From contig CP066686.1 in assembly GCA_016432365.1 (NCBI GenBank), positions 1,002,918 through 1,066,917 of the forward strand: a stretch of DNA of 64,000 nucleotides. The letters run 5' to 3'. This document shows positions 1 through 64,000 of this stretch, piece by piece. The stretch is from Candidatus Woesebacteria bacterium. GTDB lineage: Bacteria; Patescibacteriota; Microgenomatia; UBA8517. Made by a program: the position numbers and the translations under genes. The notes under the pieces were generated by a model, which did no database searches, was not told the origin of the DNA, and saw only the letters and a program-made list of their open reading frames with translations. Positions within the stretch are counted from its first letter, which is position 1. Each line of letters begins with the position of its first letter.

Positions 1-1328
1 CTGGAAGTTCGCTGGTTACAATAAGTGGCGCTGTTCCCGATACAACGACAAATCATTTATTCCCCGGCGACGCTGTCTGTTTTACAGATGCCGGTAACAA
101 TGTTTGTAGAGATAACACAACTTATACAGTAGCCAATGTACCATCAACAACCACTTTCAATGTAACCACCCCACTTACAACGGCTTTAACAGCCACAGAC
201 TATGCAGTTGCTTCGCAATCAGGAACTTTAACAATTACAGCAACAACAGTTAACCAGGTTCCCATAGGTGGAAAACTTATCGTCACAATTCCGGCTAACG
301 ATGCAAACTCTACTGCCAAAAACAATGACGGAATGCCTGATAGCGCGGCAAGCGTCGCCTTAAACGGTTTTGATTTAAGCAGTTTTGCGGTAGCAAGAGC
401 AACCGTAACAGGCGCATCCTGTACTGCCGCAAATTGGGGTACATCGGGAACCGCAACAACATTCGCAACCGGCGGCGGCGGAACAACAGATACAACTATT
501 TCCTGGACGAGAGCAACCTCTATATGTTCCGCAGGTAGTGTGCTTACGATCTCTATTACGGGAATTATCAACCCCGCTCCAATTACGGGCCATACTCAAG
601 GAACGGCTGATGTATATGGTATTACTGTAGCTACAACTGACGCTTCTTCTAATACTATCGATTCAGTAGTACCGAGAGTTGCCCCAGTCGAGGCAGTACT
701 TATTTCAGCTACGGTTGATGAAACTTTAACTCTTGTTATTGCTGGGCTTACAGGAGGGGCTCAAACATATTGTGGCAGTCAAACTTATGTAACAAGCACT
801 GCAACTTCAATTCCGTGGAGTTCTCAAGTTGCCGGTGCAGGGTTTAAGTATTCTGCCCAACAGCTAACCGTAAGTACAAATGCGGCTAGTGGCTACGTTG
901 TAACGCTACAAGAAAATGATCAAATGGGTAAAAACGGAAACACATGTACCGGCACTGCACCCTCTTCAGGTGAATTTACCTTTAGCGCAGGAACTTGTAT
1001 AAGAGATACTGTTTGTACGGTTTCAACTTGTAGTGAATCAACCGCAGGAGACTGGACAACTGCAACGAATTACGGCCTTGGTTACTCCCTAGCTTCCCAA
1101 AGTGGATCTGACGCCCCCTTCTATTACAACGAAAAGAACAGAACGTACAGCGCCAAACAGCTGGCTGACGTCACACAAGGTGGAGAAACAGCACAGTCAA
1201 TTATGAGCAACTCTTCTCCGGTGTCCGCGAGTAGTATTTATGTATGCTATACTTTGAGTATTCCCGGTACACAACCGTCAGGTTACTATTACAATGTTGC
1301 CAAATACACAGCAACGGCAACCTTTTAA
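1..1328 (+). CDS. Thr/Ser/Gly-rich secreted or surface protein, 5' partial (frame open from window start)
   Basis: Frame of ORF 333..1328 has no stop back to position 3. Low-complexity T/S/G/A-rich composition with Cys pairs. TAA stop at 1326-1328. Confidence 0.5.
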   Translation, partial: GSSLVTISGAVPDTTTNHLFPGDAVCFTDAGNNVCRDNTTYTVANVPSTTTFNVTTPLTTALTATDYAVASQSGTLTITATTVNQVPIGGKLIVTIPANDANSTAKNNDGMPDSAASVALNGFDLSSFAVARATVTGASCTAANWGTSGTATTFATGGGGTTDTTISWTRATSICSAGSVLTISITGIINPAPITGHTQGTADVYGITVATTDASSNTIDSVVPRVAPVEAVLISATVDETLTLVIAGLTGGAQTYCGSQTYVTSTATSIPWSSQVAGAGFKYSAQQLTVSTNAASGYVVTLQENDQMGKNGNTCTGTAPSSGEFTFSAGTCIRDTVCTVSTCSESTAGDWTTATNYGLGYSLASQSGSDAPFYYNEKNRTYSAKQLADVTQGGETAQSIMSNSSPVSASSIYVCYTLSIPGTQPSGYYYNVAKYTATATF

Positions 1329-1349
1329 TTTAAATAAATAAATCTGCCA

Positions 1350-2444
1350 ATGATAAATCTACAAATAAATTCCAAATTAAAAAACAAATTAGCTGCAGTG
1401 TTTACTTTATTTGCTTATTTAATTATTTGTAGATTTGCTTATTCGAACGTAGTCAAAGCCCAGGACATTCTTCCCCTTACCGTTGTACCCCCTAAGCAGG
1501 AAGTGCTGGTAAATCCTGGTGAGAAGTTTGTCACCACTGTTAAATATCTAAATCAAGGTAGCGTGCCTGTAAGTGGAACTATTAGTGTTCTTGACTTTAT
1601 TGTAGAAGACAATGTCGGGACTCCGTTATTCTTGGATAATCCAACAGTGGTTGGCACAACGACAATCTCCGCAAAATACTCTGCTGCAAAGTGGATCAGC
1701 TTCCCAACGGAAAACGTTACCATTGCAGAAAACGGCAATGTAGCCGTACCTGTTACTATTAATGTTCCAAAAAATGCAGCCGCCGGAGGACGTTACGCCG
1801 CAATTTTATTCCAACCAACTATCAATCAGGTTGAAGATGGCAAAGAAGGAACAGCCATAACTCCTACGGCAATCAGACTAGCCTCTTTAATTTATATCAG
1901 GGTTGCAGGACCAATTGCGGAAAAGGCCCGTATTGTTGATTTTCGTGCACCCGAGTTTTTAGAATACGGACCAATCGAAATTTCAACAACGATTCTAAAC
2001 GAAGGAAATTACCATATTACCCCCAAGGGTGAAATAACATTGAAAGACATGTTCGGACGGGTTGTGAGCAACTCTTCGCTAGATATAAAAAATATTTTCC
2101 CGGGTAGTACTAGAGTATATAACACCAATTTGGGATCAAAATTGATGTTTGGCAAATTTACAGCCACCCTGAACACAACTTACGGCGAGAAAGGACAGCT
2201 GCTTACCTCTACATTGGTTATCTGGCTCTTTCCATGGAGAGTCGCCTTAGCAATCGCTCTTGCCGTTGTCATCATCGTTCTCATAATAAAAATGTGGTTT
2301 AAGAGAGTGACCAAGAAAGAACAAAAGTTGGAAGAAGAACTTAAAGAAGAAACCAGCGAACTTGAAGCACTGAAATCAAAATTCAAAGATCAAATTAGCA
2401 GTAGTGAAAATCCTAAAGATCAATCCCCCCCGAGTACCCAATAA
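1350..2444 (+). CDS. Cell-surface protein with N-terminal signal/TM, beta-sandwich-like ectodomain, C-terminal TM anchor and K/E-rich cytoplasmic tail (DUF916-like architecture)
   Basis: N-terminal hydrophobic segment. C-terminal WLFPWRVALAIALAVVIIVLII helix followed by a charged coiled tail. Architecture resembles DUF916-type surface proteins of WxL loci (inference). Confidence 0.5.
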   Translation: MINLQINSKLKNKLAAVFTLFAYLIICRFAYSNVVKAQDILPLTVVPPKQEVLVNPGEKFVTTVKYLNQGSVPVSGTISVLDFIVEDNVGTPLFLDNPTVVGTTTISAKYSAAKWISFPTENVTIAENGNVAVPVTINVPKNAAAGGRYAAILFQPTINQVEDGKEGTAITPTAIRLASLIYIRVAGPIAEKARIVDFRAPEFLEYGPIEISTTILNEGNYHITPKGEITLKDMFGRVVSNSSLDIKNIFPGSTRVYNTNLGSKLMFGKFTATLNTTYGEKGQLLTSTLVIWLFPWRVALAIALAVVIIVLIIKMWFKRVTKKEQKLEEELKEETSELEALKSKFKDQISSSENPKDQSPPSTQ

Positions 2445-2487
2445 TCTCCTTAAAACATTTAGTCGATATAATATAATAAATGAGTTA

Positions 2488-3399
2488 ATGAAAAAATTTG
2501 TTGTATTCCCCGCGGCCTTGTTTGTTTTAACGCACTTTCTTTTGGTGGACGATGACTTAATCATCTTTGGACAAACACCCCCCGCCCCGACGACTACAGA
2601 GGCCCAAGTTGCGTCTGTCTTACCCCAGATAACAATCTCTGCAACTGTCGGAACTCCAATGTTAAAGCTTTGGGGATATGGTGCCCCCAATTCAAAGATT
2701 GAACTTAATGGTGACAGAGTCAGCGACTTTGCTTACACCAGAGCCGACGGTTATTTTGAATTTCCAAAAATATATCTCCCTACTCCAACCGGTGAGGTAT
2801 ACCCCGAGCTATGCTTGACCGGAATTGATCAAACAGGCCGCTCCACCCCGCCAACATGTATCCCCGACCTCCCGGCAAATGAAAGCAGCTTCGACATCGG
2901 ACCGGTAATAATGCCGCCTACTCTAAGTTTGGAGGAAGGCGTCACAACACAAGCTTTACAAACCGGAGCCAGTGGAATAACCATACCCAATTCAGAAGTA
3001 AAAATCGTTCTGGCCGAAGACAGTTCCACCAACATCGGCAAATTCGACATTGTTAGAGAAGCCCGAGCCTATTACATTCCAAATTATACTGTTAAGTCAG
3101 ACAAACAAGGTTATTTCAGTTTTAATATGCCGGACGCCAGTCCCAAAACTTGGCATGTTTTTGCTATTACAAAATATTCACAAGGTGCATCTTCCCCTAA
3201 AAGCAATACGTTGAAGTTTGTAATAATTTCCCAGGCGGCGAACACCTTTGAAAATATCTGGGCATTTATTCTTTCACTACTTGCCTTGCCTTCACTTATT
3301 ATTCTTGAAATTGTGGTAATTCTTTTGATCCTGACAGCCACCTTTTTGAGCAAAAAGGACAAGAGGAGAATATCTCTAAATACCACTAAACAGATCTGA
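2488..3399 (+). CDS. Surface protein with signal peptide and C-terminal TM anchor
   Basis: MKKFVVFPAALFVL signal-like start (internal Met of ORF 2404..3399; upstream part overlaps the previous gene). C-terminal hydrophobic helix plus KKDKRR tail. Confidence 0.45.
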   Translation: MKKFVVFPAALFVLTHFLLVDDDLIIFGQTPPAPTTTEAQVASVLPQITISATVGTPMLKLWGYGAPNSKIELNGDRVSDFAYTRADGYFEFPKIYLPTPTGEVYPELCLTGIDQTGRSTPPTCIPDLPANESSFDIGPVIMPPTLSLEEGVTTQALQTGASGITIPNSEVKIVLAEDSSTNIGKFDIVREARAYYIPNYTVKSDKQGYFSFNMPDASPKTWHVFAITKYSQGASSPKSNTLKFVIISQAANTFENIWAFILSLLALPSLIILEIVVILLILTATFLSKKDKRRISLNTTKQI

Positions 3400-3425
3400 A
3401 AATATCAGACTATATGAATAGTGCA

Positions 3426-3893
3426 TTAATCAAAAGTAACTGTAGTCTGTTGAATTAAGTTTATCCCGTCGATAGCAGCCTGAATTATGTAAACTCCCGT
3501 AAAAGACGCGGAGGAAATATCAAACGTCGCCCTTCCTTGAGCATCTGTAACGGGCTGGACTTCTGCAACCTGCAATGAATTACCTCCTCCGACAACAACT
3601 TTTTTACCGGATATTCCCAAACCCCGGTTATCTAAAATGAAAACGGTAATTCTAATCTTTTCTCCACCCGTTTTAGCTCTTAGAGGTGAAGCAAATATAT
3701 ACGAATTTTCCAAAGATAGACTCTGAACACCACGGGACTCTGTAACCGTAGACGAAGAAAACGCAGAGCTTCTAAATATAAGAGGACTTCGTATTGAAAA
3801 TAAAATAACAATTAGCGCAATAAGTAAGATAACAATTATGATAAGGGTGTAAACTGCATACCTTGGCCACCTGGGCGATCTGTCTTCGTTCAT
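3426..3893 (-). CDS. Small membrane-anchored protein with Ig-like (Big_1/invasin-like) domain
   Basis: N-terminal TM YTLIIIVILLIALIVILF. C-terminal VVVGGGNSLQVAEVQPVTDAQGRATFDISS...YIIQAAIDG resembles bacterial Ig-like domains. Confidence 0.4.
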   Translation of the reverse strand: MNEDRSPRWPRYAVYTLIIIVILLIALIVILFSIRSPLIFRSSAFSSSTVTESRGVQSLSLENSYIFASPLRAKTGGEKIRITVFILDNRGLGISGKKVVVGGGNSLQVAEVQPVTDAQGRATFDISSASFTGVYIIQAAIDGINLIQQTTVTFD

Positions 3894-4441
3894 GATATAA
3901 TTGATACAATTATAATAAGCTTAACATAAACGCATTTGCAAGCATTAAGAGAGCTTAATTCCACTTCCCTGCCCCCAGTAAATATAATAGCCAAAAGTTC
4001 GGTCTAAAAGAGGGGTAATTTTTCTTAGCACTCATTAACATCGGCTGCCAACTCCTGCTTTGATGATTAATAATTAAATTAAAATCAAATACTATACAGG
4101 CATGGGTTGCATTCATGCATAATTATATAAGTCTACTTCAAAAAAGGCCTCATTTTCCGCAACACAATGCTAAAGCAAAGAATAAACGCAGTTTTCCGCA
4201 AGTTTGCCTTCGTGCCTGAATATTAGGTAAAAAATGGTCAATAATGTGTATTATAAACAGATAAAATCTAAAAAATATAAAATAATTGTGCGTAAATTGC
4301 TTGCGGTAATTATACTACAGACTCTGTGAAAGATATTTTAAATATTCAAAACAAATGATACGGTAAATACCCTTGACAGGCTTGATAAATATTTTAATAA
4401 TAGTCTAATCAGTATAATTTGTATAATCTAGCCTTAATAAT

Positions 4442-4954
4442 ATGTCTGATAATTTAATAGATTCTACCAGAAATAACTTCATAAAATACTTGAGTTCTCT
4501 TGGTCTATCTCCTAAGACCCACAAAAATTACAGAAGTGATCTCGGCCATTTTATAAGCTGGCTAATTTTGAGGGTCAAGTCACTCGGTTCTTACGTCACA
4601 ACTTTGACGGAGGCTGTCCCCTTCATGAATAAAAATATTGTCTCTGAATACAAATCGTATTTGATTGAAAATAATATTCCGGCAAAAACAATTAACAGGC
4701 GTCTCTCTACCCTACGGCACTTAACCAAATATTTGGCTATTTCGAACTTAATTTCCACAGATCTTATGGGTGGAGTGGAAAACATAAGCGACGGGATAAA
4801 AGTGATAAAAAACACATCAGATCCTCTCATTGACGAGTTCCGGGCACATCTTGAGACTGAAAAGGTTTCCAAAAACACAGTTAAAAATTATGTTAGTGAC
4901 GTCCGGCAATTTTTATCTTGGCTTGAAGCTAATCAAAAAAATCTTAACGCTTAG
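4442..4954 (+). CDS. Tyrosine-recombinase N-terminal core-binding (Phage_int_SAM-like) domain protein, no catalytic domain; ends at an in-frame TAG
   Basis: SPKTHKNYRSDLGHFISWL plus PAKTINRRLSTLRHLTKYL match both halves of the XerD core-binding (CB) domain (NTLNAYRRDL..WL / ATSSARLLSAVRRLFQYL). A third repeat, SKNTVKNYVSDVRQFLSWL, is the first half of a second CB domain. No catalytic R-K-H-R-H-Y domain. Confidence 0.55.
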   Translation: MSDNLIDSTRNNFIKYLSSLGLSPKTHKNYRSDLGHFISWLILRVKSLGSYVTTLTEAVPFMNKNIVSEYKSYLIENNIPAKTINRRLSTLRHLTKYLAISNLISTDLMGGVENISDGIKVIKNTSDPLIDEFRAHLETEKVSKNTVKNYVSDVRQFLSWLEANQKNLNA

Positions 4955-4969
4955 TTATTAATTTATCTT

Positions 4970-7900
4970 ATGTCATCCCTACCCACCATCCTGCCAAAAG
5001 TAATTAAGGCATATCAAACTGAGATTGCCAGAAATAGTTCTCCTGCAACAGCCAAAAGAAAAATAGTTTCTTTGAGAAAGTTTCTTGATTGGGCAAAGGG
5101 CAAAGGTCTAATCGATGTTAACTTGGAGGAAACTATCCTGGCTCAGACTAAAAACGAGACAAAAATTCCCGCAAAAAATGCGTTGAATGTCAGGTTACAG
5201 AATATCCGGAACTTATACAAAAGGTATCGAAATATACCTGGGACCTCGTATCTTAATATTGCAATTCTGGTAATTTTATCCTCAGCTTTAGGACTTGGCA
5301 TATACAATCAGTTCTTTAAAAATGCTACCAACCCTTTTGCTGCGACATCGCTAGTTAGACCAAACCGCTATCTTTCTTTTCAGGGAAGGTTGACGAATCA
5401 ATTTTTGAATCCGGTTACGGCAGTTACCAGTGTCGTTTTTACTTTGTATGACGCGGCAAGTTCCGGAACGACCCTTTGGACTGGAACTTGTAATGTAACT
5501 CCTGATACTGACGGGGTATTTTCAACGCTTCTTGGAAGCGACTGCGGCTCTGAAATTTCGAGTAGCGTTTTTTCTGACAATGCAAGCGTTTGGTTGGGAG
5601 TCAAAGTCGCGGCCGATGCAGAGGCTACCCCAAGAATTCAGATTGCAACTGTCGCCTATGCCCTAAATTCCGAAACTCTCCAGGGCTACCCTGCTTCCTC
5701 AAGCGCAACAATTAACACGGTGCCGGTAGTTAATAATTCAGGACAAATTGTTTTAGCGGTTAGCTCTCCCAAGATTCAATCTACAACAGGTACTTTCGCC
5801 ATCGAAGGTCAGGCTATTACAATACAAACTCCAAGTGCATCAAACGGTAATGTTACTATAGCACCGGACGGGACAGGTCAGCTTAATTTAACTTTTACCG
5901 GCGCCTCCCCGGGGTCCGGAACAGGAATGGTAAATGCGACCGATGCAAACTTAACCTCCGGCTCTTTATACTATGGTTCGGTTGCAAGCAATGCCTCCGG
6001 TTACAACCTTCTACAGTTACAATCCGGTTCATCGCTTACAAATAAATTTGTTGTTGATTCGGCAGGAAACGCTTCTGCTTCCGGTGATTTAACTTTGGCA
6101 GGAACAAGTTCAATACAGACAACAACATTCAGTCCCCTGACAATTGGCGGAAATACAACAGGAAATATAGTACTATCCCCTTCAAACGATATTGCAGGAG
6201 GAAACATTTCTCCAAACGTCACCAATGTAACCGACTTGGGTACTTCGTCAAAATTATTTAGAAATATATATGGAACAACCATATATCAAGGCGCAAACCA
6301 GGTGTGCGATGCCGGTGGGTCTGTACCCGGATGCGCAAGCGGTATAAATTACTGGGGACAAGCTCTCGGGGCACTTTACCCGCTCAATAACACAACAGAT
6401 CTTTTGATTGGAGCAACTGCAACAACAAGCGCCAAGTTTGCGTTTAAAAATGTTTTGACTGGAACTCCAACTGCTTCAATATCAGGAACTACAAACATTG
6501 CCACATTCATTGACGGAAACGGAAACATAAGTAGTACAAACCGCAACAATCTAACTCTTGGGAATTCATCGACCTACAACACGACAGGAAATATCCTTTT
6601 GAATCCAAATGGAACTGGAAATGTTGGGATAGGGACTACTGCCCCTAACGTCCCGCTTGAAATAAATAGAGATTCTGCCGCCGCGGTACAAGAAATCGTC
6701 AGACTGTCGAATGGAGGCGCCGGATTCGGCACAGGCAGTAGGATATCTTTCGCAAATGCTGGGACACTAAATCAGGCTTATGTGGAATCAGGTCTTTACA
6801 ATGGTGGTGGTCTAGATGGGTATCTCGCATTCGGCACCGGTAGTTCAGGTTCAGCAGCCGAGGTTGCCCGCTTTGATGCCACGGGTAAGTTTGGGATAGC
6901 CGACACTTCCCCAGTTTCACTCTTTACTGTTGGTAACGGCGATCTTTTCCAAATCGACAGCACCGGAAGAGTGGTAAATATAGACGGAGTCGCCCACTCA
7001 ATAGATGACGTTTCCGGTGACCTGACCCTTACCTCTAATAGTACATCTGTAGCCATAGCCGATGATCTGGCTGTCAACGGGGCAACAAGCGCTGATATTA
7101 CTTCATCTACAACAACTGCGTCACTTTTCAATTCGACAGTTACTACCCTAAATATCGGTGGAGCAGCTACAACTCTAAATCTTCAGGGAGCCAGTGCAGC
7201 TACCCTTAGTATTGGGAATGCAAATACCACAACCGCGCTAAACTTGTCATCGGGCACCGGAGATGTGGCAATCTCATCAACCGATTTAATTACTCTCTTC
7301 CCCACTAACAATGTCAGAATTGGGAACGCAACAGATTACGCCTCATTCGGATCTGCCGGAGATATAACTTTTGTTGATGCGGACGGAGCCGCCAGTATAA
7401 CAGGCCCAGCCGGCGGAGCCTTCAGTGTACTTGCCGGAGCTTCTCAGGCATTAACTTTAACCGGAAATGCGGCATCTGTCTGGAGTACAACAGGAGGTCT
7501 GACGTTGAGAACAACATCAGGGAATGTGCTTGTTGACACAGCCACAGCCGGTGATGTAACTATCGGGCCCGATGTTTCTCTGGGAACGGGAGACGATCTT
7601 TTCCTTCAGGATGGCACACTTACTGCCGCGGTTCCTTTAACTGTAGCGGATACTGCCCTAAATGCCGGACTAACACAGGGAATAATTGATGCTATTAATG
7701 ACGTGTACGACCTAACCAGTGGATCTACAAATTACTGGCAACTTAATACTCTTACCCTTTCCCCAGCCAACAATACTTATGATTTGGCAATCGGTGGGAC
7801 CGCAACTGCCTCCGCCAAATTCCAGGCTTTTGCTTTGGAAAAAGCAGGCGATGCCACAAGCAGGCTCGCCAAACTTAACTCGAGTTTAATTACGACAGGA

Positions 7901-10900
7901 ACATTATTTGAAGCAACAGCCAGCGCAATAACCTCCGGAAACATGATCAAACTCGGTCAAGGTGGAAATTCGGCATTCTCAGGAAACGGGATTTGGATGG
8001 ATTTTGATAATACAGGTGGTGGAGGTGGAACTTTCACCGGAAACTTTTTGAAGTTTGACAACGCAACTACTACCAAATTTATCGTCGATGCCAGTGGAAA
8101 TCTTGGCGGGGCCGGAGTAGGACAATTTGGCAGCACAACCGTGACAACTTATTCCAGATTTGGGTCAGCAACCACCGGACACGCTCTTTCCAGCGCCAGT
8201 GATCTTTTGGTTAGTGGAAAATTGGAACTTAACGACACTCTGTTCCTTGACGGTGGGACTATTGCAAACTCAGCAGGAACAGGAACTATTACTTTTTCTA
8301 CTACCCCCACAACCTCCTCCAATGCCCTTTCAGCCAGCAACTGGCTTATCGAAAACACTGCTAATGTGGGGCAAGCTGCATTAATAGTCAATCAGCAAAA
8401 AGGAGGAGATCTGTTTACCGCTTCGGCGTCCGGCACCCCCAAATTCACTATTTCTAACACAGGAGTTTTAACCCTGGCAAACAACGAAACAATTGACAAC
8501 ACAACAGATGGGACAGTTAATGTTGGAGCAACGACTTTTAAACTAACCGGAGGCACCACTGTAGTATCTGATCAAGCAACTGTAGCACTGTTCAACACTA
8601 CGACCACCTCTCTTTCTTTGGGAGGCGCGGCAACAACTTTAAACATGCTTGGTGCGGGAAGCGCAACTTTTAATATTGGAAATGCTACCGGTACAACCGC
8701 ACTAAATCTAACCAGCGGCACAGGATCACAAACTTTTACATCGTCGGTTGCGACAGGAACAGGTCTCGCCGGAGCATTTGTCTATAAAGATGCTGTCTTA
8801 ACAACCGGAGACATGATTTATGCAACAGCCTCTGCTATCACTTCGGGAAATATTATGAAACTTGGTGAAGCCGGTCCCCAGAACTTTACCGGAAATGGTC
8901 TTTATATGGACTTTGACAATACAGGCGGAGGAAGTTTTACCGGGAACTTTGTAAAACTTGACAATGCCGGAGCAGAAAAATTTAAAATCGATTCAAGCGG
9001 TAATGTTCATATATATGGCAACTTAACCTGTGATGGCAACTGCGCCGATACAAAACTTGAAACATTTGTAAATAGTGGTACCTATACTCTACCCAGTGAC
9101 GCAACCATGATAATCGTTGAGGGTTATGGATCCGGTGGTGGAGGTGGTGGTGGGTCGCAAGGAACAACCGCTCAGTACCGTGGTGGTGGTGGAGGTGGTG
9201 GTGGAGGTGCTTATGTCACCGACACTTTTCCGGCCGCCAGTGTTTCTGCCACCGTTGCCATTACTGTTCCAGCCGGTGGCGCAGGTGGAGGCTCCCTAAC
9301 TGACGGTACTGCCGGTTCCTCTTCTAGTTTTGGGTCCTACCTTACTGCCTACGGCGGTGGAGGTGGAGGAAACAATGGCGCTACCGGTGGAGGTGGCTCA
9401 GGTGGAGGTGGAGGTGGGCGTACCGGTGTCGGAGGCTCTTCGGTTGACGATGTTAATGGCGCAGGTGGTAGCCCCAACGGAGGAGCTCTTGCAGCTGACG
9501 CCATCTATAGCGACGGTGGTGCCGCCGGCGGCGATGCTGCAAGTGGCACCAACGGTTCTACTGGCGGTTCAGCCTATGTTGGTGGTGGTGGAGGTGGAGC
9601 TGCAACTACCACAGGACAAAATCAGTCTGGTCACGGCGGAAGCAGTTTACATGGTGGTGGAGGTGGAGGTGGAGGGGCCACGGCACAAGCAATTACCTGT
9701 TTGCTTAAGGACGGTGGAAACGGAGGTTCAAGTAATAATTATGCAAACCTGGGGGTCGGTGGAGCTGCGGGTGGAACTGGCGCAGGTGGAGCAGGTACAA
9801 ACGGGTCTGCACTAGCCGGATACGGTGGAGGTGGAGGTGGAGGTGGAGCCAATATATGTGCATCAGGTACCGGCGGCGCAGGTGGAAATGGTGGCGCTCC
9901 CGGAGGTGGTGGAGGTGGAGGTGGAGCCGCAGCCGCTGCATCCGGAACAACTGGTGGTACCGGTGGAACAGGAGCACGAGGAGAAATCAGAGTTTGGACA
10001 ATTAGTAGCAATGCAGCAGATTTGGCAGAAATTTATACCTCTAACGATATAAGCCTTGAGGCTGGCGACGTTGTTGCTCTTGACTCAAGCCTAAAAGCCG
10101 GTGTTAAGAAAACAACAAATACTTACGAGGATGAAACTTTAGGCATAGTCTCCACAAGACCAAACCTAGTTATAGGCGACGCCATTAAAGAAGGTAATAA
10201 TGTTGTACCGGTAGCTCTCGCAGGACGCGTTCCGGTTAAGGTAACAGCCGAAAACGGACCAATCGTTGCCGGAGACAAATTGACAAGCTCCTCTATCCCG
10301 GGTGTAGCTATGAAAGCTACAAAAACAGGTATAACGGTAGGAACAGCCATGAGTGACTTTAACGGGGTAGAAGGAGAGATTGGCAGAGTCACAGCCTTTG
10401 TTAATACTTCCTATACTCCAGGAATGCTTCTTCACAACCTACTGTCCGAAAACGGATATGATATTCCGGAAGAAGTTTGGAGATCGAATAATATCGATTA
10501 TTCTTGGATCGTTTTGGCAACGTTGGTAAGTGAAAGCAAGAAGCTTACTTCATCCCAAATTTCGGAAATATATGGTGACCGCGTTGCAGCTACGCTTGAA
10601 GTAATCGCACCGAGAATAGTTGCTAAGTCGATTTATGCCGGCGAAATTAATGCGACCGAAAGTGGCAGTTTAGTCATAAACGCTGTTAACACGATTATTG
10701 ACGGCTTGATAACAGCGAAGAATATTGTTGTAAAAAATATCGTAGCAGGGGCCATTGAAGTCAACGACCTCATTGCCCAAAATATCACTTCTAAGATATT
10801 CAAGGTTCAAATTATTACACCACTCCCCGACCAAACTGATATTGCAGTCAGACTTGGAAGTGAAGCAACCCCGTCAGGGAAATTTGCAATTCAGGATGTT

Positions 10901-11785
10901 ACAGGAGCAGAGATGGCTGCAATTGATTCATTTGGCAATGCCACCTTTTCAGGAACAGTTAACAGTCAACAGTTGGCAGTAAACAGTGAAGCAACAATAT
11001 CAGGAACATTATTTGCAGATAACATAAAATCAAAAAGCCTCGATGAAATTCAAACACTTTTAACAAAAGTGCAGTCTGATCAGAACCTATTAAAGGATTC
11101 TCAAAGCTGGAATACTCATACTGCAACAAACTCAGGTACACTTGCTGGTATTTCCGCCAGTGACCTGTATATAACCAATCAGGCCGCAATTAATTCACTG
11201 TCTGTCTCAAATAGTATTGCAGTAGGTTCCGATCTGATTTTCGGTTCTTCAGTCAATAGTATAAATACTTTATCTTCCCCTCTTGAAATCCAAAATCTTG
11301 CAATGGCACCTGTAGAAATCATGGCCGGCCTGGTTAGAATTGACACTCACGGAAATGTAGATATCGCCGGAAACTTGTTTGTTGCAGGTGAAGTTAGATC
11401 GAAAACAGGGTTCAAAGTTCAAGATTCAAATTCCAATAACGTGGCCTCGATTGATGCAGAAGGAATCGGCAACTTTAATTCAGTTTCCGCTACTCAATTT
11501 GTAATTGCAGCCGGAGTAGACGCAACTAACTCTTCAACAATAAACGGAGTTATAACAACCAATGCAACAGCAGGTTCTGCAACTATTGCATCTGGCATCA
11601 CAGAAATAACTATCAAAAATCCAAAGGTTACCGATTACACACTAATCTATGTAACACCAACCTCTTCGACAAACAACAATGTACTTTATGTCAAAAGTAA
11701 GCAGATAGGAGAATTTGTAGTCGGATTTGCAAACCCGATAGACGTCGATGCAATGTTCAACTGGTGGATCGTACAAATACAATAA
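4970..11785 (+). CDS. Giant (2,271 aa) single-pass surface protein: cytoplasmic CB-domain remnant, TM helix, beta-helix/fibre-like repeats, Gly-rich low-complexity region, C-terminal domain
   Basis: N-terminal SSPATAKRKIVSLRKFLDWA is the second half of a CB domain. TM YLNIAILVILSSALGLGIY. Long T/N/G/S-rich repeats include GNVGIGTTAPNVPLEIN, a tail-fibre-like motif. Gly runs at aa ~1380-1690. Same reading frame as 4442..4954. Confidence 0.7.
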   Translation: MSSLPTILPKVIKAYQTEIARNSSPATAKRKIVSLRKFLDWAKGKGLIDVNLEETILAQTKNETKIPAKNALNVRLQNIRNLYKRYRNIPGTSYLNIAILVILSSALGLGIYNQFFKNATNPFAATSLVRPNRYLSFQGRLTNQFLNPVTAVTSVVFTLYDAASSGTTLWTGTCNVTPDTDGVFSTLLGSDCGSEISSSVFSDNASVWLGVKVAADAEATPRIQIATVAYALNSETLQGYPASSSATINTVPVVNNSGQIVLAVSSPKIQSTTGTFAIEGQAITIQTPSASNGNVTIAPDGTGQLNLTFTGASPGSGTGMVNATDANLTSGSLYYGSVASNASGYNLLQLQSGSSLTNKFVVDSAGNASASGDLTLAGTSSIQTTTFSPLTIGGNTTGNIVLSPSNDIAGGNISPNVTNVTDLGTSSKLFRNIYGTTIYQGANQVCDAGGSVPGCASGINYWGQALGALYPLNNTTDLLIGATATTSAKFAFKNVLTGTPTASISGTTNIATFIDGNGNISSTNRNNLTLGNSSTYNTTGNILLNPNGTGNVGIGTTAPNVPLEINRDSAAAVQEIVRLSNGGAGFGTGSRISFANAGTLNQAYVESGLYNGGGLDGYLAFGTGSSGSAAEVARFDATGKFGIADTSPVSLFTVGNGDLFQIDSTGRVVNIDGVAHSIDDVSGDLTLTSNSTSVAIADDLAVNGATSADITSSTTTASLFNSTVTTLNIGGAATTLNLQGASAATLSIGNANTTTALNLSSGTGDVAISSTDLITLFPTNNVRIGNATDYASFGSAGDITFVDADGAASITGPAGGAFSVLAGASQALTLTGNAASVWSTTGGLTLRTTSGNVLVDTATAGDVTIGPDVSLGTGDDLFLQDGTLTAAVPLTVADTALNAGLTQGIIDAINDVYDLTSGSTNYWQLNTLTLSPANNTYDLAIGGTATASAKFQAFALEKAGDATSRLAKLNSSLITTGTLFEATASAITSGNMIKLGQGGNSAFSGNGIWMDFDNTGGGGGTFTGNFLKFDNATTTKFIVDASGNLGGAGVGQFGSTTVTTYSRFGSATTGHALSSASDLLVSGKLELNDTLFLDGGTIANSAGTGTITFSTTPTTSSNALSASNWLIENTANVGQAALIVNQQKGGDLFTASASGTPKFTISNTGVLTLANNETIDNTTDGTVNVGATTFKLTGGTTVVSDQATVALFNTTTTSLSLGGAATTLNMLGAGSATFNIGNATGTTALNLTSGTGSQTFTSSVATGTGLAGAFVYKDAVLTTGDMIYATASAITSGNIMKLGEAGPQNFTGNGLYMDFDNTGGGSFTGNFVKLDNAGAEKFKIDSSGNVHIYGNLTCDGNCADTKLETFVNSGTYTLPSDATMIIVEGYGSGGGGGGGSQGTTAQYRGGGGGGGGGAYVTDTFPAASVSATVAITVPAGGAGGGSLTDGTAGSSSSFGSYLTAYGGGGGGNNGATGGGGSGGGGGGRTGVGGSSVDDVNGAGGSPNGGALAADAIYSDGGAAGGDAASGTNGSTGGSAYVGGGGGGAATTTGQNQSGHGGSSLHGGGGGGGGATAQAITCLLKDGGNGGSSNNYANLGVGGAAGGTGAGGAGTNGSALAGYGGGGGGGGANICASGTGGAGGNGGAPGGGGGGGGAAAAASGTTGGTGGTGARGEIRVWTISSNAADLAEIYTSNDISLEAGDVVALDSSLKAGVKKTTNTYEDETLGIVSTRPNLVIGDAIKEGNNVVPVALAGRVPVKVTAENGPIVAGDKLTSSSIPGVAMKATKTGITVGTAMSDFNGVEGEIGRVTAFVNTSYTPGMLLHNLLSENGYDIPEEVWRSNNIDYSWIVLATLVSESKKLTSSQISEIYGDRVAATLEVIAPRIVAKSIYAGEINATESGSLVINAVNTIIDGLITAKNIVVKNIVAGAIEVNDLIAQNITSKIFKVQIITPLPDQTDIAVRLGSEATPSGKFAIQDVTGAEMAAIDSFGNATFSGTVNSQQLAVNSEATISGTLFADNIKSKSLDEIQTLLTKVQSDQNLLKDSQSWNTHTATNSGTLAGISASDLYITNQAAINSLSVSNSIAVGSDLIFGSSVNSINTLSSPLEIQNLAMAPVEIMAGLVRIDTHGNVDIAGNLFVAGEVRSKTGFKVQDSNSNNVASIDAEGIGNFNSVSATQFVIAAGVDATNSSTINGVITTNATAGSATIASGITEITIKNPKVTDYTLIYVTPTSSTNNNVLYVKSKQIGEFVVGFANPIDVDAMFNWWIVQIQ
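9120..9990 (+). repeat. GGT/GGA glycine-codon low-complexity tract inside the giant gene
   Basis: Repeated ggtggaggtgg units encode GGGGGGG runs. The antisense strand gives a spurious Pro-rich ORF. Confidence 0.6.
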
Positions 11786-11949
11786 CTGGCATGCCCCACG
11801 AAGCTTTTAGCGAAGTGGGGTGGATCGTACAAGTTAAAAACTAATATCTAGGTATGTCTTTATATATACTTATATATTATTTGAAATACTTTGAACTAAA
11901 AAACTATTGACAGGGTTAATTAAATAATTAATACTAATACCATATATTC

Positions 11950-13872
11950 ATGATAAAAATATTAAAAGAAATTCAAAAATATCTTCTATATATAGTAGTA
12001 GCGACGTTTCCGGTTTTTATACTTTCAAATTCAACTTCACCTGAGGTCCTCTCCAAGTTGGTGCTACTTGTAATCGCTATAACAGCGGTTATTGCAATTT
12101 GGATTTTAAGAATGATTAAAACAGGTAATCTGATTTTCAATATTGGGAAATTCGATCTGGGGGTGCTCCTTTTGGCGTTGGCATATATTCTCTCTGGAAT
12201 AGTGAAGACTGCGAACAAACCGGAGGCTTTCTTTATACCCGGAACGGCTTCGATCGTGGCAGCAATGGCAATAATATATTTCCTGATAAATCAACTTGAT
12301 AAAAAAGCTAAAACAGGGGTTTTGATTTCGTTCTTCGCCTCCGGAATATTTCTTTCCCTATCCATAGTTTTTAGTGAGCTAGGTATATTTACAAAAATTC
12401 CGCAGCTTCCGGCATTTATAAAAGTTGCCTCATTTAACCCTCTCGGTGGGGCTTTGCCTTCAATTATATATTTGGTCCCAATTGTGTTAATAGGAATTTC
12501 ACTGATCATAAAAGACAAAGATTTGGTCAGGAAGATTTTTTGGGCTGTAGCAAACAGTTTGGTAATCATGGCGATAGTGATTTTGATCGGAACATCTCTT
12601 CCGGGAAAAGCCCAATCGCCTAAGTTTCCTAGCATGCAATCCTCCTGGGAGATCGCTGTCGGAACCGTTGCAAAAAGTCCTGTTTTTGGAATTGGTGTAG
12701 GCAACTATCTTACAGCCTTCAATCTTTTTAGACCGGTTACTTATAATCAAACAAGCTTGTGGTCAGTTAAATTCTCAACTGCCAGTAATTATTATCTGTC
12801 TGTCCTCACTGAAGTGGGTTTTTCGGGGATATTTGCTTTAACAATACTCTTTTTGAGCATTTTTAGATTTTTTGGACGGGGTCCGGTTGTTAAAAATACG
12901 AATGAAATGATAATCGACGGATTGGAGAAGCTTTCCTTGGCCGCCATAATCCTAACAATGGCATTTTACCCCGCCTCCCCTGTTGCAATTTTCCCTATTT
13001 TTATTCTTCTGGGGGTGTTTTCAAATTCCGAAGATAAAACTTTCGCCGCCTCAAATACCAGATTTGCAACAATCGTAATAGGGATTATTTTGGGAACAGG
13101 AATCTTTTTTGTTGATTATTTCGGAACCAAGGCACTTATTGCCGAATCTACATTTAAAAAGTCCCTTGAGGCCCTAGGTAAAAACGACGCAAAATCAACT
13201 TTTGACTTAATGCAGAAGGCAGTTCAAGCAAACCCGGGAATCGACAGATACCATGCATCGCTTGCCCAAGTTGATATGGCCCTGGCACAATCAATTGCAA
13301 ACAAAAAAGACCTTACGGATTCTGACAAGAATACAATTACCCAACTGGTTCAGCAAGCAATCATCGAAGGTAAGGCGACTGTCGCCCTAAACCCCGAAAG
13401 ATCCGGCAACTGGGAAATACTGGCCCAGATTTACCGAAGCGTAATGCCATTTGCCAGTGGTGCCGATCAATTTACGATCCAATCGTATTCTCAGGCGGTT
13501 GCACTTGATCCGACAAATCCGAATCTCAGAATTGCACTAGGTGGAGTGTATTATGCACTGGGACGTTACGATGACTCAATAGACACCTTTAAACTGGCTG
13601 TCCTAGCCAAACCGGATCTGGCCAATGCCCATTACAATTTAGCGATAACTTACAAAGCCAAGAAGAATTATGACAGTGCCATAAGCGAGATGAATCTGGT
13701 TTTATCTCTGGTTGCTAAAGATTCGGAAGATTACAAACTGGCCAAAAACGAACTCGATAATTTAATGAAAGATAAACCGGCCACAACCAAAACAACTACA
13801 AGTCAAGGACAGCTAACCACACCACAGTCTGTGAGTCCAAACAATATCGAAGCTCCGATCACTCTTCCCTAG
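11950..13872 (+). CDS. Polytopic membrane protein, O-antigen ligase/polymerase-like, with C-terminal TPR repeats
   Basis: About 10 predicted TM helices in the N-terminal 400 aa. C-terminal ALDPTNPNLRIALGGVYYALGRYDDSIDTFKLAV...AHYNLAITYKAKKNYDSA is TPR-like. TAG stop. Confidence 0.45.
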   Translation: MIKILKEIQKYLLYIVVATFPVFILSNSTSPEVLSKLVLLVIAITAVIAIWILRMIKTGNLIFNIGKFDLGVLLLALAYILSGIVKTANKPEAFFIPGTASIVAAMAIIYFLINQLDKKAKTGVLISFFASGIFLSLSIVFSELGIFTKIPQLPAFIKVASFNPLGGALPSIIYLVPIVLIGISLIIKDKDLVRKIFWAVANSLVIMAIVILIGTSLPGKAQSPKFPSMQSSWEIAVGTVAKSPVFGIGVGNYLTAFNLFRPVTYNQTSLWSVKFSTASNYYLSVLTEVGFSGIFALTILFLSIFRFFGRGPVVKNTNEMIIDGLEKLSLAAIILTMAFYPASPVAIFPIFILLGVFSNSEDKTFAASNTRFATIVIGIILGTGIFFVDYFGTKALIAESTFKKSLEALGKNDAKSTFDLMQKAVQANPGIDRYHASLAQVDMALAQSIANKKDLTDSDKNTITQLVQQAIIEGKATVALNPERSGNWEILAQIYRSVMPFASGADQFTIQSYSQAVALDPTNPNLRIALGGVYYALGRYDDSIDTFKLAVLAKPDLANAHYNLAITYKAKKNYDSAISEMNLVLSLVAKDSEDYKLAKNELDNLMKDKPATTKTTTSQGQLTTPQSVSPNNIEAPITLP

Positions 13873-13882
13873 GTATAATTTA

Positions 13883-14383
13883 TTACGGAGTTGCTATTGG
13901 GGTCTCAACAGGAGTTGTCTCGGGAGTTGACTTAACCTTAGCTGGGGCCGTTGGTGACGGAACAGGACTAGACACGGCTTGATTATTTATGTTTACCGCT
14001 CCAACTTCAACAATCATGTTTGTTGAAGGCCTGTATAAAATTGCCTTTGCGGCCTTTTGATAAATTAATACTTTATCGCCATTTTGAGCTTTGGCAAAAA
14101 ACGGCTGATCTTTGACTTTTGAAGCGTCAGTAACTGTTGCTACGGTAGGTTTCTCATCATCCGGCAACGATATAAGTTTGCCAACCTGAGCAACTAAAGC
14201 ATCGACCTCTGCTTGAACTGCGGCCGACCCTTTAGAAAGTCCAAACCATTCCGGTTTTTGTTGGGCCGTAAAAATTCCCCCAAATACTCCAAGCGCAATA
14301 ATTAAGATATAAGGAATGAGTCTGAAGATTAAAGACCCTAACCCCCCTTTTCCTCCCTGTTCGTTTTCTGTCTTGTCTTCCAT
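13883..14383 (-). CDS. Small membrane-anchored protein with Pro/Thr-rich C-terminus
   Basis: N-terminal TM LIPYILIIALGVFGGIF. C-terminal PVPSPTAPAKVKSTPETTPVETPIATP. Confidence 0.4.
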   Translation of the reverse strand: MEDKTENEQGGKGGLGSLIFRLIPYILIIALGVFGGIFTAQQKPEWFGLSKGSAAVQAEVDALVAQVGKLISLPDDEKPTVATVTDASKVKDQPFFAKAQNGDKVLIYQKAAKAILYRPSTNMIVEVGAVNINNQAVSSPVPSPTAPAKVKSTPETTPVETPIATP

Positions 14384-14437
14384 TCCTATAATTTATATCA
14401 CCAATGACACCTTTATGCAAACCGTGTGGATCTGATG

Positions 14438-15523
14438 TTACGACAACGTTTCAGGTGGGGTTGAACCGGAATGGATTTTGTGCTCTTGAATTGCGCCCTC
14501 TTTATAACCACCGATTTTGGAGATACGAACCGCGATAATTAAGAACCCGACGGCTGCAAGCCCGGCCAAACCCAAATCCCTAAAATAAAACGGGGTAAGC
14601 GACTCCAAAGCATCTGTTGCCGGAGTTGCTACCGCGAGAGTCATGCGTTGACTTCCGACAACTATTGGTGAATAAGCAATCAGATATCTTGTTAATGCCC
14701 CATTTTTATTTTCGTCCGGCAGAGCAATATCGATACTGCCCTCGTCAGTATCCATCAAAACAGCTTTTATTTTTTGTACCAAAACCGCCCCCCCTGCAAA
14801 ACCGGCTTTGTTCAAATAATCTAAATAGTTTACTCCAATAAGCTTTTTAATTGGACCTGCAACGATGACCCCGTTTTGGTCAATTAAATAAACCCTAGTG
14901 TTATTTGTAACCTTTAAAGGATCTAAATAATATGAAATTGCTTCGTCAATAATAAACCCCGTAACCAAAGCCCCGTTAAATTGTCCATTTTTAAATACCG
15001 GGGAAACAGCCGAAACTACATATCTACCTGTTGTAAAGCCGATTTTTGATTGGAAAGGCTCTACAATAAAAACCTCGCCTTCTTTGGCCGTTTTTGCCCA
15101 GTTAAAATATTCCCTCTCGGAAACATCTATTCCTTCCCCGGTTGGCCCGATTCTATCAGCCCCAAACCTTACAATTCCTTGTCTGTCAACCAAAATTAAC
15201 CCCGACACAGGTGTTCCGTTCCAACCGTCCATGAAACCTTTAAATTCCACAGGAACTTCCTTCGGATCAAAGGCGATAATGCGTGAGTGATTGGAATAAC
15301 TGGAGGTTTGATGACTAAGATCGCTTATAAAAAGTTTGTATAATGAGGCCCCGGCCCTTGCAACAGATTTCTGGCGATTAACCATTTGCTGTATTAAAGC
15401 ATCAGATGCTCCTTTGCCAAGCAGAAGATAAATTACGGTCGCGACGCAAATCATCAAAATTCCAAATAGAAGAAAAATATTATTGGAAGTTTTAAACAGT
15501 ATATTTAGAACACCTTTTACCAC
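14438..15523 (-). CDS. Membrane protein with extracytoplasmic sensor-like (Cache-like) domain flanked by two TM helices, no output domain
   Basis: N-terminal and C-terminal TM helices bracket a ~280-aa domain. No kinase, GGDEF or other output domain. Confidence 0.35.
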   Translation of the reverse strand: MVKGVLNILFKTSNNIFLLFGILMICVATVIYLLLGKGASDALIQQMVNRQKSVARAGASLYKLFISDLSHQTSSYSNHSRIIAFDPKEVPVEFKGFMDGWNGTPVSGLILVDRQGIVRFGADRIGPTGEGIDVSEREYFNWAKTAKEGEVFIVEPFQSKIGFTTGRYVVSAVSPVFKNGQFNGALVTGFIIDEAISYYLDPLKVTNNTRVYLIDQNGVIVAGPIKKLIGVNYLDYLNKAGFAGGAVLVQKIKAVLMDTDEGSIDIALPDENKNGALTRYLIAYSPIVVGSQRMTLAVATPATDALESLTPFYFRDLGLAGLAAVGFLIIAVRISKIGGYKEGAIQEHKIHSGSTPPETLS

Positions 15524-15597
15524 AGCACAAATAGTATGCCATATCGACAGTTAACTATGTCAAGTAGATTTTAAACATGGTAATGGTAAACTAAACT

Positions 15598-16260
15598 ATG
15601 CATAAATTTGAAAGGTTTCTATTTTTTTACAGCATTCTTGCCATAACTGTATTTTTTATATCATTCGGAGTTTTCTCTCCTTCCCCCCTTAACTTTATAA
15701 GTGGCATTCTAATGCTCCCCAGCGCCTTTTACTTCTGGATACGGACGACCGACCCGGAACACTCAAGTCCAAACGTATGGTCCGTAAGATTCGTTTTGGT
15801 TTTAGGGCTTTTGTCGACTTTTGGAATCTTCGGATTTTACCTTGCATCAAGGGGTTTGCCGCAAATCCGAGTCCTTGAGGAAAAAATTGATGGTCTCGCT
15901 ATCAAAAACACAGGTTTACAAAACGAGCTGGAAAAAACAAACTCCGAACTGGCTAAGTTTAAACAAAGTATCGCTACTCCTTCGGCTACTGTAAAGGGAA
16001 TTAGTACAAACGATATAACAGTTGCTGATCTGGTTGCCGGATCGCCGACACCGGGTTCAGGACAAAGAATAACGGGTATTTCCGGCCAATCTTCGATTAA
16101 CGTTTACCAATCCACTTCCCTCTCCTCCCCAAAAATCGGCACCGTCGACGGTAGTATCACCTATCCGTATATAACAAAACAAGACGGTTGGTATAAAATA
16201 GTTTTAACTAGTGCCAAGACCGGCTGGGTAAACGAAAATCAGGTGGTCGAAATACAATAA
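15598..16260 (+). CDS. Membrane protein with coiled coil and C-terminal SH3b-like domain
   Basis: Three TM helices in the N-terminus. C-terminal GWYKIVLTSAKTGWVNENQVVEI is SH3b-like. Confidence 0.4.
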   Translation: MHKFERFLFFYSILAITVFFISFGVFSPSPLNFISGILMLPSAFYFWIRTTDPEHSSPNVWSVRFVLVLGLLSTFGIFGFYLASRGLPQIRVLEEKIDGLAIKNTGLQNELEKTNSELAKFKQSIATPSATVKGISTNDITVADLVAGSPTPGSGQRITGISGQSSINVYQSTSLSSPKIGTVDGSITYPYITKQDGWYKIVLTSAKTGWVNENQVVEIQ

Positions 16261-16269
16261 CCTACAAAT

Positions 16270-17073
16270 ATGAAGTCACTGCTTCCAAAATTACTGTTTT
16301 TTTACTCAACAGTTATTGCAATACTGATAACAGTTAGTAGTGGAAGGTTTGTTTTTCTGTTTTTGCCGGTTCTTACTTATTTTCTTTTAGAAACGACGCG
16401 TCGGTTCTTTTTCTCGCAAGATCAAATTCTCTCGGCTGGCATTGAAAAGATATTGATATATTACGGTTTTGTAATAAGTTGTCTTGTAATGGTAATGGGT
16501 TTTGTATCTGCGGGCAGCCTGACTCAGATAATTACCGGAACACTGTTTATCCCATTATTTATATATTTTGCTTCCCAGGTTTTTCCAAGAAGAAACCGAG
16601 CCGTCCGCCTTCCGAAAACTCCAGAAATAATAATCCAGACTACCGAAGATAAAGTTGACGAAAAAACCATGAAACTGAAAAAGGAAGGCGTAGATGTTGA
16701 CCGCAGAGTGTTTCTAAAGCTGATTAGTTCGGCAGGGCTTAGTCTTTTCTTGTTCTCAATATTTACCAAACGGGCAGAGGCAGCATTTTTCGGAAGTGTT
16801 CCGGGACCGGGAACGGTGTCTGTTAAAGATATTGCAGGAAATAAAATCAATCCTGCAGAAAAACAACCAACAGACGGCTATCGAATCAGTAGGCTTGACG
16901 ATGCTTCCCCCGCCTACTACGGATTTACAAACAAAGACGGAGCCTGGTTTGTGATGAAAGAATTGGAAGACGGGTCCTACCTTTACCGAAAAGGAAACTC
17001 CGGTTTTGCCGCGGCGTGGGCAGAAAGAGGAAACCTGGGTATTACATACGATGAATTTGAGAACGTATTTTAA
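16270..17073 (+). CDS. Membrane protein carrying an internal twin-arginine (RRVFLK) signal followed by a ~95-aa exported domain
   Basis: Four N-terminal TM helices. Then MKLKKEGVDVDRRVFLKLISSAGLSLFLFSIFTKRAEA matches Tat signal consensus S/T-RRxFLK plus h-region plus AxA. Confidence 0.4.
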   Translation: MKSLLPKLLFFYSTVIAILITVSSGRFVFLFLPVLTYFLLETTRRFFFSQDQILSAGIEKILIYYGFVISCLVMVMGFVSAGSLTQIITGTLFIPLFIYFASQVFPRRNRAVRLPKTPEIIIQTTEDKVDEKTMKLKKEGVDVDRRVFLKLISSAGLSLFLFSIFTKRAEAAFFGSVPGPGTVSVKDIAGNKINPAEKQPTDGYRISRLDDASPAYYGFTNKDGAWFVMKELEDGSYLYRKGNSGFAAAWAERGNLGITYDEFENVF

Positions 17074-17122
17074 AAAGTCCAGTTTTACACCTCTTGACCT
17101 TTGACCCAAAATCGAGTATTTA

Positions 17123-17620
17123 TTGAGTATGAAACTTTCAAAAGAGATTTGGCTCGTAGTTGCGTTTGTTGCTTTTCTTCTGGCTTGGCTTATCGACAGA
17201 CTGGCTGGACCTGTATCGATCGCTGTCGGAAACCCGATTGCATTTCTTTCCTCCTCAAGACTCCTTAACACCTATCCGTTTACGGCAACGGCAATAATCA
17301 TAAGAACTCTCGCAATTTTTATTTCAGCAATGCTGATTCTTTCACTCTTTAACAGAAAATACTTTACCAAAGCCGTTGTTTTATTCTTCATTTGTGTTCT
17401 GGCTGAATTTTTTTCAATTCAACAACTCGCAACAGGGTTTAGAGTCACAACCATACAGTGGACACTTTCGATTGCCTATGCAAGTCTTATCTTAGGGGTC
17501 GGGATTGTCTGGCTAATCCTAATGGGAATCTGGGCAAGTTTTAATAAAGAAACCACCTCTACCGAAAGCTCCAGCGAGGCGAGAGAAGATTCAGTACTCA
17601 CCCCTCCCGAGTCGGAATAA
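17123..17620 (+). CDS. Polytopic small membrane protein
   Basis: Four to five hydrophobic helices and an acidic C-terminus. Confidence 0.4.
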   Translation: MSMKLSKEIWLVVAFVAFLLAWLIDRLAGPVSIAVGNPIAFLSSSRLLNTYPFTATAIIIRTLAIFISAMLILSLFNRKYFTKAVVLFFICVLAEFFSIQQLATGFRVTTIQWTLSIAYASLILGVGIVWLILMGIWASFNKETTSTESSSEAREDSVLTPPESE

Positions 17621-17701
17621 TCAAATCTACAAATTTCAAATTAAAAGCACTAAATAACCAACGCATTTACACTGAGTCTTCGAGATGCAAGCGTTTGCTC
17701 A

Positions 17702-18118
17702 TTACTTGTTTACAATCAATCTCCAGGCCAATCTCTGCATTATATAAGCCCCAAGTCCGATTGCAAAAGTCCAGAAATAATTAGTGATTCCAAATCCGGC
17801 AACTTGAGAAAATCTGGAAACTATCCAAAACGCAAAAATGTTTGCGCTGAAAAAATAACCGAACGTGACTGCGGCACTATCGAACTTAATTCCTTTGCTC
17901 ATGGCAAAATCCCAAAGAACCCAAATGAAAAAAGTTACCCAAAAACCGGCATATATAGCCGACTCAACGGGATTAAAACGCCAATTACCCAGAACTATTT
18001 CTTGAGAAAACATACTTCCAAAAAAATACAAAACTACGGAGTTAACTAACCAATAAGCAAAATATAATAAGTGGTTATACATAAATCTCACCCCATCTCT
18101 ATTCCATGAATATATCAT
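17702..18118 (-). CDS. Polytopic small membrane protein
   Basis: Hydrophobic W/F-rich helices throughout. Confidence 0.4.
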   Translation of the reverse strand: MIYSWNRDGVRFMYNHLLYFAYWLVNSVVLYFFGSMFSQEIVLGNWRFNPVESAIYAGFWVTFFIWVLWDFAMSKGIKFDSAAVTFGYFFSANIFAFWIVSRFSQVAGFGITNYFWTFAIGLGAYIMQRLAWRLIVNK

Positions 18119-18158
18119 AAATTCGAAAATCTTTCTTTATGATATTATTTACTTACAA

Positions 18159-20576
18159 ATGGCATACATTGTTGACTACGCAATTACCGAAAACGCTGCG
18201 GGTGGAGCTACTTCTGTCAGTGCCAACGTCCCTCCTCATGAAGCCGACGACTACTTGGTTGTGTTTTCGTCAGTCAACGGTACAGCCGGTGGTACCTCGG
18301 GCAACACCAACTCAGGTATAACCGTCTCGGGTTGGACTCAAATTGGCACTTTTTTAACTGCCAACACTGGTATTTCCACTTCGGTTTATTATCTCAAATG
18401 TGCCTCTAGTTCCGAAACGTGCACGGTTGCTATTACAACCGCCGACGACTATACCATCAAAGTGATATGTATTCGAGACGCCGACACCACCAACTTCCTA
18501 GACTCTGGTACCGTAATCTCTACCACAAACACTTCTACTGCATCTAAGTGGTCCTCGCCTACGATGTCGACCAATCAAAACGACTCGCTTGTAATGTACT
18601 GTCATGGTTACGACGGATCCCAACCAGCCCTGCACACAGATCCTGGCACGATGTTCTATATCAGTTCCGACTCAACGGGTACTACCGCACAAACTTCCGC
18701 CGCTGGCGCAGTAGCTTGGTATATCCAGCGTACTGCCGGTACCACTCCTGGGCCTAGTTGGACTTGCAGTGTGGGCGATGATCGTACCAATCATGTTTTT
18801 GCTATCCGCAACAAATCTGGTGGTCGTATACCGGCCTATATCGATGATGCCAACACTACCGCTGCCACAGTGATGATGGGACATCATTTTAGTACTCTCA
18901 ACAACTTAACTTTCGCCGGTGCCCTCACGATCGCCAATATCGGCCCAAGTGGTAGTGGTAAAACTGCCACACTCGACGCAGCCGCAGCTGCCGCTGACTA
19001 TGGTTTGAATCCCTACTCCTCAGCACTCTCCTCGACTCCCGCTGCCACTGCCGCTACAGGCGTTGCGGGATTTGAAGTCACCCTCACCAACACCATCGAT
19101 ATGTCGTCTGGATTTCTAGTCGGTACAATCGTTGCTTTAAACCCTAAGATGGCCAACTACATCCATGGCAATATTACTCAGGGTGGAACTTATATAGTAC
19201 TGGCCAGCGGCACGACGGCCAACACCGATTATGCCAGTTATCAGGTAGCCGCTCGTGACTCTGACCCTAATACAGGTAAACGTATGGTCTTTTCGGTCCA
19301 ACCCTCCCAGACGACCACTGCCTACGGCACCAATGGATCCTTTAGCGCCTCCGCGGTCAAAAGGCTCATGTTCTTGTCCAACAACCCGACAGCCACAATC
19401 ACCCTCTACACGGCCGAATGGTTTCATGTCACTAAAATCGCTTGTGCAGGAGGAGACAGTAGCAACCCGGTCGATACGGAAGGGCTAGCCGCGATCGGCT
19501 CGAGTTTTCGCATCCCCCTTTTTGAGCGCTCCGGTGCCGCCGGAATTTTGTGTTTCGTCCCAATCCAGATTGGTGGCGGTGATGCAATTAACTTCCAGAT
19601 TGATGCTGGTGCGTTACAGTTCCCACGCATCTATAGCACTACCAAAAAACAAATCAACTTCCACGCCAATGGTTCCTCTGCCATCGGTATTTCCTATGCC
19701 GGGAAATCAGGGGATGTAATCAAACACACCAATTCCGTAGTTACGTCTCCATCACCATATTATTGGGAAATAAATTCTGCCGCTACGAGCGCAGCGACAT
19801 GGGATTTTAGCGGTCTGGTTATCGTTGGCGCAGTTGTGACACTGCGTAATGTAATGACTTTTGACGGTATGAGTTTTGTCTCTTGTATATCTATTACGGC
19901 TTCCGGCTGTACCATAATTAATGCAGCAATATCCAACCTACCAGCCGGAAACGATACTTTAACTACCAACGGTTCAACCGTCATCAGCAGCTCTGCTATT
20001 AATGTAACCGGGGTAACCGCCGGTAACAGATGGTGCTCTGTAGCAAATCCCACAATCTTTTCCGGTTGCGTATTTACAGGTTCAGGTTCATCCGGACATG
20101 CCATAAGAATTACGACAGCCGGCACCTACAACCTTTCAGGCAATACTTTTAACAGTTTTGGTGCCGATGGTTCAACAAGCGCGGCAATCTACAATGATTC
20201 GGGTGGATCGGTAACACTTAATATTGTAGGCGGAGGTAATAGTCCAACATATAGAAATGGTGCAGGAGCCTCAACCACGGTTAACCTTAATGTAACTCTG
20301 ACTATAAATATTACCGATTCAGACGGCACAGCAATTTCCCAAAACTGTGAGGTAACAGTTGTGAAGGTAAGTGATGAGTCCGTCCTTTTCCATGAGGATA
20401 ATATTACCGACGGATCAACAGCTTATTCTTTCAATTCCGGCGGAGGAACCGCGGTTTACATTAACGTCCTTAACGTCACCGGTTATCAGAACAAAACTGT
20501 ATATTTAAATTTACCGACCTCAGATACAACAACGATTGTTGCACTGGATACGGATAGGATTTATACCAACCCTTAA
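18159..20576 (+). CDS. Large T/S/G-rich right-handed beta-helix-like protein (tailspike/pectate-lyase-like repeats), no signal peptide
   Basis: Repeats such as TASGCTIINAAISN..SGCVFTGSGSSGHAIRITTAGTYNLSGNTFNSFGADGS. N-terminus MAYIVDY and C-terminus DTDRIYTNP are paralogous to the next gene. Confidence 0.5.
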   Translation: MAYIVDYAITENAAGGATSVSANVPPHEADDYLVVFSSVNGTAGGTSGNTNSGITVSGWTQIGTFLTANTGISTSVYYLKCASSSETCTVAITTADDYTIKVICIRDADTTNFLDSGTVISTTNTSTASKWSSPTMSTNQNDSLVMYCHGYDGSQPALHTDPGTMFYISSDSTGTTAQTSAAGAVAWYIQRTAGTTPGPSWTCSVGDDRTNHVFAIRNKSGGRIPAYIDDANTTAATVMMGHHFSTLNNLTFAGALTIANIGPSGSGKTATLDAAAAAADYGLNPYSSALSSTPAATAATGVAGFEVTLTNTIDMSSGFLVGTIVALNPKMANYIHGNITQGGTYIVLASGTTANTDYASYQVAARDSDPNTGKRMVFSVQPSQTTTAYGTNGSFSASAVKRLMFLSNNPTATITLYTAEWFHVTKIACAGGDSSNPVDTEGLAAIGSSFRIPLFERSGAAGILCFVPIQIGGGDAINFQIDAGALQFPRIYSTTKKQINFHANGSSAIGISYAGKSGDVIKHTNSVVTSPSPYYWEINSAATSAATWDFSGLVIVGAVVTLRNVMTFDGMSFVSCISITASGCTIINAAISNLPAGNDTLTTNGSTVISSSAINVTGVTAGNRWCSVANPTIFSGCVFTGSGSSGHAIRITTAGTYNLSGNTFNSFGADGSTSAAIYNDSGGSVTLNIVGGGNSPTYRNGAGASTTVNLNVTLTINITDSDGTAISQNCEVTVVKVSDESVLFHEDNITDGSTAYSFNSGGGTAVYINVLNVTGYQNKTVYLNLPTSDTTTIVALDTDRIYTNP

Positions 20577-20740
20577 AATTAATATATCAATTCCGTCTTT
20601 AACATATCAATTCCGACGTAAATATAAATCCCCCTTGACAGACCTTGCCACGGTCGCTGTAAACTGTTTGTAATCTCGGTTTCGAACATTTGAATGGTTG
20701 AAGATTTGAAATCAAGACTACATAATAGAAATATAGTTAT

Positions 20741-22312
20741 ATGGCGAAAATTGTTGATCCAGATTCATTAAATCAAGCAACCGAAGTTGTAATCGATACG
20801 ACAGGTAAAACGATCCAACTTTTAGCTACAGGAAACCTTAGTAATGCCTCCCCCGGTTCAACGTCCGGTGTCACCCTCCAGGCTGTTTATTCTTTCTTAA
20901 AAGAGGAGTGGAAAACCGATGCAGCATTAAACAAATTCAAATTTCCCATCAAAATGTTTACAAAAACTGATGGAATTATGATTAACGGTTGGGATTGGGA
21001 AGACGCGACGACAAGAAGTTTAATTAGGGACGGCGGATGGGAAGAAACGGGTGGAGATAAATATGCCAGCATAGTTTCACTTGGAAACTTTGACTCCTCA
21101 AGCGACCAGGCTTATTATCAGCACGTCATCGGATACGACCAAAGTATAGTCAACTTCGGCCATACTGGAAACTTAAACGAGGCCATTCTTATAAGCGGTT
21201 TTACGGGTTACCTCAAACTATTTCTTCGCATTGCCTCGGGTTCTGGAACCGGTAAATTATATTCAGAATATAATCTTTTAACAGAACAAACTATCTCCGC
21301 CCTTGAACCTGTCCTTTATAAGTTGCCTCTAAGTAACTCCACAGACTTGAAAATTAATACAGCTGATGCGGCTTTTGCTTCCGGTATTTATACCGGAATG
21401 GAAATTAATTACCTTAAAGGTGTAGGGTTCACAACTTATGCAAATTCAACCGTTTACCCCGCCGGATCAGTTGTCCAAGAAGCAACTGGGTCACCAAAGC
21501 ATTGGTTTTTTACAGCAGCCGGAGGAACTTCAAATGGAGCCGATGTTCAAACAGATACGGGAGTTACCGACTGGGCAGCTTATGATGGTGAAGTTCAAAT
21601 CGGAACAAATTACTATGCATTTAACAGAATCATAACAGGTAACAACGGAACAGCTCAACAAATATACAACTGGGCGCAATACCAACTTAGGCAAACTACT
21701 GATATCAATGACAACAATTCTACAACTGTAAATCAGAGAAGCGGCATGGTGGTAAAAGGAAATGTTGCCGAACTTCTTTTAGAATTTGTTGGAGATACCC
21801 TTAAAACAAAACCCGGCCTTTATATTGCAGGGTTCCATGCAGATTCCACCAACTCCATTAAGTTCCGTGACATTACAGTTGATGGCGGAGGCGTTGATAC
21901 AAACACCAAGCTCCCAGTCACAACAACGGAACGTAATTATCCGTTCGTCGCGACCGGGACGTTGAACTTCAGCGCCAATCTTGTTACAGAAACTGACAGC
22001 AATACCAAATACACTATGTACTTTACATCCACCCCATCGGGCAACTTCGACACATCAAACGCAGTTATTGTTAAAAACAACGCGGGAACAGACATCACAG
22101 GTCAAATTACGGCCGCCTCGATCGCTTTTGACTTTGATTATGACGGCAATGTCCAAGGAGGCAGAACCGCCGGAACTGACGCCGCTGTATCCATCGTAGC
22201 CCAGGGTTTGCCGGGCGCTACATGGGTTCTCACTACATTTACAATAACAAGAGCAACAGGACAATCTATTACCATAAACGCCGACGACGAAAGGAACTAC
22301 GCTAATCCCTAA
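20741..22312 (+). CDS. Paralogous beta-rich structural protein (no signal peptide), possible fibre or S-layer-like protein
   Basis: N-terminus MAKIVD. Motif EEWKTDAALNKFKFPI is shared with 22841..23353. C-terminus DDERNYANP is similar to the previous gene. Stop overlaps the start of the next gene (TAATGG). Confidence 0.5.
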   Translation: MAKIVDPDSLNQATEVVIDTTGKTIQLLATGNLSNASPGSTSGVTLQAVYSFLKEEWKTDAALNKFKFPIKMFTKTDGIMINGWDWEDATTRSLIRDGGWEETGGDKYASIVSLGNFDSSSDQAYYQHVIGYDQSIVNFGHTGNLNEAILISGFTGYLKLFLRIASGSGTGKLYSEYNLLTEQTISALEPVLYKLPLSNSTDLKINTADAAFASGIYTGMEINYLKGVGFTTYANSTVYPAGSVVQEATGSPKHWFFTAAGGTSNGADVQTDTGVTDWAAYDGEVQIGTNYYAFNRIITGNNGTAQQIYNWAQYQLRQTTDINDNNSTTVNQRSGMVVKGNVAELLLEFVGDTLKTKPGLYIAGFHADSTNSIKFRDITVDGGGVDTNTKLPVTTTERNYPFVATGTLNFSANLVTETDSNTKYTMYFTSTPSGNFDTSNAVIVKNNAGTDITGQITAASIAFDFDYDGNVQGGRTAGTDAAVSIVAQGLPGATWVLTTFTITRATGQSITINADDERNYANP

Positions 22313-22737
22313 TGGATAATCTAACCCGACGAAATATCAGATACATTTGCTTCAGACTCCAAACTGAAGCAGAAGGCGGATCTAAAGCCGAAGCTGAAGA
22401 AACCGGAATAATGAGTTATGTTGATCAAATAAAAGAATTAATGGAATCCCAATCTGAATTTGAAGGTTGGAAAAAATTTGCCAAAACTTGGGATGTAGGA
22501 GAAGAAGATCCTTTAAAGGCTGTGAACAGACTATCGAGTATTCAAAACGACTGGAATAAAGTATTAAAAAAAGAGGCTAAAGAACTTTCTGTCAATCAAC
22601 CAAAAAAAATCGTTCAACGCGGGCCGGGCGGTAGATTTGTAAGTAAAAAGACAAAAACCGAGAATCCCGTGCTCCCTCCTCCTGAAACAGAGGAGTCTCC
22701 GACCCCAAAGAAAAGTATTTGGGACGTCCTTAAGTAG
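22312..22737 (+). CDS. Small charged hypothetical protein, translationally coupled to the upstream gene
   Basis: ATG overlaps the upstream TAA. K/E-rich. TAG stop. Confidence 0.4.
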   Translation: MDNLTRRNIRYICFRLQTEAEGGSKAEAEETGIMSYVDQIKELMESQSEFEGWKKFAKTWDVGEEDPLKAVNRLSSIQNDWNKVLKKEAKELSVNQPKKIVQRGPGGRFVSKKTKTENPVLPPPETEESPTPKKSIWDVLK

Positions 22738-22840
22738 CGTATATACTCCTCTCACTCGAGTTTGCAACTCTCGTTAGAGATTATATACTCGAAATTTTCG
22801 TTTGCGTATGCAAACTCAAGTTTCTTGAGTATAATAAAAC

Positions 22841-23353
22841 ATGGCCGCAAAGATGACTTATGATGCTCCCAATAAGCTGTTCATCCTAAATACCGGAGTT
22901 GTCGACTTTGATGTTGTTGTAGATTTATATTCAGACGCCAAAGAAGATTGGCTAAGCGATCCACTTTTAAATAAATTCAGATTCCCAATTGTCGCAATCG
23001 GTGGACAAGCGATCGGTGGTGGACGTGTTATTTCTCCTTATATAATGTTGAGGTATGGCTGGAAAGTTAGACCACATGAGGCAGATCACACCCTAACTGT
23101 TGCCGGAAACCTGATTACAGATGATGAAACAACTCCTTTTGCAAGCGTCCTCGGCAACTATCAGGTTGTCATCAAATCTATTGTTTCCTCAAATTCCCTA
23201 ACAGCGGCAGGAACGGCGCTCTCCTCTTCCGATTTAACAAGTATAATAAGCGGTGTTTGGGACGAGGCAATTGCCGCGCATCTTTCCCCGGGTTCTGCCG
23301 CAAAAATATTAAAAGATATAAAGACAAAAGCTACTTTGGCCTCACTTAAGTAG
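22841..23353 (+). CDS. Small protein sharing an N-terminal module with 20741..22312
   Basis: LYSDAKEDWLSDPLLNKFRFPIVAIGG versus VYSFLKEEWKTDAALNKFKFPIKMF. TATAAT 12 nt upstream of the ATG. Confidence 0.45.
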   Translation: MAAKMTYDAPNKLFILNTGVVDFDVVVDLYSDAKEDWLSDPLLNKFRFPIVAIGGQAIGGGRVISPYIMLRYGWKVRPHEADHTLTVAGNLITDDETTPFASVLGNYQVVIKSIVSSNSLTAAGTALSSSDLTSIISGVWDEAIAAHLSPGSAAKILKDIKTKATLASLK

Positions 23354-23405
23354 CTACTTTTTGCTACTTGCAAAGTGATATCTAGCGACATATTATGATG
23401 GAGAA

Positions 23406-23612
23406 ATGTTTAGCTTTCTTAAAAATATCGGGCCTACAGAATTAATCATAATCGGGGTCATCTTAATAGTCTTTTTCGGCTCCAAAAAAATTGCCGGACT
23501 TGGTAAAGCAGGTGGAGAAACGGTCAGGGAAGTCAAAAAAATCAAAAAAGAACTTTCGGGTGCAATGGATGAGGTCAAGGAAGACGATACGAAAGAGGAG
23601 GTGGAAAATTAA
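23406..23612 (+). CDS. tatA: Twin-arginine translocase subunit TatA/E
   Basis: LIIIGVILIVFFGSKKIAGLGKAGGETVREVKKIKK matches the TatA TM helix plus amphipathic-helix consensus (FG.KKLP.LG..LG). Confidence 0.7.
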   Translation: MFSFLKNIGPTELIIIGVILIVFFGSKKIAGLGKAGGETVREVKKIKKELSGAMDEVKEDDTKEEVEN

Positions 23613-23759
23613 ATGGCAAATCTTGGTTTAACAGAAATTTTAGTAATTGCTTTAATAATTATTCTACTTTTTGGCGGAAAGAAGATTCCAGAATTTTTTA
23701 AAGGTTTGGGAGAATCGATAAAAGAGTTTAAAAAAGCTTCAAAAGACACCGACAAATAA
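23613..23759 (+). CDS. tatA: TatA paralog (48 aa)
   Basis: [48 protein letters not shown]. Below the 60-aa cutoff of the ORF track. Confidence 0.6.
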
Positions 23760-23804
23760 TCACTTCTTGAATGTGCAAAGGTTTATTTGTAGACTTCATG
23801 TAGC

Positions 23805-24569
23805 GTGGTAAACATTAAACCTCTTGAACCGGGTGAGCTACAGGGCATTATAAACAAATACTCCCCTTTTTTAATGGAAGTAAGGAAAAGAGTCTCTTTT
23901 GTTCTTTCTATTTTTGTAATTGCCATGATCGTTGGCTTCACTTTTTACGAAAAAATAATCAAGTTTCTGGTCGATGCCTTAAGCCTCCAGGGAGTTAACA
24001 TTGTTTTTACCTCGCCTTTTCAGTTTATCAACTTAGCGATTTCTTGTGGAATTGTAATCGGGCTTATTTTTGTTTTCCCGCTCATTATTGCTCAAATACT
24101 TTCGTTTCTTAAGCCTGCTCTGCGCGAAAAAGAATACAGGGCAATTCTTGTTTTTCTACCATTCTCAATATTCCTATTTTTAATCGGTTTTGCCTTCGGC
24201 GCCTTCATAATGAAATGGCAAATACAAATATTTCTTGGAAGGTCCACTGCCCTTGGTATCGGAAACATTTTGGACATCAGCAAACTCCTGACTCAAATAC
24301 TCCTAACTTCCGCGCTTATGGGAATTGGTTTTCAGTTTCCTATTCTCCTTTTGATTTTGATGCGTATGAAAGTGATCAAACATCACCAGCTAAGCAAACA
24401 GCGGCCATGGGTGTATCTTGGTTCTTTTATGTTTGCGCTTCTTCTTCCCCCTGATTCTCTACTGGCTGATTTTGTTCTTACATTGCCCCTTGTAATTCTA
24501 TTCGAAGTTACGCTACTATTAAACAAGATATTCGAGGCCAAAGGAGCCTTAGAGAAAGGAAGTGATTAA
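23805..24569 (+). CDS. tatC: Twin-arginine translocase subunit TatC
   Basis: 254 aa with six predicted TM helices, placed between tatA paralogs. TatC-like loops and length. Confidence 0.75.
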   Translation: MVNIKPLEPGELQGIINKYSPFLMEVRKRVSFVLSIFVIAMIVGFTFYEKIIKFLVDALSLQGVNIVFTSPFQFINLAISCGIVIGLIFVFPLIIAQILSFLKPALREKEYRAILVFLPFSIFLFLIGFAFGAFIMKWQIQIFLGRSTALGIGNILDISKLLTQILLTSALMGIGFQFPILLLILMRMKVIKHHQLSKQRPWVYLGSFMFALLLPPDSLLADFVLTLPLVILFEVTLLLNKIFEAKGALEKGSD

Positions 24570-24571
24570 TT

Positions 24572-24718
24572 ATGTTTAGAGGAATAGGAACAACAGAACT
24601 TGTTATTATCTTTGTCATTCTTTTAGTGCTTTTCGGAGGCAAAAAACTTCCGGAACTTGGACGCGGGATTGGAGATGCTATCCGCGAATTCAAAAAATCT
24701 CTTAAGAGTAAAGATTAA
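24572..24718 (+). CDS. tatA: TatA paralog (48 aa)
   Basis: MFRGIGTTELVIIFVILLVLFGGKKLPELGRGIGDAIREFKKSLKSKD. Starts 3 nt after the tatC stop. Confidence 0.6.
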   Translation: MFRGIGTTELVIIFVILLVLFGGKKLPELGRGIGDAIREFKKSLKSKD

Positions 24719-24729
24719 TTAATCCCAAA

Positions 24730-25113
24730 ATGGACCTAACCATAGTTTTATTTGCTTTGATTGGGCCCTTTTTGGTTTGGCCGGTCGAGTATTTTCTCCC
24801 CTACCCTTCGTTTGTAGAAGAGTTGTTTAAGGCGATTCTTATTTATTTTTTACCACAAAAAAATTATAAAACTGTCGTTATCTCCGGTGTTGCATTTGCT
24901 CTGACCGAAACAGTGCTTTATGCTTTTAATATATTCAACTTTGGGGGCCTTGAGCTTATGCTTACGAGGTTGCTTTCAACCTCAATTCTCCACAGCGCAA
25001 CGTTTTTAACAATTTATATATTCGGAAAGAACGGCGGATGGAGACTAATAATAGGATTAATCATCGCCGTTTTGATACATTACATATACAATACATATAT
25101 TCCGATATATTAA
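24730..25113 (+). CDS. Small polytopic membrane protein
   Basis: Four hydrophobic helices. No recognisable motif. Confidence 0.35.
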   Translation: MDLTIVLFALIGPFLVWPVEYFLPYPSFVEELFKAILIYFLPQKNYKTVVISGVAFALTETVLYAFNIFNFGGLELMLTRLLSTSILHSATFLTIYIFGKNGGWRLIIGLIIAVLIHYIYNTYIPIY

Positions 25114-25143
25114 AATTGCGTGGAGTTCTCAACTAGACAGTAT

Positions 25144-27801
25144 TCATTCTTTCGATGAATACTCTTTGGAAACAAAACCTTCAGTCCCGTCTTCCAATTG
25201 GACTTTGTACCAACTTCCGGCATCTTCCAGAAACGGCAACCTGTCCCCTACACTAACCTTTGCGATCTCCTGACCACCTGGAGTTTTTCTGACTCTTAAA
25301 AAGCCTGTAGGAGTGTCAGAGACAACAACTAAGTACTGACCTCCAACACCCAGATTTTCCTGCTCCAAATATGATTCGGGTTCAGACTTTGATTCCACCA
25401 TCGGTACTGGAGTTGACACCGGCTCAGAAGACTGAACACCAAGTACCGCCATTTTTTGTTCGTAACTATTAGCAACAACTCTGCTTACAACATACCCTGT
25501 TGCGGCCGCACTGACAACACTGCTAAACAACATCACAGCGATAAAACTTGCAGGATGTACCTTACTACCTTTAGACGAGGGCTTCTTAACATCTGTATTG
25601 GATATCTGACTTTCACCGGCAGTAAGCTGTGCTTTAGCCCTGGAAGTAATTGTATTCATATACATTGCCATGAACACAAATCCGGAGGCTATAACTATAA
25701 TAATTCCCCAAACTGCTATTGCCTGACTCCCACCGACAAATCCAAACAAGCTTCCCGCAGCCGAAGCCTGAGCCACAAGCTCTTTCATGGCCGTGAGTTT
25801 GGTTTCTGCCGAAGCTTTGAGGACTTCTGCCTGTCTATAAGCTTTAATCTTATCCTCGGGAGTTGTGGCTCCATCTATAAGAATTGAGATTTGGCTCATA
25901 GAAGCATCGATATCACTTTTTAAAGTTACCCCCTGGGCAAAAAATGCTGTTTTCTCAAGGGGTTTATACAGTGCAGCTGCTTGATCTCTCATACTTTGAA
26001 TTTCAGTAGGAGTTATTTCCCAAATATCTTTTGTCTCAACCGAAAAGGTCCTGGTTTGACCGGCCGCAAGATTAAAAGTTCCCGACACATAAAGCTGGTC
26101 CTTTTCTGAATCATAGTTAACGGTTAATCCCGGATCGGATTTGATAATATCGTCTTTTTTGATTTCCTGAGGCAAATAATATTTGACATCAACCGTCTGA
26201 GATATAAGTGTTGACGGATTTGTGGCCAAAGTTTTAAATACGATACTTCCGATTTCGAGCCAGGTACTAACCAAGGTCTTACCTGACCCAAGGCTCAAAA
26301 GCATTTTATTAGAATTAATAATGCCCCTTAAACCCAATAAAGCATTTTTGACCGAGTTTGTATCGGTCGGATTTACTTTTACCAAGGCTCCTGACGCACC
26401 TGATACTTTATTTAAAGCAATTATTTGGTTTTGAATAATCCCGATTTGTGAAACAGTACCTTCCACATCTTTTGATTTTGTAAATGCTCCTAAAATTTTA
26501 TCTACCTGATTCCCTTTTTCATCAAGTTTCGTGGCTAGATCTTGAGTGGTTTTTATTCTTACAAACAAAGTCTTAGCGGGACTTGAGTCACTAACAGTTC
26601 CTATCGATTTTTCCAAAGCCAAAGAACTTTTAACCAAGAGTTTAGCCTGGGCGTATAAAGCCGGAGATTTTTGATAATCAGCCAAACCTTCTTTAAGATC
26701 GGAGATTATTTTGTCCGTTGTTACAAGTTGATCGTAGACTTTTGATGACTCGTCCCAATTCCAAGAATCGCGAATCCAATTGACCGAGCCAAACATTGTA
26801 TTTGCATCGGAAGAATCGGCAGAACTTCCCAAAATGTTGGAGAGAGCAATTACCCCATCCAGCAAATCTTTTCCGTTGGTTTTATTCCAATTCGAGGTTA
26901 ATGTAGCCGACTGAGCGGTAAGAAATTGATTGTTTACATAAAGCTGATTGGCCATAGAACGGGTACCGCTTAGTTTGTCCGATAGCGGTACTGTCGTATT
27001 TTCCAATACATTTTGGATGACGGGTTTGTTAACTACCTTTTCCAAAAGCAGTCTTGTCTCAGTTGTTACATTTTTAATATCGGTAATACTATTGGTGACA
27101 TTAGTAACATTGGTAACCGCCGTTGTCGTTGAGATATCCCCTACTTTTGATTTGACCGAATCGACATTCGAATTAACATTGTCTAAGTCACTTTTGGTTG
27201 CCAAATCTCCCGATGTAAGCCCCGCTCCTGTGAGAGTTCTTGTCGCGTTTGCCCAAATGTCCGCAATTAGAGTGCCGAAAGACCCGATAGAACTGACTGT
27301 TCTTGTTGAATAGCTCCAAATGTCTGCAGGAAGGGTTCCGAATGAGTCAAGAGTTTTTCCTGAAAATCCCCAAACAGCAGTGGCGATTGAATTTGTATCC
27401 GGAACTGAGGCAGGTACCGGATCTATTTGAAAGCTTTTGTCTATTTTAAGTGTATCTCCGGAAACTACACAAGCGATGGTTGTTGGATACATTCCGGTTG
27501 TTGACGGAGCCGTAAATGAATAGTAGTACCAACCATCAACACCGCCTCCACTTAGTGGCTGCGCCGCAAGAAAAGATGAAAGATTTGGGTATTCGGAAGT
27601 GACTGAACAAGTTGCACCGGCTATCGGGGCAGAATTATCGTCGTATAAAAATTCTCCAACTGTACATGTAGATCCTACTATACAATTTTGAATCCCGCCG
27701 GCTGCAGCCGTTACTTCGCTAGGCGAAAAAACCGCCGCAGTCATTAGCAGGGTTAAAGCCAGAGCGGATGCAAATTTGGTTGACATTCTGGCATTTTTCA
27801 T
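25144..27801 (-). CDS. Large (885 aa) secreted/surface protein with signal peptide, helical/coiled regions, C-proximal TM segments and C-terminal SH3b-like domain
   Basis: MKNARMSTKFASALALTLLMTAAVFSPSEVTAAAGG signal. C-terminal GGQYLVVVSDTPTGFLRVRKTPGGQEIAKVSVGDRLPFLEDAGSWYKVQLEDGTEGFVSKEY is SH3b-like. Confidence 0.5.
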   Translation of the reverse strand: MKNARMSTKFASALALTLLMTAAVFSPSEVTAAAGGIQNCIVGSTCTVGEFLYDDNSAPIAGATCSVTSEYPNLSSFLAAQPLSGGGVDGWYYYSFTAPSTTGMYPTTIACVVSGDTLKIDKSFQIDPVPASVPDTNSIATAVWGFSGKTLDSFGTLPADIWSYSTRTVSSIGSFGTLIADIWANATRTLTGAGLTSGDLATKSDLDNVNSNVDSVKSKVGDISTTTAVTNVTNVTNSITDIKNVTTETRLLLEKVVNKPVIQNVLENTTVPLSDKLSGTRSMANQLYVNNQFLTAQSATLTSNWNKTNGKDLLDGVIALSNILGSSADSSDANTMFGSVNWIRDSWNWDESSKVYDQLVTTDKIISDLKEGLADYQKSPALYAQAKLLVKSSLALEKSIGTVSDSSPAKTLFVRIKTTQDLATKLDEKGNQVDKILGAFTKSKDVEGTVSQIGIIQNQIIALNKVSGASGALVKVNPTDTNSVKNALLGLRGIINSNKMLLSLGSGKTLVSTWLEIGSIVFKTLATNPSTLISQTVDVKYYLPQEIKKDDIIKSDPGLTVNYDSEKDQLYVSGTFNLAAGQTRTFSVETKDIWEITPTEIQSMRDQAAALYKPLEKTAFFAQGVTLKSDIDASMSQISILIDGATTPEDKIKAYRQAEVLKASAETKLTAMKELVAQASAAGSLFGFVGGSQAIAVWGIIIVIASGFVFMAMYMNTITSRAKAQLTAGESQISNTDVKKPSSKGSKVHPASFIAVMLFSSVVSAAATGYVVSRVVANSYEQKMAVLGVQSSEPVSTPVPMVESKSEPESYLEQENLGVGGQYLVVVSDTPTGFLRVRKTPGGQEIAKVSVGDRLPFLEDAGSWYKVQLEDGTEGFVSKEYSSKE

Positions 27802-27803
27802 TT

Positions 27804-27956
27804 CTTATGCTGTCTCTTTTGCAGCCTTTCGAAATTCTTTGATTGAATCTCCTACCCCACGAGCCAACTCGGGAAGTTTTTTGCCGCCAAAAAGGACCAA
27901 TACAATTAACGCTAATACTATTAATTCTGTTGAACCGATATTGTTTAACAAGCTCA
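27804..27956 (-). CDS. tatA: Fourth TatA-like protein (50 aa), directly upstream of and abutting the 885-aa surface protein gene
   Basis: Reverse-strand translation is MSLLNNIGSTELIVLALIVLVLFGGKKLPELARGVGDSIKEFRKAAKETA with a GGAAGG Shine-Dalgarno sequence. Stop lies 3 nt before the ATG of 25144..27801. Confidence 0.55.
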
Positions 27957-28195
27957 TTCACCTTCCTTTCTAAAGAATCTGCTGGAGCCAGATACTGTAA
28001 ACCTTTGAAGTACTGGGCAGTAAATCTATCTTAAGTATCATACTTTAGCAACATTGATGTCAAGGGTCATTTGACATATTGTCTAATCTAGTCGTAATCT
28101 TATCAATATTTAACTAATCAGCTTCAGTTTTGCATAAAATCCCCAAAATTGACACGATGATATGATTATGATACAAATATATAAGATCTCATATT

Positions 28196-28270
28196 TCAAC
28201 TATAGCAAACTCAAAACAAAATGACGGTTTTTGCGAATTTATGTTTTGAGTTCGATATATAGGAATTCAA
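28196..28270. repeat. About 60-bp palindromic element (copy 1) in a divergent promoter region
   Basis: TATAGCAAACTCAAAACAAA...TTTGTTTTGAGTTCGATATATAGGAATTC. A near-identical palindrome occurs at 45585..45645. Confidence 0.4.
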
Positions 28271-28320
28271 CGCTTGCCAAACAAAATGTCAAAACTTACA
28301 TTTTGTTTTAATATGACTAT

Positions 28321-29277
28321 ATGAATATCTCGTACAACATTTCTGATAACCTCAAAACCAATCTATCGAGAATTGAAAAACTCCGAATCGACATTCTGAC
28401 TTACCCACTATCACCTAAAAACGAATTGAGGCTTAGATGGGATAGTCAGCTGGAAAAAATTATATGGTCCCTGTCCCTCACCGACAGCAGTTTAAGTAAA
28501 TCAGATGTTGTTAAACTTCTTTCATCAACCGTCTCAAAGAAAAAAATAAACAGTTATGAAAAAGATGTAATAAATCAAAAAAATGCCTTTAACTATATAA
28601 AAGAAAATTGGACCGTTACAAAAGCACCCGTTGATCTAAATGTTGTCAAAAAACTTTACGACATCTCATGTAAAAGCACTTTGGGGCCTATGAGCGGGCT
28701 TACTGAGTATTCCGAGAAGAGACTGAAAGCATTATTCGACTATCTTGGGAGAGAACAGGATCACCCTGTAATACAAGCAGGCATTGTTCAACCTGAAGTT
28801 ATTGCTATCACACCGTTTGATAACGGAAACGGTAGAATTGCCCGACTTTTAAGTTACTTATATTTATACCGTGGAGGCTTCGACATTCGGGGAATGTTTA
28901 ACTTGGAAGAATATTACAAAAGAGATGTGGTCACATACAAAAGAATGCTCGAGATGAGCAAAATCCAGGGAAACCTGACAGTTTGGCTTGAATATTTTTC
29001 CTATGGAATGGGAATCGGTCTTGAAAAAAGGTTAGATATTATCAAAAATCTAAAGTTCAAAGAGGAGCTTCCAGCCTCATTTTGGAAATTAAACCCGCGC
29101 CAACAGCAGATATTGGAAACGCTTGAGTTTCCTGAAAGGAAAATTACCAATAAAGATGTACAGAAAATGCATGGCGTTTCCCAAATTACCGCCTCACGCG
29201 ATTTGAGCCGCCTCGTTTCGCTTGGACTGCTTCTAACCAACGGCAAAGGACGGAGTGTTTACTATACAAGAGTTTAA
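28321..29277 (+). CDS. Fic/Doc-family protein with degenerate active-site motif and C-terminal winged HTH
   Basis: ITPFDNGNGRIARLL aligns to HPFx(D/E)GNGRxxR with His replaced by Thr and D/E replaced by Asn. C-terminal ...MHGVSQITASRDLSRLVSLGLL is wHTH-like. Confidence 0.6.
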   Translation: MNISYNISDNLKTNLSRIEKLRIDILTYPLSPKNELRLRWDSQLEKIIWSLSLTDSSLSKSDVVKLLSSTVSKKKINSYEKDVINQKNAFNYIKENWTVTKAPVDLNVVKKLYDISCKSTLGPMSGLTEYSEKRLKALFDYLGREQDHPVIQAGIVQPEVIAITPFDNGNGRIARLLSYLYLYRGGFDIRGMFNLEEYYKRDVVTYKRMLEMSKIQGNLTVWLEYFSYGMGIGLEKRLDIIKNLKFKEELPASFWKLNPRQQQILETLEFPERKITNKDVQKMHGVSQITASRDLSRLVSLGLLLTNGKGRSVYYTRV

Positions 29278-29329
29278 ATAATTATCCCCACGGTTTTGAT
29301 ATAATTCATTTGAGGGCCGTTGGAACAAT

Positions 29330-29401
29330 GGGCTGTTAGCTTATCTGGTAGAGCACCGCATTCGCATTGCGGAGAGAGCAGTTCGACTCTGCTACAGTCC
29401 A
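29330..29401 (+). tRNA. tRNA-Ala (anticodon CGC)
   Basis: Acceptor GGGCTGT/ACAGTCC with G3:U70. Anticodon stem CCGCA/TGCGG with loop TTCGCAT. T-arm AGCAG-TTCGACT-CTGCT. Discriminator A. CCA not encoded. Confidence 0.75.
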
Positions 29402-29536
29402 CTAGGTTCGATAGCGCTCCTCGCGACTCGAAAATTCTGTAAGAATTGAGACCAAGCGAGGCAAGATATATGAATCAACGATTCATATTCCGCCCGAGTC
29501 CACCCCAAACACACCCATTGACAAGGTTGCACCCTG

Positions 29537-31636
29537 TCACTCTGATATTGCACTTAGACCACCCCAATTGGTAACCACCCACAAGTTCTTGCCGACAAGA
29601 AAGTCGGCTACGTCTTTACTGAGAAGCCCATCAGACGGTCCATAGAGCTTGTAGGAACCGGTTTGCGGATCGTAGCTGATTAACCCCCTGTTGGATGTAA
29701 TCCAAAGTTTGGAGTGAGCAAATATTAGTTTTCCGAATACCGGATCGCTCACCGAGTCAAAAGGTGAATAATTAGCTTCTAAAACCGGTGGTGTCAGGGT
29801 CTTGGTATTTCCACTTGCTATGTCGGTTTCCACAATCTTATTTTCAACATTTTTCCAACCTAGATTTCCGTTTGTGACAACGCCCGTACAACCGTCATCT
29901 CCGAATTTGTTGCCGTTTGTTTTGTAAGTATAGACGCGGTTACAAAAAGATACTCCGTTGGTAACAAATTTGTCGGCTCCTGTGGGAATGTCAGTAGCAA
30001 GACTCCACCCGCTCGTGTTTATGTCATAAACAATATATTTGTCAGTTCCATTGTCTGTATAGCTAAACCCGATTTTGCCGTTTTTAAAATCGCGCCAGGA
30101 TGGAGATAGCGAATTATAAAAAACTCCTCCCCCAAACCCTTTACTTGTAATTGATGAAACAACCGGAGGAGGTAAAGAAAGTTCTTTTACAGTTCCGTCG
30201 GCGTAATTATAGATATATGAAAAAGGCTTCTCACATCCTTGTCCACAAACCTGACGGAAGATAAATACGTCAGTGGTACCTGGAATCGGTTGAAATAACG
30301 GCATACTAAAATTGCCATTAAAACCGCTTAAATTATATAAAATGGATATAAATTTACCTTGTTCTAAAGAATACTTGTAAATACCTGCGTTTGTATCCAA
30401 AACCGGCTCTTCGTCAATTAGTGCAAGAACTTGTCCAAAGGCCTCCGGCCTGTCTTTTAACTGATAGCTTGAAATCTGTTTTGATGTTAGATCCAAGACG
30501 TTTATAAATTTATCCGCCTTGTTGAAAACACTAAACCATAAAATATTTCCTGTAGATTTATATAAAATATTGGGATTTTCTTTTCCAAAATCGAAAAGGG
30601 TCTCCGTCGTCTCTGTGTCCGGATTAAACTTATAAATTTTACTACCGGAATAAACAAGAATGCCATCCGAGACGGTGTTTTTGAGAAGTCTGACAACACT
30701 AAAATCCGTCGTCAAATCTTTTATAATAAAACTGCGGGGAGGTTCGATCTTTCTCCAGGACGCATCAGCATTCTCATCTATTACAAATAACTCTTTATCG
30801 TCAGAAACAAATACCTGATTACCAAATGCCGAGATTGAATTAAAGTCCGTTCTTGCATATTGATCTGTCCTTCCAAAATCACCCGGCTTAAACGCTTTGA
30901 AAGTTCCACCAAATTTATCGAATCTGATTACTGCCCCGCTACTATAGACACTGGCTACTTCCAAAAAATACACATATTTATCGGTAACCAACATGTTAAC
31001 CACATTCCTTTTTTCGGCTTCAGCGTCAAGTTCTGAAGTGTAATTAGTAAGAGTACCTTTATTCGGATCAAGCAAGCTCACTCCGTCAAAAGTGGCAACC
31101 CAGATTTTATCGCCGTCCGCCGCCAATTCGATATTGGCCCCGTTGACCAGACCTTCCTTAACACCTATTTTTTTTGCCTCCCGGGTTTTAAGATTAAAGA
31201 CACTCACCCCGTCCTGTGTGCCGATATATAAAATGTCCCCTCTTTTGATTATGGAATTGGCTGTCGCATCCCCCATTCCTTCGGCTACACTTATCTGGTC
31301 GCGCACTTCACCTGTCTTTTTATCAAGCACTAATACACCTCCAAGACAACCGACATAAAGCAAGTCTCCTTCTTCAATAACTTGTCTCTTATCTTCGCAG
31401 TTAATCCAATATTTGGGCGTTTTAAAATTAGCTTGACCCGAAGAAGGAACACCGCCAACTGTCTTTATTCCCTTTTTAAAAATCAAAAAATAATAACCTG
31501 CTATCGAAGCTACGATTATAAAAAATATCAATACTATTCCCCAAATAATTTTACTTTTGGAAGGTGGAGGGGTAACGGGCACTTGAACAGGTAGAGTTTC
31601 TTGTAGACCGGGATCAACTATCGGAGCTTGCTCCAT
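29537..31636 (-). CDS. Membrane-anchored beta-propeller repeat protein
   Basis: N-terminal TM. Repeated GD(L/I)LY(V/I)G..GV.V(F/L) blades resemble two-component-regulator-propeller or PQQ-like repeats. Confidence 0.45.
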   Translation of the reverse strand: MEQAPIVDPGLQETLPVQVPVTPPPSKSKIIWGIVLIFFIIVASIAGYYFLIFKKGIKTVGGVPSSGQANFKTPKYWINCEDKRQVIEEGDLLYVGCLGGVLVLDKKTGEVRDQISVAEGMGDATANSIIKRGDILYIGTQDGVSVFNLKTREAKKIGVKEGLVNGANIELAADGDKIWVATFDGVSLLDPNKGTLTNYTSELDAEAEKRNVVNMLVTDKYVYFLEVASVYSSGAVIRFDKFGGTFKAFKPGDFGRTDQYARTDFNSISAFGNQVFVSDDKELFVIDENADASWRKIEPPRSFIIKDLTTDFSVVRLLKNTVSDGILVYSGSKIYKFNPDTETTETLFDFGKENPNILYKSTGNILWFSVFNKADKFINVLDLTSKQISSYQLKDRPEAFGQVLALIDEEPVLDTNAGIYKYSLEQGKFISILYNLSGFNGNFSMPLFQPIPGTTDVFIFRQVCGQGCEKPFSYIYNYADGTVKELSLPPPVVSSITSKGFGGGVFYNSLSPSWRDFKNGKIGFSYTDNGTDKYIVYDINTSGWSLATDIPTGADKFVTNGVSFCNRVYTYKTNGNKFGDDGCTGVVTNGNLGWKNVENKIVETDIASGNTKTLTPPVLEANYSPFDSVSDPVFGKLIFAHSKLWITSNRGLISYDPQTGSYKLYGPSDGLLSKDVADFLVGKNLWVVTNWGGLSAISE

Positions 31637-31682
31637 GATAGCTTAAGTATATATTTAAGCGAAGACAGATACAAGGATTCTA

Positions 31683-32795
31683 CTAACGCAAGTAGTTAAG
31701 GGGATTAACTCGTGTACCATTTAGATAAATTTCAAAATGGGTATGTGGGCCGGTTGAATGCCCGGTAGATCCCATCTTCCCAATTGTGTCTCCTCTTTTA
31801 ACATTCTGCCCACTTATAACCATTATTTGACTCAAGTGTGCGTAGCGGGTCTTAAATCCGTTTCCGTGATCAATCAATACCATGTTTCCATATCCTGTGG
31901 AATCCCATCCTGCATAAACAACATGTCCGGCATCAGCCGCGATATTCAACGGAAGTGCATTGTTGGCAATATCAATCCCAGGGTGGTACCAAGAATGCCT
32001 CTGTGTAATGACTCCCTGCGTTGGCCAGACAAATTGTCCTGAAGCAACAACCGTACCGGCATCGGGTGTAACTTGTCTCGGACGAGGGGTAGAAGCGGTC
32101 GCCACCGGCATTACTCCATCCGGGACAATCACTGTTTGCCCAATAGCCAATTCAAAAGTTTCATCGTTGGAAAAAGAATTAAAAGGAAAGTCGACCACCG
32201 CCTGAGATTCTGAATCATACCGCTTGGCTATCGAGTAAACTGTATCCCCTTTCACAACTTTATGGGCAATACCTGTTACCGGAAGAATTTGAAGGGTCTG
32301 ACCAACTTTTATTTTGTCCTTTGTCAGATTATTTTGCCATCTAATTGTATCTACCGAGACCCCAAACTTCTGAGCAACCGAAGCAACTGTATCCCCGCTC
32401 TGAACTTGATAATCAATAATACTATCCCTTACTTTACTAGATATCTGTGTATCAAGTCCGGGATCGTCGGTTGAGGCGGATAAAACCGCAGGGGCCGCAG
32501 AAACTGCCCAAGGGTTAACACTTCTACCCGGGAACTCTTGGGCAATCATTGGTGCCATCATAACCCCAACAGCAGCGAGAATCGCCATACCGGTGTGGGT
32601 TAACTGGCGCGAACGTTTACCCCGCTCCTTATAAAGTGAGGTTACGAAAAATCCTTTTTTCTCTTCAAATTTAAGAAAACTTATATGAAGTGATCTAAAT
32701 ATAAACTTTGTAAGTTCAAAAAAGAAGAGTTTGATATCTTCCCACAGAGCCAGTAATGTTTCAAAAGTTTCATCCATAAAAAAATCAAAATGCAA
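31683..32795 (-). CDS. Peptidase M23 (LytM-type) with two LysM domains
   Basis: YQVQSGDTVASVAQKFGVSVDTIRWQNNL and HKVVKGDTVYSIAKRY are LysM. HPGIDIA and GSTGHSTGPHTHFEI are M23 HxxxD/HxH motifs. Annotated 5' end overlaps an AT-rich repeat, so the true start is probably an internal Met (MAILAAVGVMM). Confidence 0.75.
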   Translation of the reverse strand: MHFDFFMDETFETLLALWEDIKLFFFELTKFIFRSLHISFLKFEEKKGFFVTSLYKERGKRSRQLTHTGMAILAAVGVMMAPMIAQEFPGRSVNPWAVSAAPAVLSASTDDPGLDTQISSKVRDSIIDYQVQSGDTVASVAQKFGVSVDTIRWQNNLTKDKIKVGQTLQILPVTGIAHKVVKGDTVYSIAKRYDSESQAVVDFPFNSFSNDETFELAIGQTVIVPDGVMPVATASTPRPRQVTPDAGTVVASGQFVWPTQGVITQRHSWYHPGIDIANNALPLNIAADAGHVVYAGWDSTGYGNMVLIDHGNGFKTRYAHLSQIMVISGQNVKRGDTIGKMGSTGHSTGPHTHFEIYLNGTRVNPLNYLR

Positions 32796-32893
32796 AAATC
32801 AAAATGCAAAAGTTCAATTCAAAATTAAAAATTAGAAAACTTTTTATTTTTAACCTGTATTTTTGACTTCTAAATTTTGACTTTTGAATTCCC
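32781..32893. repeat. AT-rich AAATCAAAA...CTTTTGAATTCC element (intergenic copy)
   Basis: Shares start motif AAATCAAAA(T/G), internal GTTTTTATTTTTA and end CTTTTGAATTCC with the insertion inside 23S at 56346..56452. Confidence 0.4.
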
Positions 32894-33010
32894 ATCATAT
32901 CCCATGAAACATTTTGAAGCAAACTTTGGGGATGGGGAAAAAATAAACTCAAAATTTAATTGTTCACTCTTCCCAACCTTGTTAAGAAATGCTATCCTGA
33001 CTGCGCAAAT

Positions 33011-33235
33011 ATGAAATTTGGTGAAAGATTGGCAGCCACTCGAAAAGCGAATAGATTAACTACCCAAACTGTTGCAAAAACTAGCGGGGCGTCGAGGAGC
33101 TATATTACTTTAATAGAGACTGGGAGACGAATGCCGGGAAGAAAATTAATTCCCAAAATTGCAAAATCCCTTGGACTCAAGAGCGAGACAATTATTGACT
33201 GGTACCTCGAAGATATTAGAGAAAAACTTTTATAA
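33011..33235 (+). CDS. XRE-family helix-turn-helix transcriptional regulator
   Basis: MKFGERLAATRKANRLTTQTVAKTSGASRSYITLIETGRRMPGRKL is a classic HTH_3. Internal start chosen within ORF 32960..33235. Confidence 0.6.
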   Translation: MKFGERLAATRKANRLTTQTVAKTSGASRSYITLIETGRRMPGRKLIPKIAKSLGLKSETIIDWYLEDIREKLL

Positions 33236-33448
33236 CCCCCCTCAAAAAAACCAATATCGTAGCTCTTACAAATAGGGTTATTTTAAAACTTACAAATAAA
33301 GCTTGCCCAAAAAAGACATTGCAGTCGTGATATTAAAACACAAAGGGGCAACTTTTTTCTTCTCACCTCCTAAAGTGATAAATGATACTCACCTGATCCA
33401 CTGATTGTTGACAAAAAAAACAGGTGATATATTCTTAAAATCATAACT

Positions 33449-34399
33449 ATGCCTGAAACTGACGGGTCAGAAATAAAAATCTACGCATCTTTATCAGAAA
33501 ATAAAATTCCGGGAAGAGAAGGTAGGCTGCTTCCAGCCGGAGAAAGAGTGAAATTTAGCCCGGATGACTACAAAAATAAAATAAATGTCCATGCCGGGTT
33601 TCCCCCATTTCTTGAAAGAAATATGAAAGCATTGGTAGAAATTACAGACAAAGAAGGTCAACGCCTACCGGAGGCAGCCCACTTGGATTTGGTCGTTACC
33701 CCACTAGAGACCGGAAACGAGAATGCTTTTGTCGTAAAAAACCCACACCCCCAAAAAGAGATGACACTCTGGATCTACGGAAAAGAGAAAAAATTGAGAC
33801 CCGGTGAAGAGGTGGCAGTGCCCGCCCAAAAGCCTGAAGAGTACAAAAATTTGCCGGGAGTTGAAGACGGCGCATTTTATGCCATGGCCGGAGATAATCA
33901 GGCAATCAAGTTCTCCAGAAAACCACTTTCTAACGAGGTGCAACTCAAAAATTTTACGTTTAGTAAACGTGAGTCCGGCCATGAAGATTATCTAAAACCC
34001 AACATCGAAGATCACAAGCAGGACGACGACAATCAAGAGCTCCAATTTGACTTAAGACTCGGGCAACGCGTTGGCGGAGGTGTGTGGGAAACTGCAGATT
34101 TTGGTACGGCCGAATCTTGTGAGGTAAAATTAGATGGAGAAGGAATCCTTCCGCGACATGTACAAATTAAAATCGATTCTTCAATCCCGAACAGAAATGA
34201 GGCAGAGATAACACTATCTGTCGCCGAAGGCGCAAAAGTGTGGTACAAAAGCGAGTCGGAGAAAGCCGGAAGGTATGTTCAAGGAAAAGTAATCTTACAA
34301 CCCAACTCTTTCTTCAGAATCGGTGAGCATCTTTTCTACTATGTCGGCAGAAAAAAGGAAGGTGGTCTAAAAATTATCGAGGTCAAGAAAATGGGCTAA
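33449..34399 (+). CDS. Hypothetical protein with degenerate FHA-like C-terminal domain
   Basis: LRLGQRVGGG...CEVKLDGEGILPRHVQIKID...FFRIGEHLFYYVG follows FHA topology but lacks canonical SR..H and S.NGT residues. Confidence 0.35.
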   Translation: MPETDGSEIKIYASLSENKIPGREGRLLPAGERVKFSPDDYKNKINVHAGFPPFLERNMKALVEITDKEGQRLPEAAHLDLVVTPLETGNENAFVVKNPHPQKEMTLWIYGKEKKLRPGEEVAVPAQKPEEYKNLPGVEDGAFYAMAGDNQAIKFSRKPLSNEVQLKNFTFSKRESGHEDYLKPNIEDHKQDDDNQELQFDLRLGQRVGGGVWETADFGTAESCEVKLDGEGILPRHVQIKIDSSIPNRNEAEITLSVAEGAKVWYKSESEKAGRYVQGKVILQPNSFFRIGEHLFYYVGRKKEGGLKIIEVKKMG

Positions 34400-34408
34400 C
34401 TTCAATAT

Positions 34409-34921
34409 ATGGAACCCGTATTCAGCGAACCAACCGAACAAACTTCCCCCGTCCTTATCTCTCAGGTAGAACTTAAAAACCAGCAAAAAGCAAATCTCTG
34501 TATTGCCAAAAATCTGAGCATGTCTACACCCGAAACACGCAAACAACTGGCAAAGGGCATGGCTAAAGTAAACCCGGACTCGCAGCCAAAGAAAATAGTA
34601 GAACAAATGGCAAACGGCTCATATGATTTGTATTACATAGAACAAGAAGGAAAAATGATCGGCTACGCAACTATTTTTCCCGAAAAAGATACACTAACCA
34701 AAAGGTGCTATTTGAACAAAATCTACACAAGAGAAGACAAAACACAAAACGGCGTCGCAACTAAAATAATCGAACAGGTGATGAATGATTTTGATGAAAT
34801 TTCGTTAATTGATACCATTGACGAGGGTCAGGAATCCAAAGCCGGAATGGTAAATACATATAGCAGATTGGGATTTGTAACAGAGGATGGTGTTGGTTAC
34901 GTGTGGAAAAAGCCAGTGTAA
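34409..34921 (+). CDS. GNAT-family acetyltransferase-like protein
   Basis: Size and motif-A-like QNGVATKIIEQV. Weak. Confidence 0.35.
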   Translation: MEPVFSEPTEQTSPVLISQVELKNQQKANLCIAKNLSMSTPETRKQLAKGMAKVNPDSQPKKIVEQMANGSYDLYYIEQEGKMIGYATIFPEKDTLTKRCYLNKIYTREDKTQNGVATKIIEQVMNDFDEISLIDTIDEGQESKAGMVNTYSRLGFVTEDGVGYVWKKPV

Positions 34922-34924
34922 ATC

Positions 34925-36217
34925 TTAGGCTGTCTTGAGTGAATCTAAAAACTCATCGTTATTCTCCGACTTCTCCAACCGATTAATTAATGTTTCGGTG
35001 CGTTCGTCATCATTCATTAAATCAATCATTCTTCGAAGTGTATTCACTTTCTTGAGCTTTGCCATTCCAAAAAGAAGTTCATCTTGGCGGGTGCCGGATT
35101 TTGCAACATCAATTGCCGGAAAAACTCTGCGTTCTGCAAGTTTACGAGTTAGGTGGAGTTCCATGTTCCCCGTACCTTTAAATTCTTCATAAATAAGATC
35201 GTCCATGCGGCTCCCTGTGTCGACTAAACATGTTCCGATGATTGTAAGTGAACCACCATTTTCAATTTTACGAGCGGCTCCAAAGAATTTTTTAGCAGGG
35301 AAAAGTGCCATCGGGTCAAAACCTCCGGAAAGGGTTCTTCCACTAGTCGGCAATGCCAAATTGTAAGCTCTGGCCATACGTGTAATCGAGTCAAGCACTA
35401 TAACTACGTCGCGACCCCCCTCAACAAGTCTGCGGGCCCTCTCAAGAGCAAGCTCACCCACTCTAGTTTGATCTTGGGGTGCTTCGTCAAAATTACTTGC
35501 GGCAACTTCTCCGGTTTTATCTGTAACCATATCCATGGTACGGATAATATCTGTTACTTCTTCCGGGCGCTCACCAATAAGAACTGCCATCAAGTGAGCT
35601 TTTTTATAATTTGTAGCAATACCTTTAATGATATCTTTTACGAGCCAAGTTTTACCTGCCTTTGGAGGAGAAACAATTAGTGCTCTTTGTCCAAAACCTA
35701 TGGGTGCGACTAAATCTATCATTCTGGTAGTTAATGTATCTTTGTCGGTCGAAAGTTTAATCTGTTCTTCTGGGTAAATTACCGTCAGGTCGTCAAAATT
35801 TGGTCTTTCCCCAAGTTTTTCTACAGGCTCGCCATTTACTTTTTCGACTTTAAGAAGACCCCAGTATCTTTCGTTTTCTTTGGGACGCCTGGCCAAACCC
35901 CCAACCATGTCCCCAACTCTCAAATTAAATCTGCGGATTTGACTGGAAGAAATGTAAATATCGTGATCACTTGGGGCGAATCTGACCGGCCTAAGAAGCC
36001 CGCTTCCCTCGTTGGCAATGTCGAGTACTCCCTCAATGTAGTCTGTAGGCAAACCGGCGTCGGGAATCATGCGGTCGTCAACCACCAAAGGATTAGCCGC
36101 AACGGGTTCTATAGCGACTGGGGCCGGTGATAACTCACCTGCGGGCTCGGGAGCTCCGATTAGATCGGCCACGTCCGAAGCGTTTTTTTCTGATTTAACT
36201 ACTGCTTTTTTTGGCAT
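34925..36217 (-). CDS. rho: Transcription termination factor Rho
   Basis: [17 protein letters not shown] Walker A in Rho context. RNA-binding N-domain, and conserved C-terminal RecA-like core ending ...LNRLEKS-like. Confidence 0.85.
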
Positions 36218-36621
36218 CGAATAAGAATAAATTGATGAAATCGGGCAAAACTCGAAGATTCATTTACTAGTATAGCCTATTTTGGGAGTGTGTCAAGCCC
36301 ACTAACCGGATACAACAGAGGGTTTGGGTAGATAACCGGAGGAAAGTGCACCGTACGGAAGAGAAATTTTAGCTTTTGAAAGCTTTGTTTTCTCAACCGT
36401 ACGGGTCGAACAAGTGAATAATTGCTTAGGGTTTTTTTGGATCATTTTTCGCTCATTTTGAATGAGACAGGTAAACCCTGTAAACCTTATCTTTATTGTT
36501 CCTCTACTGTTGCAGTGACATACCGAAAAAAATCGATATGGAGGGTCTCGAAGCTTTAGGCTTCTCTCCCTTTAATGGTGTTTTGCTGTAGAAGAGACAG
36601 GAGGCTAAAAGATAATAGCCT
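36218..36621 (-). promoter_or_regulatory. About 400-nt ORF-free rho leader region (candidate autoregulatory 5' UTR or structured RNA)
   Basis: No credible ORF. Lies immediately 5' of rho on the minus strand. Long rho leaders with attenuation are established in other bacteria. Confidence 0.3.
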
Positions 36622-37188
36622 CTAACTGATTATTCCCTCCATGAAAGCTTTGCCGACAGCGGCTGCTCCCATGTTATCACGGTGCTCTTTGGCGAATGTG
36701 TAGAACTTCATCCAAAAGAGTTTACCGGGCAATTCGGGAAGATTGCCGTTTCCGGTGAGGACAGAGATGTTCATCTGAATTCCGTCACCGCCAACGATTC
36801 TGGCTGTGTTGCTGTCGCCTCGTCCAAGGTCAAACGTTTCAACCTTGACGCCGGGGTCAAGCGGAAGCTCGGACGGGTTGCTCCAAGACTTGCGGGCAAC
36901 TTCGACTCGGACTCCTGCGTGACGCTCGTTGCGGCTAACTGCAATGTACCAACCACCTTTGTACTTGACCACAAGCGGATTGACGAGACCAATGGTACCG
37001 TCAGCTTTTGCAATCTCGTGGACAAGTGGTTGCCAGGCAGGAAGCGATTCGTGACGTTTCTCACCGGGCTCGATCGAATAGAGATCCTGGACACCGGTCT
37101 CAGGATTGGTATGGTAGAGCTTGAAATATCCGGTTTCCGGATTGACTTCAAGAATCCACCGACCTGGTAGTGCGATTGTACTCAACAT
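36622..37188 (-). CDS. Hypothetical protein in a high-GC island
   Basis: 188-aa ORF. Overlapping plus-strand ORFs judged to be shadows. GC clearly above window average. Confidence 0.4.
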   Translation of the reverse strand: MLSTIALPGRWILEVNPETGYFKLYHTNPETGVQDLYSIEPGEKRHESLPAWQPLVHEIAKADGTIGLVNPLVVKYKGGWYIAVSRNERHAGVRVEVARKSWSNPSELPLDPGVKVETFDLGRGDSNTARIVGGDGIQMNISVLTGNGNLPELPGKLFWMKFYTFAKEHRDNMGAAAVGKAFMEGIIS

Positions 37189-37327
37189 TGGAATTTCTCC
37201 TGTAAATGAGCGCGAATTGATCCGGCGTCATTATACCAGATTGAGGCCAGAAATCAAGCTATGGGTTATTGATTAGAAACACCACGGGGCCGTTTTTAAT
37301 GAAAAAATTTCGGAGTATACTATACCC

Positions 37328-37672
37328 ATGGCAATTGAGCCGGAAAAACAAGAAGAAATCGAATCCCACCCACTCTACCCCATATTGAACGGAGTCCATG
37401 CTATGCGTGCAGAGGCCGAGCAATCAGGCGATACAGACCGAGCAGACACTCTTGACCAACGAATCTCTATGCTTACAGAAAAAATTGCCAGCGATTTAGA
37501 CATCCCCAACCCAATACGGGACAATCCGCAGTTGCAAGAATTGGAGTCTTTGTGGGACGACCTCCGGGAAGCGAGGCGTTCAGGACGAAGTGAAGAAGAA
37601 GAAACTATCTGGACAGAAATTGCCGCACTTAGCGAAAAAATTGATGCGAAAAAGGTGTTCTCAAACAATTAA
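37328..37672 (+). CDS. Small acidic hypothetical protein
   Basis: 114 aa, D/E-rich, helical. Confidence 0.35.
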   Translation: MAIEPEKQEEIESHPLYPILNGVHAMRAEAEQSGDTDRADTLDQRISMLTEKIASDLDIPNPIRDNPQLQELESLWDDLREARRSGRSEEEETIWTEIAALSEKIDAKKVFSNN

Positions 37673-40398
37673 CTTCCCCTGGGTTTTTTCAAAATCCAAA
37701 ACAAAGTTGTTATCCCCAATAATGCCCCACCCCATTCCAATAGTTGAGGCCAGAAAAGAATGTAGATAACAGATCTTTGATCTAAGATTTCTGGGTTCAA
37801 CAACCAACCATTTGACCAGGAATTAACTTTAACATGTTCTAAAACCTTAAATCGCAAATCCTGAATCATAAATCCGATCCACCCCGGATCGAACCCCTGA
37901 TCTAACTGTATCAATCCCCTATCTTGTACATCAACTATGTACATCCAAGTGCCATATTTTTTAACATTTGTTATCTTTAAATCATTATTTGACAAGATGT
38001 CGCCTTGTAAATTTTGCAGATAGTTGAAATCAACCGCATAGAATTCAACTTTTGATAGCAGATTTTCTGAAGAAAGTCGGCCAAAAGATCTTGTTTCAAG
38101 ATTTAAAATATAACCGCTGCCGGTGACATTTTTAGAATAAATAAAATAACTTTCGTCGAACTTTCCGGCAGGAAGAATCTCCTCCAGGTCCGGAACTTGA
38201 GACTTTTCATTGAACAAATAAATTTTAAGACTTCTACCTTGTTTGTTTTCCCCGGCAATTCTCAAAACATAAGCCTGAGAATAATTCAACTCGGGGTAAG
38301 AAAGATAATCGCATGAAGCTCCACCATTCTCAGCCCTAAACAAAATTCCATCGCTTGAATTATTTTTTGATACTTTCCCCGCCTTCTTCAAATCACAATT
38401 AAATGCCGATGGAAATCCCCGGTTAACAGAAAGGTCTTCAAATACCGATGGATATCCTGAAGGCAAATTAGGAACAATTCTGACGGGTTTATCCGGACCG
38501 ACATAATCTCCGTTTGTTATATAAATTGGATCGATCGGTGAATACGAAAAGTCGGAATTCGTTCGGACAAATTGTGAAGGGGTTGAAACTTCACCCCCAA
38601 AACCAGTCTCATAAATTGTCAAAAATCCAAACGATGCAACTTGTTTGATTCCGTTTTCAACAAAAATATTTTTTAGTTCCTGGATTTTTAGAATGTCTTG
38701 ATTCCCACCGGGATTAACTATTGATTCATCGATAAGTAAATACTTAACCTGATATTTTTTAAGGGTGGACAAAAACGCTTCGGAGTCATCCGAATATAGC
38801 GCAAAAGATACTTGATTGAAAAAGTTTTCGTTGCCAACGCTCCACCTGTCAAAATCCCTATATAAAATCGTGTCGCGGGTACCGTATGTCAAAAACCCCG
38901 ATCCTTCATATCCCCAATTCCTGTATTCCCACCCATACTTGGAATTGATTGGGAAAAGGGCAACTCTCCCCTCAGGGTGGGTGTTAAACCAGCTGAACAT
39001 CTGTCGATACTCCGAAGGGAATTCCAGACGTACATTATGTCCAACCAGCCAGCCGTTAAAAGCCGGAAGCATAAAATATATAAGGCCCGTTACCCCCCCT
39101 GCAAAAAACAGAATTTTGATAAATACTACAAAGGCCTTCAAAGGTCGGGCCTTTAAAGTAAGAAAAACGAATGCAAAATAACCAAAATAAAATGAAGCAA
39201 CAACTTCAAACAAAACCGAAAATTTTGTAAAAGGCATTCTGAACCCTTCGGCAAAGACCCTAAAATTGTTATACAAATATGAGTAAAGTCCCCCGATAGG
39301 AGGATTAATGTTTACCAAAAAGAACAAACAAAATAAAAGAAACGGAATAAATGCCAGTGCCACTTTTTGACGTTTGAGTATCCCAGTAATAAAGCCAAGA
39401 ATGGATACTCCGCTCAAAATATAGCCAGTGAAGACAACGGCCGGAATTGATAAATATTTTATCCAAACGTCGAGTAAATCCACGAATTGGTTTTTGGCAA
39501 AATCAAAATTCCGCCAGCCAAAAAGAAAGTTTTTTTGCAACAATATATCTTTAAAATCTCCATAGTCCCGGTTTCTAAGAAATGCTTCGGAGCTAAAAAG
39601 ACGGTTTATATTTGAATTGGAGATTACGCTTGATTGAGTGACGATTGAATAAATATTCGGCAAAATCCAAAATAAATTTAAAAACACAGCGATAGCCCCC
39701 AACTTTATGAGTTTTCCCAATTTAATCTTTTTAGCCGGCGAAACTATCAGGTATGTGGTAAAAAAAATAAATATTCCGGCAAATGTGGCATACCAAAGTG
39801 TGGAAGCATAGGCCATCGGTGAAGATAAAATCACCACAATCGACCAAAATATTAAATTTGGCCTTTTCCCCTCTCTGATATATTTAAGTCCGGAAAATAT
39901 CAACCACGGAGTAAACGCAAAAGCCGCAGGAAACATTTCAAATGGAACAAAAAAGTTTTGCAGAGTCCCAAGATTCAGAAGATAAAAAAGTGCCCCCAAA
40001 AATGCGGCAGGAAAAATCCAAACACTTTCTTTTTCAATTTGAAAAACATATTTAAGAAAAAAATAGACTCCCAACGGGCCTAAAATCAGACAAAGAAAAA
40101 TATAGGAATAACGGAGAAAGGAAACAGGTAAAACAAAAGACTCAAGCCACAAAAAAATTATTCTTGGCAGATCTGCCATATGCGAGTGTGCTGCAACTGC
40201 CCCCACTCCCTGCTCCATACGAAAAACACCGTCTGTGGCGCGCCTAAAGGCCTCAGGGAAGTTGAATTCTGGGTGCAACGAGTCCCAACCAATCAAATAG
40301 GTTCCGGGGGTGTAATTCTTGAAACACAAAAGGATTGTGACTGCAATTATGGTAAGTGGAAATAAATATTGAATGAAGTTCTTTCTAATTTTAAACAT
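37669..40398 (-). CDS. Large (909 aa) polytopic membrane protein with C-terminal extracytoplasmic domain (GT-C/YfhO-like glycosyltransferase candidate)
   Basis: About 14 TM helices in the N-terminal 520 aa, then a ~380-aa soluble domain. Overall GT-C-like topology (inference). Confidence 0.45.
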   Translation of the reverse strand: MFKIRKNFIQYLFPLTIIAVTILLCFKNYTPGTYLIGWDSLHPEFNFPEAFRRATDGVFRMEQGVGAVAAHSHMADLPRIIFLWLESFVLPVSFLRYSYIFLCLILGPLGVYFFLKYVFQIEKESVWIFPAAFLGALFYLLNLGTLQNFFVPFEMFPAAFAFTPWLIFSGLKYIREGKRPNLIFWSIVVILSSPMAYASTLWYATFAGIFIFFTTYLIVSPAKKIKLGKLIKLGAIAVFLNLFWILPNIYSIVTQSSVISNSNINRLFSSEAFLRNRDYGDFKDILLQKNFLFGWRNFDFAKNQFVDLLDVWIKYLSIPAVVFTGYILSGVSILGFITGILKRQKVALAFIPFLLFCLFFLVNINPPIGGLYSYLYNNFRVFAEGFRMPFTKFSVLFEVVASFYFGYFAFVFLTLKARPLKAFVVFIKILFFAGGVTGLIYFMLPAFNGWLVGHNVRLEFPSEYRQMFSWFNTHPEGRVALFPINSKYGWEYRNWGYEGSGFLTYGTRDTILYRDFDRWSVGNENFFNQVSFALYSDDSEAFLSTLKKYQVKYLLIDESIVNPGGNQDILKIQELKNIFVENGIKQVASFGFLTIYETGFGGEVSTPSQFVRTNSDFSYSPIDPIYITNGDYVGPDKPVRIVPNLPSGYPSVFEDLSVNRGFPSAFNCDLKKAGKVSKNNSSDGILFRAENGGASCDYLSYPELNYSQAYVLRIAGENKQGRSLKIYLFNEKSQVPDLEEILPAGKFDESYFIYSKNVTGSGYILNLETRSFGRLSSENLLSKVEFYAVDFNYLQNLQGDILSNNDLKITNVKKYGTWMYIVDVQDRGLIQLDQGFDPGWIGFMIQDLRFKVLEHVKVNSWSNGWLLNPEILDQRSVIYILFWPQLLEWGGALLGITTLFWILKKPRGS

Positions 40399-40494
40399 TT
40401 CGTCTCAATTAATGATACTCAATCATTCGCTGAGACGAAAGGGCAACCTATCTCTTCAAAAGAAGAAAAAGGTTGCCCAAGATCGAGGCTTTTC

Positions 40495-41610
40495 TTAACG
40501 GGTAACCAGAGTGGTCAAATCGAGCAAAAGCTCGTTGCCTGAAACAAAGACCACCTGGATGTGAACACCTTTGCACCCCATAGGTACCGAACAATTGGCA
40601 CCTGCATTCTGCAGATTGGGAGGATTCAACGCGGAATTCAGGTTCATCATGGTGTTGGCACCATGACTGGTTAAGGCCCAAATAGCCATATCCAACGCGT
40701 TCCCGTTGAAATAGCGGGCATGCAGTCTGAATCCTTGTCCAAAGACACCGGTGAAATCGGAGGTTACACCGCCGACGTTCACGATCACGAGCATGCAACC
40801 GATTCGTGTGCCGCTTTCCTTACAGGAACCGATATTCGGAATGTCGTAATCTCCCGAAAAGTAAAAGTAGTGTTCAGCTGCGACCGGTATACGACAAGCT
40901 TCCCCCGCCAATTGCTGGCAGAAGTTGGACTCGTCCATGGCCGATTCCAGCCCGTCCGGAACTTGATTACCGTTAATTACACGGAACTCCGGAACCAACG
41001 GGTTGGGAACATTCGGAAACGTAGGCCAAAGCTCCGGGGCAACTTTCCGCAGGTTCCATTTGCTGGTGCTCTGCCGGAAAGTAGTACCGTCACCGCGGTT
41101 CTTATCTGCCCCAGCAAGCCAGGTGACCTTCCAATCAGCTGATTTAATCTGGCTCGGTACCGCAGTCGCTGTCGGCAAGACAACCGGTGTCGGCGTAGGC
41201 AACACAGGTGTTGCAGTTGGTGGTACAAATGTGGCAGTAGGCAATGCCGCGGGAACATCGTTCACGAGCGGAGGGACTTGGTATTCCACATCATTGTAAA
41301 ATAGACGTGTGATATCCCAGTATTTATCGGCGCCGCAAACCAACACACTGCCAGTAAACGGAGCCTTTTGGGCACTCCACAAACCAATCGCCCCGACGTC
41401 TCCACACTGTGACATCTTTTCGACGGTAACACCCGCCGGCAAGGGCTGTAAAACCGGAGCATCTGCATCCGCGAGTGGTTTGGCCTTTGGTCTGAAAAAC
41501 AAAAAGACCAGAATCAGACCAAGTATAAACGCCGTCCCCACAATAGTCAGCAACAAGTTGCGGACCTGGTTTGGATTGGAGTTTGAATACCAATTCCATA
41601 TACGTGTCAT
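40495..41610 (-). CDS. Secreted/anchored protein with Pro/Thr-rich linker and Cys-containing C-domain (start reassigned to internal Met)
   Basis: AAGGAGGTG Shine-Dalgarno sequence precedes MTRIWNW. The upstream part of ORF 40495..41670 contains a terminator hairpin. TM, then PTATPVLPTPTPVVLPTATAVP linker. Confidence 0.45.
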   Translation of the reverse strand: MTRIWNWYSNSNPNQVRNLLLTIVGTAFILGLILVFLFFRPKAKPLADADAPVLQPLPAGVTVEKMSQCGDVGAIGLWSAQKAPFTGSVLVCGADKYWDITRLFYNDVEYQVPPLVNDVPAALPTATFVPPTATPVLPTPTPVVLPTATAVPSQIKSADWKVTWLAGADKNRGDGTTFRQSTSKWNLRKVAPELWPTFPNVPNPLVPEFRVINGNQVPDGLESAMDESNFCQQLAGEACRIPVAAEHYFYFSGDYDIPNIGSCKESGTRIGCMLVIVNVGGVTSDFTGVFGQGFRLHARYFNGNALDMAIWALTSHGANTMMNLNSALNPPNLQNAGANCSVPMGCKGVHIQVVFVSGNELLLDLTTLVTR

Positions 41611-41641
41611 TTTGCACCTCCTTAGATGCGTAGTTGTAAAT

Positions 41642-41665
41642 ACAAAAAATTCTCTGGCCAGAGAA
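41642..41665 (-). terminator. Rho-independent terminator for the sortase-substrate gene
   Basis: Minus strand reads TTCTCTGGCCAGAGAA (perfect palindrome) followed by TTTTTTGT. Confidence 0.45.
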
Positions 41666-41684
41666 CTCATCTAACGATGAGAGT

Positions 41685-41716
41685 CTAGATACTAGATACT
41701 AGATACTAGATACTAG
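41685..41716. repeat. CTAGATA heptamer tandem repeat, about 4.6 copies
   Basis: ctagatactagatactagatactagatactag read directly. Confidence 0.6.
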
Positions 41717-41827
41717 TCCCCAGAATCTCACCGTCAGGAGTAAAAAGCCAGAATTTTGCCTCGATTTGTTAAAGTACCCTTCGACTACGCTCAGGGTTAT
41801 AACCCTCGCAAAAAAAGAGAGCCACCC

Positions 41828-42079
41828 TTAAACGCGTGAAGCCTTAAATCTTTTAGAAAGTATCACAGTAAAAACTGAAGCACCAAGAAGTCCAAGGCCG
41901 ATCAAACCCCAATTATCACCCAAGCCTGTCTCTACCGGAACATGAGTTTTAACTCCACAAACTACACCTCCCCCGTAAGGTTGGGGGCAAATGACGTTTT
42001 CATCCTCCGCGAGAACTACATTGGCCAATAGCGAAAAGCTAATTGTGAATAATGCAAAAGCCAAAAATAATTTCTTCAT
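41828..42079 (-). CDS. Minimal sortase substrate: signal peptide, short mature region, VPVETG motif, hydrophobic helix, KRFKASRV tail
   Basis: MKKLFLAFALFTISFSLLANVVLA signal. ...HVPVETG-LGDNWGLIGLGLLGASVFTVIL-SKRFKASRV has the classic tripartite sorting-signal layout. Directly downstream of the sortase gene. Confidence 0.5.
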   Translation of the reverse strand: MKKLFLAFALFTISFSLLANVVLAEDENVICPQPYGGGVVCGVKTHVPVETGLGDNWGLIGLGLLGASVFTVILSKRFKASRV

Positions 42080-42127
42080 AATTATCCGGCTATTTTATCT
42101 TATGAAACTTGGGTTGTCAACATTACA

Positions 42128-42154
42128 GGACATGTACCAGTCGGTACATGTTCC
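42128..42154. promoter_or_regulatory. Near-perfect 27-bp palindrome GGACATGTACC-AGTCG-GTACATGTTCC (copy 1), candidate operator
   Basis: Lies between the sortase and its substrate gene. Same half-sites recur at 62033..62061. Confidence 0.35.
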
Positions 42155-42178
42155 ACTTGTCAGGCTGTACATGTTTCG

Positions 42179-42874
42179 CTAAATTTGTATCATCCGTGCA
42201 TATAAGAAGATTCTTTCGGGGCCACTAAGTGTCTCGCAGGTATAAAGTATTAGGTCAGCCGTATAATCGGTGATTTCCCGGGCCTTATCCACTTTATAAA
42301 CTTCGTAAGTATATTTTCTTTGCCTCCAGGTAATTTGGATTGTATCCCCCGTTTTGACCTTTGGTAAATTGTAGAAAGAATTTTTGTGCCTAAAAGAATT
42401 AGTCCAAGCCAGGTAGCCAAACCTGTGTGCAGCGAGAATTACGGGACTCCCGGTTTCGTTTGGCACGCCAAAATCCGACACTCTCCAAACACCTCGCCTC
42501 AAGGCTTCTTCGTAATTATCGTATGTAGCCTCCTGAACGGGTGTATCAACTCCGATTGACGTAATTGTAAGGTGGTTAATAATAGGCAGCTTAGAGTCAA
42601 ATGGGGGCATATACTTCCTTTGACCGGTCTCACCTATTACATTTAGAATTTTGATCTCGCTTTGCGAAAGTTGAAAATTGGCAGTTTGACTGCCCACCTC
42701 AGTCTGAATCCAAAACCAGATGCTCGGCGAGTATGAAATCAGAATCAAAATAATTCCGGCCACAGTAAAAAACCACGCAACGTTGTAGAAACCTGATTTT
42801 GGTGGTTTAGATTTTACCGGAGGGGAATCTTTTTTGGAGCTTACGTATTTATGATATAAGACGACTTCGGGCAT
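42179..42874 (-). CDS. Sortase-family transpeptidase
   Basis: N-terminal TM. His in ILAAHRFGY. Catalytic Cys in LILYTCET (TLxTC-like). Downstream Arg. Confidence 0.65.
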   Translation of the reverse strand: MPEVVLYHKYVSSKKDSPPVKSKPPKSGFYNVAWFFTVAGIILILISYSPSIWFWIQTEVGSQTANFQLSQSEIKILNVIGETGQRKYMPPFDSKLPIINHLTITSIGVDTPVQEATYDNYEEALRRGVWRVSDFGVPNETGSPVILAAHRFGYLAWTNSFRHKNSFYNLPKVKTGDTIQITWRQRKYTYEVYKVDKAREITDYTADLILYTCETLSGPERIFLYARMIQI

Positions 42875-43397
42875 GTAATTAATATTACCTCAATTTCGTT
42901 CTTTAGGAGCGGGTAGATTTCCTGCCCTAAAATCCACCCGTCCCTGAAAAACAAAATTAGTTAGATAGCCCACTCAAAGGCCCTTGACAACTTATGGTAT
43001 CCGATTTAGTCTGATTACGATTTGTCTTTCACCCTGTCCGCAAGACAAATCCCGTGTCCAAACGTTTGACTACGTTTGGTTTAGTTTTTAAAGAGCATCT
43101 CTATTCGTGGCGCGTCCCTTTAATTTTAGAGGAGAACCCAACGATGGCGATGCTCTTTTTTTCTCCGCGTAGCTTCACGCGAAGTGGGGTTAACCCCATT
43201 CATTTCAACGTTCAAAAAGATGTTAATACTTTTGATGTCAGTTGTCAAACCCCATAACATATTTGCTCGGCAAAATAAGCACTCCTATAATCTTTTTAGC
43301 CTAACTTTTGGCCGAATTTTCGGGCAATTTATTTACTCAAAATAAAATGTGGATAACTATCTAATATCTCGTTGTTGTGCGTGAGCTATCAAATATG

Positions 43398-43426
43398 TTT
43401 GCAACTTATGGTGCGCTGTGTATAAT
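43398..43426 (+). promoter_or_regulatory. Sigma70-type promoter TTTGCA-17-TATAAT driving a leaderless transcript
   Basis: -35 at 43398-43403 and -10 at 43421-43426. ATG at 43433 sits about 7 nt downstream of the -10. Confidence 0.45.
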
Positions 43427-43432
43427 ACAGGC

Positions 43433-44062
43433 ATGACAGAACGATTGCACCACGGCGTTATTGCATATGCCACCTCTCCCCGTCCTCCCGATTGGCTGCA
43501 CGACATCAACTGGAAAGCTTACTTGGATCGTTATAATTTGAGAGAAAGCGGAAGTCCGTTTTTTGTAAACGAAACAAGAATCATAGATCATGTAGCAGGA
43601 TCCGTTATAGAAAAAGCTCTCAGTTTTCCTGAAAACACTGGCAAAAAAGGAGTTGTCCTCGCAATCGGCCACCGAGGTGACCTTTACATACCTCCCGTAG
43701 CAGTTAAATATGGCGAGATAAATGCCAGTGATCCGGAATTCATCAACAAACTTAATAAATACACCTATTACGCGCTTTTTAAATCTCATTTTCTTATTCA
43801 ACACACCGAGCTTTTTGCTTCCCAGCAAAACTTGAAGCTTCCCGAGGGTGAGGTATGGAAAATCGACAATAATAACTTGCCGGGTGGAGCAATCGCATTT
43901 AAAAACGGTGTTGTTCTCGGAGTTTCCGGGCTGGCAACAGGAGAACAAGACTCTGCTTTGGTGCTTGCGATCGGGGTTAAAGCCCACTTGGTGCGTCCTC
44001 AGGTCGCTGCCGGTATGGCCAAAGATATTGGGTTCGCACGGGAATACCAAAAATTCATCTGA
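43433..44062 (+). CDS. Protein with C-terminal GlcG/HbpS-like (DUF336) domain
   Basis: GGAIAFKNGVVLGVSGLATGEQDSALVLA matches the GlcG-family core. First Met of the track ORF (43418) lies within the TATAAT box, so the start was moved to 43433. Opposite-strand ORF 43406..44050 rejected. Confidence 0.5.
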   Translation: MTERLHHGVIAYATSPRPPDWLHDINWKAYLDRYNLRESGSPFFVNETRIIDHVAGSVIEKALSFPENTGKKGVVLAIGHRGDLYIPPVAVKYGEINASDPEFINKLNKYTYYALFKSHFLIQHTELFASQQNLKLPEGEVWKIDNNNLPGGAIAFKNGVVLGVSGLATGEQDSALVLAIGVKAHLVRPQVAAGMAKDIGFAREYQKFI

Positions 44063-45497
44063 GAGAAATCTTCTTTATCGCCTGACTTAAAAAGGCTACG
44101 TCTTTTGAGCTTACAGGTATTGTAAACCCCATTCTTTTAGCCTCTTTCAATCTTTTATCCTGGGCTACTACTTCGCGGATTTCTCCAAGAAGTCCAACTT
44201 CCCCCACCGCAATGACTTTAGGAGAGATCGGCTTGTCGTAATATGACGAAGCTACAGCCAAACAAATTGCCAAATCGCTTGCCGGTTCTGTTACTTTTAG
44301 TCCCCCTGCAACATTTACAAAAACATCGTGATCATACATTGGAAGTCCACATCTTCGGGTTAATACCGCGAGTAAAAGTTCCAGACGTCTTGAGTCAATT
44401 CCTTGCGCAACCCTACGAGGAATGGCCAATTTTGTGGGAATAACAAGGGCTTGAATTTCTACCAAAAGAGGGCGTGTTCCCTGCATAACCGAGGTCACAA
44501 CACTACCCGAAACATTCTTAATTCCTTTCTCAAGAAAGGCTTTTTCCAAATCAGCTATTGGCATAAGCCCCGTATCCCGCATCTCAAATACACCTACTTC
44601 ATCCGTGGGACCAAACCTATTTTTAACTGCCCTCAAAACACGTGTAGTTAGGGTCTTGTCACCTTCAAACCATAAAACCGTATCAACTATATGGGCCAGT
44701 ACAGCAGGTCCGGCAACAGTACCTTCTTTGGTAACGTGCCCCACAAGAAACAGTGGAATCTTTTTCTCTTTAGCAGCATGTAGAAGTCGGTTGGCACACT
44801 CACGGACTTGTCCTACACTCCCCGCCATGCCGGAAAGATCGGATGTAGTCATGGTTTGAATTGAATCGACTATAACAGCGGATAGCGAAGAGCTAAGCGT
44901 TAAAAGCGATTCGATAACACTATCTACATCTGTGTCTTCCAGCATTTGAATCCCCTTACTTTTGACTCCCAATCTTTTTGCTCTAATGGCAACCTGATTG
45001 GCAGACTCTTCACCACAGACATACAAAACCGAAGACTGATGCAAGAGATTTGAAGTCTGATTGTGAAGTTTGACATTCGAAGTTTGAAGTCCGATTTCAG
45101 TTTTCTCATTTCCAACTTCATCATCTTGTTTCACTCTTCCATCGTCTGATTTCGACAGATTGTCAGCCAGTTGCGTCAAAAGGGTGGATTTACCTATGCC
45201 AGGTTCACCTGCAATAAGCACAACCTGTCCCGGAACCAGCCCTCCGCCAAGTACACGGTCCAGTTCGGAAATTTTTGTTGAAATGCGTTTTGTATCCGCC
45301 TGTTTTATATCCGAAAGGTTTATTGGCTTTGAGTTTGAGACTTTTGAGCCTTGTTTCGAATTTCGAATTTGAGATTTCGAGCTTTCTGTGACTGTTTCTA
45401 CAAGCGTATTCCACTGGTCACAGTTAGGGCACTTCCCCATCCAACCGGTAGATTCATAGCCACATTGTTGACAAACATATTTTGAATGAAAAGCCAT
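44055..45497 (-). CDS. radA: DNA repair protein RadA/Sms with low-complexity insertions
   Basis: C4 zinc finger CQQCGYESTGWMGKCPNCDQWNT. Walker A GEPGIGKST. KNRFGPTDEVGVFEM motif. Lon-like C-terminus. An extra ~40-aa K/D/Q-rich insert follows Walker A. Confidence 0.85.
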   Translation of the reverse strand: MAFHSKYVCQQCGYESTGWMGKCPNCDQWNTLVETVTESSKSQIRNSKQGSKVSNSKPINLSDIKQADTKRISTKISELDRVLGGGLVPGQVVLIAGEPGIGKSTLLTQLADNLSKSDDGRVKQDDEVGNEKTEIGLQTSNVKLHNQTSNLLHQSSVLYVCGEESANQVAIRAKRLGVKSKGIQMLEDTDVDSVIESLLTLSSSLSAVIVDSIQTMTTSDLSGMAGSVGQVRECANRLLHAAKEKKIPLFLVGHVTKEGTVAGPAVLAHIVDTVLWFEGDKTLTTRVLRAVKNRFGPTDEVGVFEMRDTGLMPIADLEKAFLEKGIKNVSGSVVTSVMQGTRPLLVEIQALVIPTKLAIPRRVAQGIDSRRLELLLAVLTRRCGLPMYDHDVFVNVAGGLKVTEPASDLAICLAVASSYYDKPISPKVIAVGEVGLLGEIREVVAQDKRLKEAKRMGFTIPVSSKDVAFLSQAIKKISLR

Positions 45498-45584
45498 GAG
45501 CCAATAATACCAATACTACGAATTAATACCAGAGCATTATGTCCAATATTGAAAACTACTAAATTATATAGTCATATTAAAACA

Positions 45585-45645
45585 TAGAATTCCTATATAC
45601 CGAACTCAAGACAAAGACGATATTTTGTTTTGAGTTCGCTATAGG
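45585..45645. repeat. About 60-bp palindromic element (copy 2) in the divergent radA/metalloprotease promoter region
   Basis: GAATTCCTATATACCGAACTCAAGACAAAGACGATATTTTGTTTTGAGTTCGCTATAGG. Homologous to 28196..28270. Confidence 0.4.
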
Positions 45646-45700
45646 TTATAATCCCCCTTGCGTGTTTGTTCGTTAACAAAAAATCAAAAAGGAGGCTCTT

Positions 45701-46729
45701 GTGAGCAAAAATCGCAAAATCTTTTGGACAGTTATTATTGTTGTCCAATTAATTACATGGCCCTTTAATATAGTCATGTGGTCTCGAATCTACGAGGCAA
45801 AAAGGGCAGTTGTGCCCGTAGCACCACCCGTCAGTTTACCAACAGCCATCACAAATCAGGGCGGTCTCTATGAATACTGTGTGATCAATGAAAACTCACC
45901 TGATTCAAGCAGACACATGGCCGGAACTGACGTTCCCGATATGCCGGTTCCTATTAATCCAACAGGGACACCCGAGGTGGTTCGGGAAATTGCGACTCTT
46001 CCGGTCCCAACCAAACCGGCAAACAAGATACCGATATCCCGATCTGATATTGAAGTATCTAAACGGTTCTCCCAAAAGAACTTTCATATTGTGATTGTTG
46101 GATTTGGCTTTTCCAAAACCGAAATACCGGTAGTCATGGCGGAGTTGATTGAAAGAATCCAAAAAAACTTCGAGGGAGTTGATGTTGATTTTTCATATCT
46201 AAAAATTCCAATGGAGGCTGAATTCGATCATGTGGGTCCGGAAGTATACTTCAAGAATGAGTCATACAAACAAAATTTGTTTGATTCCATTAGGGCTGTA
46301 TACCCAATGGACAGCATGATTTCAGGAATCAATACAAATCTCGGATTAGGAACGTCTCAAGGTACGTCTGCGATATTTACAATTAACGATATGTATGTGG
46401 CTACCTTTATAATGACCCACGAGATTGGACACCAGTTCGGAATTGGTGACGGTTACCATTATTCATACCCTCCTGGATGGATCCCAAATAGTGAACTTTT
46501 TTATCTAGACCAAATGCCTCCGAATTTGGCCAGGGCCGTCAAAGAACTCGGACACACCCCACCGATGTATCTTATGGGTACCTGCCAAGGCAAACCTGTA
46601 TATCAATTCTATGATACAAAGTTCAACATCTATGGGGACTGGGAACCAACCGGGCCTAATCCTTGGGGTGATTCACCTTTCACTCCTCTACAAATACTGA
46701 TCATGAATGATTACATTCGTGACCGATGA
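45701..46729 (+). CDS. Membrane-anchored putative zinc metallopeptidase (HEXXH)
   Basis: N-terminal TM. MTHEIGHQFGIGDGYHY contains HEIGH with a downstream Gly/Asp. Confidence 0.45.
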   Translation: MSKNRKIFWTVIIVVQLITWPFNIVMWSRIYEAKRAVVPVAPPVSLPTAITNQGGLYEYCVINENSPDSSRHMAGTDVPDMPVPINPTGTPEVVREIATLPVPTKPANKIPISRSDIEVSKRFSQKNFHIVIVGFGFSKTEIPVVMAELIERIQKNFEGVDVDFSYLKIPMEAEFDHVGPEVYFKNESYKQNLFDSIRAVYPMDSMISGINTNLGLGTSQGTSAIFTINDMYVATFIMTHEIGHQFGIGDGYHYSYPPGWIPNSELFYLDQMPPNLARAVKELGHTPPMYLMGTCQGKPVYQFYDTKFNIYGDWEPTGPNPWGDSPFTPLQILIMNDYIRDR

Positions 46730-46793
46730 CAAACACGCAACCGGTGGGACACACAAGAATTAAATTTTTGTGTCCCACCGGAACTACTAAAAA

Positions 46794-47390
46794 TTATTTA
46801 CACTGAAGTTGACCTAGAGTGCTACAAAGCTTATTGGTAAAACACTTGTTATAGACAGCCGAACATTTAAACCCGGCGGCACAAGTGCCATCACTGCTAC
46901 ATTTGGGAGAACGGCTGAGAAAGCTTGCCCAACTACCCCCACTACCTCCACCACCCGTTGCACCAAAGGCTATACATTTAAGATCCTCGGGATCTGAGGT
47001 TGCATTATTATAAGCACAATACCCATTTTGATTATTAGCACAACACGAATCATCCGGTTTACCACCTTTACAATCTCCGGTACTAGTACAACCACCGCCT
47101 CCGCCCCCACCGCCCCCACCACCTGAAGAGTCGCAACTACCGGGTGGAACAAAGCAAGAAGCACCCTGATGGTCTGTATTGATCACACAAGTGCCGAGAC
47201 AACCGTTATTCATACAAGGGAAACCTAGAACATCTACATGACAATATCCTTCGGCTTTCGACCTAAAAATCTGAGGTTGACTTACAAGAACAACAACTGC
47301 GGCAACCACAGCAATCAAAAAAACTACACCGATTATTCGCACCAGGGAAAATTTCTTGTATTTTAACCTCATTTTTTTAGAAGTACGCAT
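46794..47390 (-). CDS. Cys-rich secreted/anchored small protein with poly-Gly tract
   Basis: N-terminal TM. About 20 Cys. GGGGGGGGGG run. High-GC segment. Confidence 0.4.
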   Translation of the reverse strand: MRTSKKMRLKYKKFSLVRIIGVVFLIAVVAAVVVLVSQPQIFRSKAEGYCHVDVLGFPCMNNGCLGTCVINTDHQGASCFVPPGSCDSSGGGGGGGGGGGCTSTGDCKGGKPDDSCCANNQNGYCAYNNATSDPEDLKCIAFGATGGGGSGGSWASFLSRSPKCSSDGTCAAGFKCSAVYNKCFTNKLCSTLGQLQCK

Positions 47391-47652
47391 ACAATTATAT
47401 CATCGCATACACTCTGGCCCAAAATCAAATTACAATATCAACATCCAATCTTGTTATATACCCCATAATCTTGACTTTGGAGACAAAATATGATACTATT
47501 ACACGCATAGCGGATTAAGAATCCGTATGTACTTTAAAAAAAGACGAGAGAGATGAAACACGCTCCTTGCGTACCCACCAGCCATGGGCAGGCACGGAGT
47601 GTGTTTCTTACACACAAAAAATCATTTCACCAAAGAAGAAAAGGAGTCTTCC

Positions 47653-48297
47653 ATGACCAACGCTTTCTCAAGGCCGTTTGTTTTAGTAATTGCAATACCC
47701 ACAGTACTGGTTTCGTTCGTATTGATAACGACAATGTTCTCAGGGGTATTTGTTACCGCAGTCGCACCGTCAGGAGGCGTCGCCCCAGTAGCCGGTGAAG
47801 TCTCGGCGGAATGGGCCGATTTGGTCTCAGCCGAGGTTGACTCGACTGTCAGTGTGGAATGGTCAACCGTTTGGCAACAAGCCTGGCAAGTGAACGTGGG
47901 ACATGTCTTTGAAGGCGATGCCGCGAAGGTTCGTTCCCGAGTTAAAGGGTTTGAGGCGATTGGAAACGATCCCCCCACTCCCAATGGCGGCTGTTTCTAC
48001 CGACCCGCGTCAGATTTTCACTCCGAGGCGGTCGTCGTCCGATGGCTAACTCAGGCTTTCAGACCCGGGAAAACCGTGTATAACGGAGCCATGTTCTTGT
48101 TCAATATGACGGACCCGAGTCGGTCAACTGTGATCCCCAATACAAATGGGATAAGCAGCGTTCCACCGGACTTTCAACAGATTCCGATTGACGACCCTCG
48201 TTGCAGTGCCGCTCAGGCATTCTACCGTGAGGTGGCCCGCGCGGTCGCCGAAATTATGGGGAATGGTCCCTGGCCTGGCATGCCTTTAGTTCCGTAA
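47653..48297 (+). CDS. Hypothetical membrane-anchored protein (high-GC island)
   Basis: Internal start MTNAFSRPFVLVIAIPTVLVSFVLITT (signal/TM) within ORF 47584..48297. Confidence 0.4.
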   Translation: MTNAFSRPFVLVIAIPTVLVSFVLITTMFSGVFVTAVAPSGGVAPVAGEVSAEWADLVSAEVDSTVSVEWSTVWQQAWQVNVGHVFEGDAAKVRSRVKGFEAIGNDPPTPNGGCFYRPASDFHSEAVVVRWLTQAFRPGKTVYNGAMFLFNMTDPSRSTVIPNTNGISSVPPDFQQIPIDDPRCSAAQAFYREVARAVAEIMGNGPWPGMPLVP

Positions 48298-48375
48298 TCA
48301 ACAATCTCTCGTCTCAAAAGGGACAGCAACTTCTTTCAGTTTTGACTGAAGTTGCTGTCCCTGTACCACCTACAA

Positions 48376-49236
48376 TTATTTAACAATCTCTCTTTGAAGC
48401 GCTTCTATAAAAGATTTATTAAGTCCCAAAAGAAACTTTTGAGTATATTTTTCTTTAAGAATATCAGCCGGATTTGTATCCCCTGCATCACCGAAGATTG
48501 GATTTTCCATGATTTTCCGCCCAAGCATTTCAACATCCTCCCAACTTGTAATCTTTCCCTTTTTATCCAAATTAAATTCACCCTCGTCGTATTCCCCTTT
48601 CATCAACATTGTTAAAAGACTTTTTACGGCCATCTGATTTGCCGAATCTAATTCCTCGATCTTAAAAGTGGCATCCCTTATTTGACCGTCCCAAGCGTTA
48701 TTGTGTTCAAAGACTATACCTGTTGAGATTTCTGTATCCTCTCCCCAAGCACTTTTAATAATGAACGGAACCGTAAACATTGTTGCCCCGCCAAAAATAG
48801 AATCGTCAACTACAAAAACCTTATTAATTTTCCCTTCAGGCTTTGCGGACTTGGCGTCGGCTATTGCCCTTGCAACCCTAGATTCCGGCTTCCCGCTCTC
48901 CGAAATTAAATAGGCCAGATATTCCTGCCTGCCCCCCTCTCCCAATAAATCAAATTCTCTATCCTCGCCCAAAAAAGGGTCTGATAGCTCCCTACCAATT
49001 GAAACATCTACTCTGGGAGGAAGATTTTGATTCTCCGTTGATTCAACCGCTGAATAAGTTAAAGCTCCTTTTCGTTTAAGTGCGACCACAACATCCGGGT
49101 TGAATTCTTTAATTTTATCTAAAACTTTGCGGCCGCCTTCTCTGAGTTCCTTGGAAACATTTTCAGGAATCACCCATTCAACCGAAGAAACTTTTTCGCC
49201 GGATCCACCGTCAACTGCCATTAGTTTGTCCTCCAT
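48376..49236 (-). CDS. Phosphoribosyltransferase-domain protein
   Basis: KVFVVDDSIFGGATM matches the PRTase PRPP-binding motif. Confidence 0.4.
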   Translation of the reverse strand: MEDKLMAVDGGSGEKVSSVEWVIPENVSKELREGGRKVLDKIKEFNPDVVVALKRKGALTYSAVESTENQNLPPRVDVSIGRELSDPFLGEDREFDLLGEGGRQEYLAYLISESGKPESRVARAIADAKSAKPEGKINKVFVVDDSIFGGATMFTVPFIIKSAWGEDTEISTGIVFEHNNAWDGQIRDATFKIEELDSANQMAVKSLLTMLMKGEYDEGEFNLDKKGKITSWEDVEMLGRKIMENPIFGDAGDTNPADILKEKYTQKFLLGLNKSFIEALQREIVK

Positions 49237-49266
49237 TTAGAAGATTATACTACTACTTTATTTGTT

Positions 49267-49638
49267 CTATCGTCCGTAAATATCTTTTAAACGACTGCTT
49301 ATTTCTGAATCAGGGTCAAAAACAGACCCCCAACCGGCCGCTTGTGTGTGTCTGTCAAGTTCGCTCATTGAGTCTCGACCCTCAACCTGAAGAATTATCC
49401 TGGCCTGGTCTATAACCTCTCCGATCACGTCAACCTCATGCACCACCTGAGAATTAGAATAATAAACGTTGTTGATAACAACGCCCTCATGTAGGGTTCT
49501 AAGTGCCAGTTTCATCAGTTCAACTTTTGCGTGAACCATCTCCCAAATCAAATCTTCGCCTATTCTTGCCGCATTTCTCGCCGCCTCTGCAATCCCGACT
49601 TTCTCTTCTTCTGAAAATTGTGTCTCTTTTTCCTGCAT
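49267..49638 (-). CDS. Hypothetical protein
   Basis: 123-aa ORF. No motif recognised. Confidence 0.35.
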   Translation of the reverse strand: MQEKETQFSEEEKVGIAEAARNAARIGEDLIWEMVHAKVELMKLALRTLHEGVVINNVYYSNSQVVHEVDVIGEVIDQARIILQVEGRDSMSELDRHTQAAGWGSVFDPDSEISSRLKDIYGR

Positions 49639-49727
49639 ATGAAGATATTACATCTAAAAACACTGAAGTCAATGAAAAAAATAATCCCGTTTAGGCGTAA
49701 TTAACGTTTCTAAACGGGATTTTCTAC

Positions 49728-50111
49728 TTACTTCTCGACCAAAATCGGATATTCACCGGAGCTGTATGAAGCTCCACAATCGACAGCCGCCGTCATTACT
49801 ATCGTCTTGTCTTTCTGTGGCCCCTTGGCAACAATATCGAAAAGGTCGGATGAATCAGTCGTCCAATAATAATCATTAAGGACAATCGAAACTCCGCCAT
49901 TCCCATCGGTCGAAATCTGGGGTTCTGCGTTGGTGTAAACCCAGACACGGATGGATCCATTTTCCGAAATCCCGCGGGAAGCCGTCGAACAGTTCGACAA
50001 ATCCACTCGATAAGTGGTGACCACTTTTTGGTAAGTGGGTGCGGCGCAGCCCACGAGTAAAAGTACCAGAACCGGAATGATCCAGTAACGTGCTACAGCA
50101 GACTTAAACAT
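49728..50111 (-). CDS. Putative lipoprotein
   Basis: Signal peptide with LLVGCAAP lipobox-like Cys. Confidence 0.4.
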   Translation of the reverse strand: MFKSAVARYWIIPVLVLLLVGCAAPTYQKVVTTYRVDLSNCSTASRGISENGSIRVWVYTNAEPQISTDGNGGVSIVLNDYYWTTDSSDLFDIVAKGPQKDKTIVMTAAVDCGASYSSGEYPILVEK

Positions 50112-50205
50112 TGAAATCTCCTCTCAAACAAGATAATTCGAATATGCGAAAGAGCGAAGGCTGATTGTACTCTAAAACCTATAATATGTCAACTGAAGAA
50201 AAGTC

Positions 50206-51321
50206 TTACTTGTACCCCACTGGGGCTGTTGTGAGGACTAGGCCAAGGGCAATGCGTTTGTCTTTAACATTAATCTCTTCAATATTACATTTAACTTCCT
50301 GTCCTAGTGCCAATTTGTGAGTAGGTGGAATTTTGGTGATATGAATTAGGCCTTCTACCCCTGGAGTTAGTTCAACAAATACTCCAAAATCGCTGATACG
50401 GACAACTTTACCAGTAACTTTAGCTTCAGGTTTAAACTTATCTTCTACTTCGCTCCAAGGGTCGCGTCCGGCATGTTTAATGGAAAGGGCAAGTTTGCCT
50501 TCGTGTGCAGCAAGTACCCTGACCTTAACTTTATCGCCTTCTTTAACTACATCGCTAGGTAAATTGACTTTAGAGTAAGAAAGTTCTGAAACGTGGACCA
50601 ATCCTTCGATATATGCTTTCTCTTTTTTGACAGGAACTTCGATTTTTACAAATGCGCCAAAAGAGGCAACTGTGGTAACAACCCCTTCGTAAACTTCCCC
50701 TTCTTTGACCGCTTCCATAGCTTTTTTGGCTAGTGCAATATCCCCTGCTTCTGACACTTCCTTCTCAGAAAGAACAACTTTTTTACTCGCCTTGTTGACT
50801 TCCATTACTTTTGCTTTGAAGTACTTTCCTACAAGTTCTTGGGCATTTTTACTGACTTCTGCCCCCAATTGTGAAGTGGGAATAAAACCTTCAATTCCCA
50901 TAACGTCAACTACAAACCCGGCAGTCCCCACACCTTTACCCAAGACCGGGACTTCCTCACCGCTCTTCTTCATTTCTTCCAATTTATTCCAAGAGACGTC
51001 GTGCATTGCGTCTTTAAGTCCCAAAATTGTTATTCCGTCACGGGTTTCGGGAACCAAAATTGTGACTGAAACGCTGTCCCCGACTTTTAACCCCTCAATG
51101 TATTCTTTTGTGTCTGTATAACCTTTTTCTTTAACTATTCCTTCGCTCTTACCACCAACGTCAAAAATAACGGATTCCGGCGATTTTGAGAGAACGGTAG
51201 CCTTAACCCTTTGTCCCTTTGTGAATTGCTGGACACGATTTTTAGCACCGGCAAGAAGCTCGGCCATAGTAATCTCGCCTTTTGGGGCCTTAATATCAGA
51301 AGTTGATTTTTTTGCAGTCAC
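50206..51321 (-). CDS. rpsA: 30S ribosomal protein S1 (short four-S1-domain form)
   Basis: Four tandem S1 domains, e.g. GQRVKATVLSKSPESVIFDVGGKSEGIV and GEVYEGVVTTVASFGAFVKI. 371 aa. Confidence 0.8.
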   Translation of the reverse strand: MTAKKSTSDIKAPKGEITMAELLAGAKNRVQQFTKGQRVKATVLSKSPESVIFDVGGKSEGIVKEKGYTDTKEYIEGLKVGDSVSVTILVPETRDGITILGLKDAMHDVSWNKLEEMKKSGEEVPVLGKGVGTAGFVVDVMGIEGFIPTSQLGAEVSKNAQELVGKYFKAKVMEVNKASKKVVLSEKEVSEAGDIALAKKAMEAVKEGEVYEGVVTTVASFGAFVKIEVPVKKEKAYIEGLVHVSELSYSKVNLPSDVVKEGDKVKVRVLAAHEGKLALSIKHAGRDPWSEVEDKFKPEAKVTGKVVRISDFGVFVELTPGVEGLIHITKIPPTHKLALGQEVKCNIEEINVKDKRIALGLVLTTAPVGYK

Positions 51322-51416
51322 TTGTCATATCCACCTTTCTTATTGGTATGTGTATTGTACATTTTAGTAGCCTTAAGGTCAACAATTGTTTATTGTTGGG
51401 CCTTAAGGCTATTTAT

Positions 51417-51728
51417 TTAATTTCGCGATTTACGCAAGGCTAAGGTAGTAAACCCTGCCAGGATCGCACTAACAAGAAACAACACCCCCATCTCGGAAAG
51501 GTCGGCTCCGGTAATCCGGTAAAAAGCGTAGGTCGCTCCGCCTGTAATAGCCAACGCTATCAAGGTCGCCACTGCGTACATCAAAATTACCTTCCACAGA
51601 GGCGCCTGTCTTTCTCTCGTGAGCCAGTCACGAATTTTGTTCATACAACCTCCAAAACCATTTGGTCTCAACTTTCCGGTTTCTTGGATTTCCGGAGAAG
51701 TCCGAGAAAATATTCCCAGATTGGCCAA
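51417..51728 (-). CDS. Small membrane protein
   Basis: Two hydrophobic helices. Overlaps the next ORF by 61 nt in a different frame. Confidence 0.3.
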   Translation of the reverse strand: MANLGIFSRTSPEIQETGKLRPNGFGGCMNKIRDWLTRERQAPLWKVILMYAVATLIALAITGGATYAFYRITGADLSEMGVLFLVSAILAGFTTLALRKSRN

Positions 51729-52048
51729 GGGCTGGCAAAAATGGCGATTAACCCGATGGCAATCAGGATCAAACGCATCGGCATTGGAACCAAAATGTAT
51801 GCAATGATGATCAAAGCTAGTCCTCCGTTTACAAATATTAAGACTCTCACTTTTTCATCCATTTTGCCTACAGAGCGTTTCCACATCTCGGTCCAAAGCG
51901 GCCAACCACTGGCGATTGACCCAGCCAGGCCAAAAACGGCAAAATGCGCCGCGAGTCCCCAATTTAGAGGATCGAGCGCCAAACTTACCAATCCGGCCGT
52001 CAGACAAAAAAAGCTAAATCCAAAACCTCGCCATCTATTTCTGGTCAT
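51668..52048 (-). CDS. Small polytopic membrane protein
   Basis: Three to four hydrophobic helices. Confidence 0.3.
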   Translation of the reverse strand: MTRNRWRGFGFSFFCLTAGLVSLALDPLNWGLAAHFAVFGLAGSIASGWPLWTEMWKRSVGKMDEKVRVLIFVNGGLALIIIAYILVPMPMRLILIAIGLIAIFASPWPIWEYFLGLLRKSKKPES

Positions 52049-52353
52049 TTTGACTCCTTAATATATTTGGCAGGGAAAGAAATTTCACCACCAGAAAACC
52101 GACAATCGCAAATATTTCGATTACAATTCTAAGAGTATCCATTCCAACGCTCCTTGTGTAAGTGAAAGAACTACGTATCAGATACGAATACGGCAATTGT
52201 AGCCTTAATCAAAATATTTGTCTAATAGTCCCTTCGACAAAAATCAGCCATGAAAGTGAACCCTATAAGGTTGACCAAAACATTTAATAGTGTTACCATT
52301 TGCGCTGTTCATACATAACTTGACTCGCACATTAGCTTGAAAGGAGTAACACA

Positions 52354-52791
52354 ATGCCCAGAGGATATAGTAGATATGTCTACGCCGTCCATCAGTATAT
52401 AGATAGCCTGCCGGACGAGGAACAGAAGATTGCCCGGGAGTGGCGCGGCTTGGCCATGGAGGTGAATGGTGCCAGAACTGGCGGCCTCACCGCCGGGTAT
52501 GTAGCTGGTAGTGCCATTTTGGGATTCAGCCTCTTGCTGATACTTTTGGCGTTTCCTTCAGCCAGCGATTGGCTATTGGGACTGGTATCTGTTTTGGCTG
52601 TTACGACCGGAATTATATATGGGGTCCGGATTCAGCGGAAAAAGTATGACCCGATGGTCGTAAAAGCCGTTGAGGATGTAAAAGCGAAATTGCTTGATCC
52701 TGCCTACCGACAGTGGTGGGAAGAACACATGGCAAGTTATGACTACGAAGGTCATGCAATAATCGCCAGCATTGCTAACACATCAGAGTAA
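52354..52791 (+). CDS. Small membrane protein
   Basis: Two central TM helices. Followed by a bidirectional terminator. Confidence 0.4.
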   Translation: MPRGYSRYVYAVHQYIDSLPDEEQKIAREWRGLAMEVNGARTGGLTAGYVAGSAILGFSLLLILLAFPSASDWLLGLVSVLAVTTGIIYGVRIQRKKYDPMVVKAVEDVKAKLLDPAYRQWWEEHMASYDYEGHAIIASIANTSE

Positions 52792-52868
52792 GAGTACGTT
52801 CGAGGAGGTATAACTCACTACAAAATGGTGTGTTATACCTCTTTTTTTTGAAAAAAAGTATTTTTCCA

Positions 52869-52897
52869 CAAAAAAACCTCGGTTTTAATCGAGGTTG
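52869..52897 (-). terminator. Bidirectional intrinsic terminator (after 5S on minus strand, after 52354..52791 on plus strand)
   Basis: AAAAAAACCTCGGTTTTAATCGAGGTT hairpin with A-run on one side and T-rich sequence on the other. Confidence 0.45.
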
Positions 52898-52919
52898 TTC
52901 TATTTCAAGGTATTGTTCT

Positions 52920-53035
52920 GGCGATGAGATATTTTCGCGGTAGGTTGCCCCACAACTATCGTCTCCGCTGACCCGTTTCACTTCTGTGTTCGGAAAGGGA
53001 ACAGGTGGTACCAGGTCGCACAAATCACCAGAACA
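52920..53035 (-). rRNA. rrf: 5S ribosomal RNA
   Basis: Reverse complement matches the conserved 5S core: CGTTTCACTTCTGTGTTCGG...AGGTGG...CCAGG. Confidence 0.7.
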
Positions 53036-53289
53036 ATAACTTGAAAACAGAATTTAATTTTCTTGCAAGAAAATTAAACCTGGTTCTCTAATTTTTCAGA
53101 AGAAAAATTAGCAAATATCTTTTTTTAAGAAAAAGGCCGCGTCCCACTTATGTGAGGGATCGCAAGAAATCGACCAATTCGCATTAGTAGCCTTAATCCC
53201 TTACGGGACTTCCAGCGCTAACCGATTAACCCGATATTCTGTCGGGGGTCTAACGATACTTTCGTATCAGGAATCCTAATCTCGGAGGC

Positions 53290-53322
<33 letters not shown>

Positions 53323-53500
53323 GTTGGGAATGTAGCTACCCGGCGTTACTGCTGATGCAATAACCGGCACACCAGGGATTCCCCCAGGGAGGTCCTCTCG
53401 TACTGTCCCCAGCTCTCCTCAAGATTCCAACGCTTCTACAGGATAGAGTCCGACATAATTGTTTTAAACCCTGAACACACTCCTGTGTTTCAGGGACCTA

Positions 53501-53974
53501 CGATCGCTCGTAGGATCCGACTATATCTTTCCCTCATAGCCCTTTAGGGCGACGTGGGATTTGGCGTATAGTCTGTGAGGATTCCATAATAAAATCAAAA
53601 ATTAAAAATCAAATATCAAAAATGCAGATTGGAACTTTTGTCCCAATATTTACTTTTTAATATTTTATATTTGATATCACTATGGTCTTTCCTGCTGATT
53701 GTCCGCAGTTGCGCATTTTTACCACTTTTTAAATGGTAGTGCAACATACACCGGATTTTCCAGCAAATAGTCCCACTTCACTCTTCCGAGTTTCGTGGGA
53801 GCCGCCGTAGCCTTTCAGCGTAGGTGGCCCAAATTTATTTCCTGAACTGGTATCAGGATTCTATAGGTATAACAAAATATACTAAACCTCTACTTTCTAG
53901 TAAAAACTAGAAATGATTCACAACGTTGTATAGAAAGACAGCTTAGATTGTCAGCACAATATGTTAATGTGCTC
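53501..53974 (-). mobile_element. About 470-nt insertion in 23S at the conserved ...GTCGTGAGACAGTT | (T)AGGTCCCT junction: putative ORF-less group I intron
   Basis: Flanking exon sequences are contiguous in E. coli and Bacillus 23S. Upstream exon ends in T, and the insertion ends in G. Contains an AT-rich hairpin-like segment at 53575..53700. No ORF of 60 aa or more. Confidence 0.4.
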
Positions 53975-54009
<35 letters not shown>

Positions 54010-54477
54010 TCACTTTAACGGGCGAACAGACCGACCCTTGGCACCTTCTTCAGCGCCAGGATGTGATGAGCCGACATCGAGGTAGCGAACCGCGCCGTCG
54101 CTATGGACGCTCGGGCGCGACTACTCTGTTATCCCCGGGGTAGCTTTTATCCATTAAGCTCCGTGCACACCCATTGTGCATCGGAGGATCATTAAGACCT
54201 AGTTTCCTACCTGCGCGGGATGTATCCCTTGCAGTCAAGCTGGCTTAAACCTTTGCGCTTTACCCACCGTTTCCATCGGTGGAAAGCCAACCTTTGTGTC
54301 CCTGCGTTACATTTTGGCAGGGTACCGCCCCAGTAAAACTGCCCAGCAAACACGTTTCCCCTCGCCGTCTCCAGGCGAGTAAAGTAAGCTTCACATTTTC
54401 CAACGAGTGGTATTACATATTATGACGAATCTCCCACCTATTCTAGACAATCAAAAAATATGAAAGCAATGTCTACT

Positions 54478-54508
<31 letters not shown>

Positions 54509-55481
54509 ATGTAGAAGTAGGCCGCGTCTTCACAGCCATCGCTATTTCGCCGAGTAAACTCTCAAGACAGTTGCTAGCTCGTTACGCTATTCATGCGGGC
54601 CAGAACTCACCTGGCAAGGAACTTCGCTACCTTAGAACAGTTATAGTTACTGCTGCCGTTCACCGGAGCTTCAATTCAGAGCAATTCATCTTGCGACAAG
54701 CCACCCCTCTTCTTAACTTACCGGCACTGGACAAGCGTCAGCCCGTATACTTCGACTTTCGTCTTTGCACGGACCTGTGTTTTTGGTAAACAGTCGACTA
54801 GCAAACTTTCGGTGCCCCCCTCATAGCCTTACGGCGACGTGGGGAACCCATCTCCCAAAGTTACGGATAGTTTTTTTGCCGAGTTCCTTGAGAATTTGTC
54901 TCTCGATCACCTTAGGGTACTCCCCCAGTTCACCTGTGTCGGTTTGCGGTACGGCTTAGTTTGACTCTCGCTGCGAACCTTTTCCTGCAAACTGAAACGT
55001 TCAGAATCCCCCATCTCGCGACAGAGTTTACATGACTGCTCGATTAAACATACTGCGGGATTTTCCACACAATACTGTCTTGCAGCTTGAACCCAAATTC
55101 AATAATGGGCCCTGATTTTCCAATTTGGTCAATCCCCAGCTTATCCTTGCGGATTTTTCGATTCAAACCAAATAGTAGAATTTTGACTACTCTTCCATCG
55201 ACTACGCCAATATGGCCTCGCCTTAGGTACCGACTAACCCACTGTGAACGAATCTTGCAGTGGAAACCTTGAACATTCGGTGCTACCGATTCTCACGGTA
55301 ATTGTGCGCTACTCAAGCCGACATTCTCACTCCCGACCGCTCCACCATGTCTTACAACACAGCTTCACCGCTGTCGGAACGCTCCCCTACCACTCCGTCA
55401 TAATAAATTATGACAAAATTTCTAGCTTCGGCATACAACTTATCCTCGATAAATCTTGGGCGCACGCGCCCTAATCGACCA

Positions 55482-55538
<57 letters not shown>

Positions 55539-56104
55539 TTTCGGACACGTACTTCCTTTTAAACTTAGTTGTAATTTAGAGGCCTTAGCTGAAAATCTGG
55601 GTTGTTTCCCTTTCGACATATCAGCTTAGCCCGATATGTCTGTCTAGTATGATAATTAACGTTAGTATTCGGAGTTTAATTGAGTTGAATTGCTTGCGCT
55701 CTCCAACCCATCTAGTGCTCTACAGCCAACATAACTTTACATACCACGGTCCCTATAGACCTTTCGGGGAGAACCAGCTATCTCCAGGTTCGTTAGGTAT
55801 ATTGCCACTAACCACAAGTCGTCCCATGTCATTGCAACGACAACGGGTTCGGGCTTCCACAGATATTTCTATCTCCTTCACCCTGCTCATGGTTAGCTCA
55901 CCTGGTTTCGGGTCTGATCTAATTTTCTTTTCGCCTTTTAAGACTTGGTTTCCCTACGCCTCCCCAAATAACTTGGTTAGACTAGAAAATTAAAACAACT
56001 CGCCGGCTCATTCTTCAATAGGCACGATATCATCCTTTTAAGGGGACTCTATCGGATTGTTCGCAAACAGTTTCAGGTTCTATTTCATTGAGTGTTTCAC
56101 TCAG

Positions 56105-56141
<37 letters not shown>

Positions 56142-56330
56142 CTCTCTCATCTTATTTAGTCTTGGAGGATGGTTCCCCCCGTTTCCCACAGAATATGTGT
56201 TCCGTGGTACTTAGGAAATCCCTAGAGGCAAAATTAGTTTAATATACGAGGCTTTCACTCTCTGTGGCCGGCAATTCCATACCGTTCTACTACCAATTTT
56301 ACTCTCACATCGGGCTCCTGCAACCCCCCC

Positions 56331-56467
56331 ATGCACAGCACACGGAAATCAAAAGTTAAAATTTAAAAATCAAAAATACAAGTTAAAATTCAAAAGTTTT
56401 TATTTTTACTTTTGAATTGCACTTTTGCATTATGACTTTTGCTTTTTGAATTCCTTGTGCTGTGCAC
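56331..56467 (-). repeat. AT-rich hairpin insertion/expansion in 23S domain I, bounded by ATGCACAGCACA / TGTGCTGTGCAC inverted repeat
   Basis: The 107-bp A/T-rich core is homologous to the intergenic element at 32781..32893. Confidence 0.45.
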
Positions 56468-56481
56468 AAAGGTTTAGACTG

Positions 56482-56513
<32 letters not shown>

Positions 56514-56861
56514 TCGCTTGATTTATATTCCTCGCCCTACTGAGATGTTTCAGTTCGGGCGGTTCCCACATTAGCCTTTATAACATTCCTTGCGGAACAC
56601 ATTTGGAGGCTAAGTTTCCAGCAAAGCTGGAAGGGTTTCCCCATTCGGACACCGTCGGATCAATGGATCGTGGCTCCTACCCGACGACTATCGTGACCAT
56701 GTACGTCCTTTTTCGGAGATGAGAAGCAAGGCATTCACTGTCTGCGTTTCTTACTCTTGCGATCCCACACATCTCTTGCACATCAAGAGATTGGGACGCG
56801 ACCTTCTTCTTAAAAAAATATTTTCAAATTTTAACGTTCTATTTTCCGCCGCTAGACGGAT

Positions 56862-56910
56862 CAGTGCGGACTTAGTAGGAATCGAACCTACTTGTATAAC
56901 CATAAAATCC
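56862..56910 (-). other. tRNA-like fragment (acceptor plus T-arm only) in the rRNA spacer
   Basis: Reverse complement reads GGATTTT-ATGGTTATACAA-GTAGG-TTCGATT-CCTAC-TAAGTCC. Intact T-arm, no D or anticodon arms. Sits where tRNA-Ile usually lies. Confidence 0.25.
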
Positions 56911-56936
56911 TTTAAATTCCTCTACCAAAAATTTTG

Positions 56937-57010
56937 TGGACCCGGGCGGAGTCGAACCGCCTGCCTCCTCATTGCAAATGAGGTGTTCAAGCCAGGTAAA
57001 CTGCGGGCCC
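56937..57010 (-). tRNA. tRNA-Ala (anticodon UGC), rRNA-operon spacer tRNA
   Basis: Reverse complement reads GGGCCCG...CCTCA-TTTGCAA-TGAGG...GGCGG-TTCGACT-CCGCC-CGGGTCC-A with G3:U70. Confidence 0.8.
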
Positions 57011-57082
57011 GTTACAACAAAATTTTTGTTCAGCCAGTGAGTCGCTTACGCGACCGCCTTCCGGCTAAAACTTTGGGCATTT

Positions 57083-57304
57083 TTATTTTTTAAGTGCAAT
57101 TCTCTTTTTCAAAGCTTCAACTTCGGCCTTTAGGTTTGCCACAATATCCTGCAAAACCTTGAGCTCACTACTGGCCAACTCTCCGGATGCTGATTCGTGG
57201 GCAACTCCCCTGAAATGCTTCATCCGAAAGTCAACTTTAGCCTCATACTCACTTAATTTTTTCAAAAGTGCATCTAATTTTTCTTTATCAGACAGGATTT
57301 TCAT
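57083..57304 (-). CDS. Small coiled-coil hypothetical protein
   Basis: 73 aa, heptad-like K/E/L composition. Confidence 0.35.
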   Translation of the reverse strand: MKILSDKEKLDALLKKLSEYEAKVDFRMKHFRGVAHESASGELASSELKVLQDIVANLKAEVEALKKRIALKK

Positions 57305-57574
57305 TTACTGTTCACTTTGAAGTCGGAAAAGACATTTTGAAGATACGAGCCTAATTCCGCTTAACCACGCAAATTTGCGCTTTTTGTTTTAGAAATTAGT
57401 GTAATTCTCATTAAATGCTCTTTGTTCCGATCAAAGACTAGTGGGATTATACCAAAGATCTTGCCCAAGCGTCAAGGCCCGTCTGACGGCCAGCACCCGC
57501 CGATAAATCTTGGCACGAAATGTGTATGAATAACACTGAAAAGTTGAGTACGAAGATATGGCGGGAAAAGCAGT

Positions 57575-57880
57575 TTAATCTCCTTTATACAAACCACTTT
57601 CCTCAATTCTTTTGTCCATCTCCTCTTCAGTCATATTTGTAAACACACGCCATAGAGATTTTAATTGATCTTTCTCCATCGTCGGCACCACTTCTGCTTC
57701 GGTTCCATCTTCGATGATTTTAGCTAAACAAGGAATCCCTCCTTCTTTTAGATGCTTAATCAGTTCCTCCCCTATAGCCTCTGCCATTACGGCGGCTTCA
57801 AATAAATCGGGTTGATAACCGATCTGATCTTCAACCATCTCTCCCACCTCTTGAGCGGTAACGGGTCGCCATTTTTCCAT
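57575..57880 (-). CDS. Small acidic hypothetical protein
   Basis: 101-aa ORF. Confidence 0.35.
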   Translation of the reverse strand: MEKWRPVTAQEVGEMVEDQIGYQPDLFEAAVMAEAIGEELIKHLKEGGIPCLAKIIEDGTEAEVVPTMEKDQLKSLWRVFTNMTEEEMDKRIEESGLYKGD

Positions 57881-57991
57881 AGAGTGGATTGTAAGTCACA
57901 TTGCACTATGGGTCAAGTTCTAAGGTTCATCCCAACCACCAACGCAAGACACGGTCCTTAAAGGTGTATATAGTTTTTCCGGAAGATGAAG

Positions 57992-58222
57992 CTAATCCAA
58001 AACCAGGTTTTTTTGGATTTTGACCACTTTCTTTTCCAAATCTTCAAATTCTTCAACGGTTGGTGCATCATCTTCAAGTCTCGCTATCTGAAGCCCCAAT
58101 TTGTCAATTCTTTTATCGACTTCGTCAAACCTTAGGCCTACACTCTTAAAACCCTCCCTCAGTTCCTTTTTAATTGAGGTTTGGCCATCTAAAAGCAGTT
58201 GGAGCATTTTTGCATCACTCAT
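57992..58222 (-). CDS. Small coiled-coil hypothetical protein
   Basis: 76 aa. Confidence 0.35.
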   Translation of the reverse strand: MSDAKMLQLLLDGQTSIKKELREGFKSVGLRFDEVDKRIDKLGLQIARLEDDAPTVEEFEDLEKKVVKIQKNLVLD

Positions 58223-58261
58223 ATTTCCATTATTGCATTACAACTTTTAAAGTCAAGCCAA

Positions 58262-58304
58262 CAAAAAAGGCGGGGCCTAATCAAAATGATTTTGGCGCCC
58301 GCCT
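58262..58304 (-). terminator. Conserved intrinsic terminator T1 (family of four)
   Basis: Minus strand reads GGCGGGCGCCAAAATCATTTTGATTAGGCCCCGCC followed by T7-8, directly after the stop of 58343..58864. Confidence 0.6.
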
Positions 58305-58342
58305 GGTTTACTTTAAAACTTTCTTTTTCCTGCAAGACCTTG

Positions 58343-58864
58343 CTACTCATTACAGTCCGGTACTTTAAACCGTGTCTCAAATCCAACTGTTGAATCCGGA
58401 CTCATTAGGGCGCGAAGTGTGTAAACACCCTCGGAAAAGTCCTCAGGAATGCCTGTGATAGCATCTGTCATTCCACCCTTAAGGACAAAGTTGTCCGCTG
58501 TGTCTTTGATGTACGCCAGAAAAGTGACGAACCCATGGGAAGACTCCACCACTAAATAGTAATTTCTCAATTCCGGCGGAAGATTTGTAATTATAACCAG
58601 CGCGATCTGCTGATATGGGTTTACACTGGAATACACACAGGACACCGTAATTTGTGGGCTGGCGACCCGATCAGAGTTTTGAGTAACTGCGGCTTCTGTG
58701 GAATTTCCATTGACAATAACTACGTCATACTCCACATAGGCGGATTCGCTTACAACTTCTTGTCGTGTTGTCTGCCCACCTGCAAACAGGACTATCAAGA
58801 TGGCAGCTAAAAATAACACCGTCAAGATTAACAGTCTATTTAAAATGCTAGAGTTCATGTTCAC
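58343..58864 (-). CDS. Small N-terminally anchored extracytoplasmic protein (array unit A, gene 4)
   Basis: TM LLILTVLFLAAILIVLFAG. Preceded by hairpin/Shine-Dalgarno element H1 and followed by T1. Confidence 0.5.
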   Translation of the reverse strand: MNMNSSILNRLLILTVLFLAAILIVLFAGGQTTRQEVVSESAYVEYDVVIVNGNSTEAAVTQNSDRVASPQITVSCVYSSVNPYQQIALVIITNLPPELRNYYLVVESSHGFVTFLAYIKDTADNFVLKGGMTDAITGIPEDFSEGVYTLRALMSPDSTVGFETRFKVPDCNE

Positions 58865-58942
58865 TCCTTCCGAGAAATTTGATTAGGAGCAGAATCCTTG
58901 CTTGGTAACTTACCAGCAGTCAAGGCCTTGCTCCTGAAAGTG
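58865..58942 (-). repeat. Intercistronic hairpin plus Shine-Dalgarno element H1
   Basis: Fills the whole gap from the stop of 58943..59482 to the next ATG. Terminal inverted repeat GGAGCA..TGCTCC encloses CAAGGCCTTG and TTGGTAAxTTACCAA palindromes. GGAAGGAG lies 7 nt before the ATG. Confidence 0.55.
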
Positions 58943-59482
58943 TTATTGGTACACACACCCCTCAGGCGTTACAGAACTATAGAACTCGTAGATATACACC
59001 GGGCCCACAATTGATGGCAATGCGCTCATCCCGTATGCGAAAAGGCAAAACTTCGCGTTCTGTGGTGCCAGGCGGACCCAAATTTTATCGGGTTTAAGGC
59101 CTGCCGGCGGCTCATAGGCTGTCAGTAAATCTCCGTCTGCGTTGAGGAAATAGATCGTCGAATCTTCAGACGCTCTATACCAATTCGAGTCCGAACGTTG
59201 GTGACTCGTCTGATAACTCACGATCTTTCCGTTGTGGAATTGCAATTCAACATAGACAAAAACCGGCAGATCGTACTCAGCCCCCAATTCGACCAAGGCT
59301 TCGTCTTCGGTCAAGATAAACGCTGCCTCAGGAGGTAATTGTGCCAAGGCACCTTGCCACCTGGCTATCATTTCGAGGTCTTTGATCTGATCAGAGCGGA
59401 CGCTCAAATCAGCAAGAACCAAAATGACCGACAAAAACAATGTTCCAATTGCGATCTTAGTGATAGATACGCCTTTGTTCAT
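58943..59482 (-). CDS. Small N-terminally anchored extracytoplasmic protein, paralog of 61210..61752
   Basis: TM IAIGTLFLSVILVLADL. Similar length and motifs (W..L.Q.P, YL.P) to the unit B first gene. Confidence 0.5.
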   Translation of the reverse strand: MNKGVSITKIAIGTLFLSVILVLADLSVRSDQIKDLEMIARWQGALAQLPPEAAFILTEDEALVELGAEYDLPVFVYVELQFHNGKIVSYQTSHQRSDSNWYRASEDSTIYFLNADGDLLTAYEPPAGLKPDKIWVRLAPQNAKFCLFAYGMSALPSIVGPVYIYEFYSSVTPEGCVYQ

Positions 59483-59573
59483 TTTTCCTCCAGAAAAATT
59501 TAAATATTAGGAGCAGAATCCTTGCTTGGTAACTTACCAACAGTCAAGGCCTTGCCCCTTTGAGTTTATTCGA
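59483..59573 (-). repeat. Intercistronic hairpin plus Shine-Dalgarno element H2 (TTTAAATATTAGGAGCAG variant)
   Basis: Same core TTAGGAGCAGAATCCTTGCTTGGTAACTTACCAACAGTCAAGGCCTTGCCCC. Confidence 0.55.
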
Positions 59574-59795
59574 TCACAACTGCCTCAAAATCTCGGCTAC
59601 TTTGTCATTCAAATCAGGTATTTCCAGAGAACTTGCGCTTTCCAACTTTTTATACAGACTTTTTAGTCTGGATACCAAATACAGTCTGTGCAAGATCAGA
59701 AAGATTATAAAACCACCCACTAAAAGAACCGTGGCCAAAAATGGGGTTGCCATTACTTCCCCAAAATCCGGACGATCCAAGAGATGTGCAAACAT
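59574..59795 (-). CDS. Tiny single-pass membrane protein (73 aa)
   Basis: TM FLATVLLVGGFIIFLIL. GGAAGGAGG Shine-Dalgarno sequence upstream. Plus-strand ORF 59560..59883 rejected. Confidence 0.4.
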   Translation of the reverse strand: MFAHLLDRPDFGEVMATPFLATVLLVGGFIIFLILHRLYLVSRLKSLYKKLESASSLEIPDLNDKVAEILRQL

Positions 59796-59871
59796 GAAAG
59801 CCTCCTTCCAATATCACGAACTTCCCGACACGCCGAGCCTCTCGGAGTTGTTCTTGCAAGGCCTTGCCAGA
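59796..59871 (-). repeat. Divergent intercistronic hairpin element (variant)
   Basis: GGCAAGGCCTTGCAAG palindrome plus GGAAGGAGG, at the same relative position as H elements. Confidence 0.3.
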
Positions 59872-60309
59872 TTAAGGTTTTAGAACCTTTTTCAGAGCTT
59901 CGACTCCTGTGATATATTCTGGATTAATTACCAGATCCGGCAAAATCTTTGAAATTTCAACCAATCGTCGATAGCTTTGGAGATAAACTTTCAAATCAGC
60001 CATCATTTCTCCAACAGACATGCTCTCGACAGTAGCTTTGTCACTACTCTTAGCACGAATCGTTTCCATCCTTCGATTGATTTCGTCCCATTCGCGCTTA
60101 AGCCTGATTTCCCGATCTATGCCTATTTTGAAGGCAAGACGTATAAACAAAGCGCACAGGCCCAGCGCTGTTAAACCCAAACCTGCACAAAATATAGCAA
60201 TGCCAAAATGTTTGGTGGAAAGAAAATTTACAACGTTGACCAAACTACCAATTGCGGTCATGAGGGCGAAAAACGCAGCCCCTAACCAAATATAACCACT
60301 TGGTTTCAT
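59872..60309 (-). CDS. Small two-TM membrane protein (array unit A, gene 1)
   Basis: Two hydrophobic helices, then a charged coiled C-terminus. Confidence 0.45.
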   Translation of the reverse strand: MKPSGYIWLGAAFFALMTAIGSLVNVVNFLSTKHFGIAIFCAGLGLTALGLCALFIRLAFKIGIDREIRLKREWDEINRRMETIRAKSSDKATVESMSVGEMMADLKVYLQSYRRLVEISKILPDLVINPEYITGVEALKKVLKP

Positions 60310-60550
60310 TTTTTCTCCTTGAATTTATGGGGTATACAACAAACAGTCCCACATGGGACTGGAAAATAAAGAAAGTTTTAAACGTTAATGTACAGTCGGC
60401 AGGATACCACATTTGAAGCTAAAAGTCAAATACTATAGGGGCGCAGTCCCGCAGCGTATAAGTCTTTAAAATAGCATGCAGACCCCGTATTCACGCTATT
60501 TCGACGCAAACACGCAGTATTTGGGAACAAGTAAGTTCTATGCTGGGGCC
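60310..60550 (-). promoter_or_regulatory. Repeated promoter-leader module A: TTGACT-17-TATCCT plus conserved 5' UTR hairpin CAGTCCCATGTGGGACTG
   Basis: -35 at 60414-60419 and -10 at 60391-60396 (minus strand). About 200 bp homologous to 61753..62035 and 63469..63685. Confidence 0.5.
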
Positions 60551-60593
60551 AAAAAAAAGGCGGGGCCTAATCAAAATGATTTTGGCGCCCGCC
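60551..60593 (-). terminator. Conserved intrinsic terminator T2
   Basis: Same GGCGGGCGCC...GGCCCCGCC-T8 sequence as T1. Confidence 0.6.
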
Positions 60594-60597
60594 AGTA

Positions 60598-60819
60598 CTA
60601 ACCTAGAAACATAAAAACCAACATCAGGATGCCTGAAACAATCGCCACCACTATCATTGTGGGTATGAATACATTCAGCATCTTGTTTACTTTCGATCTC
60701 AGTTGTCGCAACGGTACGCCAGGCATTAAAAGCCTGTATACCAGTGGGGACATGGCAATTCCCAAAACCAGCACCAAGAGGCTGATCCAAAAGATCCAAG
60801 AAAAGATCGTAAGAGCCAT
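60598..60819 (-). CDS. Tiny two-TM membrane protein (73 aa)
   Basis: Hydrophobic throughout. H3 element immediately upstream. Confidence 0.45.
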   Translation of the reverse strand: MALTIFSWIFWISLLVLVLGIAMSPLVYRLLMPGVPLRQLRSKVNKMLNVFIPTMIVVAIVSGILMLVFMFLG

Positions 60820-60901
60820 TTTTTCTCCTTCCGAGAAATTTGATTAGAAGCAGAATCCTTGTGTGGTATGAAAACCATAGTCAAGGCCTTGCCCCATTGA
60901 G
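60820..60901 (-). repeat. Intercistronic hairpin plus Shine-Dalgarno element H3
   Basis: Conserved ends. Apical part changed to TGTGGTATGAAAACCATAG while still self-complementary. Confidence 0.55.
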
Positions 60902-61120
60902 CTACCAATCACGCCGAGCCTTATCGAGCTCTACTTTCAAGGCTGCTTTCAAGGTCGGATCTTGCTCGGCTTCGTATTTTTTTTGCAATTCGATCTTTTT
61001 GTCGGTCGCCTTTATTTGCCCCCGAATGAGACGGAACATGAAAGCGAAAAACAAAATGCCAAAAAAGATGATCGGGTACAGCGGATCACAAAAATCGATT
61101 GATTGTGGGGAAAAGTTCAT
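60902..61120 (-). CDS. Tiny single-pass membrane protein (72 aa) with K/E-rich tail
   Basis: TM IIFFGILFFAFMF. Family with 62813..63013 and 62140..62307. Confidence 0.45.
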   Translation of the reverse strand: MNFSPQSIDFCDPLYPIIFFGILFFAFMFRLIRGQIKATDKKIELQKKYEAEQDPTLKAALKVELDKARRDW

Positions 61121-61209
61121 TTTCTCTCCTTCCGAGAAATTTGATTAGGAGCAGAATCCTTGTGTGGTATGAAAACCATAGTCAAGGCCTTGCCCCATTG
61201 AATAGTCGT
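61121..61209 (-). repeat. Intercistronic hairpin plus Shine-Dalgarno element H4
   Basis: Near-identical to H3. Confidence 0.55.
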
Positions 61210-61752
61210 CTAGAAGTCACAACCGTAACTAAACGATTCCCCTTTTGTCCAAATCTGAACAAAAGTCAATCCGCTTTCAAGACTGTAAGTCTCGACTTTT
61301 ACCACATTACGATACTCACAGTTGGGTACATCGTCGGGACTGAGATAGACAAAAAGATCGTCTGGTCCACCCGACTCAAACTTGTATGACCCAAGAATGT
61401 TTCCATCTTCATCGGCATACCAAAGTCTGCCGGGGATTTTAGCGATGGGCCAAGCCTCTGCCTCAAGGGCGTAGTGGTGCATCGGACTTAGGACTGCGGT
61501 TCCATTGTCGACCACGATCACTTCGTCCGAGTCATTGATAGGGATTTTGTACTTCTGCCCCAACTCGATACTGTCGAGATTTCGAGTCAGAATCATACCC
61601 GAGCCGGTAGGAACTTGATTCAAAAAACTGTTCCACTTAGCCAACTTGTCTAGCTCATATTGCTTGTGCTCCAAGCGGATAAATCCCAAGGATGCAATAA
61701 ACAAAATTGCCGCGGCCAATATCAATGGTAGACTTCCGTTTCGATATTGCAT
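61210..61752 (-). CDS. Small N-terminally anchored extracytoplasmic protein (array unit B, gene 1); start moved to Met-19 of the track ORF
   Basis: The upstream 18 codons of ORF 61210..61806 overlap the conserved leader. GAGAGGAGAAAAC precedes MQYRNG. TM LILAAAILFIASLGF. Confidence 0.5.
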   Translation of the reverse strand: MQYRNGSLPLILAAAILFIASLGFIRLEHKQYELDKLAKWNSFLNQVPTGSGMILTRNLDSIELGQKYKIPINDSDEVIVVDNGTAVLSPMHHYALEAEAWPIAKIPGRLWYADEDGNILGSYKFESGGPDDLFVYLSPDDVPNCEYRNVVKVETYSLESGLTFVQIWTKGESFSYGCDF

Positions 61753-62035
61753 GTTTTCTCCTCTCGAGAATTTGAATAGATTTGATGGATACAACGACAG
61801 CCCCACATGGGACTGAATAAGAAAGTTTAAAGCGTTAAAGTACGAGTAAAATGCCCTTTTTTAGAGCCTGCCATGATACCACATCTGAAGCTAAAAGTCA
61901 AATACTATGGGTACCAGAGCTAAAGCTCATAAGTCTTTAAAATAGCATGCAGACCCCGTATTCACGCTCTTTCGATGCAAACACGTAGTATTTTGAGAGA
62001 AAGTAAGTGTAATACTGGGGTCAAGACTACAGGAC
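61753..62035 (-). promoter_or_regulatory. Repeated promoter-leader module B: TTGACT-17-TATCAT plus conserved leader hairpin
   Basis: -35 at 61896-61901 and -10 at 61873-61878 (minus strand). Leader contains CAGTCCCATGTGGGGCTG. Upstream about 90 bp are conserved across copies. Confidence 0.55.
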
Positions 62036-62061
62036 ATGTACCAGCCCCGGTACATGTTTCA
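62033..62061. promoter_or_regulatory. Palindrome GGACATGTACC-AGCCCC-GGTACATGTTTC (copy 2) just upstream of promoter module B
   Basis: Same 9-bp half-sites as 42128..42154. Confidence 0.35.
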
Positions 62062-62095
62062 CTCCACCGGCAGGTACAAGCTTCATTCTACCAAA

Positions 62096-62139
62096 AAAAA
62101 GGCGGGGCCTAATCAAAATGATTTTGGCGCCCGCCTGGT
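62096..62139 (-). terminator. Conserved intrinsic terminator T3
   Basis: Identical core to T1 and T2. Abuts the stop codon at 62140. Confidence 0.6.
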
Positions 62140-62307
62140 TTACTTTGAAACTTTCTTTGAATCTGGTTTGTATAACCTGTCCAGGTCAATATGGATTTTT
62201 TCCAGAGTGTCATTAATCACTCTCAACCATGAACATATCATACTGGCACCAACCACGATGCCAAAAAAAATGACCAAACCAGCGATGATTAGACCGACAA
62301 TCTCCAT
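62140..62307 (-). CDS. Tiny single-pass membrane protein (55 aa; below ORF-track cutoff)
   Basis: Minus-strand translation is MEIVGLIIAGLVIFFGIVVGASMICSWLRVINDTLEKIHIDLDRLYKPDSKKVSK. Preceded by H5 and followed by T3. Confidence 0.45.
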   Translation of the reverse strand: MEIVGLIIAGLVIFFGIVVGASMICSWLRVINDTLEKIHIDLDRLYKPDSKKVSK

Positions 62308-62410
62308 TCTTCCTCCTTCGGAAAGAATTTAAATATTAGGAGCAGAATCCTTGCTTGGTAACTTACCAACAGTCAAGGCCTTGCCCATATGAGTCCAGTT
62401 GACAGCCTGA
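62308..62410 (-). repeat. Intercistronic hairpin plus Shine-Dalgarno element H5
   Basis: TTTAAATATTAGGAGCAGAATCCTTGCTTGGTAACTTACCAACAGTCAAGGCCTTGCCC variant. Confidence 0.55.
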
Positions 62411-62734
62411 TCAATCCTGAATTTCGATGTATATCGGCCTGTCAAAATCAAATGGTTTCAACACCGTTTCGATACCAAACAAGGACAGTGTATCAAAAAG
62501 GACAACCTTGTACGGATCGCCTACTTCGATAACCGCAATCAGTTGATTGTTGTCATCTTTGATTGCGACCAGATATGAACCATCGTGACCTGGAATTGAA
62601 AGTGTGTGTCCGGTTTCGGCCACCTCGGCATGCCAATCGAAAGATTTCAGCAGCCTTCCGGCTTGTCTCAGGTAATCGACCAATATAAACCTTTTGGTCA
62701 GGCGACCTATACGTCGAACGTAGAATGTAGCCAT
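62411..62734 (-). CDS. Small soluble protein ending ...IYIEIQD, paralog of 63741..63983
   Basis: Shared VAETG/VAETD and C-terminal (F/Y)IEIQ motifs with the unit D gene. Confidence 0.45.
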   Translation of the reverse strand: MATFYVRRIGRLTKRFILVDYLRQAGRLLKSFDWHAEVAETGHTLSIPGHDGSYLVAIKDDNNQLIAVIEVGDPYKVVLFDTLSLFGIETVLKPFDFDRPIYIEIQD

Positions 62735-62812
62735 TTTTTCTCCTTCCGAGAAATTTGATTAGGAGCAGAATCCTTGCGCTCTAAAGCTTTCAAGGCCTGC
62801 TCCTAAAAAGGT
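62735..62812 (-). repeat. Intercistronic hairpin plus Shine-Dalgarno element H6
   Basis: Perfect terminal inverted repeat TTAGGAGCAG...CTGCTCCTAA. Middle replaced by a GCGCTCTAAAGCTTTCAAGG palindrome. Confidence 0.55.
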
Positions 62813-63013
62813 TTATGTTTTTGCACGAGCCTCATCAAGGCTTTTTTGAATATCTTTCCGCGCCGTCTCTCCAGCTTTCTCAAGCTGTGATTCCAACCGT
62901 GGAATCACAATGAATTTCAAATAAATTTGATAGCCGAAAACCGAAAAGACCAGGAGAGTTCCCAATACAGCCATGATCATAAAGACTGGGGCCATTGCTT
63001 CGTCAAATCCCAT
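62813..63013 (-). CDS. Tiny single-pass membrane protein (66 aa) with K/E-rich tail
   Basis: TM VFMIMAVLGTLLVFSVFGY. Confidence 0.45.
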   Translation of the reverse strand: MGFDEAMAPVFMIMAVLGTLLVFSVFGYQIYLKFIVIPRLESQLEKAGETARKDIQKSLDEARAKT

Positions 63014-63099
63014 TCTTCCTCCTTTGGAAAGAATTGAATGTTAGGAGCAGAGACCTTGCTTGGTTTAAACCAACAGTCAAGGCCTGCTCCTATGATTGT
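63014..63099 (-). repeat. Intercistronic hairpin plus Shine-Dalgarno element H7
   Basis: TAGGAGCAGAGACCTTGCTTGGTTTAAACCAACAGTCAAGGCCTGCTCCTA. Apex GGTTTAAACC keeps the palindrome. Confidence 0.55.
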
Positions 63100-63468
63100 C
63101 TATTTCATGATCTGCCCGTACGGAATGGGGTCAAACCAGTCGAGGCTGTAAAAACCCGTGTGACCATCCATGAACAACACCTTTGCGACATTTTCGTGAA
63201 TCGAAAGAATCACGACCGGTTCGCCCGGGGTGTAGACATACTCGCCCAGATATTCCTGCGTAGGATTCTGGGTTTCAGCCAAGGCTGAACTTACATACAC
63301 AGTTTGGCCAACCACGGGCTCAAAAATCGGTAGGTCAATACCAGACCCGACCTTGAAGCCGATGTTAAGGCTGACGATGCCAACGATGGTCATCACCAAC
63401 CCGGCGAAGACGAACATGACCAACTGATTGCGCAATTTAATGCCTGGATCTTCAAATTGAATTTCCAT
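63100..63468 (-). CDS. Small N-terminally anchored extracytoplasmic protein (array unit C, gene 1)
   Basis: TM LVMFVFAGLVMTIVGIVSL. Preceded by promoter-leader module C. Confidence 0.5.
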   Translation of the reverse strand: MEIQFEDPGIKLRNQLVMFVFAGLVMTIVGIVSLNIGFKVGSGIDLPIFEPVVGQTVYVSSALAETQNPTQEYLGEYVYTPGEPVVILSIHENVAKVLFMDGHTGFYSLDWFDPIPYGQIMK

Positions 63469-63685
63469 TACTTATTCTCCTTTGAATTTTGAATTTGATG
63501 GATACGGTAACAGCCCCACATGGGACTGATAAATAAAGAAAGTTTAAAGCGTTAAAGTACGAGTAAAATGCCCTTTTTTAGAGCCTGCCATAATACCACA
63601 TCTGAAGCTAAAAGTCAAGTTATAGGGTATCCCAGTTCCCCCAAATTGTTTCTTGGAGCCAAAAAATTGGCATATATTTTTTAAA
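63469..63685 (-). promoter_or_regulatory. Repeated promoter-leader module C: TTGACT-17-TATTAT plus conserved leader hairpin
   Basis: -35 at 63613-63618 and -10 at 63590-63595 (minus strand). Leader with CAGTCCCATGTGGGGCTG. Confidence 0.55.
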
Positions 63686-63734
63686 ATAAAAAAGGCAGGC
63701 ACCTAACCACAAAAATGTGATTTTGGCGCCCGCC
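63686..63734 (-). terminator. Conserved intrinsic terminator T4 (variant left arm GGCAGGCACC)
   Basis: Same loop CAAAAATGTGATTTTG-like palindrome and A/T run. Follows the stop of 63741..63983. Confidence 0.5.
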
Positions 63735-63740
63735 TAGTAC

Positions 63741-63983
63741 TTACTGAATCTCAATGAAAACCACCCTATTGGACAACAGTCCCTCGACCATATCCACAAT
63801 GAACCGGTGTGCCGATGTGTCAAACAACAAGATCTTGAATGGCTGATCCTCAGGGATAGCTGCAATCAACTTGCCCTCTTTTGTCTTGATTGTCAACGAC
63901 AACGGTCTATCCGTTTCGGCAACCCGAATGGAATCTCTGAATCCGTCTTTTTGGATCTCATAACCGGGAAACAGCCAGGTCAA
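63741..63983 (-). CDS. Small soluble protein ending ...VFIEIQ (array unit D)
   Basis: Paralog of 62411..62734. Confidence 0.45.
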   Translation of the reverse strand: MTWLFPGYEIQKDGFRDSIRVAETDRPLSLTIKTKEGKLIAAIPEDQPFKILLFDTSAHRFIVDMVEGLLSNRVVFIEIQ

Positions 63984-64000
63984 ACCGAAAATGTGCTCAA

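Follow-up and report, generated by a model that had tools for sequence, protein, structure and literature searches.

A hairpin insertion in a Candidatus Woesebacteria 23S rRNA gene carries a copy of a dispersed AT-rich repeat on a conserved base stem

INTRODUCTION

Insertions of at least 100 bp are found in 82% of CPR 23S rRNA genes, and those that are neither introns nor ORF-bearing, mostly shorter than 200 bp, are uncharacterised (PMC11270868). The window analysed here, a stretch of 64,000 nucleotides from a Candidatus Woesebacteria bacterium, contains a 23S rRNA gene with an AT-rich insertion in domain I. A first-pass annotation claimed that the same ~110-bp element also lies in a spacer beside a protein gene and, in a looser form, within a putative intron. 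The question raised by this locus is what kind of element would occur both in a structural RNA gene and in non-coding DNA.

RESULTS

The rRNA features of the window that concern the insertion are as follows.

53170–56761, minus strand: 23S rRNA gene (Rfam LSU_rRNA_bacteria, 2045.7 bits; bacterial LSU model positions 1–2912)
56331–56467, minus strand: entire IVS-type hairpin (AT-rich core on its base stem), capping the H15-equivalent hairpin
56348–56452, minus strand: AT-rich palindromic core, family A copy 1 (profile match 69.5 bits, E = 1.5e-20)
56456–56467, minus strand: base stem, RNA 5′ half, GUGCACAGCACA, pairing with 56331–56342
56331–56342, minus strand: base stem, RNA 3′ half, UGUGCUGUGCAU, pairing with 56456–56467
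53114–53146, minus strand: 3′ flank of the 23S gene, pairing with 56792–56824 in the long-range processing stem of pre-23S rRNA
56792–56824, minus strand: 5′ flank of the 23S gene, pairing with 53114–53146

Two insertions break up the 23S gene, a hairpin in domain I and a probable group I intron in domain V, and the flanks of the gene form an inverted repeat of 33 nt with 88% complementarity. When the domain I insertion was mapped onto the 23S secondary structure, as the first-pass annotation had proposed, it was placed at the tip of a domain I hairpin, which is probably H15 and is missing from E. coli 23S. By covariance-model alignment the insertion is 131 nt long, the extra hairpin as a whole having 135 bases, and it occupies the terminal loop of the model hairpin 274–296, between E. 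coli positions 275 and 283. In Mycobacterium tuberculosis, expansions of H15 and H25 are found on the solvent face of the large subunit (PMC5737476). An assembly artefact was rejected, as the locus was identical in an independent Logan assembly and the proteins of the window matched the NCBI genome record exactly.

The arms of the inverted repeat (ATGCACAGCACA at 56331–56342 and TGTGCTGTGCAC at 56456–56467) close a 147-nt hairpin with a folding energy of −56.9 kcal/mol (z = −9.1), and none of 200 shuffled sequences folded equally well. This hairpin consists of a 17-bp closing stem followed by an AU-rich helix, giving a long, near-continuous double strand of a kind suited to RNase III. The insertion is made of two modules, a GC-rich base stem and an AT-rich core. 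At the same site the relative L142 has a short hairpin with a GCAA loop; the window thus carries an extra stem-loop at a 23S helix tip, one of the features of an intervening sequence (IVS). Both H25 and H45 are short hairpins of the native kind in the window itself.

The spacer element and its neighbourhood comprise three features.

32775–32892, plus strand: family A copy 2 (profile match 67.1 bits, E = 9e-20)
31683–32777, minus strand: LysM/M23 metallopeptidase gene, whose start codon adjoins copy 2
32894–32922, minus strand: block TTGCTT-N17-TATGAT upstream of copy 2, conserved in the orthologous regions L174, L176, L177 and L178

Pairwise alignment confirmed that copy 1 and copy 2 are positionally homologous, beyond the A/T composition that they share. 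Their local alignment score was 80, compared with 14.9 ± 2.9 for mononucleotide shuffles. After shuffling of heptamer blocks within each arm the score was 37.7 ± 4.8, so that the observed value corresponds to z = 8.9. Their global identity of 86% exceeds the family mean (74%) and its 95th percentile (84%), and copy 1 is the nearest relative of copy 2 among 42 copies. The claim that one ~110-bp AT-rich element is shared by a structural RNA gene and non-coding DNA is therefore upheld, although the direct orientation in which it was originally compared is the poorer one: identity was 83–88% in the inverted alignment and 73–75% in the direct alignment. The plus strand at 32775–32892 corresponds to the rRNA-sense (minus) strand at 56344–56459, and the copies can be aligned in both orientations because the element is palindromic. 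The Logan contig L001 was identical at the copy 2 locus, and another, L002, ends within copy 2.

Both copies belong to a family, here called family A, whose core is an imperfect AT-rich palindrome of ~105–116 nt made of 7-nt units, (NNCAAAA)n ... (TTTTGNN)n. The A4/T4 tracts in every 7 nt were invariant in 29 aligned copies from several phyla. The first-pass annotation had advised a search for further copies, and 42 distinct full-length ones were obtained from the fetched loci. Copies of different phyla matched a family profile with E-values of 1e-18 to 1e-24; the profile used to score the copies in the window was built from 37 distinct copies. The orientation of the element is well defined, with a difference of 20–50 bits between strands, and the irregular features CTTGTA and TTTTAAATTTT keep a common register across copies, which is partly enforced by both search patterns. 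Full-length copies were found in Daviesbacteria, Roizmanbacteria, Staskawiczbacteria, Saccharimonadales and one unclassified Patescibacteria genome. In the genome scan, all eight Patescibacteria loci matched the profile, seven of them over the whole or nearly the whole element and L043 mainly over one arm. The 33 loci of other phyla that were hit by the same search pattern gave no full-length match and one partial match; among genome hits, family A is restricted to Patescibacteria. Three pattern matches in viral contigs included no genuine family A copy, giving no sign of carriage by phages. No Rfam family matched the element, either at the gathering threshold or at permissive E-values.

Nearly all family A copies are intergenic, in both orientations, and the majority occupy short spacers beside gene starts. 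Further copies occurred at ~2.7 per 100 kb of flanking DNA, and three assemblies break within the element. Where ORFs had been called on both sides, copies lay between divergent genes in six cases and between convergent genes in none, which hints at a link between family A and gene starts; 25 gene starts have an element end no more than 30 nt away. With respect to transcription, 9 copies were sense and 12 antisense. Single copies fold well on either strand (median z of about −4), and RNAalifold found no consensus structure or covariation for the core, likely because loop indels and the 7-nt register shift the pairs. The better-folding strand was the sense strand in 11 copies and the antisense one in 7; this difference carries no signal, and strand-specific RNA selection on the core was rejected.

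The first-pass annotation had viewed the element as possibly a small non-autonomous, MITE-like mobile or recombinogenic repeat, tolerated as an rRNA expansion loop. Its dispersal, absence of genes, variable occupancy and presence in both orientations agree with this view, but searches for the hallmarks of a MITE, target-site duplication and partner transposase, found neither. The suggested search for target-site duplications revealed none in the 42 copies, which had no direct repeat or conserved flank beyond A/T richness, although a duplication of 1–2 A/T bases could have escaped notice. The element ends, AATTCAAAAG and CTTTTGAATT, are inverted repeats of each other; this says little on MITE status because the whole element is palindromic. 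Clustering of 498 neighbouring ORFs yielded housekeeping families only and no recurrent partner transposase. Comparison of filled and empty sites showed replacement of the native hairpin tip and not a clean insertion. In its behaviour the element is a dispersed, gene-less repeat, and it may have moved between sites.

Copy 2 fills the gap between the conserved TTGCTT-N17-TATGAT block, a possible promoter of the peptidase gene that the consensus promoter scan did not call, and the peptidase ATG. This position suggests that copy 2 is probably the 5′ UTR of the peptidase gene, antisense to the family model. Two other repeat types occupy the same slot in L174 and L177; L176 has half an arm there, and in L178 the slot is empty. 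The peptidase orthologues whose slot is empty or holds an unrelated hairpin are 80–91% identical in protein sequence. A consensus scan of positions 32500–33300 gave no terminator-like site and one promoter-like site, which lies outside the element, compared with 2.5 expected by chance, and a promoter or terminator role of the element was rejected since no such site lies inside it. The idea that the hairpin places a Shine-Dalgarno sequence beside the start codon was dropped, because a Shine-Dalgarno-like motif is rare in the organism overall (6 of the 37 long ORFs of the window).

The inverted repeat around the rRNA insertion, taken at first for the boundary of the dispersed element, does exist at 56331–56342/56456–56467, but it is a separate stem conserved in rRNA operons. 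Homologous base stems were found under eight other hairpins, seven within 23S genes and one in a 23S leader (L142, L168 and L028). The base stem is present at rRNA-operon copies only and absent from other copies of the dispersed element. In a hand-built alignment of eight hairpins, five of them from a single rRNA operon, 90.3% of cells were paired, compared with 82.2% in shuffles, and none of 500 shuffles reached the observed value; slid registers gave at most 61% pairing. Compensatory changes were observed in 7 of the 22 base-stem pairs, and in the rRNA sense G·U-type pairs (28) outnumbered A·C-type pairs (8). The base stem is a feature at the RNA level, kept by compensatory and G·U changes.

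Relatives differ in which 23S sites are filled. In L142, the H15 site is empty and the same element (80.8 bits) stands at H25, in the opposite orientation and on the same base stem. In L028 (Staskawiczbacteria), the element was found at approximately E. coli positions 1730–1760, together with a second insertion in the 5′ part of the gene. In L168, H15, H25 and H45 carry different AT-rich hairpins, each on this same base stem, and one further site and the leader are also filled. The insertions are thus sporadic: the window has one, at H15, L142 one, at H25, L168 five and L028 two. The relative L168/L176 has an S1 protein that clusters with that of the window at 90% identity; a TAATTAG-type hairpin, which is that genome's own, occurs there at H15, at H25 and in the intron P6 loop. 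AT-rich cores are interchanged between relatives at rRNA sites. As a separate observation, the hairpin upstream of the putative peptidase promoter in L176 appeared by eye to be of the TAATTAG type.

The third candidate lies in the probable group I intron.

53454–53975, minus strand: ORF-less intron of ~522 nt, probably group I, after E. coli position 2604
53584–53685, minus strand: AT-rich hairpin of TTTGATT-type 7-nt units, in the terminal loop of the intron P6 domain

The intron appeared as a 537-nt insertion in the LSU alignment and matched Intron_gpI with 34.7 bits (E = 7.5e-7), which is under the gathering score of 50; it has the conserved P7 strand AAGAUAUAGUC. Position 2604 is a reported insertion site of CPR rRNA (PMC11270868), and a homologous intron is present in L168. 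The AT-rich hairpin forms a 73-nt insertion in a P6-type hairpin of the intron model, and L168 has a hairpin of its own repeat type at the same P6 position. The hairpin proposed as a third relative is real (z = −4.3 for the segment 53575–53700), but its match to the family A profile is weak (12.4 bits, E = 0.008, minus strand 53595–53659), and ~1% of heptamer-block shuffles score as high. Its relationship to family A, judged by this match, is at best marginal.

DISCUSSION

Taken together, these data are best read as a hairpin repeat that spreads by copy and paste, doubles as an intervening sequence of rRNA and is built of two modules; with spread and RNase III excision included, the probability of this reading is put at roughly 0.6. 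The base stem would form the double-stranded site at which RNase III cuts the insertion from the pre-rRNA. Such excision seems likely and would split the 23S rRNA into fragments of ~300 nt and 2.6 kb. The cores may spread at the DNA level via a copy-and-paste or gene-conversion process, and copies would survive in AT-rich spacers and at the tips of hairpin-encoding DNA, such as rRNA helix tips and the P6 loop of the probable group I intron. Whichever way round it is inserted, a palindrome at a hairpin tip would do no more than extend the helix on the solvent-facing side of the ribosome.

The insertion resembles the IVS of Salmonella, Yersinia, Campylobacter, Leptospira, Coxiella and others, and also the short non-intron insertions of CPR 23S genes, which lie at known IVS sites and for which cleavage by RNase III was considered probable (Tsurumaki et al. 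2024, PMC11270868). Common to all is a ~100–150-nt AU-rich stem-loop that replaces a 23S helix tip, is sporadic among relatives and sites, and is thought to be excised by RNase III without religation, which in the present case is predicted from sequence; the relatives studied here use the classical sites H25 and H45. The window differs in its site, the H15-equivalent hairpin, in its modular build of a conserved base stem and an exchangeable core, and in that the core belongs to a dispersed, mostly intergenic family of several CPR phyla. In the searchable literature, no description was found that links 23S IVS cores to a dispersed intergenic hairpin family.

Among transcribed palindromic repeats, the Correia elements of Neisseria, ERIC/IRU of enterobacteria, RUP of pneumococcus and the Rickettsia palindromic elements are gene-less imperfect palindromes of 100–150 bp with tens of copies per genome. 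They occupy short spacers and 5′ UTRs, are co-transcribed and occur in either orientation; Rickettsia palindromic elements also lie within genes, Correia hairpins are RNase III substrates and Correia elements duplicate TA. Family A is similar in size, in being a gene-less palindrome, in its spacers and 5′ UTRs and in having both orientations. In contrast to those repeats, it has arms of tandem 7-nt units, occurs in several phyla of one superphylum and also at rRNA helix tips, and neither a target-site duplication nor a partner transposase was found for it.

REPIN/RAYT systems (Bertels and Rainey, PMC3116915) likewise consist of gene-less, hairpin-forming extragenic repeats with a population of their own in each genome. 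In the relatives L174, L176 and L178, a single RAYT-like Y1 transposase gene, flanked by palindromes, adjoins the peptidase gene. However, the flanking palindrome is the GC-rich 23-mer TTGACAGGGTGCGACCCTGTCAA and not the AT-rich element, and the window has no Y1 (RAYT-like) gene; on both grounds a RAYT link was rejected.

The intron hairpin has a close parallel in the P6b region of the cyanobacterial tRNA-Leu(UAA) intron (PMC4476775), where a group I P6 hairpin is also formed by complementary 7-nt arrays (TDNGATT or NNTGAGT). There, too, the whole region is exchanged for another repeat class between relatives, as TTTGATT-type units here stand against another unit type in L168. The differences are that the host gene here is the 23S rRNA gene of a CPR bacterium, and that the intron hairpin resembles rRNA and intergenic hairpins of the same genome. 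Selfish-looking palindromes in intergenic spacers of compact genomes are also described for organelles: the sponge mitochondrial RHE (PMC2800124), Volvox palindromes (PMC2670323) and a Lobosphaera palindromic repeat (PMC4524435). These differ from family A in belonging to organellar genomes and being unrelated in sequence.

A hairpin of the same origin could instead be retained in the mature large subunit, as an expansion segment that protrudes on the solvent side from domain I, which we consider somewhat unlikely. The hairpin is continuous with the native helix; H15 is naturally extended in several bacteria, is solvent-exposed and touches bL9 in Mycobacterium (PMC5737476), and CPR bacteria often lack bL9 and uL1 (PMC9297842). 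However, the base stem is kept at no fewer than five different 23S helices and in the 23S leader, and one shared processing signal is a simpler explanation for this than structural roles at unrelated ribosome sites. The free swapping of AT-rich cores between relatives also argues against a structural role, and the literature treats the short insertions at classical sites of CPR 23S genes as IVS cleaved by RNase III (PMC11270868).

Conservation of the core raises the question of function. Copies from different CPR phyla are 75–85% identical, which for neutral AT-rich DNA would call for repeated horizontal transfer, or else for purifying selection; the latter would imply function and not selfish spread. 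The element might be a selected cis-module that has been taken up at many sites and maintained by purifying selection. Possible roles are a hairpin for RNA processing or stability, an array of 7-nt sites bound by a protein, or a 5′ UTR element for an organism that rarely uses Shine-Dalgarno sequences, as the 6 of 37 ORFs would fit. The invariance of the A4/T4 tracts, the excess of divergent over convergent locations, the gene starts close to element ends and the position of copy 2 between a conserved −10-like box and an ATG are in line with this proposal. But orientation is random with respect to transcription, orthologues of 80–91% identity have either nothing or unrelated hairpins in the peptidase slot, and the core has neither consensus structure nor covariation, no promoter- or terminator-like site of its own and no counterpart in Rfam. 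A cis-module seems to us quite unlikely.

An independent origin at each site, by slippage of A/T-rich heptamers and palindrome formation, would make the likeness compositional and convergent, and could draw on the tandem 7-nt units of both arms, on the hairpins of different 7–8-nt units in the same slots of relatives and on the 7-nt repeats of the Nostoc trnL intron P6b hairpin (PMC4476775), but it is highly improbable, being contradicted for copies 1 and 2, where the excess score persists with heptamer blocks shuffled within arms, and by the profile E-values across phyla, the clear orientation and the single register of CTTGTA and TTTTAAATTTT, as far as the search patterns do not enforce the latter; it may apply to the third copy, in the intron.

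A bolder form of the copy-and-paste reading, which we hold as a tentative idea and think rather doubtful, is a system of modular hairpin cassettes throughout the CPR superphylum. Conserved processing stems would carry exchangeable AT-rich cores of 7-nt units, each genome having its own core population, and active copying would carry the cores between tips of rRNA helices, P6 loops of introns, leaders of pre-rRNA and 5′ UTRs. Such a system, if real, would explain many unexplained short insertions in CPR rRNA genes. It would also call for an undescribed mechanism directed at hairpin tips, perhaps a Y1-type single-strand DNA transposase or hairpin-templated gene conversion.

For CPR bacteria, the window shows that at least some 23S insertion cores are copies of dispersed intergenic hairpin repeats on a conserved base stem, and the shared stem is a concrete candidate for the excision site. 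Such insertions can be sought in other genomes with the family profile and the base-stem motif YTYGTGCNNNGCACRAG, and they need masking in rRNA annotation, primer design and phylogenies of CPR bacteria. A reduced genome of ~1 Mb still appears to carry tens of copies, as judged from ~3 per 100 kb here and in other carriers. The finding ties rRNA intervening sequences to a genome-wide hairpin repeat family in CPR.

The 23S rRNA gene and its domain I insertion

The window's bacterial 23S rRNA gene, located by Rfam search, is read from the minus strand and belongs to an operon (52916-57010) in the order tRNA-Ala(UGC), 23S, 5S. No 16S gene was found by Rfam search in the 7 kb upstream of the operon.

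57010..56936, minus strand, tRNA-Ala(UGC) (Rfam)
53032..52916, minus strand, 5S rRNA (Rfam)
56348..56452, minus strand, AT-rich palindromic core of the 23S insertion (copy 1)
32775..32892, plus strand, related intergenic element (copy 2)

The first Rfam match ended at 53930, and a second search with the 3′ part of the gene put its end at ~53170 and revealed that domain V is split by 537 nt. A long-range stem usually flanks pre-23S rRNA; by inverted-repeat search, 33 nt at 53114-53146 were found to pair with 56792-56824.

In the model alignment, the 6-nt loop of a domain I hairpin (model positions 274-296) was replaced by a 131-nt insertion, which places the insertion in a hairpin loop of the 23S secondary structure. 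On E. coli 23S, which has no hairpin there, the site falls between positions 275 and 283; from its place between the H14 and H16 strands, the hairpin is probably H15. The inverted repeat described by the first-pass annotation at the borders of the insertion was found as ATGCACAGCACA at 56331-56342 and TGTGCTGTGCAC at 56456-56467. The whole insertion folded into a single long hairpin (-56.9 kcal/mol, z = -9.1), and no shuffled sequence folded equally well.

Homology of the 23S core and the intergenic element

By repeat search, 32775-32892 and 56344-56459 were most alike as inverted repeats (83% over 63 nt, 88% over 57 nt) and matched more weakly as direct repeats (73-75%). Once correctly oriented, copies 1 and 2 were collinear from end to end. 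Their local alignment score was 80, compared with 14.9 ± 2.9 for mononucleotide shuffles and 37.7 ± 4.8 for shuffles of 7-nt blocks within arms (z = 8.9), a null that retains the A-rich/T-rich arm layout and the repeat unit. Because the score lies far above the heptamer-block shuffles, the similarity is positional and not only compositional (A/T); judged from the alignment, the intergenic element and the 23S core are the same thing. The earlier observation of one repeated element in 23S and in intergenic DNA was therefore borne out, but the direct orientation assumed for it had to be changed to inverted. The two copies were 86% identical (between-contig mean 74%, 95th percentile 84%), and the nearest relative of copy 2 among the family copies listed was copy 1. 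The intergenic region with copy 2 was present in Logan assemblies of two sequencing runs, one of them identical throughout. One Logan contig broke off inside copy 2; contigs tend to end within repeats.

A dispersed palindromic family in Patescibacteria

A 23-nt pattern common to both copies, scanned against one genome per GTDB species, matched 41 loci, 8 in Patescibacteria and 33 elsewhere. A profile of the two copies matched all eight Patescibacteria loci (Daviesbacteria, Roizmanbacteria, Staskawiczbacteria, Saccharimonadales and an unclassified genome with two loci); seven matches were full-length or almost so, and that at locus L043 was largely confined to one arm. Outside Patescibacteria (33 loci, mostly in Flavobacteriia and Prochlorococcus) there was one partial match and no full-length one. 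These results showed a dispersed hairpin family, family A, confined to Patescibacteria among the sampled genomes. A scan of JGI metagenomes with a shifted pattern yielded at least 120 loci, and after one round of profile rebuilding 42 distinct full-length copies were obtained among the matches listed.

In the alignment, one arm has invariant A4 tracts and the other T4 tracts, in both cases with a 7-nt period and variable 3-nt linkers. The copies have in common the irregular features CTTGTA and TTTTAAATTTT, whose conservation is overstated, being partly enforced by both search patterns; conservation outside the patterns, including the left arm, was not forced by them. Most copies folded far better than shuffles on either strand (median z ~ -4), and RNAalifold gave no consensus structure for the family. 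Loci with one copy contained 2.7 more per 100 kb, and the window has 2 in 64 kb; extrapolated from this density, a 1-Mb genome may have a few tens of copies. It was also observed that in some copies a GC-rich palindrome, ATCCGCCAGCTGGCGGAT or a slight variant of it, is nested within the left arm, seemingly a second small palindrome inserted into the first:

L045 2562-2687, nested-palindrome copy
L082 2219-2344, nested-palindrome copy
L101 642-775, nested-palindrome copy
L136 1056-1182, nested-palindrome copy
L109 282-396, nested-palindrome copy
L072 50-160, nested-palindrome copy

Outside rRNA, 34 of 39 copies were clear of called ORFs, often filling the whole spacer, and five overlapped one. 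At L094 1325-1434, one arm lies in frame within a 389-aa glycosyltransferase-like ORF, read as QNQKSKFKNQNYNSKLKIF, which recalls the Rickettsia palindromic elements inside genes. Among copies with ORFs on both sides, tallied by hand (the automatic ORF call was overridden for L027), 9 lay sense and 12 antisense between co-directional genes, 6 between divergent genes and none between convergent genes. The orientation is random relative to transcription, which argues against an orientation-specific RNA function. The 6:0 divergent/convergent split hints at a link to gene starts, 25 of which lay within 30 nt of an element end. As to gene starts in the window, a Shine-Dalgarno-like motif within 20 nt upstream of the ATG was present for only 6 of 37 long ORFs (crude start calls), so this organism seems to initiate translation largely without Shine-Dalgarno pairing.

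Turnover of contents upstream of the peptidase gene

Copy 2 is located between the ATG of the LysM/M23 peptidase gene and a conserved block:

32894-32922, minus strand, TTGCTT-N17-TATGAT, conserved in orthologous regions

If this block were a promoter, copy 2 would form nearly the whole 5′ UTR; this reading is weak because the block went uncalled in the consensus promoter scan. The contigs of peptidase orthologues (80-91% identity) were located, and the slot between block and ATG, occupied by family A in the window, was found to contain a hairpin of AAATCTAC type in L174, one of AAATCCG type in L177 and a half arm in L176, and to be empty in L178. Upstream of the block, a short family A copy (43.3 bits) lies in L174; the corresponding position in L176 is taken by what is, by eye, a TAATTAG-type hairpin, the type of that genome's 23S. 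The sites thus stay in place while what fills them changes, and the filling tends to be of a repeat type found elsewhere in its own genome.

A RAYT-like Y1 transposase gene directly follows the M23 peptidase gene in three related genomes:

L174 3595-4482, RAYT-like gene region
L176 3652-4706, RAYT-like gene region
L178 3601-4370, RAYT-like gene region

The gene scored 40 bits with Pfam Y1_Tnp and 42 bits with the NCBIfam REP-associated tyrosine transposase (cutoff 80), and is flanked on both sides by a GC-rich palindrome, TTGACAGGGTGCGACCCTGTCAA, different from family A. The window lacks the Y1 gene, has a 699-aa PQQ-like gene in its place after the peptidase, and retains one TTGACAGGGTGCGACCCTGTCAA-type palindrome at 29517-29541.

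One base stem at different helices

H25 is a classical intervening-sequence site, and in the window it is a short native hairpin. In L142, a metagenome contig, H25 bears a family A element (80.8 bits) that runs the other way round with respect to the rRNA, and at the window's insertion site there is a short GCAA-loop hairpin. The H25 stem of L142, GTGCGTAGCAC...GTGCTGTGCAC, is nearly the same as the GC-rich GTGCACAGCAC...GTGCTGTGCAC of the window. A family A element was also found in the 23S of L028 (Staskawiczbacteria) at ~E. coli 1730-1760. In L168 (Woesebacteria GW2011_GWB1_39_10), which shares a 90%-identity S1 protein cluster with the window, hairpin insertions occur at 23S H15, H25, H45 and one further site, with another in the 23S leader. 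Their cores are different AT-rich hairpins on other 7-nt units (TAATTAG at H15 and H25, AATTTTC at H45 and the fourth site, AAATCCG in the leader), and all are closed by one common stem, that of L142 and the window.

The base stem was examined in eight hairpins, chosen and aligned by hand, five of them from one rRNA operon. Standard pairs filled 90.3% of cells, versus 82.2% in shuffles (0/500 reached the observed value), and registers slid by 1-3 columns were at most 61% paired. Seven of the 22 pairs changed on both sides, the central three positions included. In the rRNA sense there were 28 G·U-type and 8 A·C-type pairs; only a stem that forms in the transcript should show such an excess, which marks the base stem as an RNA feature. 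Its conservation at unrelated helices and in the leader is most simply explained by a processing signal, on which RNase III, by analogy with other bacteria, would be the probable enzyme.

The putative domain V intron

The 537-nt domain V insertion scored 34.7 bits against the group I intron model (gathering score 50; E = 7.5e-7) and contains a conserved P7 strand. Its boundaries fit a ~522-nt intron after E. coli position 2604, an insertion site reported in CPR 23S genes (PMC11270868). The looser third relative noted inside this putative intron (53575-53700) was confirmed as a hairpin (z = -4.3), and the intron-model alignment made it a 73-nt extension of the terminal loop in the P6 domain. 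It reached only 12.4 bits with the family A profile (E = 0.008), equalled by ~1% of heptamer-block shuffles; it is a hairpin of the same kind on TTTGATT-type 7-nt units, and its membership of family A is doubtful. In L168, the homologous intron bears in this position a hairpin of the TAATTAG type that its genome uses elsewhere. This difference resembles the situation in the cyanobacterial trnL intron, whose P6b stem-loop is built on 7-nt repeats and exchanged as a unit between relatives (PMC4476775).

Other repeats in the window

At 58856-63064 (minus strand), six conserved blocks of ~84 nt each lie directly upstream of a small paralogous ORF; the ORFs had no Pfam match and the blocks matched no Rfam family. 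A GC-rich hairpin (AAAAAAGGCGGGGCC...GGCGCCCGCC) occurs nearby in three or four copies. The region looks like a tandem gene-cassette array with a common, possibly structured, leader. A two-copy repeat of ~85-130 nt, with the internal inverted repeat AACTCAAAACAAAAT...TTTTGAGTT, was found at 28200-28330 (plus) and 45560-45644 (minus), ahead of a gene for a Fic-domain protein (28321-29277) and ahead of radA (44055-45497), and may be a common regulatory region. Long glycine-rich stretches in a 2271-aa ORF at 4970-11785 are specified by GGTGGAGGTGG repeats. No counterpart of L168 14643-15323 or L176 5323-5709 was recognised in the window.

Proposed mechanism and relation to known insertions

The comparisons demonstrated that the rRNA insertion is modular, that hairpin occupancy differs between relatives and that repeat types agree within each genome. 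At the DNA level, copies would move from site to site or be converted. A palindrome at a helix tip would be tolerated either way round because it merely lengthens the helix on the solvent side; the H15 and H25 expansions of Mycobacterium are solvent-exposed (PMC5737476). The base stem would direct excision. The filled sites resemble replacements of a native hairpin tip. No transposase recurred among the ORFs neighbouring family A copies, and no target-site duplication was visible flanking them. The suggestion of a MITE-like small repeat was supported in substance, but membership of the MITEs was not established.

The 23S insertion as such is of an already known kind. Insertions of at least 100 bp occur in 82% of CPR 23S genes (Tsurumaki et al., PMC11270868), and short non-intron insertions at known intervening-sequence sites are probable RNase III substrates (PMC11270868). 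Neither that paper nor the 2022 paper of Tsurumaki et al. mentions repeats or palindromes, and no description of such repeats in CPR was found in open-access papers and preprints. It appears to be new that the core is a member of a mostly intergenic, dispersed family spanning CPR phyla, that insertions at many helices have one conserved base stem in common, and that the cores are genome-specific and exchangeable.

Follow-up and report, generated by a model that had tools for sequence, protein, structure and literature searches.

A strain-variable island of small orphan genes framed by repeated non-coding modules in a Candidatus Woesebacteria chromosome

The chromosome of a tiny groundwater bacterium of the Candidatus Woesebacteria (CPR) carries a strain-variable island between tRNA-Ile(GAU) and tRNA-Ala(UGC)-23S-5S, a site that is normally the 16S-23S spacer of the rRNA operon, such that the rRNA operon is split here. 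The island holds an array of four co-oriented transcription units with 13 small genes, read from the 64,000-nucleotide stretch analysed (the window) together with the overlapping contig L023. The locus is modular and cassette-like, as the initial annotation proposed in setting it apart from a standard operon, with non-coding modules much better conserved than the genes they frame, and a relative ~87-90% identical has the same module subtypes mostly framing different genes. On balance, the three repeat families probably form an RNA-level expression scaffold, kept uniform by selection and by homologous recombination that also shuffles the cassettes.

All repeat modules are on the minus strand at 58.2-63.8 kb, the rest of the window having none, and the intergenic spaces are occupied by them as had been claimed (Table 1). 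The three promoter- and terminator-bounded units described previously agree with consensus scans and folds, the transcription start sites being predicted, but a fourth unit exists, and the gene at 63741 that had been fitted into the three-unit scheme belongs to it; this unit, seen in L023, comprises two genes behind a promoter that is not of the module type. The units are not similarly ordered, their contents being 122/66/107/55 aa, 180/72/73 aa and 145/73/179/171 aa, and the operons are not paralogous as wholes. The distance from tRNA-Ile to tRNA-Ala is ~8.9 kb here versus 11.4 kb in the relative. Fragments resembling tRNA 3′ halves lie near the array, and directly upstream of tRNA-Ile there are a TraG/VirD4/HerA-like ATPase and many small genes.

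Table 1. Features of the island and its boundaries (window coordinates unless a contig is named).
Feature	Position	Strand	Description
tRNA-Ile(GAU)	L023:7968-8041		Upstream island boundary, ~65.9 kb in window-equivalent coordinates
Unit D, full	L023:9573-10242		Gene 2 whole plus upstream 107-aa 2-TM gene; non-module promoter
Unit D gene 2 (HYV90_05990)	63741-64000	-	104 aa, soluble; cut by window end
T4	63686-63740	-	Long GC stem, variable apex, U6; -29 kcal/mol, z -6.8
P3 promoter-leader	63469-63625	-	TTGACT-17-TATTAT with TGn at 63590-63618
P3 leader		-	Leader block GTACTTTAACGC...; hairpin 63511-63528; then SD
C1 (HYV90_05985)	63100-63468	-	122 aa, N-terminal TM plus C-terminal beta-rich domain; orphan
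Hairpin+RBS	63014-63099	-	Apex GGUUuaAACC, RBS version B; -34.7 kcal/mol, z -4.5
C2	62813-63013	-	66 aa, one TM plus charged tail
Hairpin+RBS	62735-62812	-	Apex AGCuuuaGCG type, RBS version A; 96% identical to relative's L007:791-874
C3 (HYV90_05975)	62411-62734	-	107 aa, soluble; paralog of unit D gene 2
Hairpin+RBS	62308-62410	-	Apex GGUAAgUUACC, RBS version B
C4	62140-62307	-	55 aa, one TM
T3	62088-62140	-	Stem-loop 100% identical to T1
~45-nt copy in T3-P2 spacer	62015-62075	-	Copy of intergenic/promoter sequence flanking relative's second array locus
P2-upstream block	61924-61993		Common to P1 only
P2 promoter-leader	61753-61908	-	TTGACT-17-TATCAT at 61873-61901; hairpin 61798-61815
B1 (HYV90_05965)	61210-61752	-	180 aa, TM anchor plus domain with 2 conserved Cys
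Hairpin+RBS	61121-61209	-	Apex GGUuuucauACC, RBS A; next copy 98% identical
B2	60902-61120	-	72 aa, one TM plus charged helix
Hairpin+RBS	60820-60901	-	19-mer and covariance model
B3	60598-60819	-	73 aa, two TM
T2	60546-60598	-	Core match and fold
P1 promoter-leader	60310-60436	-	TTGACT-17-TATCCT at 60401-60429; hairpin 60344-60361
A1	59872-60309	-	145 aa, two TM plus coiled-coil-like tail
Degenerate junction	59796-59871	-	Hairpin 5′ 14 nt plus B2-like C-terminus remnant, then SD
A2	59574-59795	-	73 aa, one TM plus charged tail
Hairpin+RBS	59483-59573	-	97% identical to relative's L006:3294-3376
A3 (HYV90_05940)	58943-59482	-	179 aa; B1 paralog
Hairpin+RBS	58859-58942	-	19-mer, fold and covariance model
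A4	58343-58858	-	171 aa, TM anchor plus beta-rich domain with 2 Cys
T1	58256-58326	-	Pre-block AAAGAAAGTTTTAAAGTAAAC = inverted copy of part of leader block
tRNA-Ala(UGC)	56937-57010	-	Downstream island boundary
23S	53930-56761		After tRNA-Ala(UGC)
5S	52916-53032		After tRNA-Ala(UGC) and 23S

The hairpin+RBS module fills most internal gene boundaries. Its 19-mer CAAGGATTCTGCTYCTAAT occurs seven times, always on the minus strand at 58.8-63.1 kb (0.05 expected; at least seven in none of 100 shuffles), and a covariance model recovered the same seven copies, as first annotated, and no others in the 64 kb or in the 10 kb upstream. This local distribution refers to the ~74 kb inspected of a 1.08-Mb genome and to exact 19-mers across the relative's whole MAG, where the module occurs at two loci only. 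An eighth, variant copy had also been listed; the degenerate element is present but is a deletion scar, in which the start of a hairpin is joined to the C-terminal remnant of a gene like that at 60902. All copies fold at -24 to -35 kcal/mol as a 50-nt imperfect palindrome. Its basal and middle helices are conserved, an internal loop is unpaired, some bases are bulged, and the apical stem comes in four versions that all keep pairing; several copies have 8-bp inverted termini (TAGGAGCA...TGCTCCTA). In the sense fold, 9 of 11 hairpin copies have one or more G.U pairs, and in 7/11 an A-to-G change recurs in the basal helix (GGGGCA, or GGGCA where one stem is truncated), producing G.U in the sense strand and C.A in its complement. 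The sense MFE is about equal to or below the antisense MFE in all 11, the pattern as a whole suggesting that the hairpin works on the sense transcript. The covariation signal lies in the apical stem and wobble changes only, among 11 closely related copies with most helix positions invariant, and a small anti-SD:SD stem is weak.

The spacing from hairpin to strong SD to ATG is constant. An SD of at least 5 nt precedes 13/13 array genes versus 4/34 other window ORFs (Fisher p 2e-8), a comparison in which the SD-less fraction is possibly somewhat overestimated because the longest ORF set the start codon of each comparison ORF, and in 22 of those 34 a -10-like hexamer lies no more than 20 nt from the ATG. 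The strong SD of the array genes is exceptional for this genome, a feature that, like the organism, the site between the tRNAs and the fourth unit, was not visible to the initial annotation.

The promoter 26-mer is found three times (60404, 61876 and 63593), as is the leader hairpin CAGTCCCATGTGGGRCTG, which is invariant in sequence with no compensatory pairs. The promoters read TTGACT-17-TATTAT, TATCAT or TATCCT with an extended -10 TGn in all three, so that the boxes and leader hairpin proposed initially stand except for the -10 of P1, which departs from the TAT(C/T)AT given. The part of the module common to all copies begins ~8 nt before the -35, and the ~90 bp thought to be conserved upstream is common to P1 and P2 only. 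P2 and P3 are 94-95% identical and have a 21-nt insert missing from P1. Likewise, the four shared terminators already noted are borne out by four copies of the core GGCGGGCGCCAAAATCA (58287, 60577, 62119 and 63718) within folds of -21 to -29 kcal/mol followed by U6-U8, termination itself being predicted. T4 is 96% identical to a terminator of the relative (L006 Tb), and the last codons and stop of C4 fall within the terminator pre-block.

An N-terminal TM segment is predicted in 11 of the 13 array proteins, and no product could be assigned to a known family in searches of Pfam, PHROGs, PADLOC, PDB sequences and Rfam, as anticipated from the first reading; the same searches gave no defence or phage family and none to match its toxin/immunity or bacteriocin-like comparison. 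Its other suggestion, surface variation, may apply given the predicted membrane anchoring and strain variability. Paralogy was confirmed for 58943/61210 (27% identity, E 4e-13) and 62411/63741 (35%, E 2e-8), while that proposed for the tiny TM proteins at 59574, 60902, 62140 and 62813 was not (best E 0.02-0.6), architecture alone being in common. All four protein families searched are confined to this genome and the one relative, in which unit D gene 2 has an ortholog (86% aa, 87% nt) and B3 a distant homolog (27%) of 89 aa. Full-length homologs of A4 were absent among 1.84 billion representative proteins, its sole other match being weak (E 4e-5) to a ~30-residue repeat of a 1100-aa protein. 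An AF2 model of C3 (pLDDT 69) gave no fold match, and that of B1 has a pLDDT of 51.

The relative has these module subtypes (88-97% identical) at two places, the syntenic site and a second locus, where they mostly surround different genes; both genomes contain every hairpin apex subtype, next to different genes in each. The cross-genome module identity of 88-97% (examples 97%, 96% and 96%) compares with 83-90% for orthologous coding DNA, although recent exchange between lineages rather than constraint could also account for it. Within this genome, T1 is 100% identical to T3 and one pair of hairpins is 98% identical, with unrelated genes beside each. Mostly other genes occupy the relative's units, along with toxin-antitoxin pairs and one broken gene, its island including VapC/PIN and BrnT/CopG pairs and an AAA ATPase, and some truncated hairpins are fused straight to terminators. 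The second locus holds a unit in the relative and is empty in the window. The island backbone genes are vertically conserved in both genomes. Shuffling is further suggested by the deletion scar at 59796-59871 and by a ~45-nt piece of second-locus flank in the T3-P2 spacer, matching window 42105-42150 and L007:1439-1461.

As an expression scaffold, each module-led unit would start from a near-consensus extended -10 sigma-70 promoter followed by an AU-rich leader of ~80-110 nt (inferred TSS to ATG) with one invariant GC hairpin, the common leader allowing co-regulation of the units. At internal gene boundaries the three-helix hairpin would act as a barrier or processing site on the sense transcript, protecting the 3′ end of the upstream cistron and capping the downstream one, with the fused SD block providing ribosome binding for internal cistrons where most other genes of the genome appear SD-less or leaderless, and a classical intrinsic terminator would close each unit. 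Purifying selection and RecA-type homologous recombination or gene conversion among the direct repeats would maintain module likeness, the same recombination deleting, duplicating and swapping genes between modules, both within the array and with the second locus. The outcome would be rapid turnover of small envelope proteins, which one might guess to act at the cell surface in interactions with hosts or phages.

It is unlikely that the array is leftover mobile-element cargo (of a phage, ICE or defence island) integrated at a tRNA hotspot, with 'moron'-like units that are self-contained insertions of promoter, gene and terminator and code for membrane proteins of a superinfection-exclusion, defence or toxin-like kind. 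This reading draws on the position between two tRNA genes with tRNA-like fragments close by, the ATPase and small genes upstream, the toxin-antitoxin pairs and AAA ATPase of the relative's island and an N-terminal anchor plus ~150-aa domain that presumably resembles known exclusion proteins. The SD-led genes, with their higher GC3 (0.49 versus 0.41, p 0.002), are also unlike the host style, and the GC3 would also fit a foreign origin, but the overall GC equals that of the genome, the backbone genes are vertically conserved and neither an integrase nor an attachment repeat was seen. PHROG and PADLOC matches numbered zero, and a viral collection lacked the hairpin+RBS core and the promoter module. 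The 18-nt leader palindrome had four single matches there, which are chance: three cover only the 19-23-nt palindrome and the fourth was not recovered by BLAST.

Plain tandem operon duplication followed by fast divergence, leaving module similarity as a functionless relic, would explain the two paralog pairs, the likeness of P2 to P3 and the 98% identity of adjacent hairpins. It is improbable since genes beside 98-100%-identical modules have no detectable DNA or protein similarity in any frame, existing paralogs are just 27-35% identical, unit gene orders differ and modules are better conserved across genomes than orthologous coding DNA.

An integron-like DNA-level cassette system is just as improbable. 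Here a site-specific recombinase would use the hairpins, folded as single strands, as recombination sites to capture and reorder promoterless ORFan cassettes, in keeping with co-oriented small orphan ORFs separated by imperfect palindromes, strain-variable content, truncated hairpins joined onto other modules and the second-locus unit. Against this, canonical attC cores are absent, the repeat unit takes in the SD and its constant ATG spacing, the wobble pattern favours sense RNA, promoters and terminators lie inside the array, and the heterogeneous junctions are those expected of homologous or illegitimate recombination, not of precise site-specific cuts. The 25 proteins tested from the rest of the window, and 10 of the genes called in the 10 kb upstream, included no recombinase.

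MITE- or REP-like selfish palindromic elements are known inside operons, and repeated insertion into intergenic spaces would suit short imperfect palindromes with terminal inverted ends, but this is very unlikely given that copies are in arrays only (none in the other 58 kb or the 10 kb upstream, two loci in the relative's MAG), no target-site duplication is visible and the repeat always carries a downstream RBS in a single orientation. Misjoined or collapsed repeats are barely credible and were rejected: two independent short-read contigs of this genome both break in P3, as expected of a true repeat, but match the window at 100%, module copies are mutually diverged (79-98% identity), in-frame ORFs fill every interval with their own SD and four independent assemblies, made from different samples, agree exactly on the relative's modular island.

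Compared with the integron attC site, the canonical cores are absent from the array, with no RYYYAAC...GTTRRRY pairs on either strand of 57-64 kb (~1.4 expected). In outline the hairpin is attC-like, with its conserved helices, internal loop, bulges and variable apex. The locus looks like a home-grown way to express and shuffle envelope proteins.

Repeat finding on 56-64 kb resolved three groups of repeats, an intergenic family (D1/D2, 6-7 copies), a terminator family (D4/D10, 4 copies) and promoter/leader families (D6-D9 and D11, 3 copies), and the central claim of the initial annotation, that the array of small genes is framed by repeated non-coding modules, was borne out by these repeats, by pattern counts and by a covariance model. 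Pattern searches of the 64-kb window placed all module copies on the minus strand at 58.2-63.8 kb and none elsewhere, with seven occurrences of a hairpin 19-mer (0.05 expected), four of a terminator 17-mer, three of a promoter 26-mer and three of the leader palindrome. A covariance model of the intergenic element, a hairpin followed by a ribosome-binding site (hairpin+RBS), recovered the same seven copies at 78.8-98.4 bits and no further copy in the rest of the window or in 10 kb upstream. The intervals between modules are occupied by ORFs, each ATG lying 6-10 nt after a strong Shine-Dalgarno (SD) sequence, and the coding fraction of the array is only 73%. The boundary at 59796-59871, formerly listed as a diverged variant of the hairpin, is unrecognised by the model; it joins the first 14 nt of the hairpin to what is left of a coding sequence similar to the C-terminal part of gene 60902 (repeat D12) and is therefore a deletion scar. 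The array had been described as three units that included gene 63741, which in fact belongs to a fourth unit running off the window, and the order of genes is not similar among units as had been supposed. Paralogy holds for 58943 and 61210 (27% identity, E 4e-13) and for 62411 and 63741 (35%, E 2e-8), with no detectable relation among the four tiny transmembrane (TM) proteins that had also been called paralogs (E 0.02 or worse).

In the promoter-leader modules P1-P3 of units A, B and C, the shared sequence begins at CATAGTAT, upstream of the TTGACT -35 element, which is followed after 17 nt by TATTAT, TATCAT or TATCCT with a TGn extended -10. By consensus match P1-P3 are predicted sigma-70 promoters of the extended -10 kind (TTGACA-like -35, 17-nt spacer, TGnTATAAT-like -10). 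The -10 consensus first proposed, TAT(C/T)AT, describes P2 and P3 (TATCAT, TATTAT) and not P1 (TATCCT), and the conserved block of about 90 bp proposed upstream is common to P1 and P2 and absent from P3. P1 and P2, unlike P3, are preceded by a 70-nt block of 93% identity in which two GCGTG motifs stand about 21 nt from each other, possibly a transcription-factor site. After the promoter comes a variable 0/21-nt insert, then an AU-rich block that is conserved (GTACTTTAACGC...CTTTCTT), an invariant GC hairpin (stem 7 bp, loop 4 nt), a U-rich stretch and a terminal SD block. The leader is essentially unstructured save for this one hairpin, on which ground a riboswitch was rejected, and it matched no Rfam family. 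Processive antitermination sites of the rrn/nut type carry a boxA consensus bound by NusB-NusE beside a leader hairpin. The block GTACTTTAACGC, about 25 nt ahead of the hairpin, shares CTTTAAC with the E. coli boxA (TGCTCTTTAACAA), a resemblance that makes it an antitermination candidate as a lead only. A pre-terminator block repeats part of the leader block in inverted orientation, exactly so over 15 nt in unit A. Pairing between leader and pre-terminator (5'-3'), or an invertible unit, was rejected on a duplex energy no better than that of random windows, and is further weakened by the occurrence of the pre-block before only four of seven terminators.

The intergenic module folds in all copies at -24 to -35 kcal/mol into three parts, namely a basal helix of 6-8 bp (GGAGCA/UGCUCC), an internal loop (AGG/AUUC) followed by a 5-bp middle helix (CCUUG/CAAGG), and an apical stem in four variants which differ in sequence and keep the pairing; the ends of the palindrome read (T)AGGAGCA and TGCTCCT(A). 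At least one G.U pair is present in the sense fold of 9 of 11 hairpin copies, the basal helix having the same A-to-G change in 7 of the 11, which gives G.U on the sense strand and C.A on the opposite strand, and the sense-strand folds are about equal to the antisense folds in stability, or more stable. This wobble pattern and the stability of the sense folds point to a hairpin that would act at the transcript, rather than at the DNA or on the opposite strand. Being without a U-tract and not flagged as terminator-like, it was rejected as an intrinsic terminator. One of two RBS versions follows, each able to form a short anti-SD:SD stem. The elements T1-T4, with free energies of -20.7 to -29 kcal/mol, z of -2.8 to -6.8, U6-U8 and an apex that co-varies between copies, are predicted to be textbook intrinsic (Rho-independent) terminators, and we infer that transcription starts at P1-P3 and stops at these sites. 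Across 57-64 kb Rfam returned nothing at the gathering threshold nor at E<=1.

The modules occur in a single public MAG, CAZBTH01, which is labelled 'uncultured Gammaproteobacteria' and comes from groundwater (PRJNA292723); a metagenome scan added only one short contig with modules, from this same relative. Viral contigs contained no match to the hairpin+RBS core or the promoter module; the 18-nt leader palindrome gave four single matches there, which are read as chance since three extend only over the 19-23-nt palindrome itself and the fourth was not recovered by BLAST. In the relative the modules occupy two loci, the first being the syntenic island between tRNA-Ile and tRNA-Ala (contigs L006, L025-L027) and the second (L003, L007) adjoining genes whose window homologs lie at 37.9-42.1 kb, where the counterpart site of the window is unoccupied. 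The unit at the second locus is without the TTGACT promoter, its homology starting exactly at GTACTTTAACGC. Between the two genomes, orthologous coding DNA has 83-90% identity, and the backbone genes of the island are conserved (a 104-aa gene at 86% amino-acid identity, a 101-aa gene at 79%, a 73-aa gene at 92% and a 91-aa membrane protein at 87%). For the genes framed by modules, neither genome has orthologs of the other's, and only two distant paralog links (27% identity) connect them. In the relative the module-framed units carry genes of 178, 89 and 119 aa, a 185-aa paralog and a broken gene, VapBC and BrnTA pairs being interspersed with these.

The modules are 88-97% identical between genomes, and each genome has the full set of four hairpin-apex and two terminator subtypes, beside different genes. 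Over the stem-loop T1 does not differ from T3, and two hairpins of the window share 98% identity, the genes flanking each being unrelated in every reading frame; an overprinting (out-of-frame) relation between cassettes was rejected, tblastx finding none. Truncated hairpins are fused directly to a terminator in the relative, and a 45-nt copy of the flanking promoter region of the second locus lies inside the T3-P2 spacer of the window. Taken together, the module identity, the sharing of subtypes, the scar, the fused hairpins and the 45-nt copy show that array genes turn over by recombination at or between modules, with no in-place divergence, and that the modules are held constant as the genes turn over. 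A palindrome in the window overlaps the -35 region of a small secreted-protein gene (41778-42080) and could be an operator. A second small repeat is present in three copies in the island of the relative. Just before the ATG of a minus-strand gene lies a tandem repeat of 7 nt (TAGATAC) in about 4.5 copies; at this position the relative shows fewer, which makes the repeat a possible contingency (copy-number-variable) tract.

All array proteins are annotated as hypothetical in the source record. Predicted membrane anchoring predominates, with an N-terminal hydrophobic segment in 11 of 13 proteins forming three groups: four single-pass proteins of 55-73 aa with charged tails, two two-TM proteins, and five in which an anchor precedes a domain of 100-160 aa, a conserved Cys pair being present in three. 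Outside these groups are two soluble proteins, the paralogs 62411 and 63741. Searches of Pfam, PHROGs, PADLOC and PDB sequences gave nothing significant, fold searches gave no match, and the toxin/immunity or bacteriocin-like nature proposed at first found no described family profile in any of them, nor was any anti-phage defence family matched. A dPPR10 match of 62411 was rejected as a low-information stretch of 26-30 aa, and an AlphaFold model of the 180-aa family (pLDDT 51) was unusable. In homolog searches the proteins of the window came back under the name Candidatus Woesebacteria bacterium, as HYV90_05940, 05965, 05975, 05985 and 05990 on a contig of 1,078,985 bp, and homologs of four families were found only in this genome and the one relative among 5.8 billion clustered proteins and 1.84 billion representatives. 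The lineage that carries the locus is very narrow.

An SD of at least 5 nt precedes 13 of 13 array genes versus 4 of 34 other window ORFs (Fisher p 2e-8), start codons in the comparison set being the first in-frame ATG, and the mode of translation initiation in the array is atypical for this genome. In 22 of the other 34 ORFs a -10-like hexamer lies within 20 nt of the ATG, which suggests that mRNAs outside the array may be leaderless or SD-less. Most genes outside the array have no SD and a TATAAT-like hexamer 5-15 nt before the ATG (e.g. ATGs 4442, 22841, 46794 and 48376), a pattern suggesting that leaderless mRNAs could be widespread in this Woesebacteria genome. Array genes (58343-63468) have the GC content of the genome (0.44) and a higher GC3 (0.49 versus 0.41 in other window genes, p 0.002).

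Downstream of the array and on the same strand lie tRNA-Ala(UGC), 23S and 5S, with no accompanying 16S. L023, an independent contig of the same genome, which is 100% identical to the window over a 439-nt overlap and ends inside P3, shows unit D to be the start of the array; in this unit a promoter of non-module type stands before a 107-aa two-TM gene and a 104-aa gene, and T4 stands at the end. Some 1.9 kb upstream of the unit lies tRNA-Ile(GAU), again on the same strand, with no 16S within 8 kb upstream of it. The island fills the interval from tRNA-Ile to tRNA-Ala-23S, that is, the normal 16S-23S spacer arrangement split and expanded, with about 8.9 kb of protein genes here versus 11.4 kb in the relative. 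Unlinked rRNA genes are common in Patescibacteria (bioRxiv 10.1101/705046). Upstream of tRNA-Ile are a 780-aa TraG/VirD4/HerA-like ATPase and then about 13 small genes on the opposite strand, a cluster partly conserved in the relative and containing paralog families of 132/143-aa Cys-rich proteins and of soluble proteins of about 100 aa, as well as one gene weakly related to the 104/107-aa family of the array. Against the bacterial model the 23S reaches no more than 2046 bits, and the 898-nt gap between its 3' end and 5S is an unusually long spacer with no ORF of at least 50 aa and no Rfam match. Sequences resembling the T-arm/acceptor 3' half of tRNAs (e.g. GGTTCGACTCCTTGCACACCCA) occur just downstream of tRNA-Ile and tRNA-Ala and may be scars of past integrations or decayed tRNA genes.

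Coordinates of sequence features in and around the array (L006, contig of the relative; L023, overlapping upstream contig)
Feature	Location	Related position
Palindrome ACATGTACC-N4-6-GGTACATGT	window 42105-42165	copy at 62030-62060 in T3-P2 spacer
Second small repeat, palindrome GTGTGACAGGGTCGCACCCTGTCA then AAACTATATAC...GTTAAAG	L006:2721-2745, 3741-3765, 5207-5230	tail motif once in window 57922-57976, upstream of gene 57575-57880
Pre-terminator block AAAGAAAGTTTTAAAGTAAAC	window 58306-58326, 62138-62158	leaders ~60365-60385, 61820-61843, 63535-63560
70-nt block upstream of P1 and P2	window 60453-60522, 61924-61993	
TAGATAC tandem repeat	window 41685-41716	gene 40495-41670 (minus)
tRNA 3'-half-like sequences	L023:8075-8100, 8180-8203; window ~56862-56890	
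Split rRNA operon	window 52916-57010; L023:7968-8041	
23S-5S gap	window 53033-53929	
ATPase and small-gene cluster	L023:358-7704	
Gene weakly related to 104/107-aa family	L023:6243-6527	

The evidence leans, with some reserve, towards the modules being a reiterated RNA-level expression scaffold, with copies kept alike and genes shuffled by homologous recombination. A strong promoter and shared leader would make co-regulation of the units possible, the intercistronic hairpin would serve as a nuclease barrier or processing site insulating the cistrons, the strong RBS fused to it would allow translation of internal cistrons in a genome mostly without SD sites, and an efficient terminator would close each unit. 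Purifying selection and gene conversion among direct repeats would keep the module copies alike, and the same homologous recombination would delete, duplicate or swap the genes in between, inside the array, from one locus to the other and probably from strain to strain, with a rapidly changing set of small envelope proteins as the product. Compatible with this scaffold, though unlikely, is that the genes are cargo of a mobile element or defence island ('morons'), as the tRNA hotspot, the toxin-antitoxin pairs of the relative and the neighbouring TraG-like ATPase would allow and the lack of any phage or defence signature speaks against. It is likewise doubtful, if conceivable, that this CPR bacterium has in the modules a gene-cassette system of its own, working without a recombinase or with an unknown one, in which module-to-module recombination captures and shuffles ORFs. 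An ORF landing between a hairpin+RBS and the next module would then be expressed at once with the standard promoter, RBS and terminator. Capture and shuffling would come about by recombination inside the array, from locus to locus and, following DNA uptake, from strain to strain, and the captured genes would be de novo or acquired small envelope proteins, such a system being an integron analogue of RNA-level parts lodged in the rRNA spacer. An integron-like DNA cassette system proper is less likely still, since the outline it shares with the array is not matched by attC core pairs (RYYYAAC...GTTRRRY; none by regex on either strand of 57-64 kb, about 1.4 expected by chance), and no adjacent IntI-type tyrosine recombinase was found among 10 of the called genes of the 10 kb upstream or among the 25 window proteins examined outside the array. 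Plain duplication and divergence cannot explain identical modules around unrelated genes; a MITE/REP reading fails on dispersal (no copy outside the array in 64 kb plus 10 kb, and the exact 19-mer at only two loci in the MAG of the relative), the modules having terminal inverted ends but flanks that differ between copies and no duplicated target; and an assembly artefact, a worry raised initially, is excluded by the divergence of the copies and four concordant assemblies of the relative.

Each ingredient of the scaffold is of a known kind (sigma-70 promoters, intrinsic terminators, intercistronic palindromes, tRNA-linked variable islands). Their combination was not found described in the literature searched, namely three types of module that recur as a fixed frame for orphan genes unrelated to one another, a conservation of modules that exceeds that of coding DNA, SD supply by the modules in a largely SD-less genome, and a location in a split rRNA operon, between its two spacer tRNAs. 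The CPR/Patescibacteria are tiny episymbionts whose envelope proteins are largely uncharacterised and whose genetics is just beginning. The locus offers a clean and testable case, in a CPR bacterium, of cassettes being turned over by way of regulatory modules. It would show how a set of small membrane proteins is renewed when repeated regulatory modules recombine with one another, at a hotspot within a split rRNA operon. The promoter-leader, insulating hairpin+RBS and terminator are candidate portable, presumably strong expression parts, useful for genetic tool design and of note in a group of organisms whose genes mostly appear SD-less or leaderless, and non-coding DNA more conserved than the genes it serves offers a cue for finding similar cassette loci elsewhere.

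Among known systems, integron cassette arrays and CALINs resemble the array in their co-oriented, small, mostly orphan ORFs, in a conserved imperfect palindrome with a variable apex at each boundary and in content that varies between close relatives, and the hairpin has the conserved stems, unpaired spacer, bulged bases and variable terminal structure of attC sites. The AAC/GTT cores of attC are absent here, however, the repeat includes an SD and its structure is favoured on the sense RNA, and whereas integron cassettes are promoterless single ORFs served by one external promoter, the array has three near-consensus internal promoters and four intrinsic terminators. The vsp/vlp/vsa loci of Mycoplasma likewise have tandem genes for membrane-anchored proteins with 5' non-coding DNA more conserved than the coding DNA; the array differs in having no conserved signal peptide or lipobox, N-termini that are not conserved, no invertible sites, recombinase or homopolymeric promoter tract, co-oriented units and promoters that all look constitutively intact. 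REP/BIME, ERIC, BOX and Correia palindromes stabilise or process polycistronic mRNAs (e.g. the malE-malF REP), and the hairpin is like them a stable intercistronic structure downstream of a stop codon, likely to protect the upstream cistron and allow differential expression within the operon. Those families are dispersed genome-wide with no fusion to an RBS, whereas the hairpin is found at one or two loci, always with a downstream translation-initiation region. Among Gram-positive 5' mRNA stabilisers are the aprE-type 5' stem-loop plus RBS and the 'Stab-SD', which similarly place a hairpin or stabiliser directly before a very strong SD, and processing in the array would give each cistron a protected 5' end; the known cases are single leaders, unlike the present reiterated intercistronic module. 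Finally, phage and prophage morons and tRNA-linked variable islands have, like the array, self-contained promoter-gene(s)-terminator units of unassigned function set in a conserved backbone beside tRNA genes and vary between strains, and the array has toxin-antitoxin pairs in its version in the relative, the array being distinguished from them by the absence of a phage or integrase signature and by the reuse of the same promoter, RBS and terminator in all of its units.

Follow-up and report, generated by a model that had tools for sequence, protein, structure and literature searches.

A repeated element, H, was found in a Candidatus Woesebacteria MAG and is a genuine, previously undescribed repeat, a hairpin of about 50 bases joined to a standard ribosome-binding site. 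Seven copies occurred in the window (the whole stretch of 64,000 nucleotides that was analysed), each forming the exact stop-to-start gap between consecutive minus-strand ORFs, and they occupied seven of the eight junctions within three repeated operons. Six further copies were found in three related uncultured populations, giving a total of 13, and none was found in other relatives, phages or plasmids. H is restricted to a few related groundwater Woesebacteria, where it lies between small membrane-protein genes. It could well be a sequence-specific mRNA hairpin that insulates, processes or stabilizes each cistron, an interpretation that is put forward tentatively.

The copies were located with an 18-mer, TTAGGAGCAGAATCCTTG, which gave 7 matches at up to 3 mismatches against 0.08 expected, all on one strand and within 58.8-63.1 kb. 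A covariance model run over the 64 kb returned the same seven copies alone (52-78 bits, E values of 1e-10 to 5e-17). The seven positions given in the preliminary description were thereby reproduced, with a shift of the H1 start to 58859, as the Shine-Dalgarno (SD) sequence fits the ATG at 58858 and not the GTG at 58864. The copies were as follows.

58859..58942, minus strand: H1, between the 179-aa and 171-aa genes; hairpin model match 58884-58934, 75 bits; tail with SD
59483..59573, minus strand: H2, between the 73-aa and 179-aa genes; hairpin 59508-59558, 77.5 bits; type-2 tail
60820..60901, minus strand: H3, between the 72-aa and 73-aa genes; hairpin 60845-60895, 68 bits; plus tail
61121..61209, minus strand: H4, between the 180-aa and 72-aa genes; hairpin 61146-61196, 71.6 bits; plus tail
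62308..62410, minus strand: H5, between the 107-aa and 55-aa genes; hairpin 62337-62386, 69.9 bits; type-2 tail
62735..62812, minus strand: H6, between the 66-aa and 107-aa genes; hairpin 62760-62804 with a short GCU/AGC apex, 52.1 bits; tail
63014..63099, minus strand: H7, between the 122-aa and 66-aa genes; hairpin 63042-63091, 62.5 bits; type-2 tail

H was composed of three parts, a three-helix hairpin of 44-51 nt, an A/U-rich spacer, and a small hairpin presenting the SD sequence (UUCUC-GRRAG-GAGAA, followed by AUG). The large hairpin contained helix P1 (7-9 bp), helix P2 (5 bp, CCUUG/CAAGG) and a variable tip (3-7 bp), 16-21 bp in total, with an asymmetric internal loop, AGG against AUUC, between P1 and P2. 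The inverted ends, AGGAGCA or GGGGCA paired with TGCTCCT, the inner pair CCTTG/CAAGG, the four apex types of the window copies, and a GGAG close to the ATG had been noted from the sequence and were all observed again, the GGAG lying 5 nt before the ATG in every window copy. The distance from the end of P1 to the ATG was 26 nt in five of the seven window copies and 29 and 30 nt in the other two, and that from the stop codon to P1 was variable (5-22 nt). Three of the four apex types shared the stem core UGGU/ACCA, the GCU/AGC type alone being truly different, and at least UGG/CCA was common to the apex stem of 11 of the 13 copies. Two of the apices, TTGGTTTAAACCAA and GCTTTAAAGC, were perfect palindromes through the centre.

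The large hairpin folded with -18 to -25 kcal/mol and z values of -2.3 to -4.0 against shuffled sequences. In the window copies the values were -18.5 to -24.7 kcal/mol, as in H1 (-21.6 kcal/mol, z -3.1), H6 (-21.4, z -3.7) and H7 (-24.7 kcal/mol, z -4.0). The coding strand folded 0-4 kcal/mol better than its complement. No Rfam family matched H at the gathering score, and a search with E up to 10 gave only a chance match of 21.5 bits against a threshold of 55 bits.

The genes around H formed an array of small ORFs, most of which encoded an N-terminal membrane helix. Some constituted paralogue families at 23-35% identity, and none of the 12 matched a Pfam family. They fell in at least three operons, and every operon had a repeated promoter, leader and terminator of its own.

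58343..63983, minus strand: small-ORF array, 12 ORFs of 55-180 aa
63688..63740, minus strand: variant terminator closing a fourth operon, which runs off the window
63469..63627, minus strand: operon A promoter and leader; TTGACT-17-TATTAT with TG; leader hairpin 63511-63528; SD tail as in H
62095..62139, minus strand: operon A repeated terminator module
61753..61910, minus strand: operon B promoter and leader; leader hairpin 61798-61815
60553..60597, minus strand: operon B repeated terminator module
60310..60440, minus strand: operon C promoter and leader; leader hairpin 60344-60361
59796..59871, minus strand: sole internal junction without the hairpin; GGCAAGGCCTTG is left over from the 3' end of a 72-aa-type gene; SD present
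58263..58326, minus strand: operon C repeated terminator module; hairpin 58269-58303 and T run

The tail of H and the 3' part of the leaders were one and the same module (AUCAAAU...UUCUCGRRAGGAGAAAA-AUG), which in the leaders was likewise preceded by a hairpin. Gene order varied between operons and genomes, the 179-aa family being first in operon B and in L001 and third in operon C. The junction lacking the hairpin (59796-59871), and the division into several operons with repeated promoters, leaders and terminators, were absent from the preliminary description. In addition, CAAGGTCTTGC at 58320-58342, before the operon C terminator, may be a remnant of an H, from its 3' half.

The hairpin had been regarded as functional on the grounds that its structure was conserved while its sequence co-varied, and covariation among additional copies had been named as the deciding point. 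The enlarged alignment tells against this claim. No base pair was changed on both sides in 11 and then 13 copies, the covariation score matched the shuffled value (0.061 versus 0.057 with 11 copies, 0.074 versus 0.070 with 13), and the apices mostly shared a stem. The 3' half, CAAGGAUUCUGCUCCUAA, was nearly invariant over the 13 copies, and the drift lay in the 5' arm and was one-sided and mostly wobble-compatible. Five single-sided stem substitutions retained G·U or U·G on the coding strand: an A/G position in the 5' arm of P1, GCA to GCG, C to U in L019, UGCUCCU to UGCUUCU in the 3' arm of H3, which gave one additional G·U pair, and CAAGG to UAAGG in L001b. Mismatches on the coding strand were found at two positions, a G to A change in L019 and an A·C in the apex of H3 and H4 (apex b), which was better paired on the non-coding strand. 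The leader hairpin of the same operons, unlike H, carried compensatory changes among relatives; therefore, RNA structure matters in these transcripts. Because H itself showed no compensatory change, the comparative data do not prove that its structure was selected.

H would be a cis-acting element of polycistronic mRNA that joins a conserved stem-loop to the standard translation-initiation module of the operon family, and it would give each internal cistron the layout that the operon leader gives the first one, namely hairpin, spacer and SD hairpin. Its most likely role is that of an insulator between cistrons, as a site for an endoribonuclease or RNA-binding protein, as an exonuclease barrier, or both, by which each small ORF would be stabilized and translated independently of its neighbours. 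RNA, rather than DNA, appears to be the active form of H, which is presumably processed or bound. The RNA-level roles suggested earlier, a processing or stabilizing stem-loop or a structure around the SD sequence, were retained as the most plausible. This interpretation is favoured because the geometry towards the start codon was fixed and the distance to the stop codon was free, and because all 13 copies were co-oriented with the genes inside transcription units bounded by the repeated consensus promoter and the repeated terminator. It is also consistent with the identity of the tail and the leader module, whose own preceding hairpin covaries, with folds that were stable and better than those of shuffled sequences, and with the five coding-strand wobble positions. 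Intercistronic RNase III sites of phage T7 have the same format of a helix with an internal loop as the 16-21 bp of H.

In a related MAG, H was also found 3' of the last gene, just before the terminator and with no SD downstream (L001b and L002b), which fits a role at the 3' end of the upstream cistron and not in translation alone. Against the mRNA interpretation, a purely structural stabilizer should drift and covary in the manner of the leader hairpin, whereas the near-invariant 3' half needs either a sequence-specific partner or homogenization. The perfect central palindromes are not required by an RNA hairpin and point to DNA-level events. Apex b likewise pairs better on the opposite strand, and other relatives manage with comparable junctions of 7-30 nt that contain a bare SD and no hairpin.

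It is possible, but unlikely, that H has no function of its own, having arisen once, multiplied by tandem duplication of a gene plus its junction, and been homogenized by gene conversion as the proteins diverged fast; only the SD tail would then be functional. Zero covariation agrees with such a history, as does the mosaic composition of the copies, in which two 5'-arm, five apex and two or three tail types occurred in nearly all combinations. Neighbouring copies shared an apex (H3 and H4; H1 and H2), the apex type tracked neither the upstream nor the downstream gene family, the hairpin was missing from the comparable junctions of relatives, and junctions held partial copies and gene relics. 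Template-switch mutation at hairpins can account for perfect central palindromes, which are thus compatible with this history. The origin was perhaps a terminator that lost its U run as single-gene units fused; the 5' half, AGGGGCAAGGCC, is similar to stems of the relatives' terminators, AGGGGCAAGTGCC, and the covariance model matched those terminators weakly, but the resemblance is not significant (best shuffle p of 0.03-0.06 before correction). Conversion alone does not predict an invariant 3' half beside a drifting 5' arm, nor could it bring the hairpin to junctions that lack upstream-side homology. Moreover, H persisted in at least four populations whose family proteins were only 24-44% identical, and the hairpin was intact at seven of the eight window junctions. 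A recombination site, either a folded single-strand substrate of a putative site-specific recombinase, in an integron-like system with non-canonical cores, or a homology patch of about 80 bp, is improbable. Each gene with its H would be cut out as a circle and later reinserted, and small genes would be shuffled among operons. This idea draws on the attC-like geometry, in which an asymmetric unpaired spacer separates an outer box of 7 bp from an inner one of 5 bp and the tip is variable, on a non-coding repeat far better conserved than the ORFs it separates, and on the differing gene order. H3 and H4, 98% identical, flank the 72-aa gene; H after the last gene of the related MAG, with no gene beyond, looks like part of the upstream ORF; toxin-antitoxin pairs occur among the gene-plus-H units of L002; and the related-MAG contigs break inside the repeats. 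However, conservation extended through the SD to the ATG and did not stop at a crossover point, the wobble pairs favoured the coding strand, the folded strand of attC being the bottom one, the units had their own promoters and terminators, and contigs from different samples showed no presence/absence variants. Of about 60 window ORFs compared with Pfam, none had a catalytic tyrosine or HUH recombinase domain, in agreement with the earlier report that intI was absent from the window; the array continues upstream past base 64000, where an integrase could lie. The only integrase-related match was a 170-aa N-terminal SAM-like fragment at 4442-4954, 54 kb from the array.

Two further explanations are less likely still. 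The invariant 3' arm, UGCUCCU, might be an anti-SD for the downstream AGGAG that is masked by the 5' arm; if P1 melted, as when a ribosome terminates upstream, the anti-SD would be free to close the next ribosome-binding site. Such a translational switch is very improbable. CUCCU did lie at a fixed 17-21 nt from GGAG, the tails of H1 and H2 folded alone paired GCUCCU with AGGAG, H1 and H3 adopted this pairing when the first 16 nt were forced open, and the asymmetry suits a 3' arm that is functional and a 5' arm that need only complement it. In H2, H4, H5, L018 and L019, however, the stop codon was 12-34 nt from P1, too far for a ribosome terminating there to melt it, and forced opening left their folds unchanged. 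The alternative helix, of only 5-6 bp, is worth about -6 kcal/mol, compared with about -20 for the large hairpin, two copies entirely lacked a downstream SD, and no covariation between the 3' arm and the SD was visible, both being constant. A leaky terminator or pause hairpin that grades expression along the operon is even less probable. The stable G+C-containing stem was followed by an A/U-rich stretch (UAAUAUUUAAAUU in H2 and H5) and was weakly similar to the terminator stems of relatives, but no U run stood directly 3' of it (CUCCUAAUCAAA), the terminator scan left the hairpin uncalled, and the true terminators of the same operons carried clear T runs. H was accordingly not classed as an intrinsic terminator, the sequence directly after its stem being AAUCAAAU or AAUAUUUA.

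The likeness to integron attC sites proposed in the preliminary description held only for the general geometry, in which paired outer and inner boxes flank an asymmetric internal loop and the tip varies, and it failed on several points, among them the core sites by which attC is defined. A regular-expression scan of both strands, covering every window copy and 10 nt on either side, found neither RYYYAAC nor GTTRRRY, as had been stated, the ends being AGGAGCA/TGCTCCT and the nearest core-like site being GTTAGGA in H7 with one mismatch. The hairpin of 44-51 nt was shorter than the 57-141 bp quoted there for attC, and its bulges could not be equated with the extrahelical bases of attC. The G·U pairs at five coding-strand stem positions would be A·C on the bottom strand, which is weak evidence against bottom-strand folding, one apex showing the opposite. 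As in attC arrays, including the integrase-less CALIN arrays, the small ORFs, whose function is unknown, are each followed by an imperfect palindrome, the array runs in one direction, and the repeat is much better conserved than the ORFs. Unlike attC, the conserved sequence of H reaches the next ATG and includes the SD, its wobble pairs favour the top strand, and its units carry promoters and terminators of their own.

The RNase III hairpins of T7 and H are both repeated, intercistronic and mutually similar in sequence, with about two helical turns and an internal loop, and the helix of H, about 20 bp long and interrupted, likewise lies between cistrons of a single predicted transcript. In T7 early mRNA, cutting by RNase III leaves the upstream message with a 3' hairpin that protects it; H would be a candidate for such cleavage. 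H differs in its location on the chromosome of a candidate phyla radiation bacterium, in its fixed distance to a standard SD module, and in its near-invariant 3' half. REP/BIME sequences of enterobacteria and pseudomonads are, like H, short imperfect palindromes in transcribed intergenic gaps, and are known to stabilize upstream mRNA segments and to act as recombination hot spots. REPs, however, are dispersed genome-wide in hundreds of copies, frequently arranged as inverted pairs, and are accompanied by a RAYT transposase. H belonged to one operon family, the model search of the 64 kb placed its copies in 58.8-63.1 kb alone and in a single orientation, and no RAYT (HUH Y1) transposase was found among the window ORFs scanned; H was not assigned to this class. 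Correia elements of Neisseria and MITEs have terminal inverted repeats that give an mRNA hairpin if co-transcribed, as in H, and Correia hairpins are cut by RNase III and alter the expression of neighbouring genes. Correia elements are 100-150 bp long and scattered in both orientations with TA target duplications, whereas H had one orientation, a built-in SD, and inverted ends without flanking direct repeats, and occurred only at stop-to-SD junctions of one operon family, which sets it apart from this class as well. Finally, 5' stabilizer hairpins and SD-containing hairpins, such as the ompA leader and RNA thermometers (fourU), resemble H in that a hairpin precedes the ribosome-binding site and part of the SD is taken up in a small helix; they are single leader elements, whereas H is an internal, repeated version.

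The window was a segment of bacterial chromosome that carried a 5S rRNA gene and two tRNA-Ala genes in addition to the 23S rRNA gene, together with genes for ribosomal protein S1, RadA, Rho, TatC, and sortase. All genes from 58.2 kb to the window end were located on the minus strand, where the small genes formed at least four transcription units assembled from repeated parts. Three of these units, operons A, B, and C, were complete.

53930–56761, minus strand: 23S rRNA gene
58859–63099, minus strand: seven copies (H1–H7) of the repeated intercistronic element H, a hairpin plus ribosome-binding site
60344–60361, minus strand: leader hairpin, a stem-loop in an operon 5′ leader, separate from H
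61798–61815, minus strand: leader hairpin
63511–63528, minus strand: leader hairpin

The repeated parts were a promoter (TTGACT-17 nt-TATCAT, with TG upstream), a leader of about 110 nt containing the hairpin CAGUCCCAUGUGGGGCUG, and, at the end of each unit, a long hairpin terminator followed by a T run. Each unit held 2–4 small ORFs of 55–180 aa, most with an N-terminal membrane helix, and a Pfam search of these small proteins returned no family. The 179-aa protein (ORF 58943–59482) was identical to NCBI HYV90_05940 of Candidatus Woesebacteria bacterium, and AlphaFold gave its family a pLDDT of 44.6. The neighbouring rRNA unit (52916–56761) consisted of tRNA-Ala, 23S, and 5S genes without an adjacent 16S gene, the place of which was occupied by the small-gene array; its 23S–5S spacer of about 900 nt contained no ORF longer than 43 aa. 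In operons B and C only, a 70-nt block (60453–60522 and 61924–61993, 93% identical) lay between one operon's terminator and the next promoter. The region near 62030–62075 contained CATGTACCGGGGCTGGTACATG, another hairpin, as well as the motif GTCCTGTAGTCTTGAC, which was also present upstream of promoters in L001 and L012, two contigs of relatives.

The seven H elements were exact stop-to-start gaps, as the preliminary description had stated, and occupied seven of the eight junctions inside the three complete units. An 18-mer from H gave seven matches against 0.08 expected, and a covariance model built from the H copies recovered the same seven at 52–78 bits and nothing further in the 64 kb. 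On the coding strand, the outer helix, P1, began 5–22 nt after the stop codon in the window copies. The P1 5′ arm, (A/U)GG(A/G)GCA, was followed by A?GG and the 5′ arm, CCUUG, of the inner helix, P2. A tip of 14–20 nt then led to the P2 3′ arm, CAAGG, the linking AUUC, and the P1 3′ arm, UGCUCCU. The tail, which contains the SD sequence, was AAUCAAAU-UUCUC-GGAAG-GAGAAAAA or the variant AAUAUUUAAAUUCUUUCC-GAAGGA-GGAAGA, each followed by AUG. The distance from the P1 end to the ATG was 26 nt in five window copies and 29–30 nt in two, and that from GGAG to the ATG was constant at 5 nt. The hairpin folded at −18.5 to −24.7 kcal/mol, with z values of −2.3 to −4.0.

The tail folded as a small second hairpin, with most of the SD sequence in its loop. 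Direct reading and folding of this SD hairpin revealed that the two tail types differed in register, the version UUCUUUC/GGAAGAA having 2 bp more than UUCUC/GAGAA through matched insertions on each side. They were recorded in the H1–H7 tails and the leaders, and in the relatives' contigs L012, L014, L018, and L019. Since the SD hairpin was kept in relatives without H, this SD-presenting structure is older than H. Two other signals within H were discarded: a candidate internal promoter (TTGACT, from P2 and the apex) had no −10 element at usable spacing and was not found by a promoter scan, and a short ORF from a UUG inside the hairpin had neither frame nor stop conserved between copies.

The key argument of the preliminary description, that the structure of H was conserved while its sequence co-varied, was not borne out. 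Among 11 copies, 91% of the cells were paired, none of the pairs differed on both sides, and the covariation score was 0.061 versus 0.057 for shuffled alignments. When the set was enlarged to 13 copies, drawn from at least four populations, the pairing was 89.9%, two-sided changes were again zero, and the score was 0.074 versus 0.070. P2 was invariant except for one G·U, and the 3′ half of H, CAAGGAUUCUGCUCCUAA, was unchanged in 10 of the 13 copies, with three single substitutions otherwise. The P1 5′ arm occurred in six versions (AGGAGCA, AGGGGCA, UGGGGCA, AUGGGCA, AGGGGCG, and AGGGAUG). A UGG/CCA stem was common to most tips; the one truly different tip was GCU/AGC, present in H6 and in L001a, an H copy in a related groundwater MAG. 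In five of the single-sided stem substitutions, a G·U or U·G pair was retained on the coding strand, which folded 0–4 kcal/mol better than its complement. However, the H3/H4 tip paired better on the non-coding strand, and the strand evidence from pairing is therefore only suggestive.

The leader hairpin of the same transcripts behaved differently. Pairing was 100% across its five alignable versions, both members of two pairs had changed, and the covariation score was 0.357, a value reached by 24 of 500 shuffles, versus 0.155 shuffled. At the same place, the leader of L014 had a hairpin of entirely different sequence, CAAGCUCA/UGAGCUUG, and those of L019 and L015 had the wholly different stems AGGCAC/GUGCCU and GUCCAA/UUGGAC, respectively. 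Together with CAGUCCC/GGGGCUG, CAAGCCC/GGGUUUG, and CAGACCC/GGGUUUG, these formed the compensatory set, located at the three window sites and in the leaders of L012, L014, L015, L018, and L019. Such compensatory changes indicate that RNA structure was selected in these leaders. In operon C the leader hairpin was followed by UUUGUUGUAU; this terminator-like structure might serve as an attenuator or stabilise the 5′ end. H, in contrast, was conserved as sequence, with one side, the 3′ half, conserved most. This internal contrast points to a sequence-specific partner, homogenisation between copies, or both, and selection for any stable hairpin does not account for the conservation of H.

H was narrowly distributed. 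An exact-pattern scan of 185,579 species genomes found it in one related MAG, CAZBTH01 from groundwater, which was labelled Gammaproteobacteria, yet had the same promoter, leader, and terminator as the window and a shared gene of 84% DNA identity. The same scan of JGI metagenomes returned one contig, a duplicate of L002 from the groundwater MAG, and that of viral contigs returned none; four viral matches to a 17-mer of H were rejected as chance by the covariance model. The phage and plasmid collections gave no match to H, and Rfam contained no H family. Word-indexed protein searches found nothing besides paralogues of the query, and about 12 full-length relatives came from an exhaustive search with a profile of the 179-aa family. 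Their contigs (L012–L021) reused the same promoter and SD tail, and usually the leader hairpin, none being evident in L013. Only two of these populations had H (L018, 988–1036; L019, 659–708). In L012–L017, L020, and L021, H was absent, and the junctions, 7–30 nt long, contained either just an SD or only the tail. L015 was syntenic with the window, its operon lying beside the same 73-aa gene, tRNA, and 23S rRNA, an arrangement shared by both, and lacked H. This patchiness marks H as an optional, lineage-restricted module, and H is a real, undescribed intercistronic repeat. Two of the four H copies in the related MAG stood after the last gene, before the terminator, with no gene following. Since assemblies break at repeats, copy numbers in MAGs are probably underestimated. 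Contigs L004–L007, which carry P0002 and came from several groundwater samples, all broke off within the repeated leader, at a point some 230 nt upstream of the 185-aa gene.

The proteins flanking H copies were unrelated, or paralogues at only 23–35% identity, whereas the H hairpins were about 80% identical column by column. The copies were mosaics of arm, tip, and tail types. Adjacent copies shared tips, H3 and H4 being 98% identical, and tip type tracked neither flanking gene family. The one junction without H (59796–59871) contained a relic of a gene 3′ end, 45 nt that matched the 3′ end of the coding sequence of the 72-aa gene (60899–60943) at 71% identity. Relative to the 145-aa ORF, these nucleotides lay in another reading frame, suggestive of gene frameshifting or fusion. 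The mosaic copies, shared neighbouring tips, and gene relic are consistent with recombination or gene conversion between copies. Two tips were perfect palindromes through the centre, a feature that is not required of an RNA hairpin but can arise by template-switch mutation at hairpins in DNA. A functionless repeat maintained by duplication and conversion would share these traits, and is an unlikely though appreciable alternative. That H is a recombination site is improbable. Its most specific form, an integron-like gene-cassette system of candidate-phyla-radiation bacteria with other cores and an unknown recombinase, or with repeat-only recombination, is less probable again. In this reading, the only one that would be striking, the cassettes, each a small surface-protein gene followed by a folded palindrome, would be cut out and put back at a site that also carries the ribosome-binding signal for the next cassette; it was the reading weakened most by the tests.

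The attC-like organisation without canonical cores, proposed earlier, held in part. The two-box layout, asymmetric spacer, and variable tip of H recall attC. Against attC membership, neither GTTRRRY nor RYYYAAC occurred on either strand of any window H copy or its 10-nt flanks, the hairpin was shorter than the 57–141 bp range quoted for attC, its conservation ran through the SD to the ATG, and its wobble pattern favoured the top strand. That each ORF of an array is followed by a palindrome does not suffice to identify an attC-like site. The reported absence of intI from the window was upheld: no catalytic integrase was found among the roughly 60 window ORFs scanned against Pfam, although one may lie near the upstream end of the array, outside the window. 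The sole related match was a 170-aa ORF (4442–4954) in which the N-terminal SAM-like domain was the only part of a tyrosine recombinase. This gene may be truncated or interrupted. A 2271-aa ORF followed 15 nt later (the pair spanning 4442–11785), with a glycine-rich domain as its sole Pfam match, and covered the part of the window richest in G+C (0.51 at 8–10 kb).

H most likely, on a tentative assessment, is an mRNA element that would supply a leader-like 5′ region to each internal cistron, with its hairpin acting as a specific processing, binding, or decay-barrier site. In function, the nearest parallel to H is offered by the RNase III hairpins between cistrons of phage T7 early mRNA, followed by REP-type mRNA stabilisers, although H lies at a single locus in a single orientation without target duplication, unlike REP/BIME and MITE elements. 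An anti-SD switch is as improbable as the integron-like system; the stop codon was too far from P1 in five copies, and a ribosome-driven form is not general. Least probable is a leaky terminator. The missing U run excludes an intrinsic terminator; descent from a terminator was suggestive, not significant.

Candidate-phyla-radiation bacteria are uncultured, and to our knowledge almost nothing has been described of their gene-expression control. The locus is a compact modular expression system, with one consensus promoter, leader, terminator, and intercistronic hairpin-plus-RBS unit serving repeatedly for small, rapidly evolving membrane proteins that may have a role in host-cell contact. Should the H hairpin be specifically processed or bound, H would act as a naturally occurring insulator within operons and could lead to the protein responsible for recognising it.

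In the related MAG, the palindrome GTGTGACAGGGTCG(C/G)ACCCTGTCA (L002, 2720–2743 and 3740–3763) bracketed one promoter-to-terminator unit, and one degenerate copy adjoined tRNA-Ala(CGC) at window 29519–29539. The motif CTTTCGACAGGCTCAG occurred downstream of terminators in L001, L002, and L003. Two toxin–antitoxin-like gene pairs (L002, 1383–2725) lay between two small-gene units: an 87-aa gene that overlaps one of 128 aa, the L004 counterpart of which has a PIN domain, and overlapping 92- and 96-aa genes.
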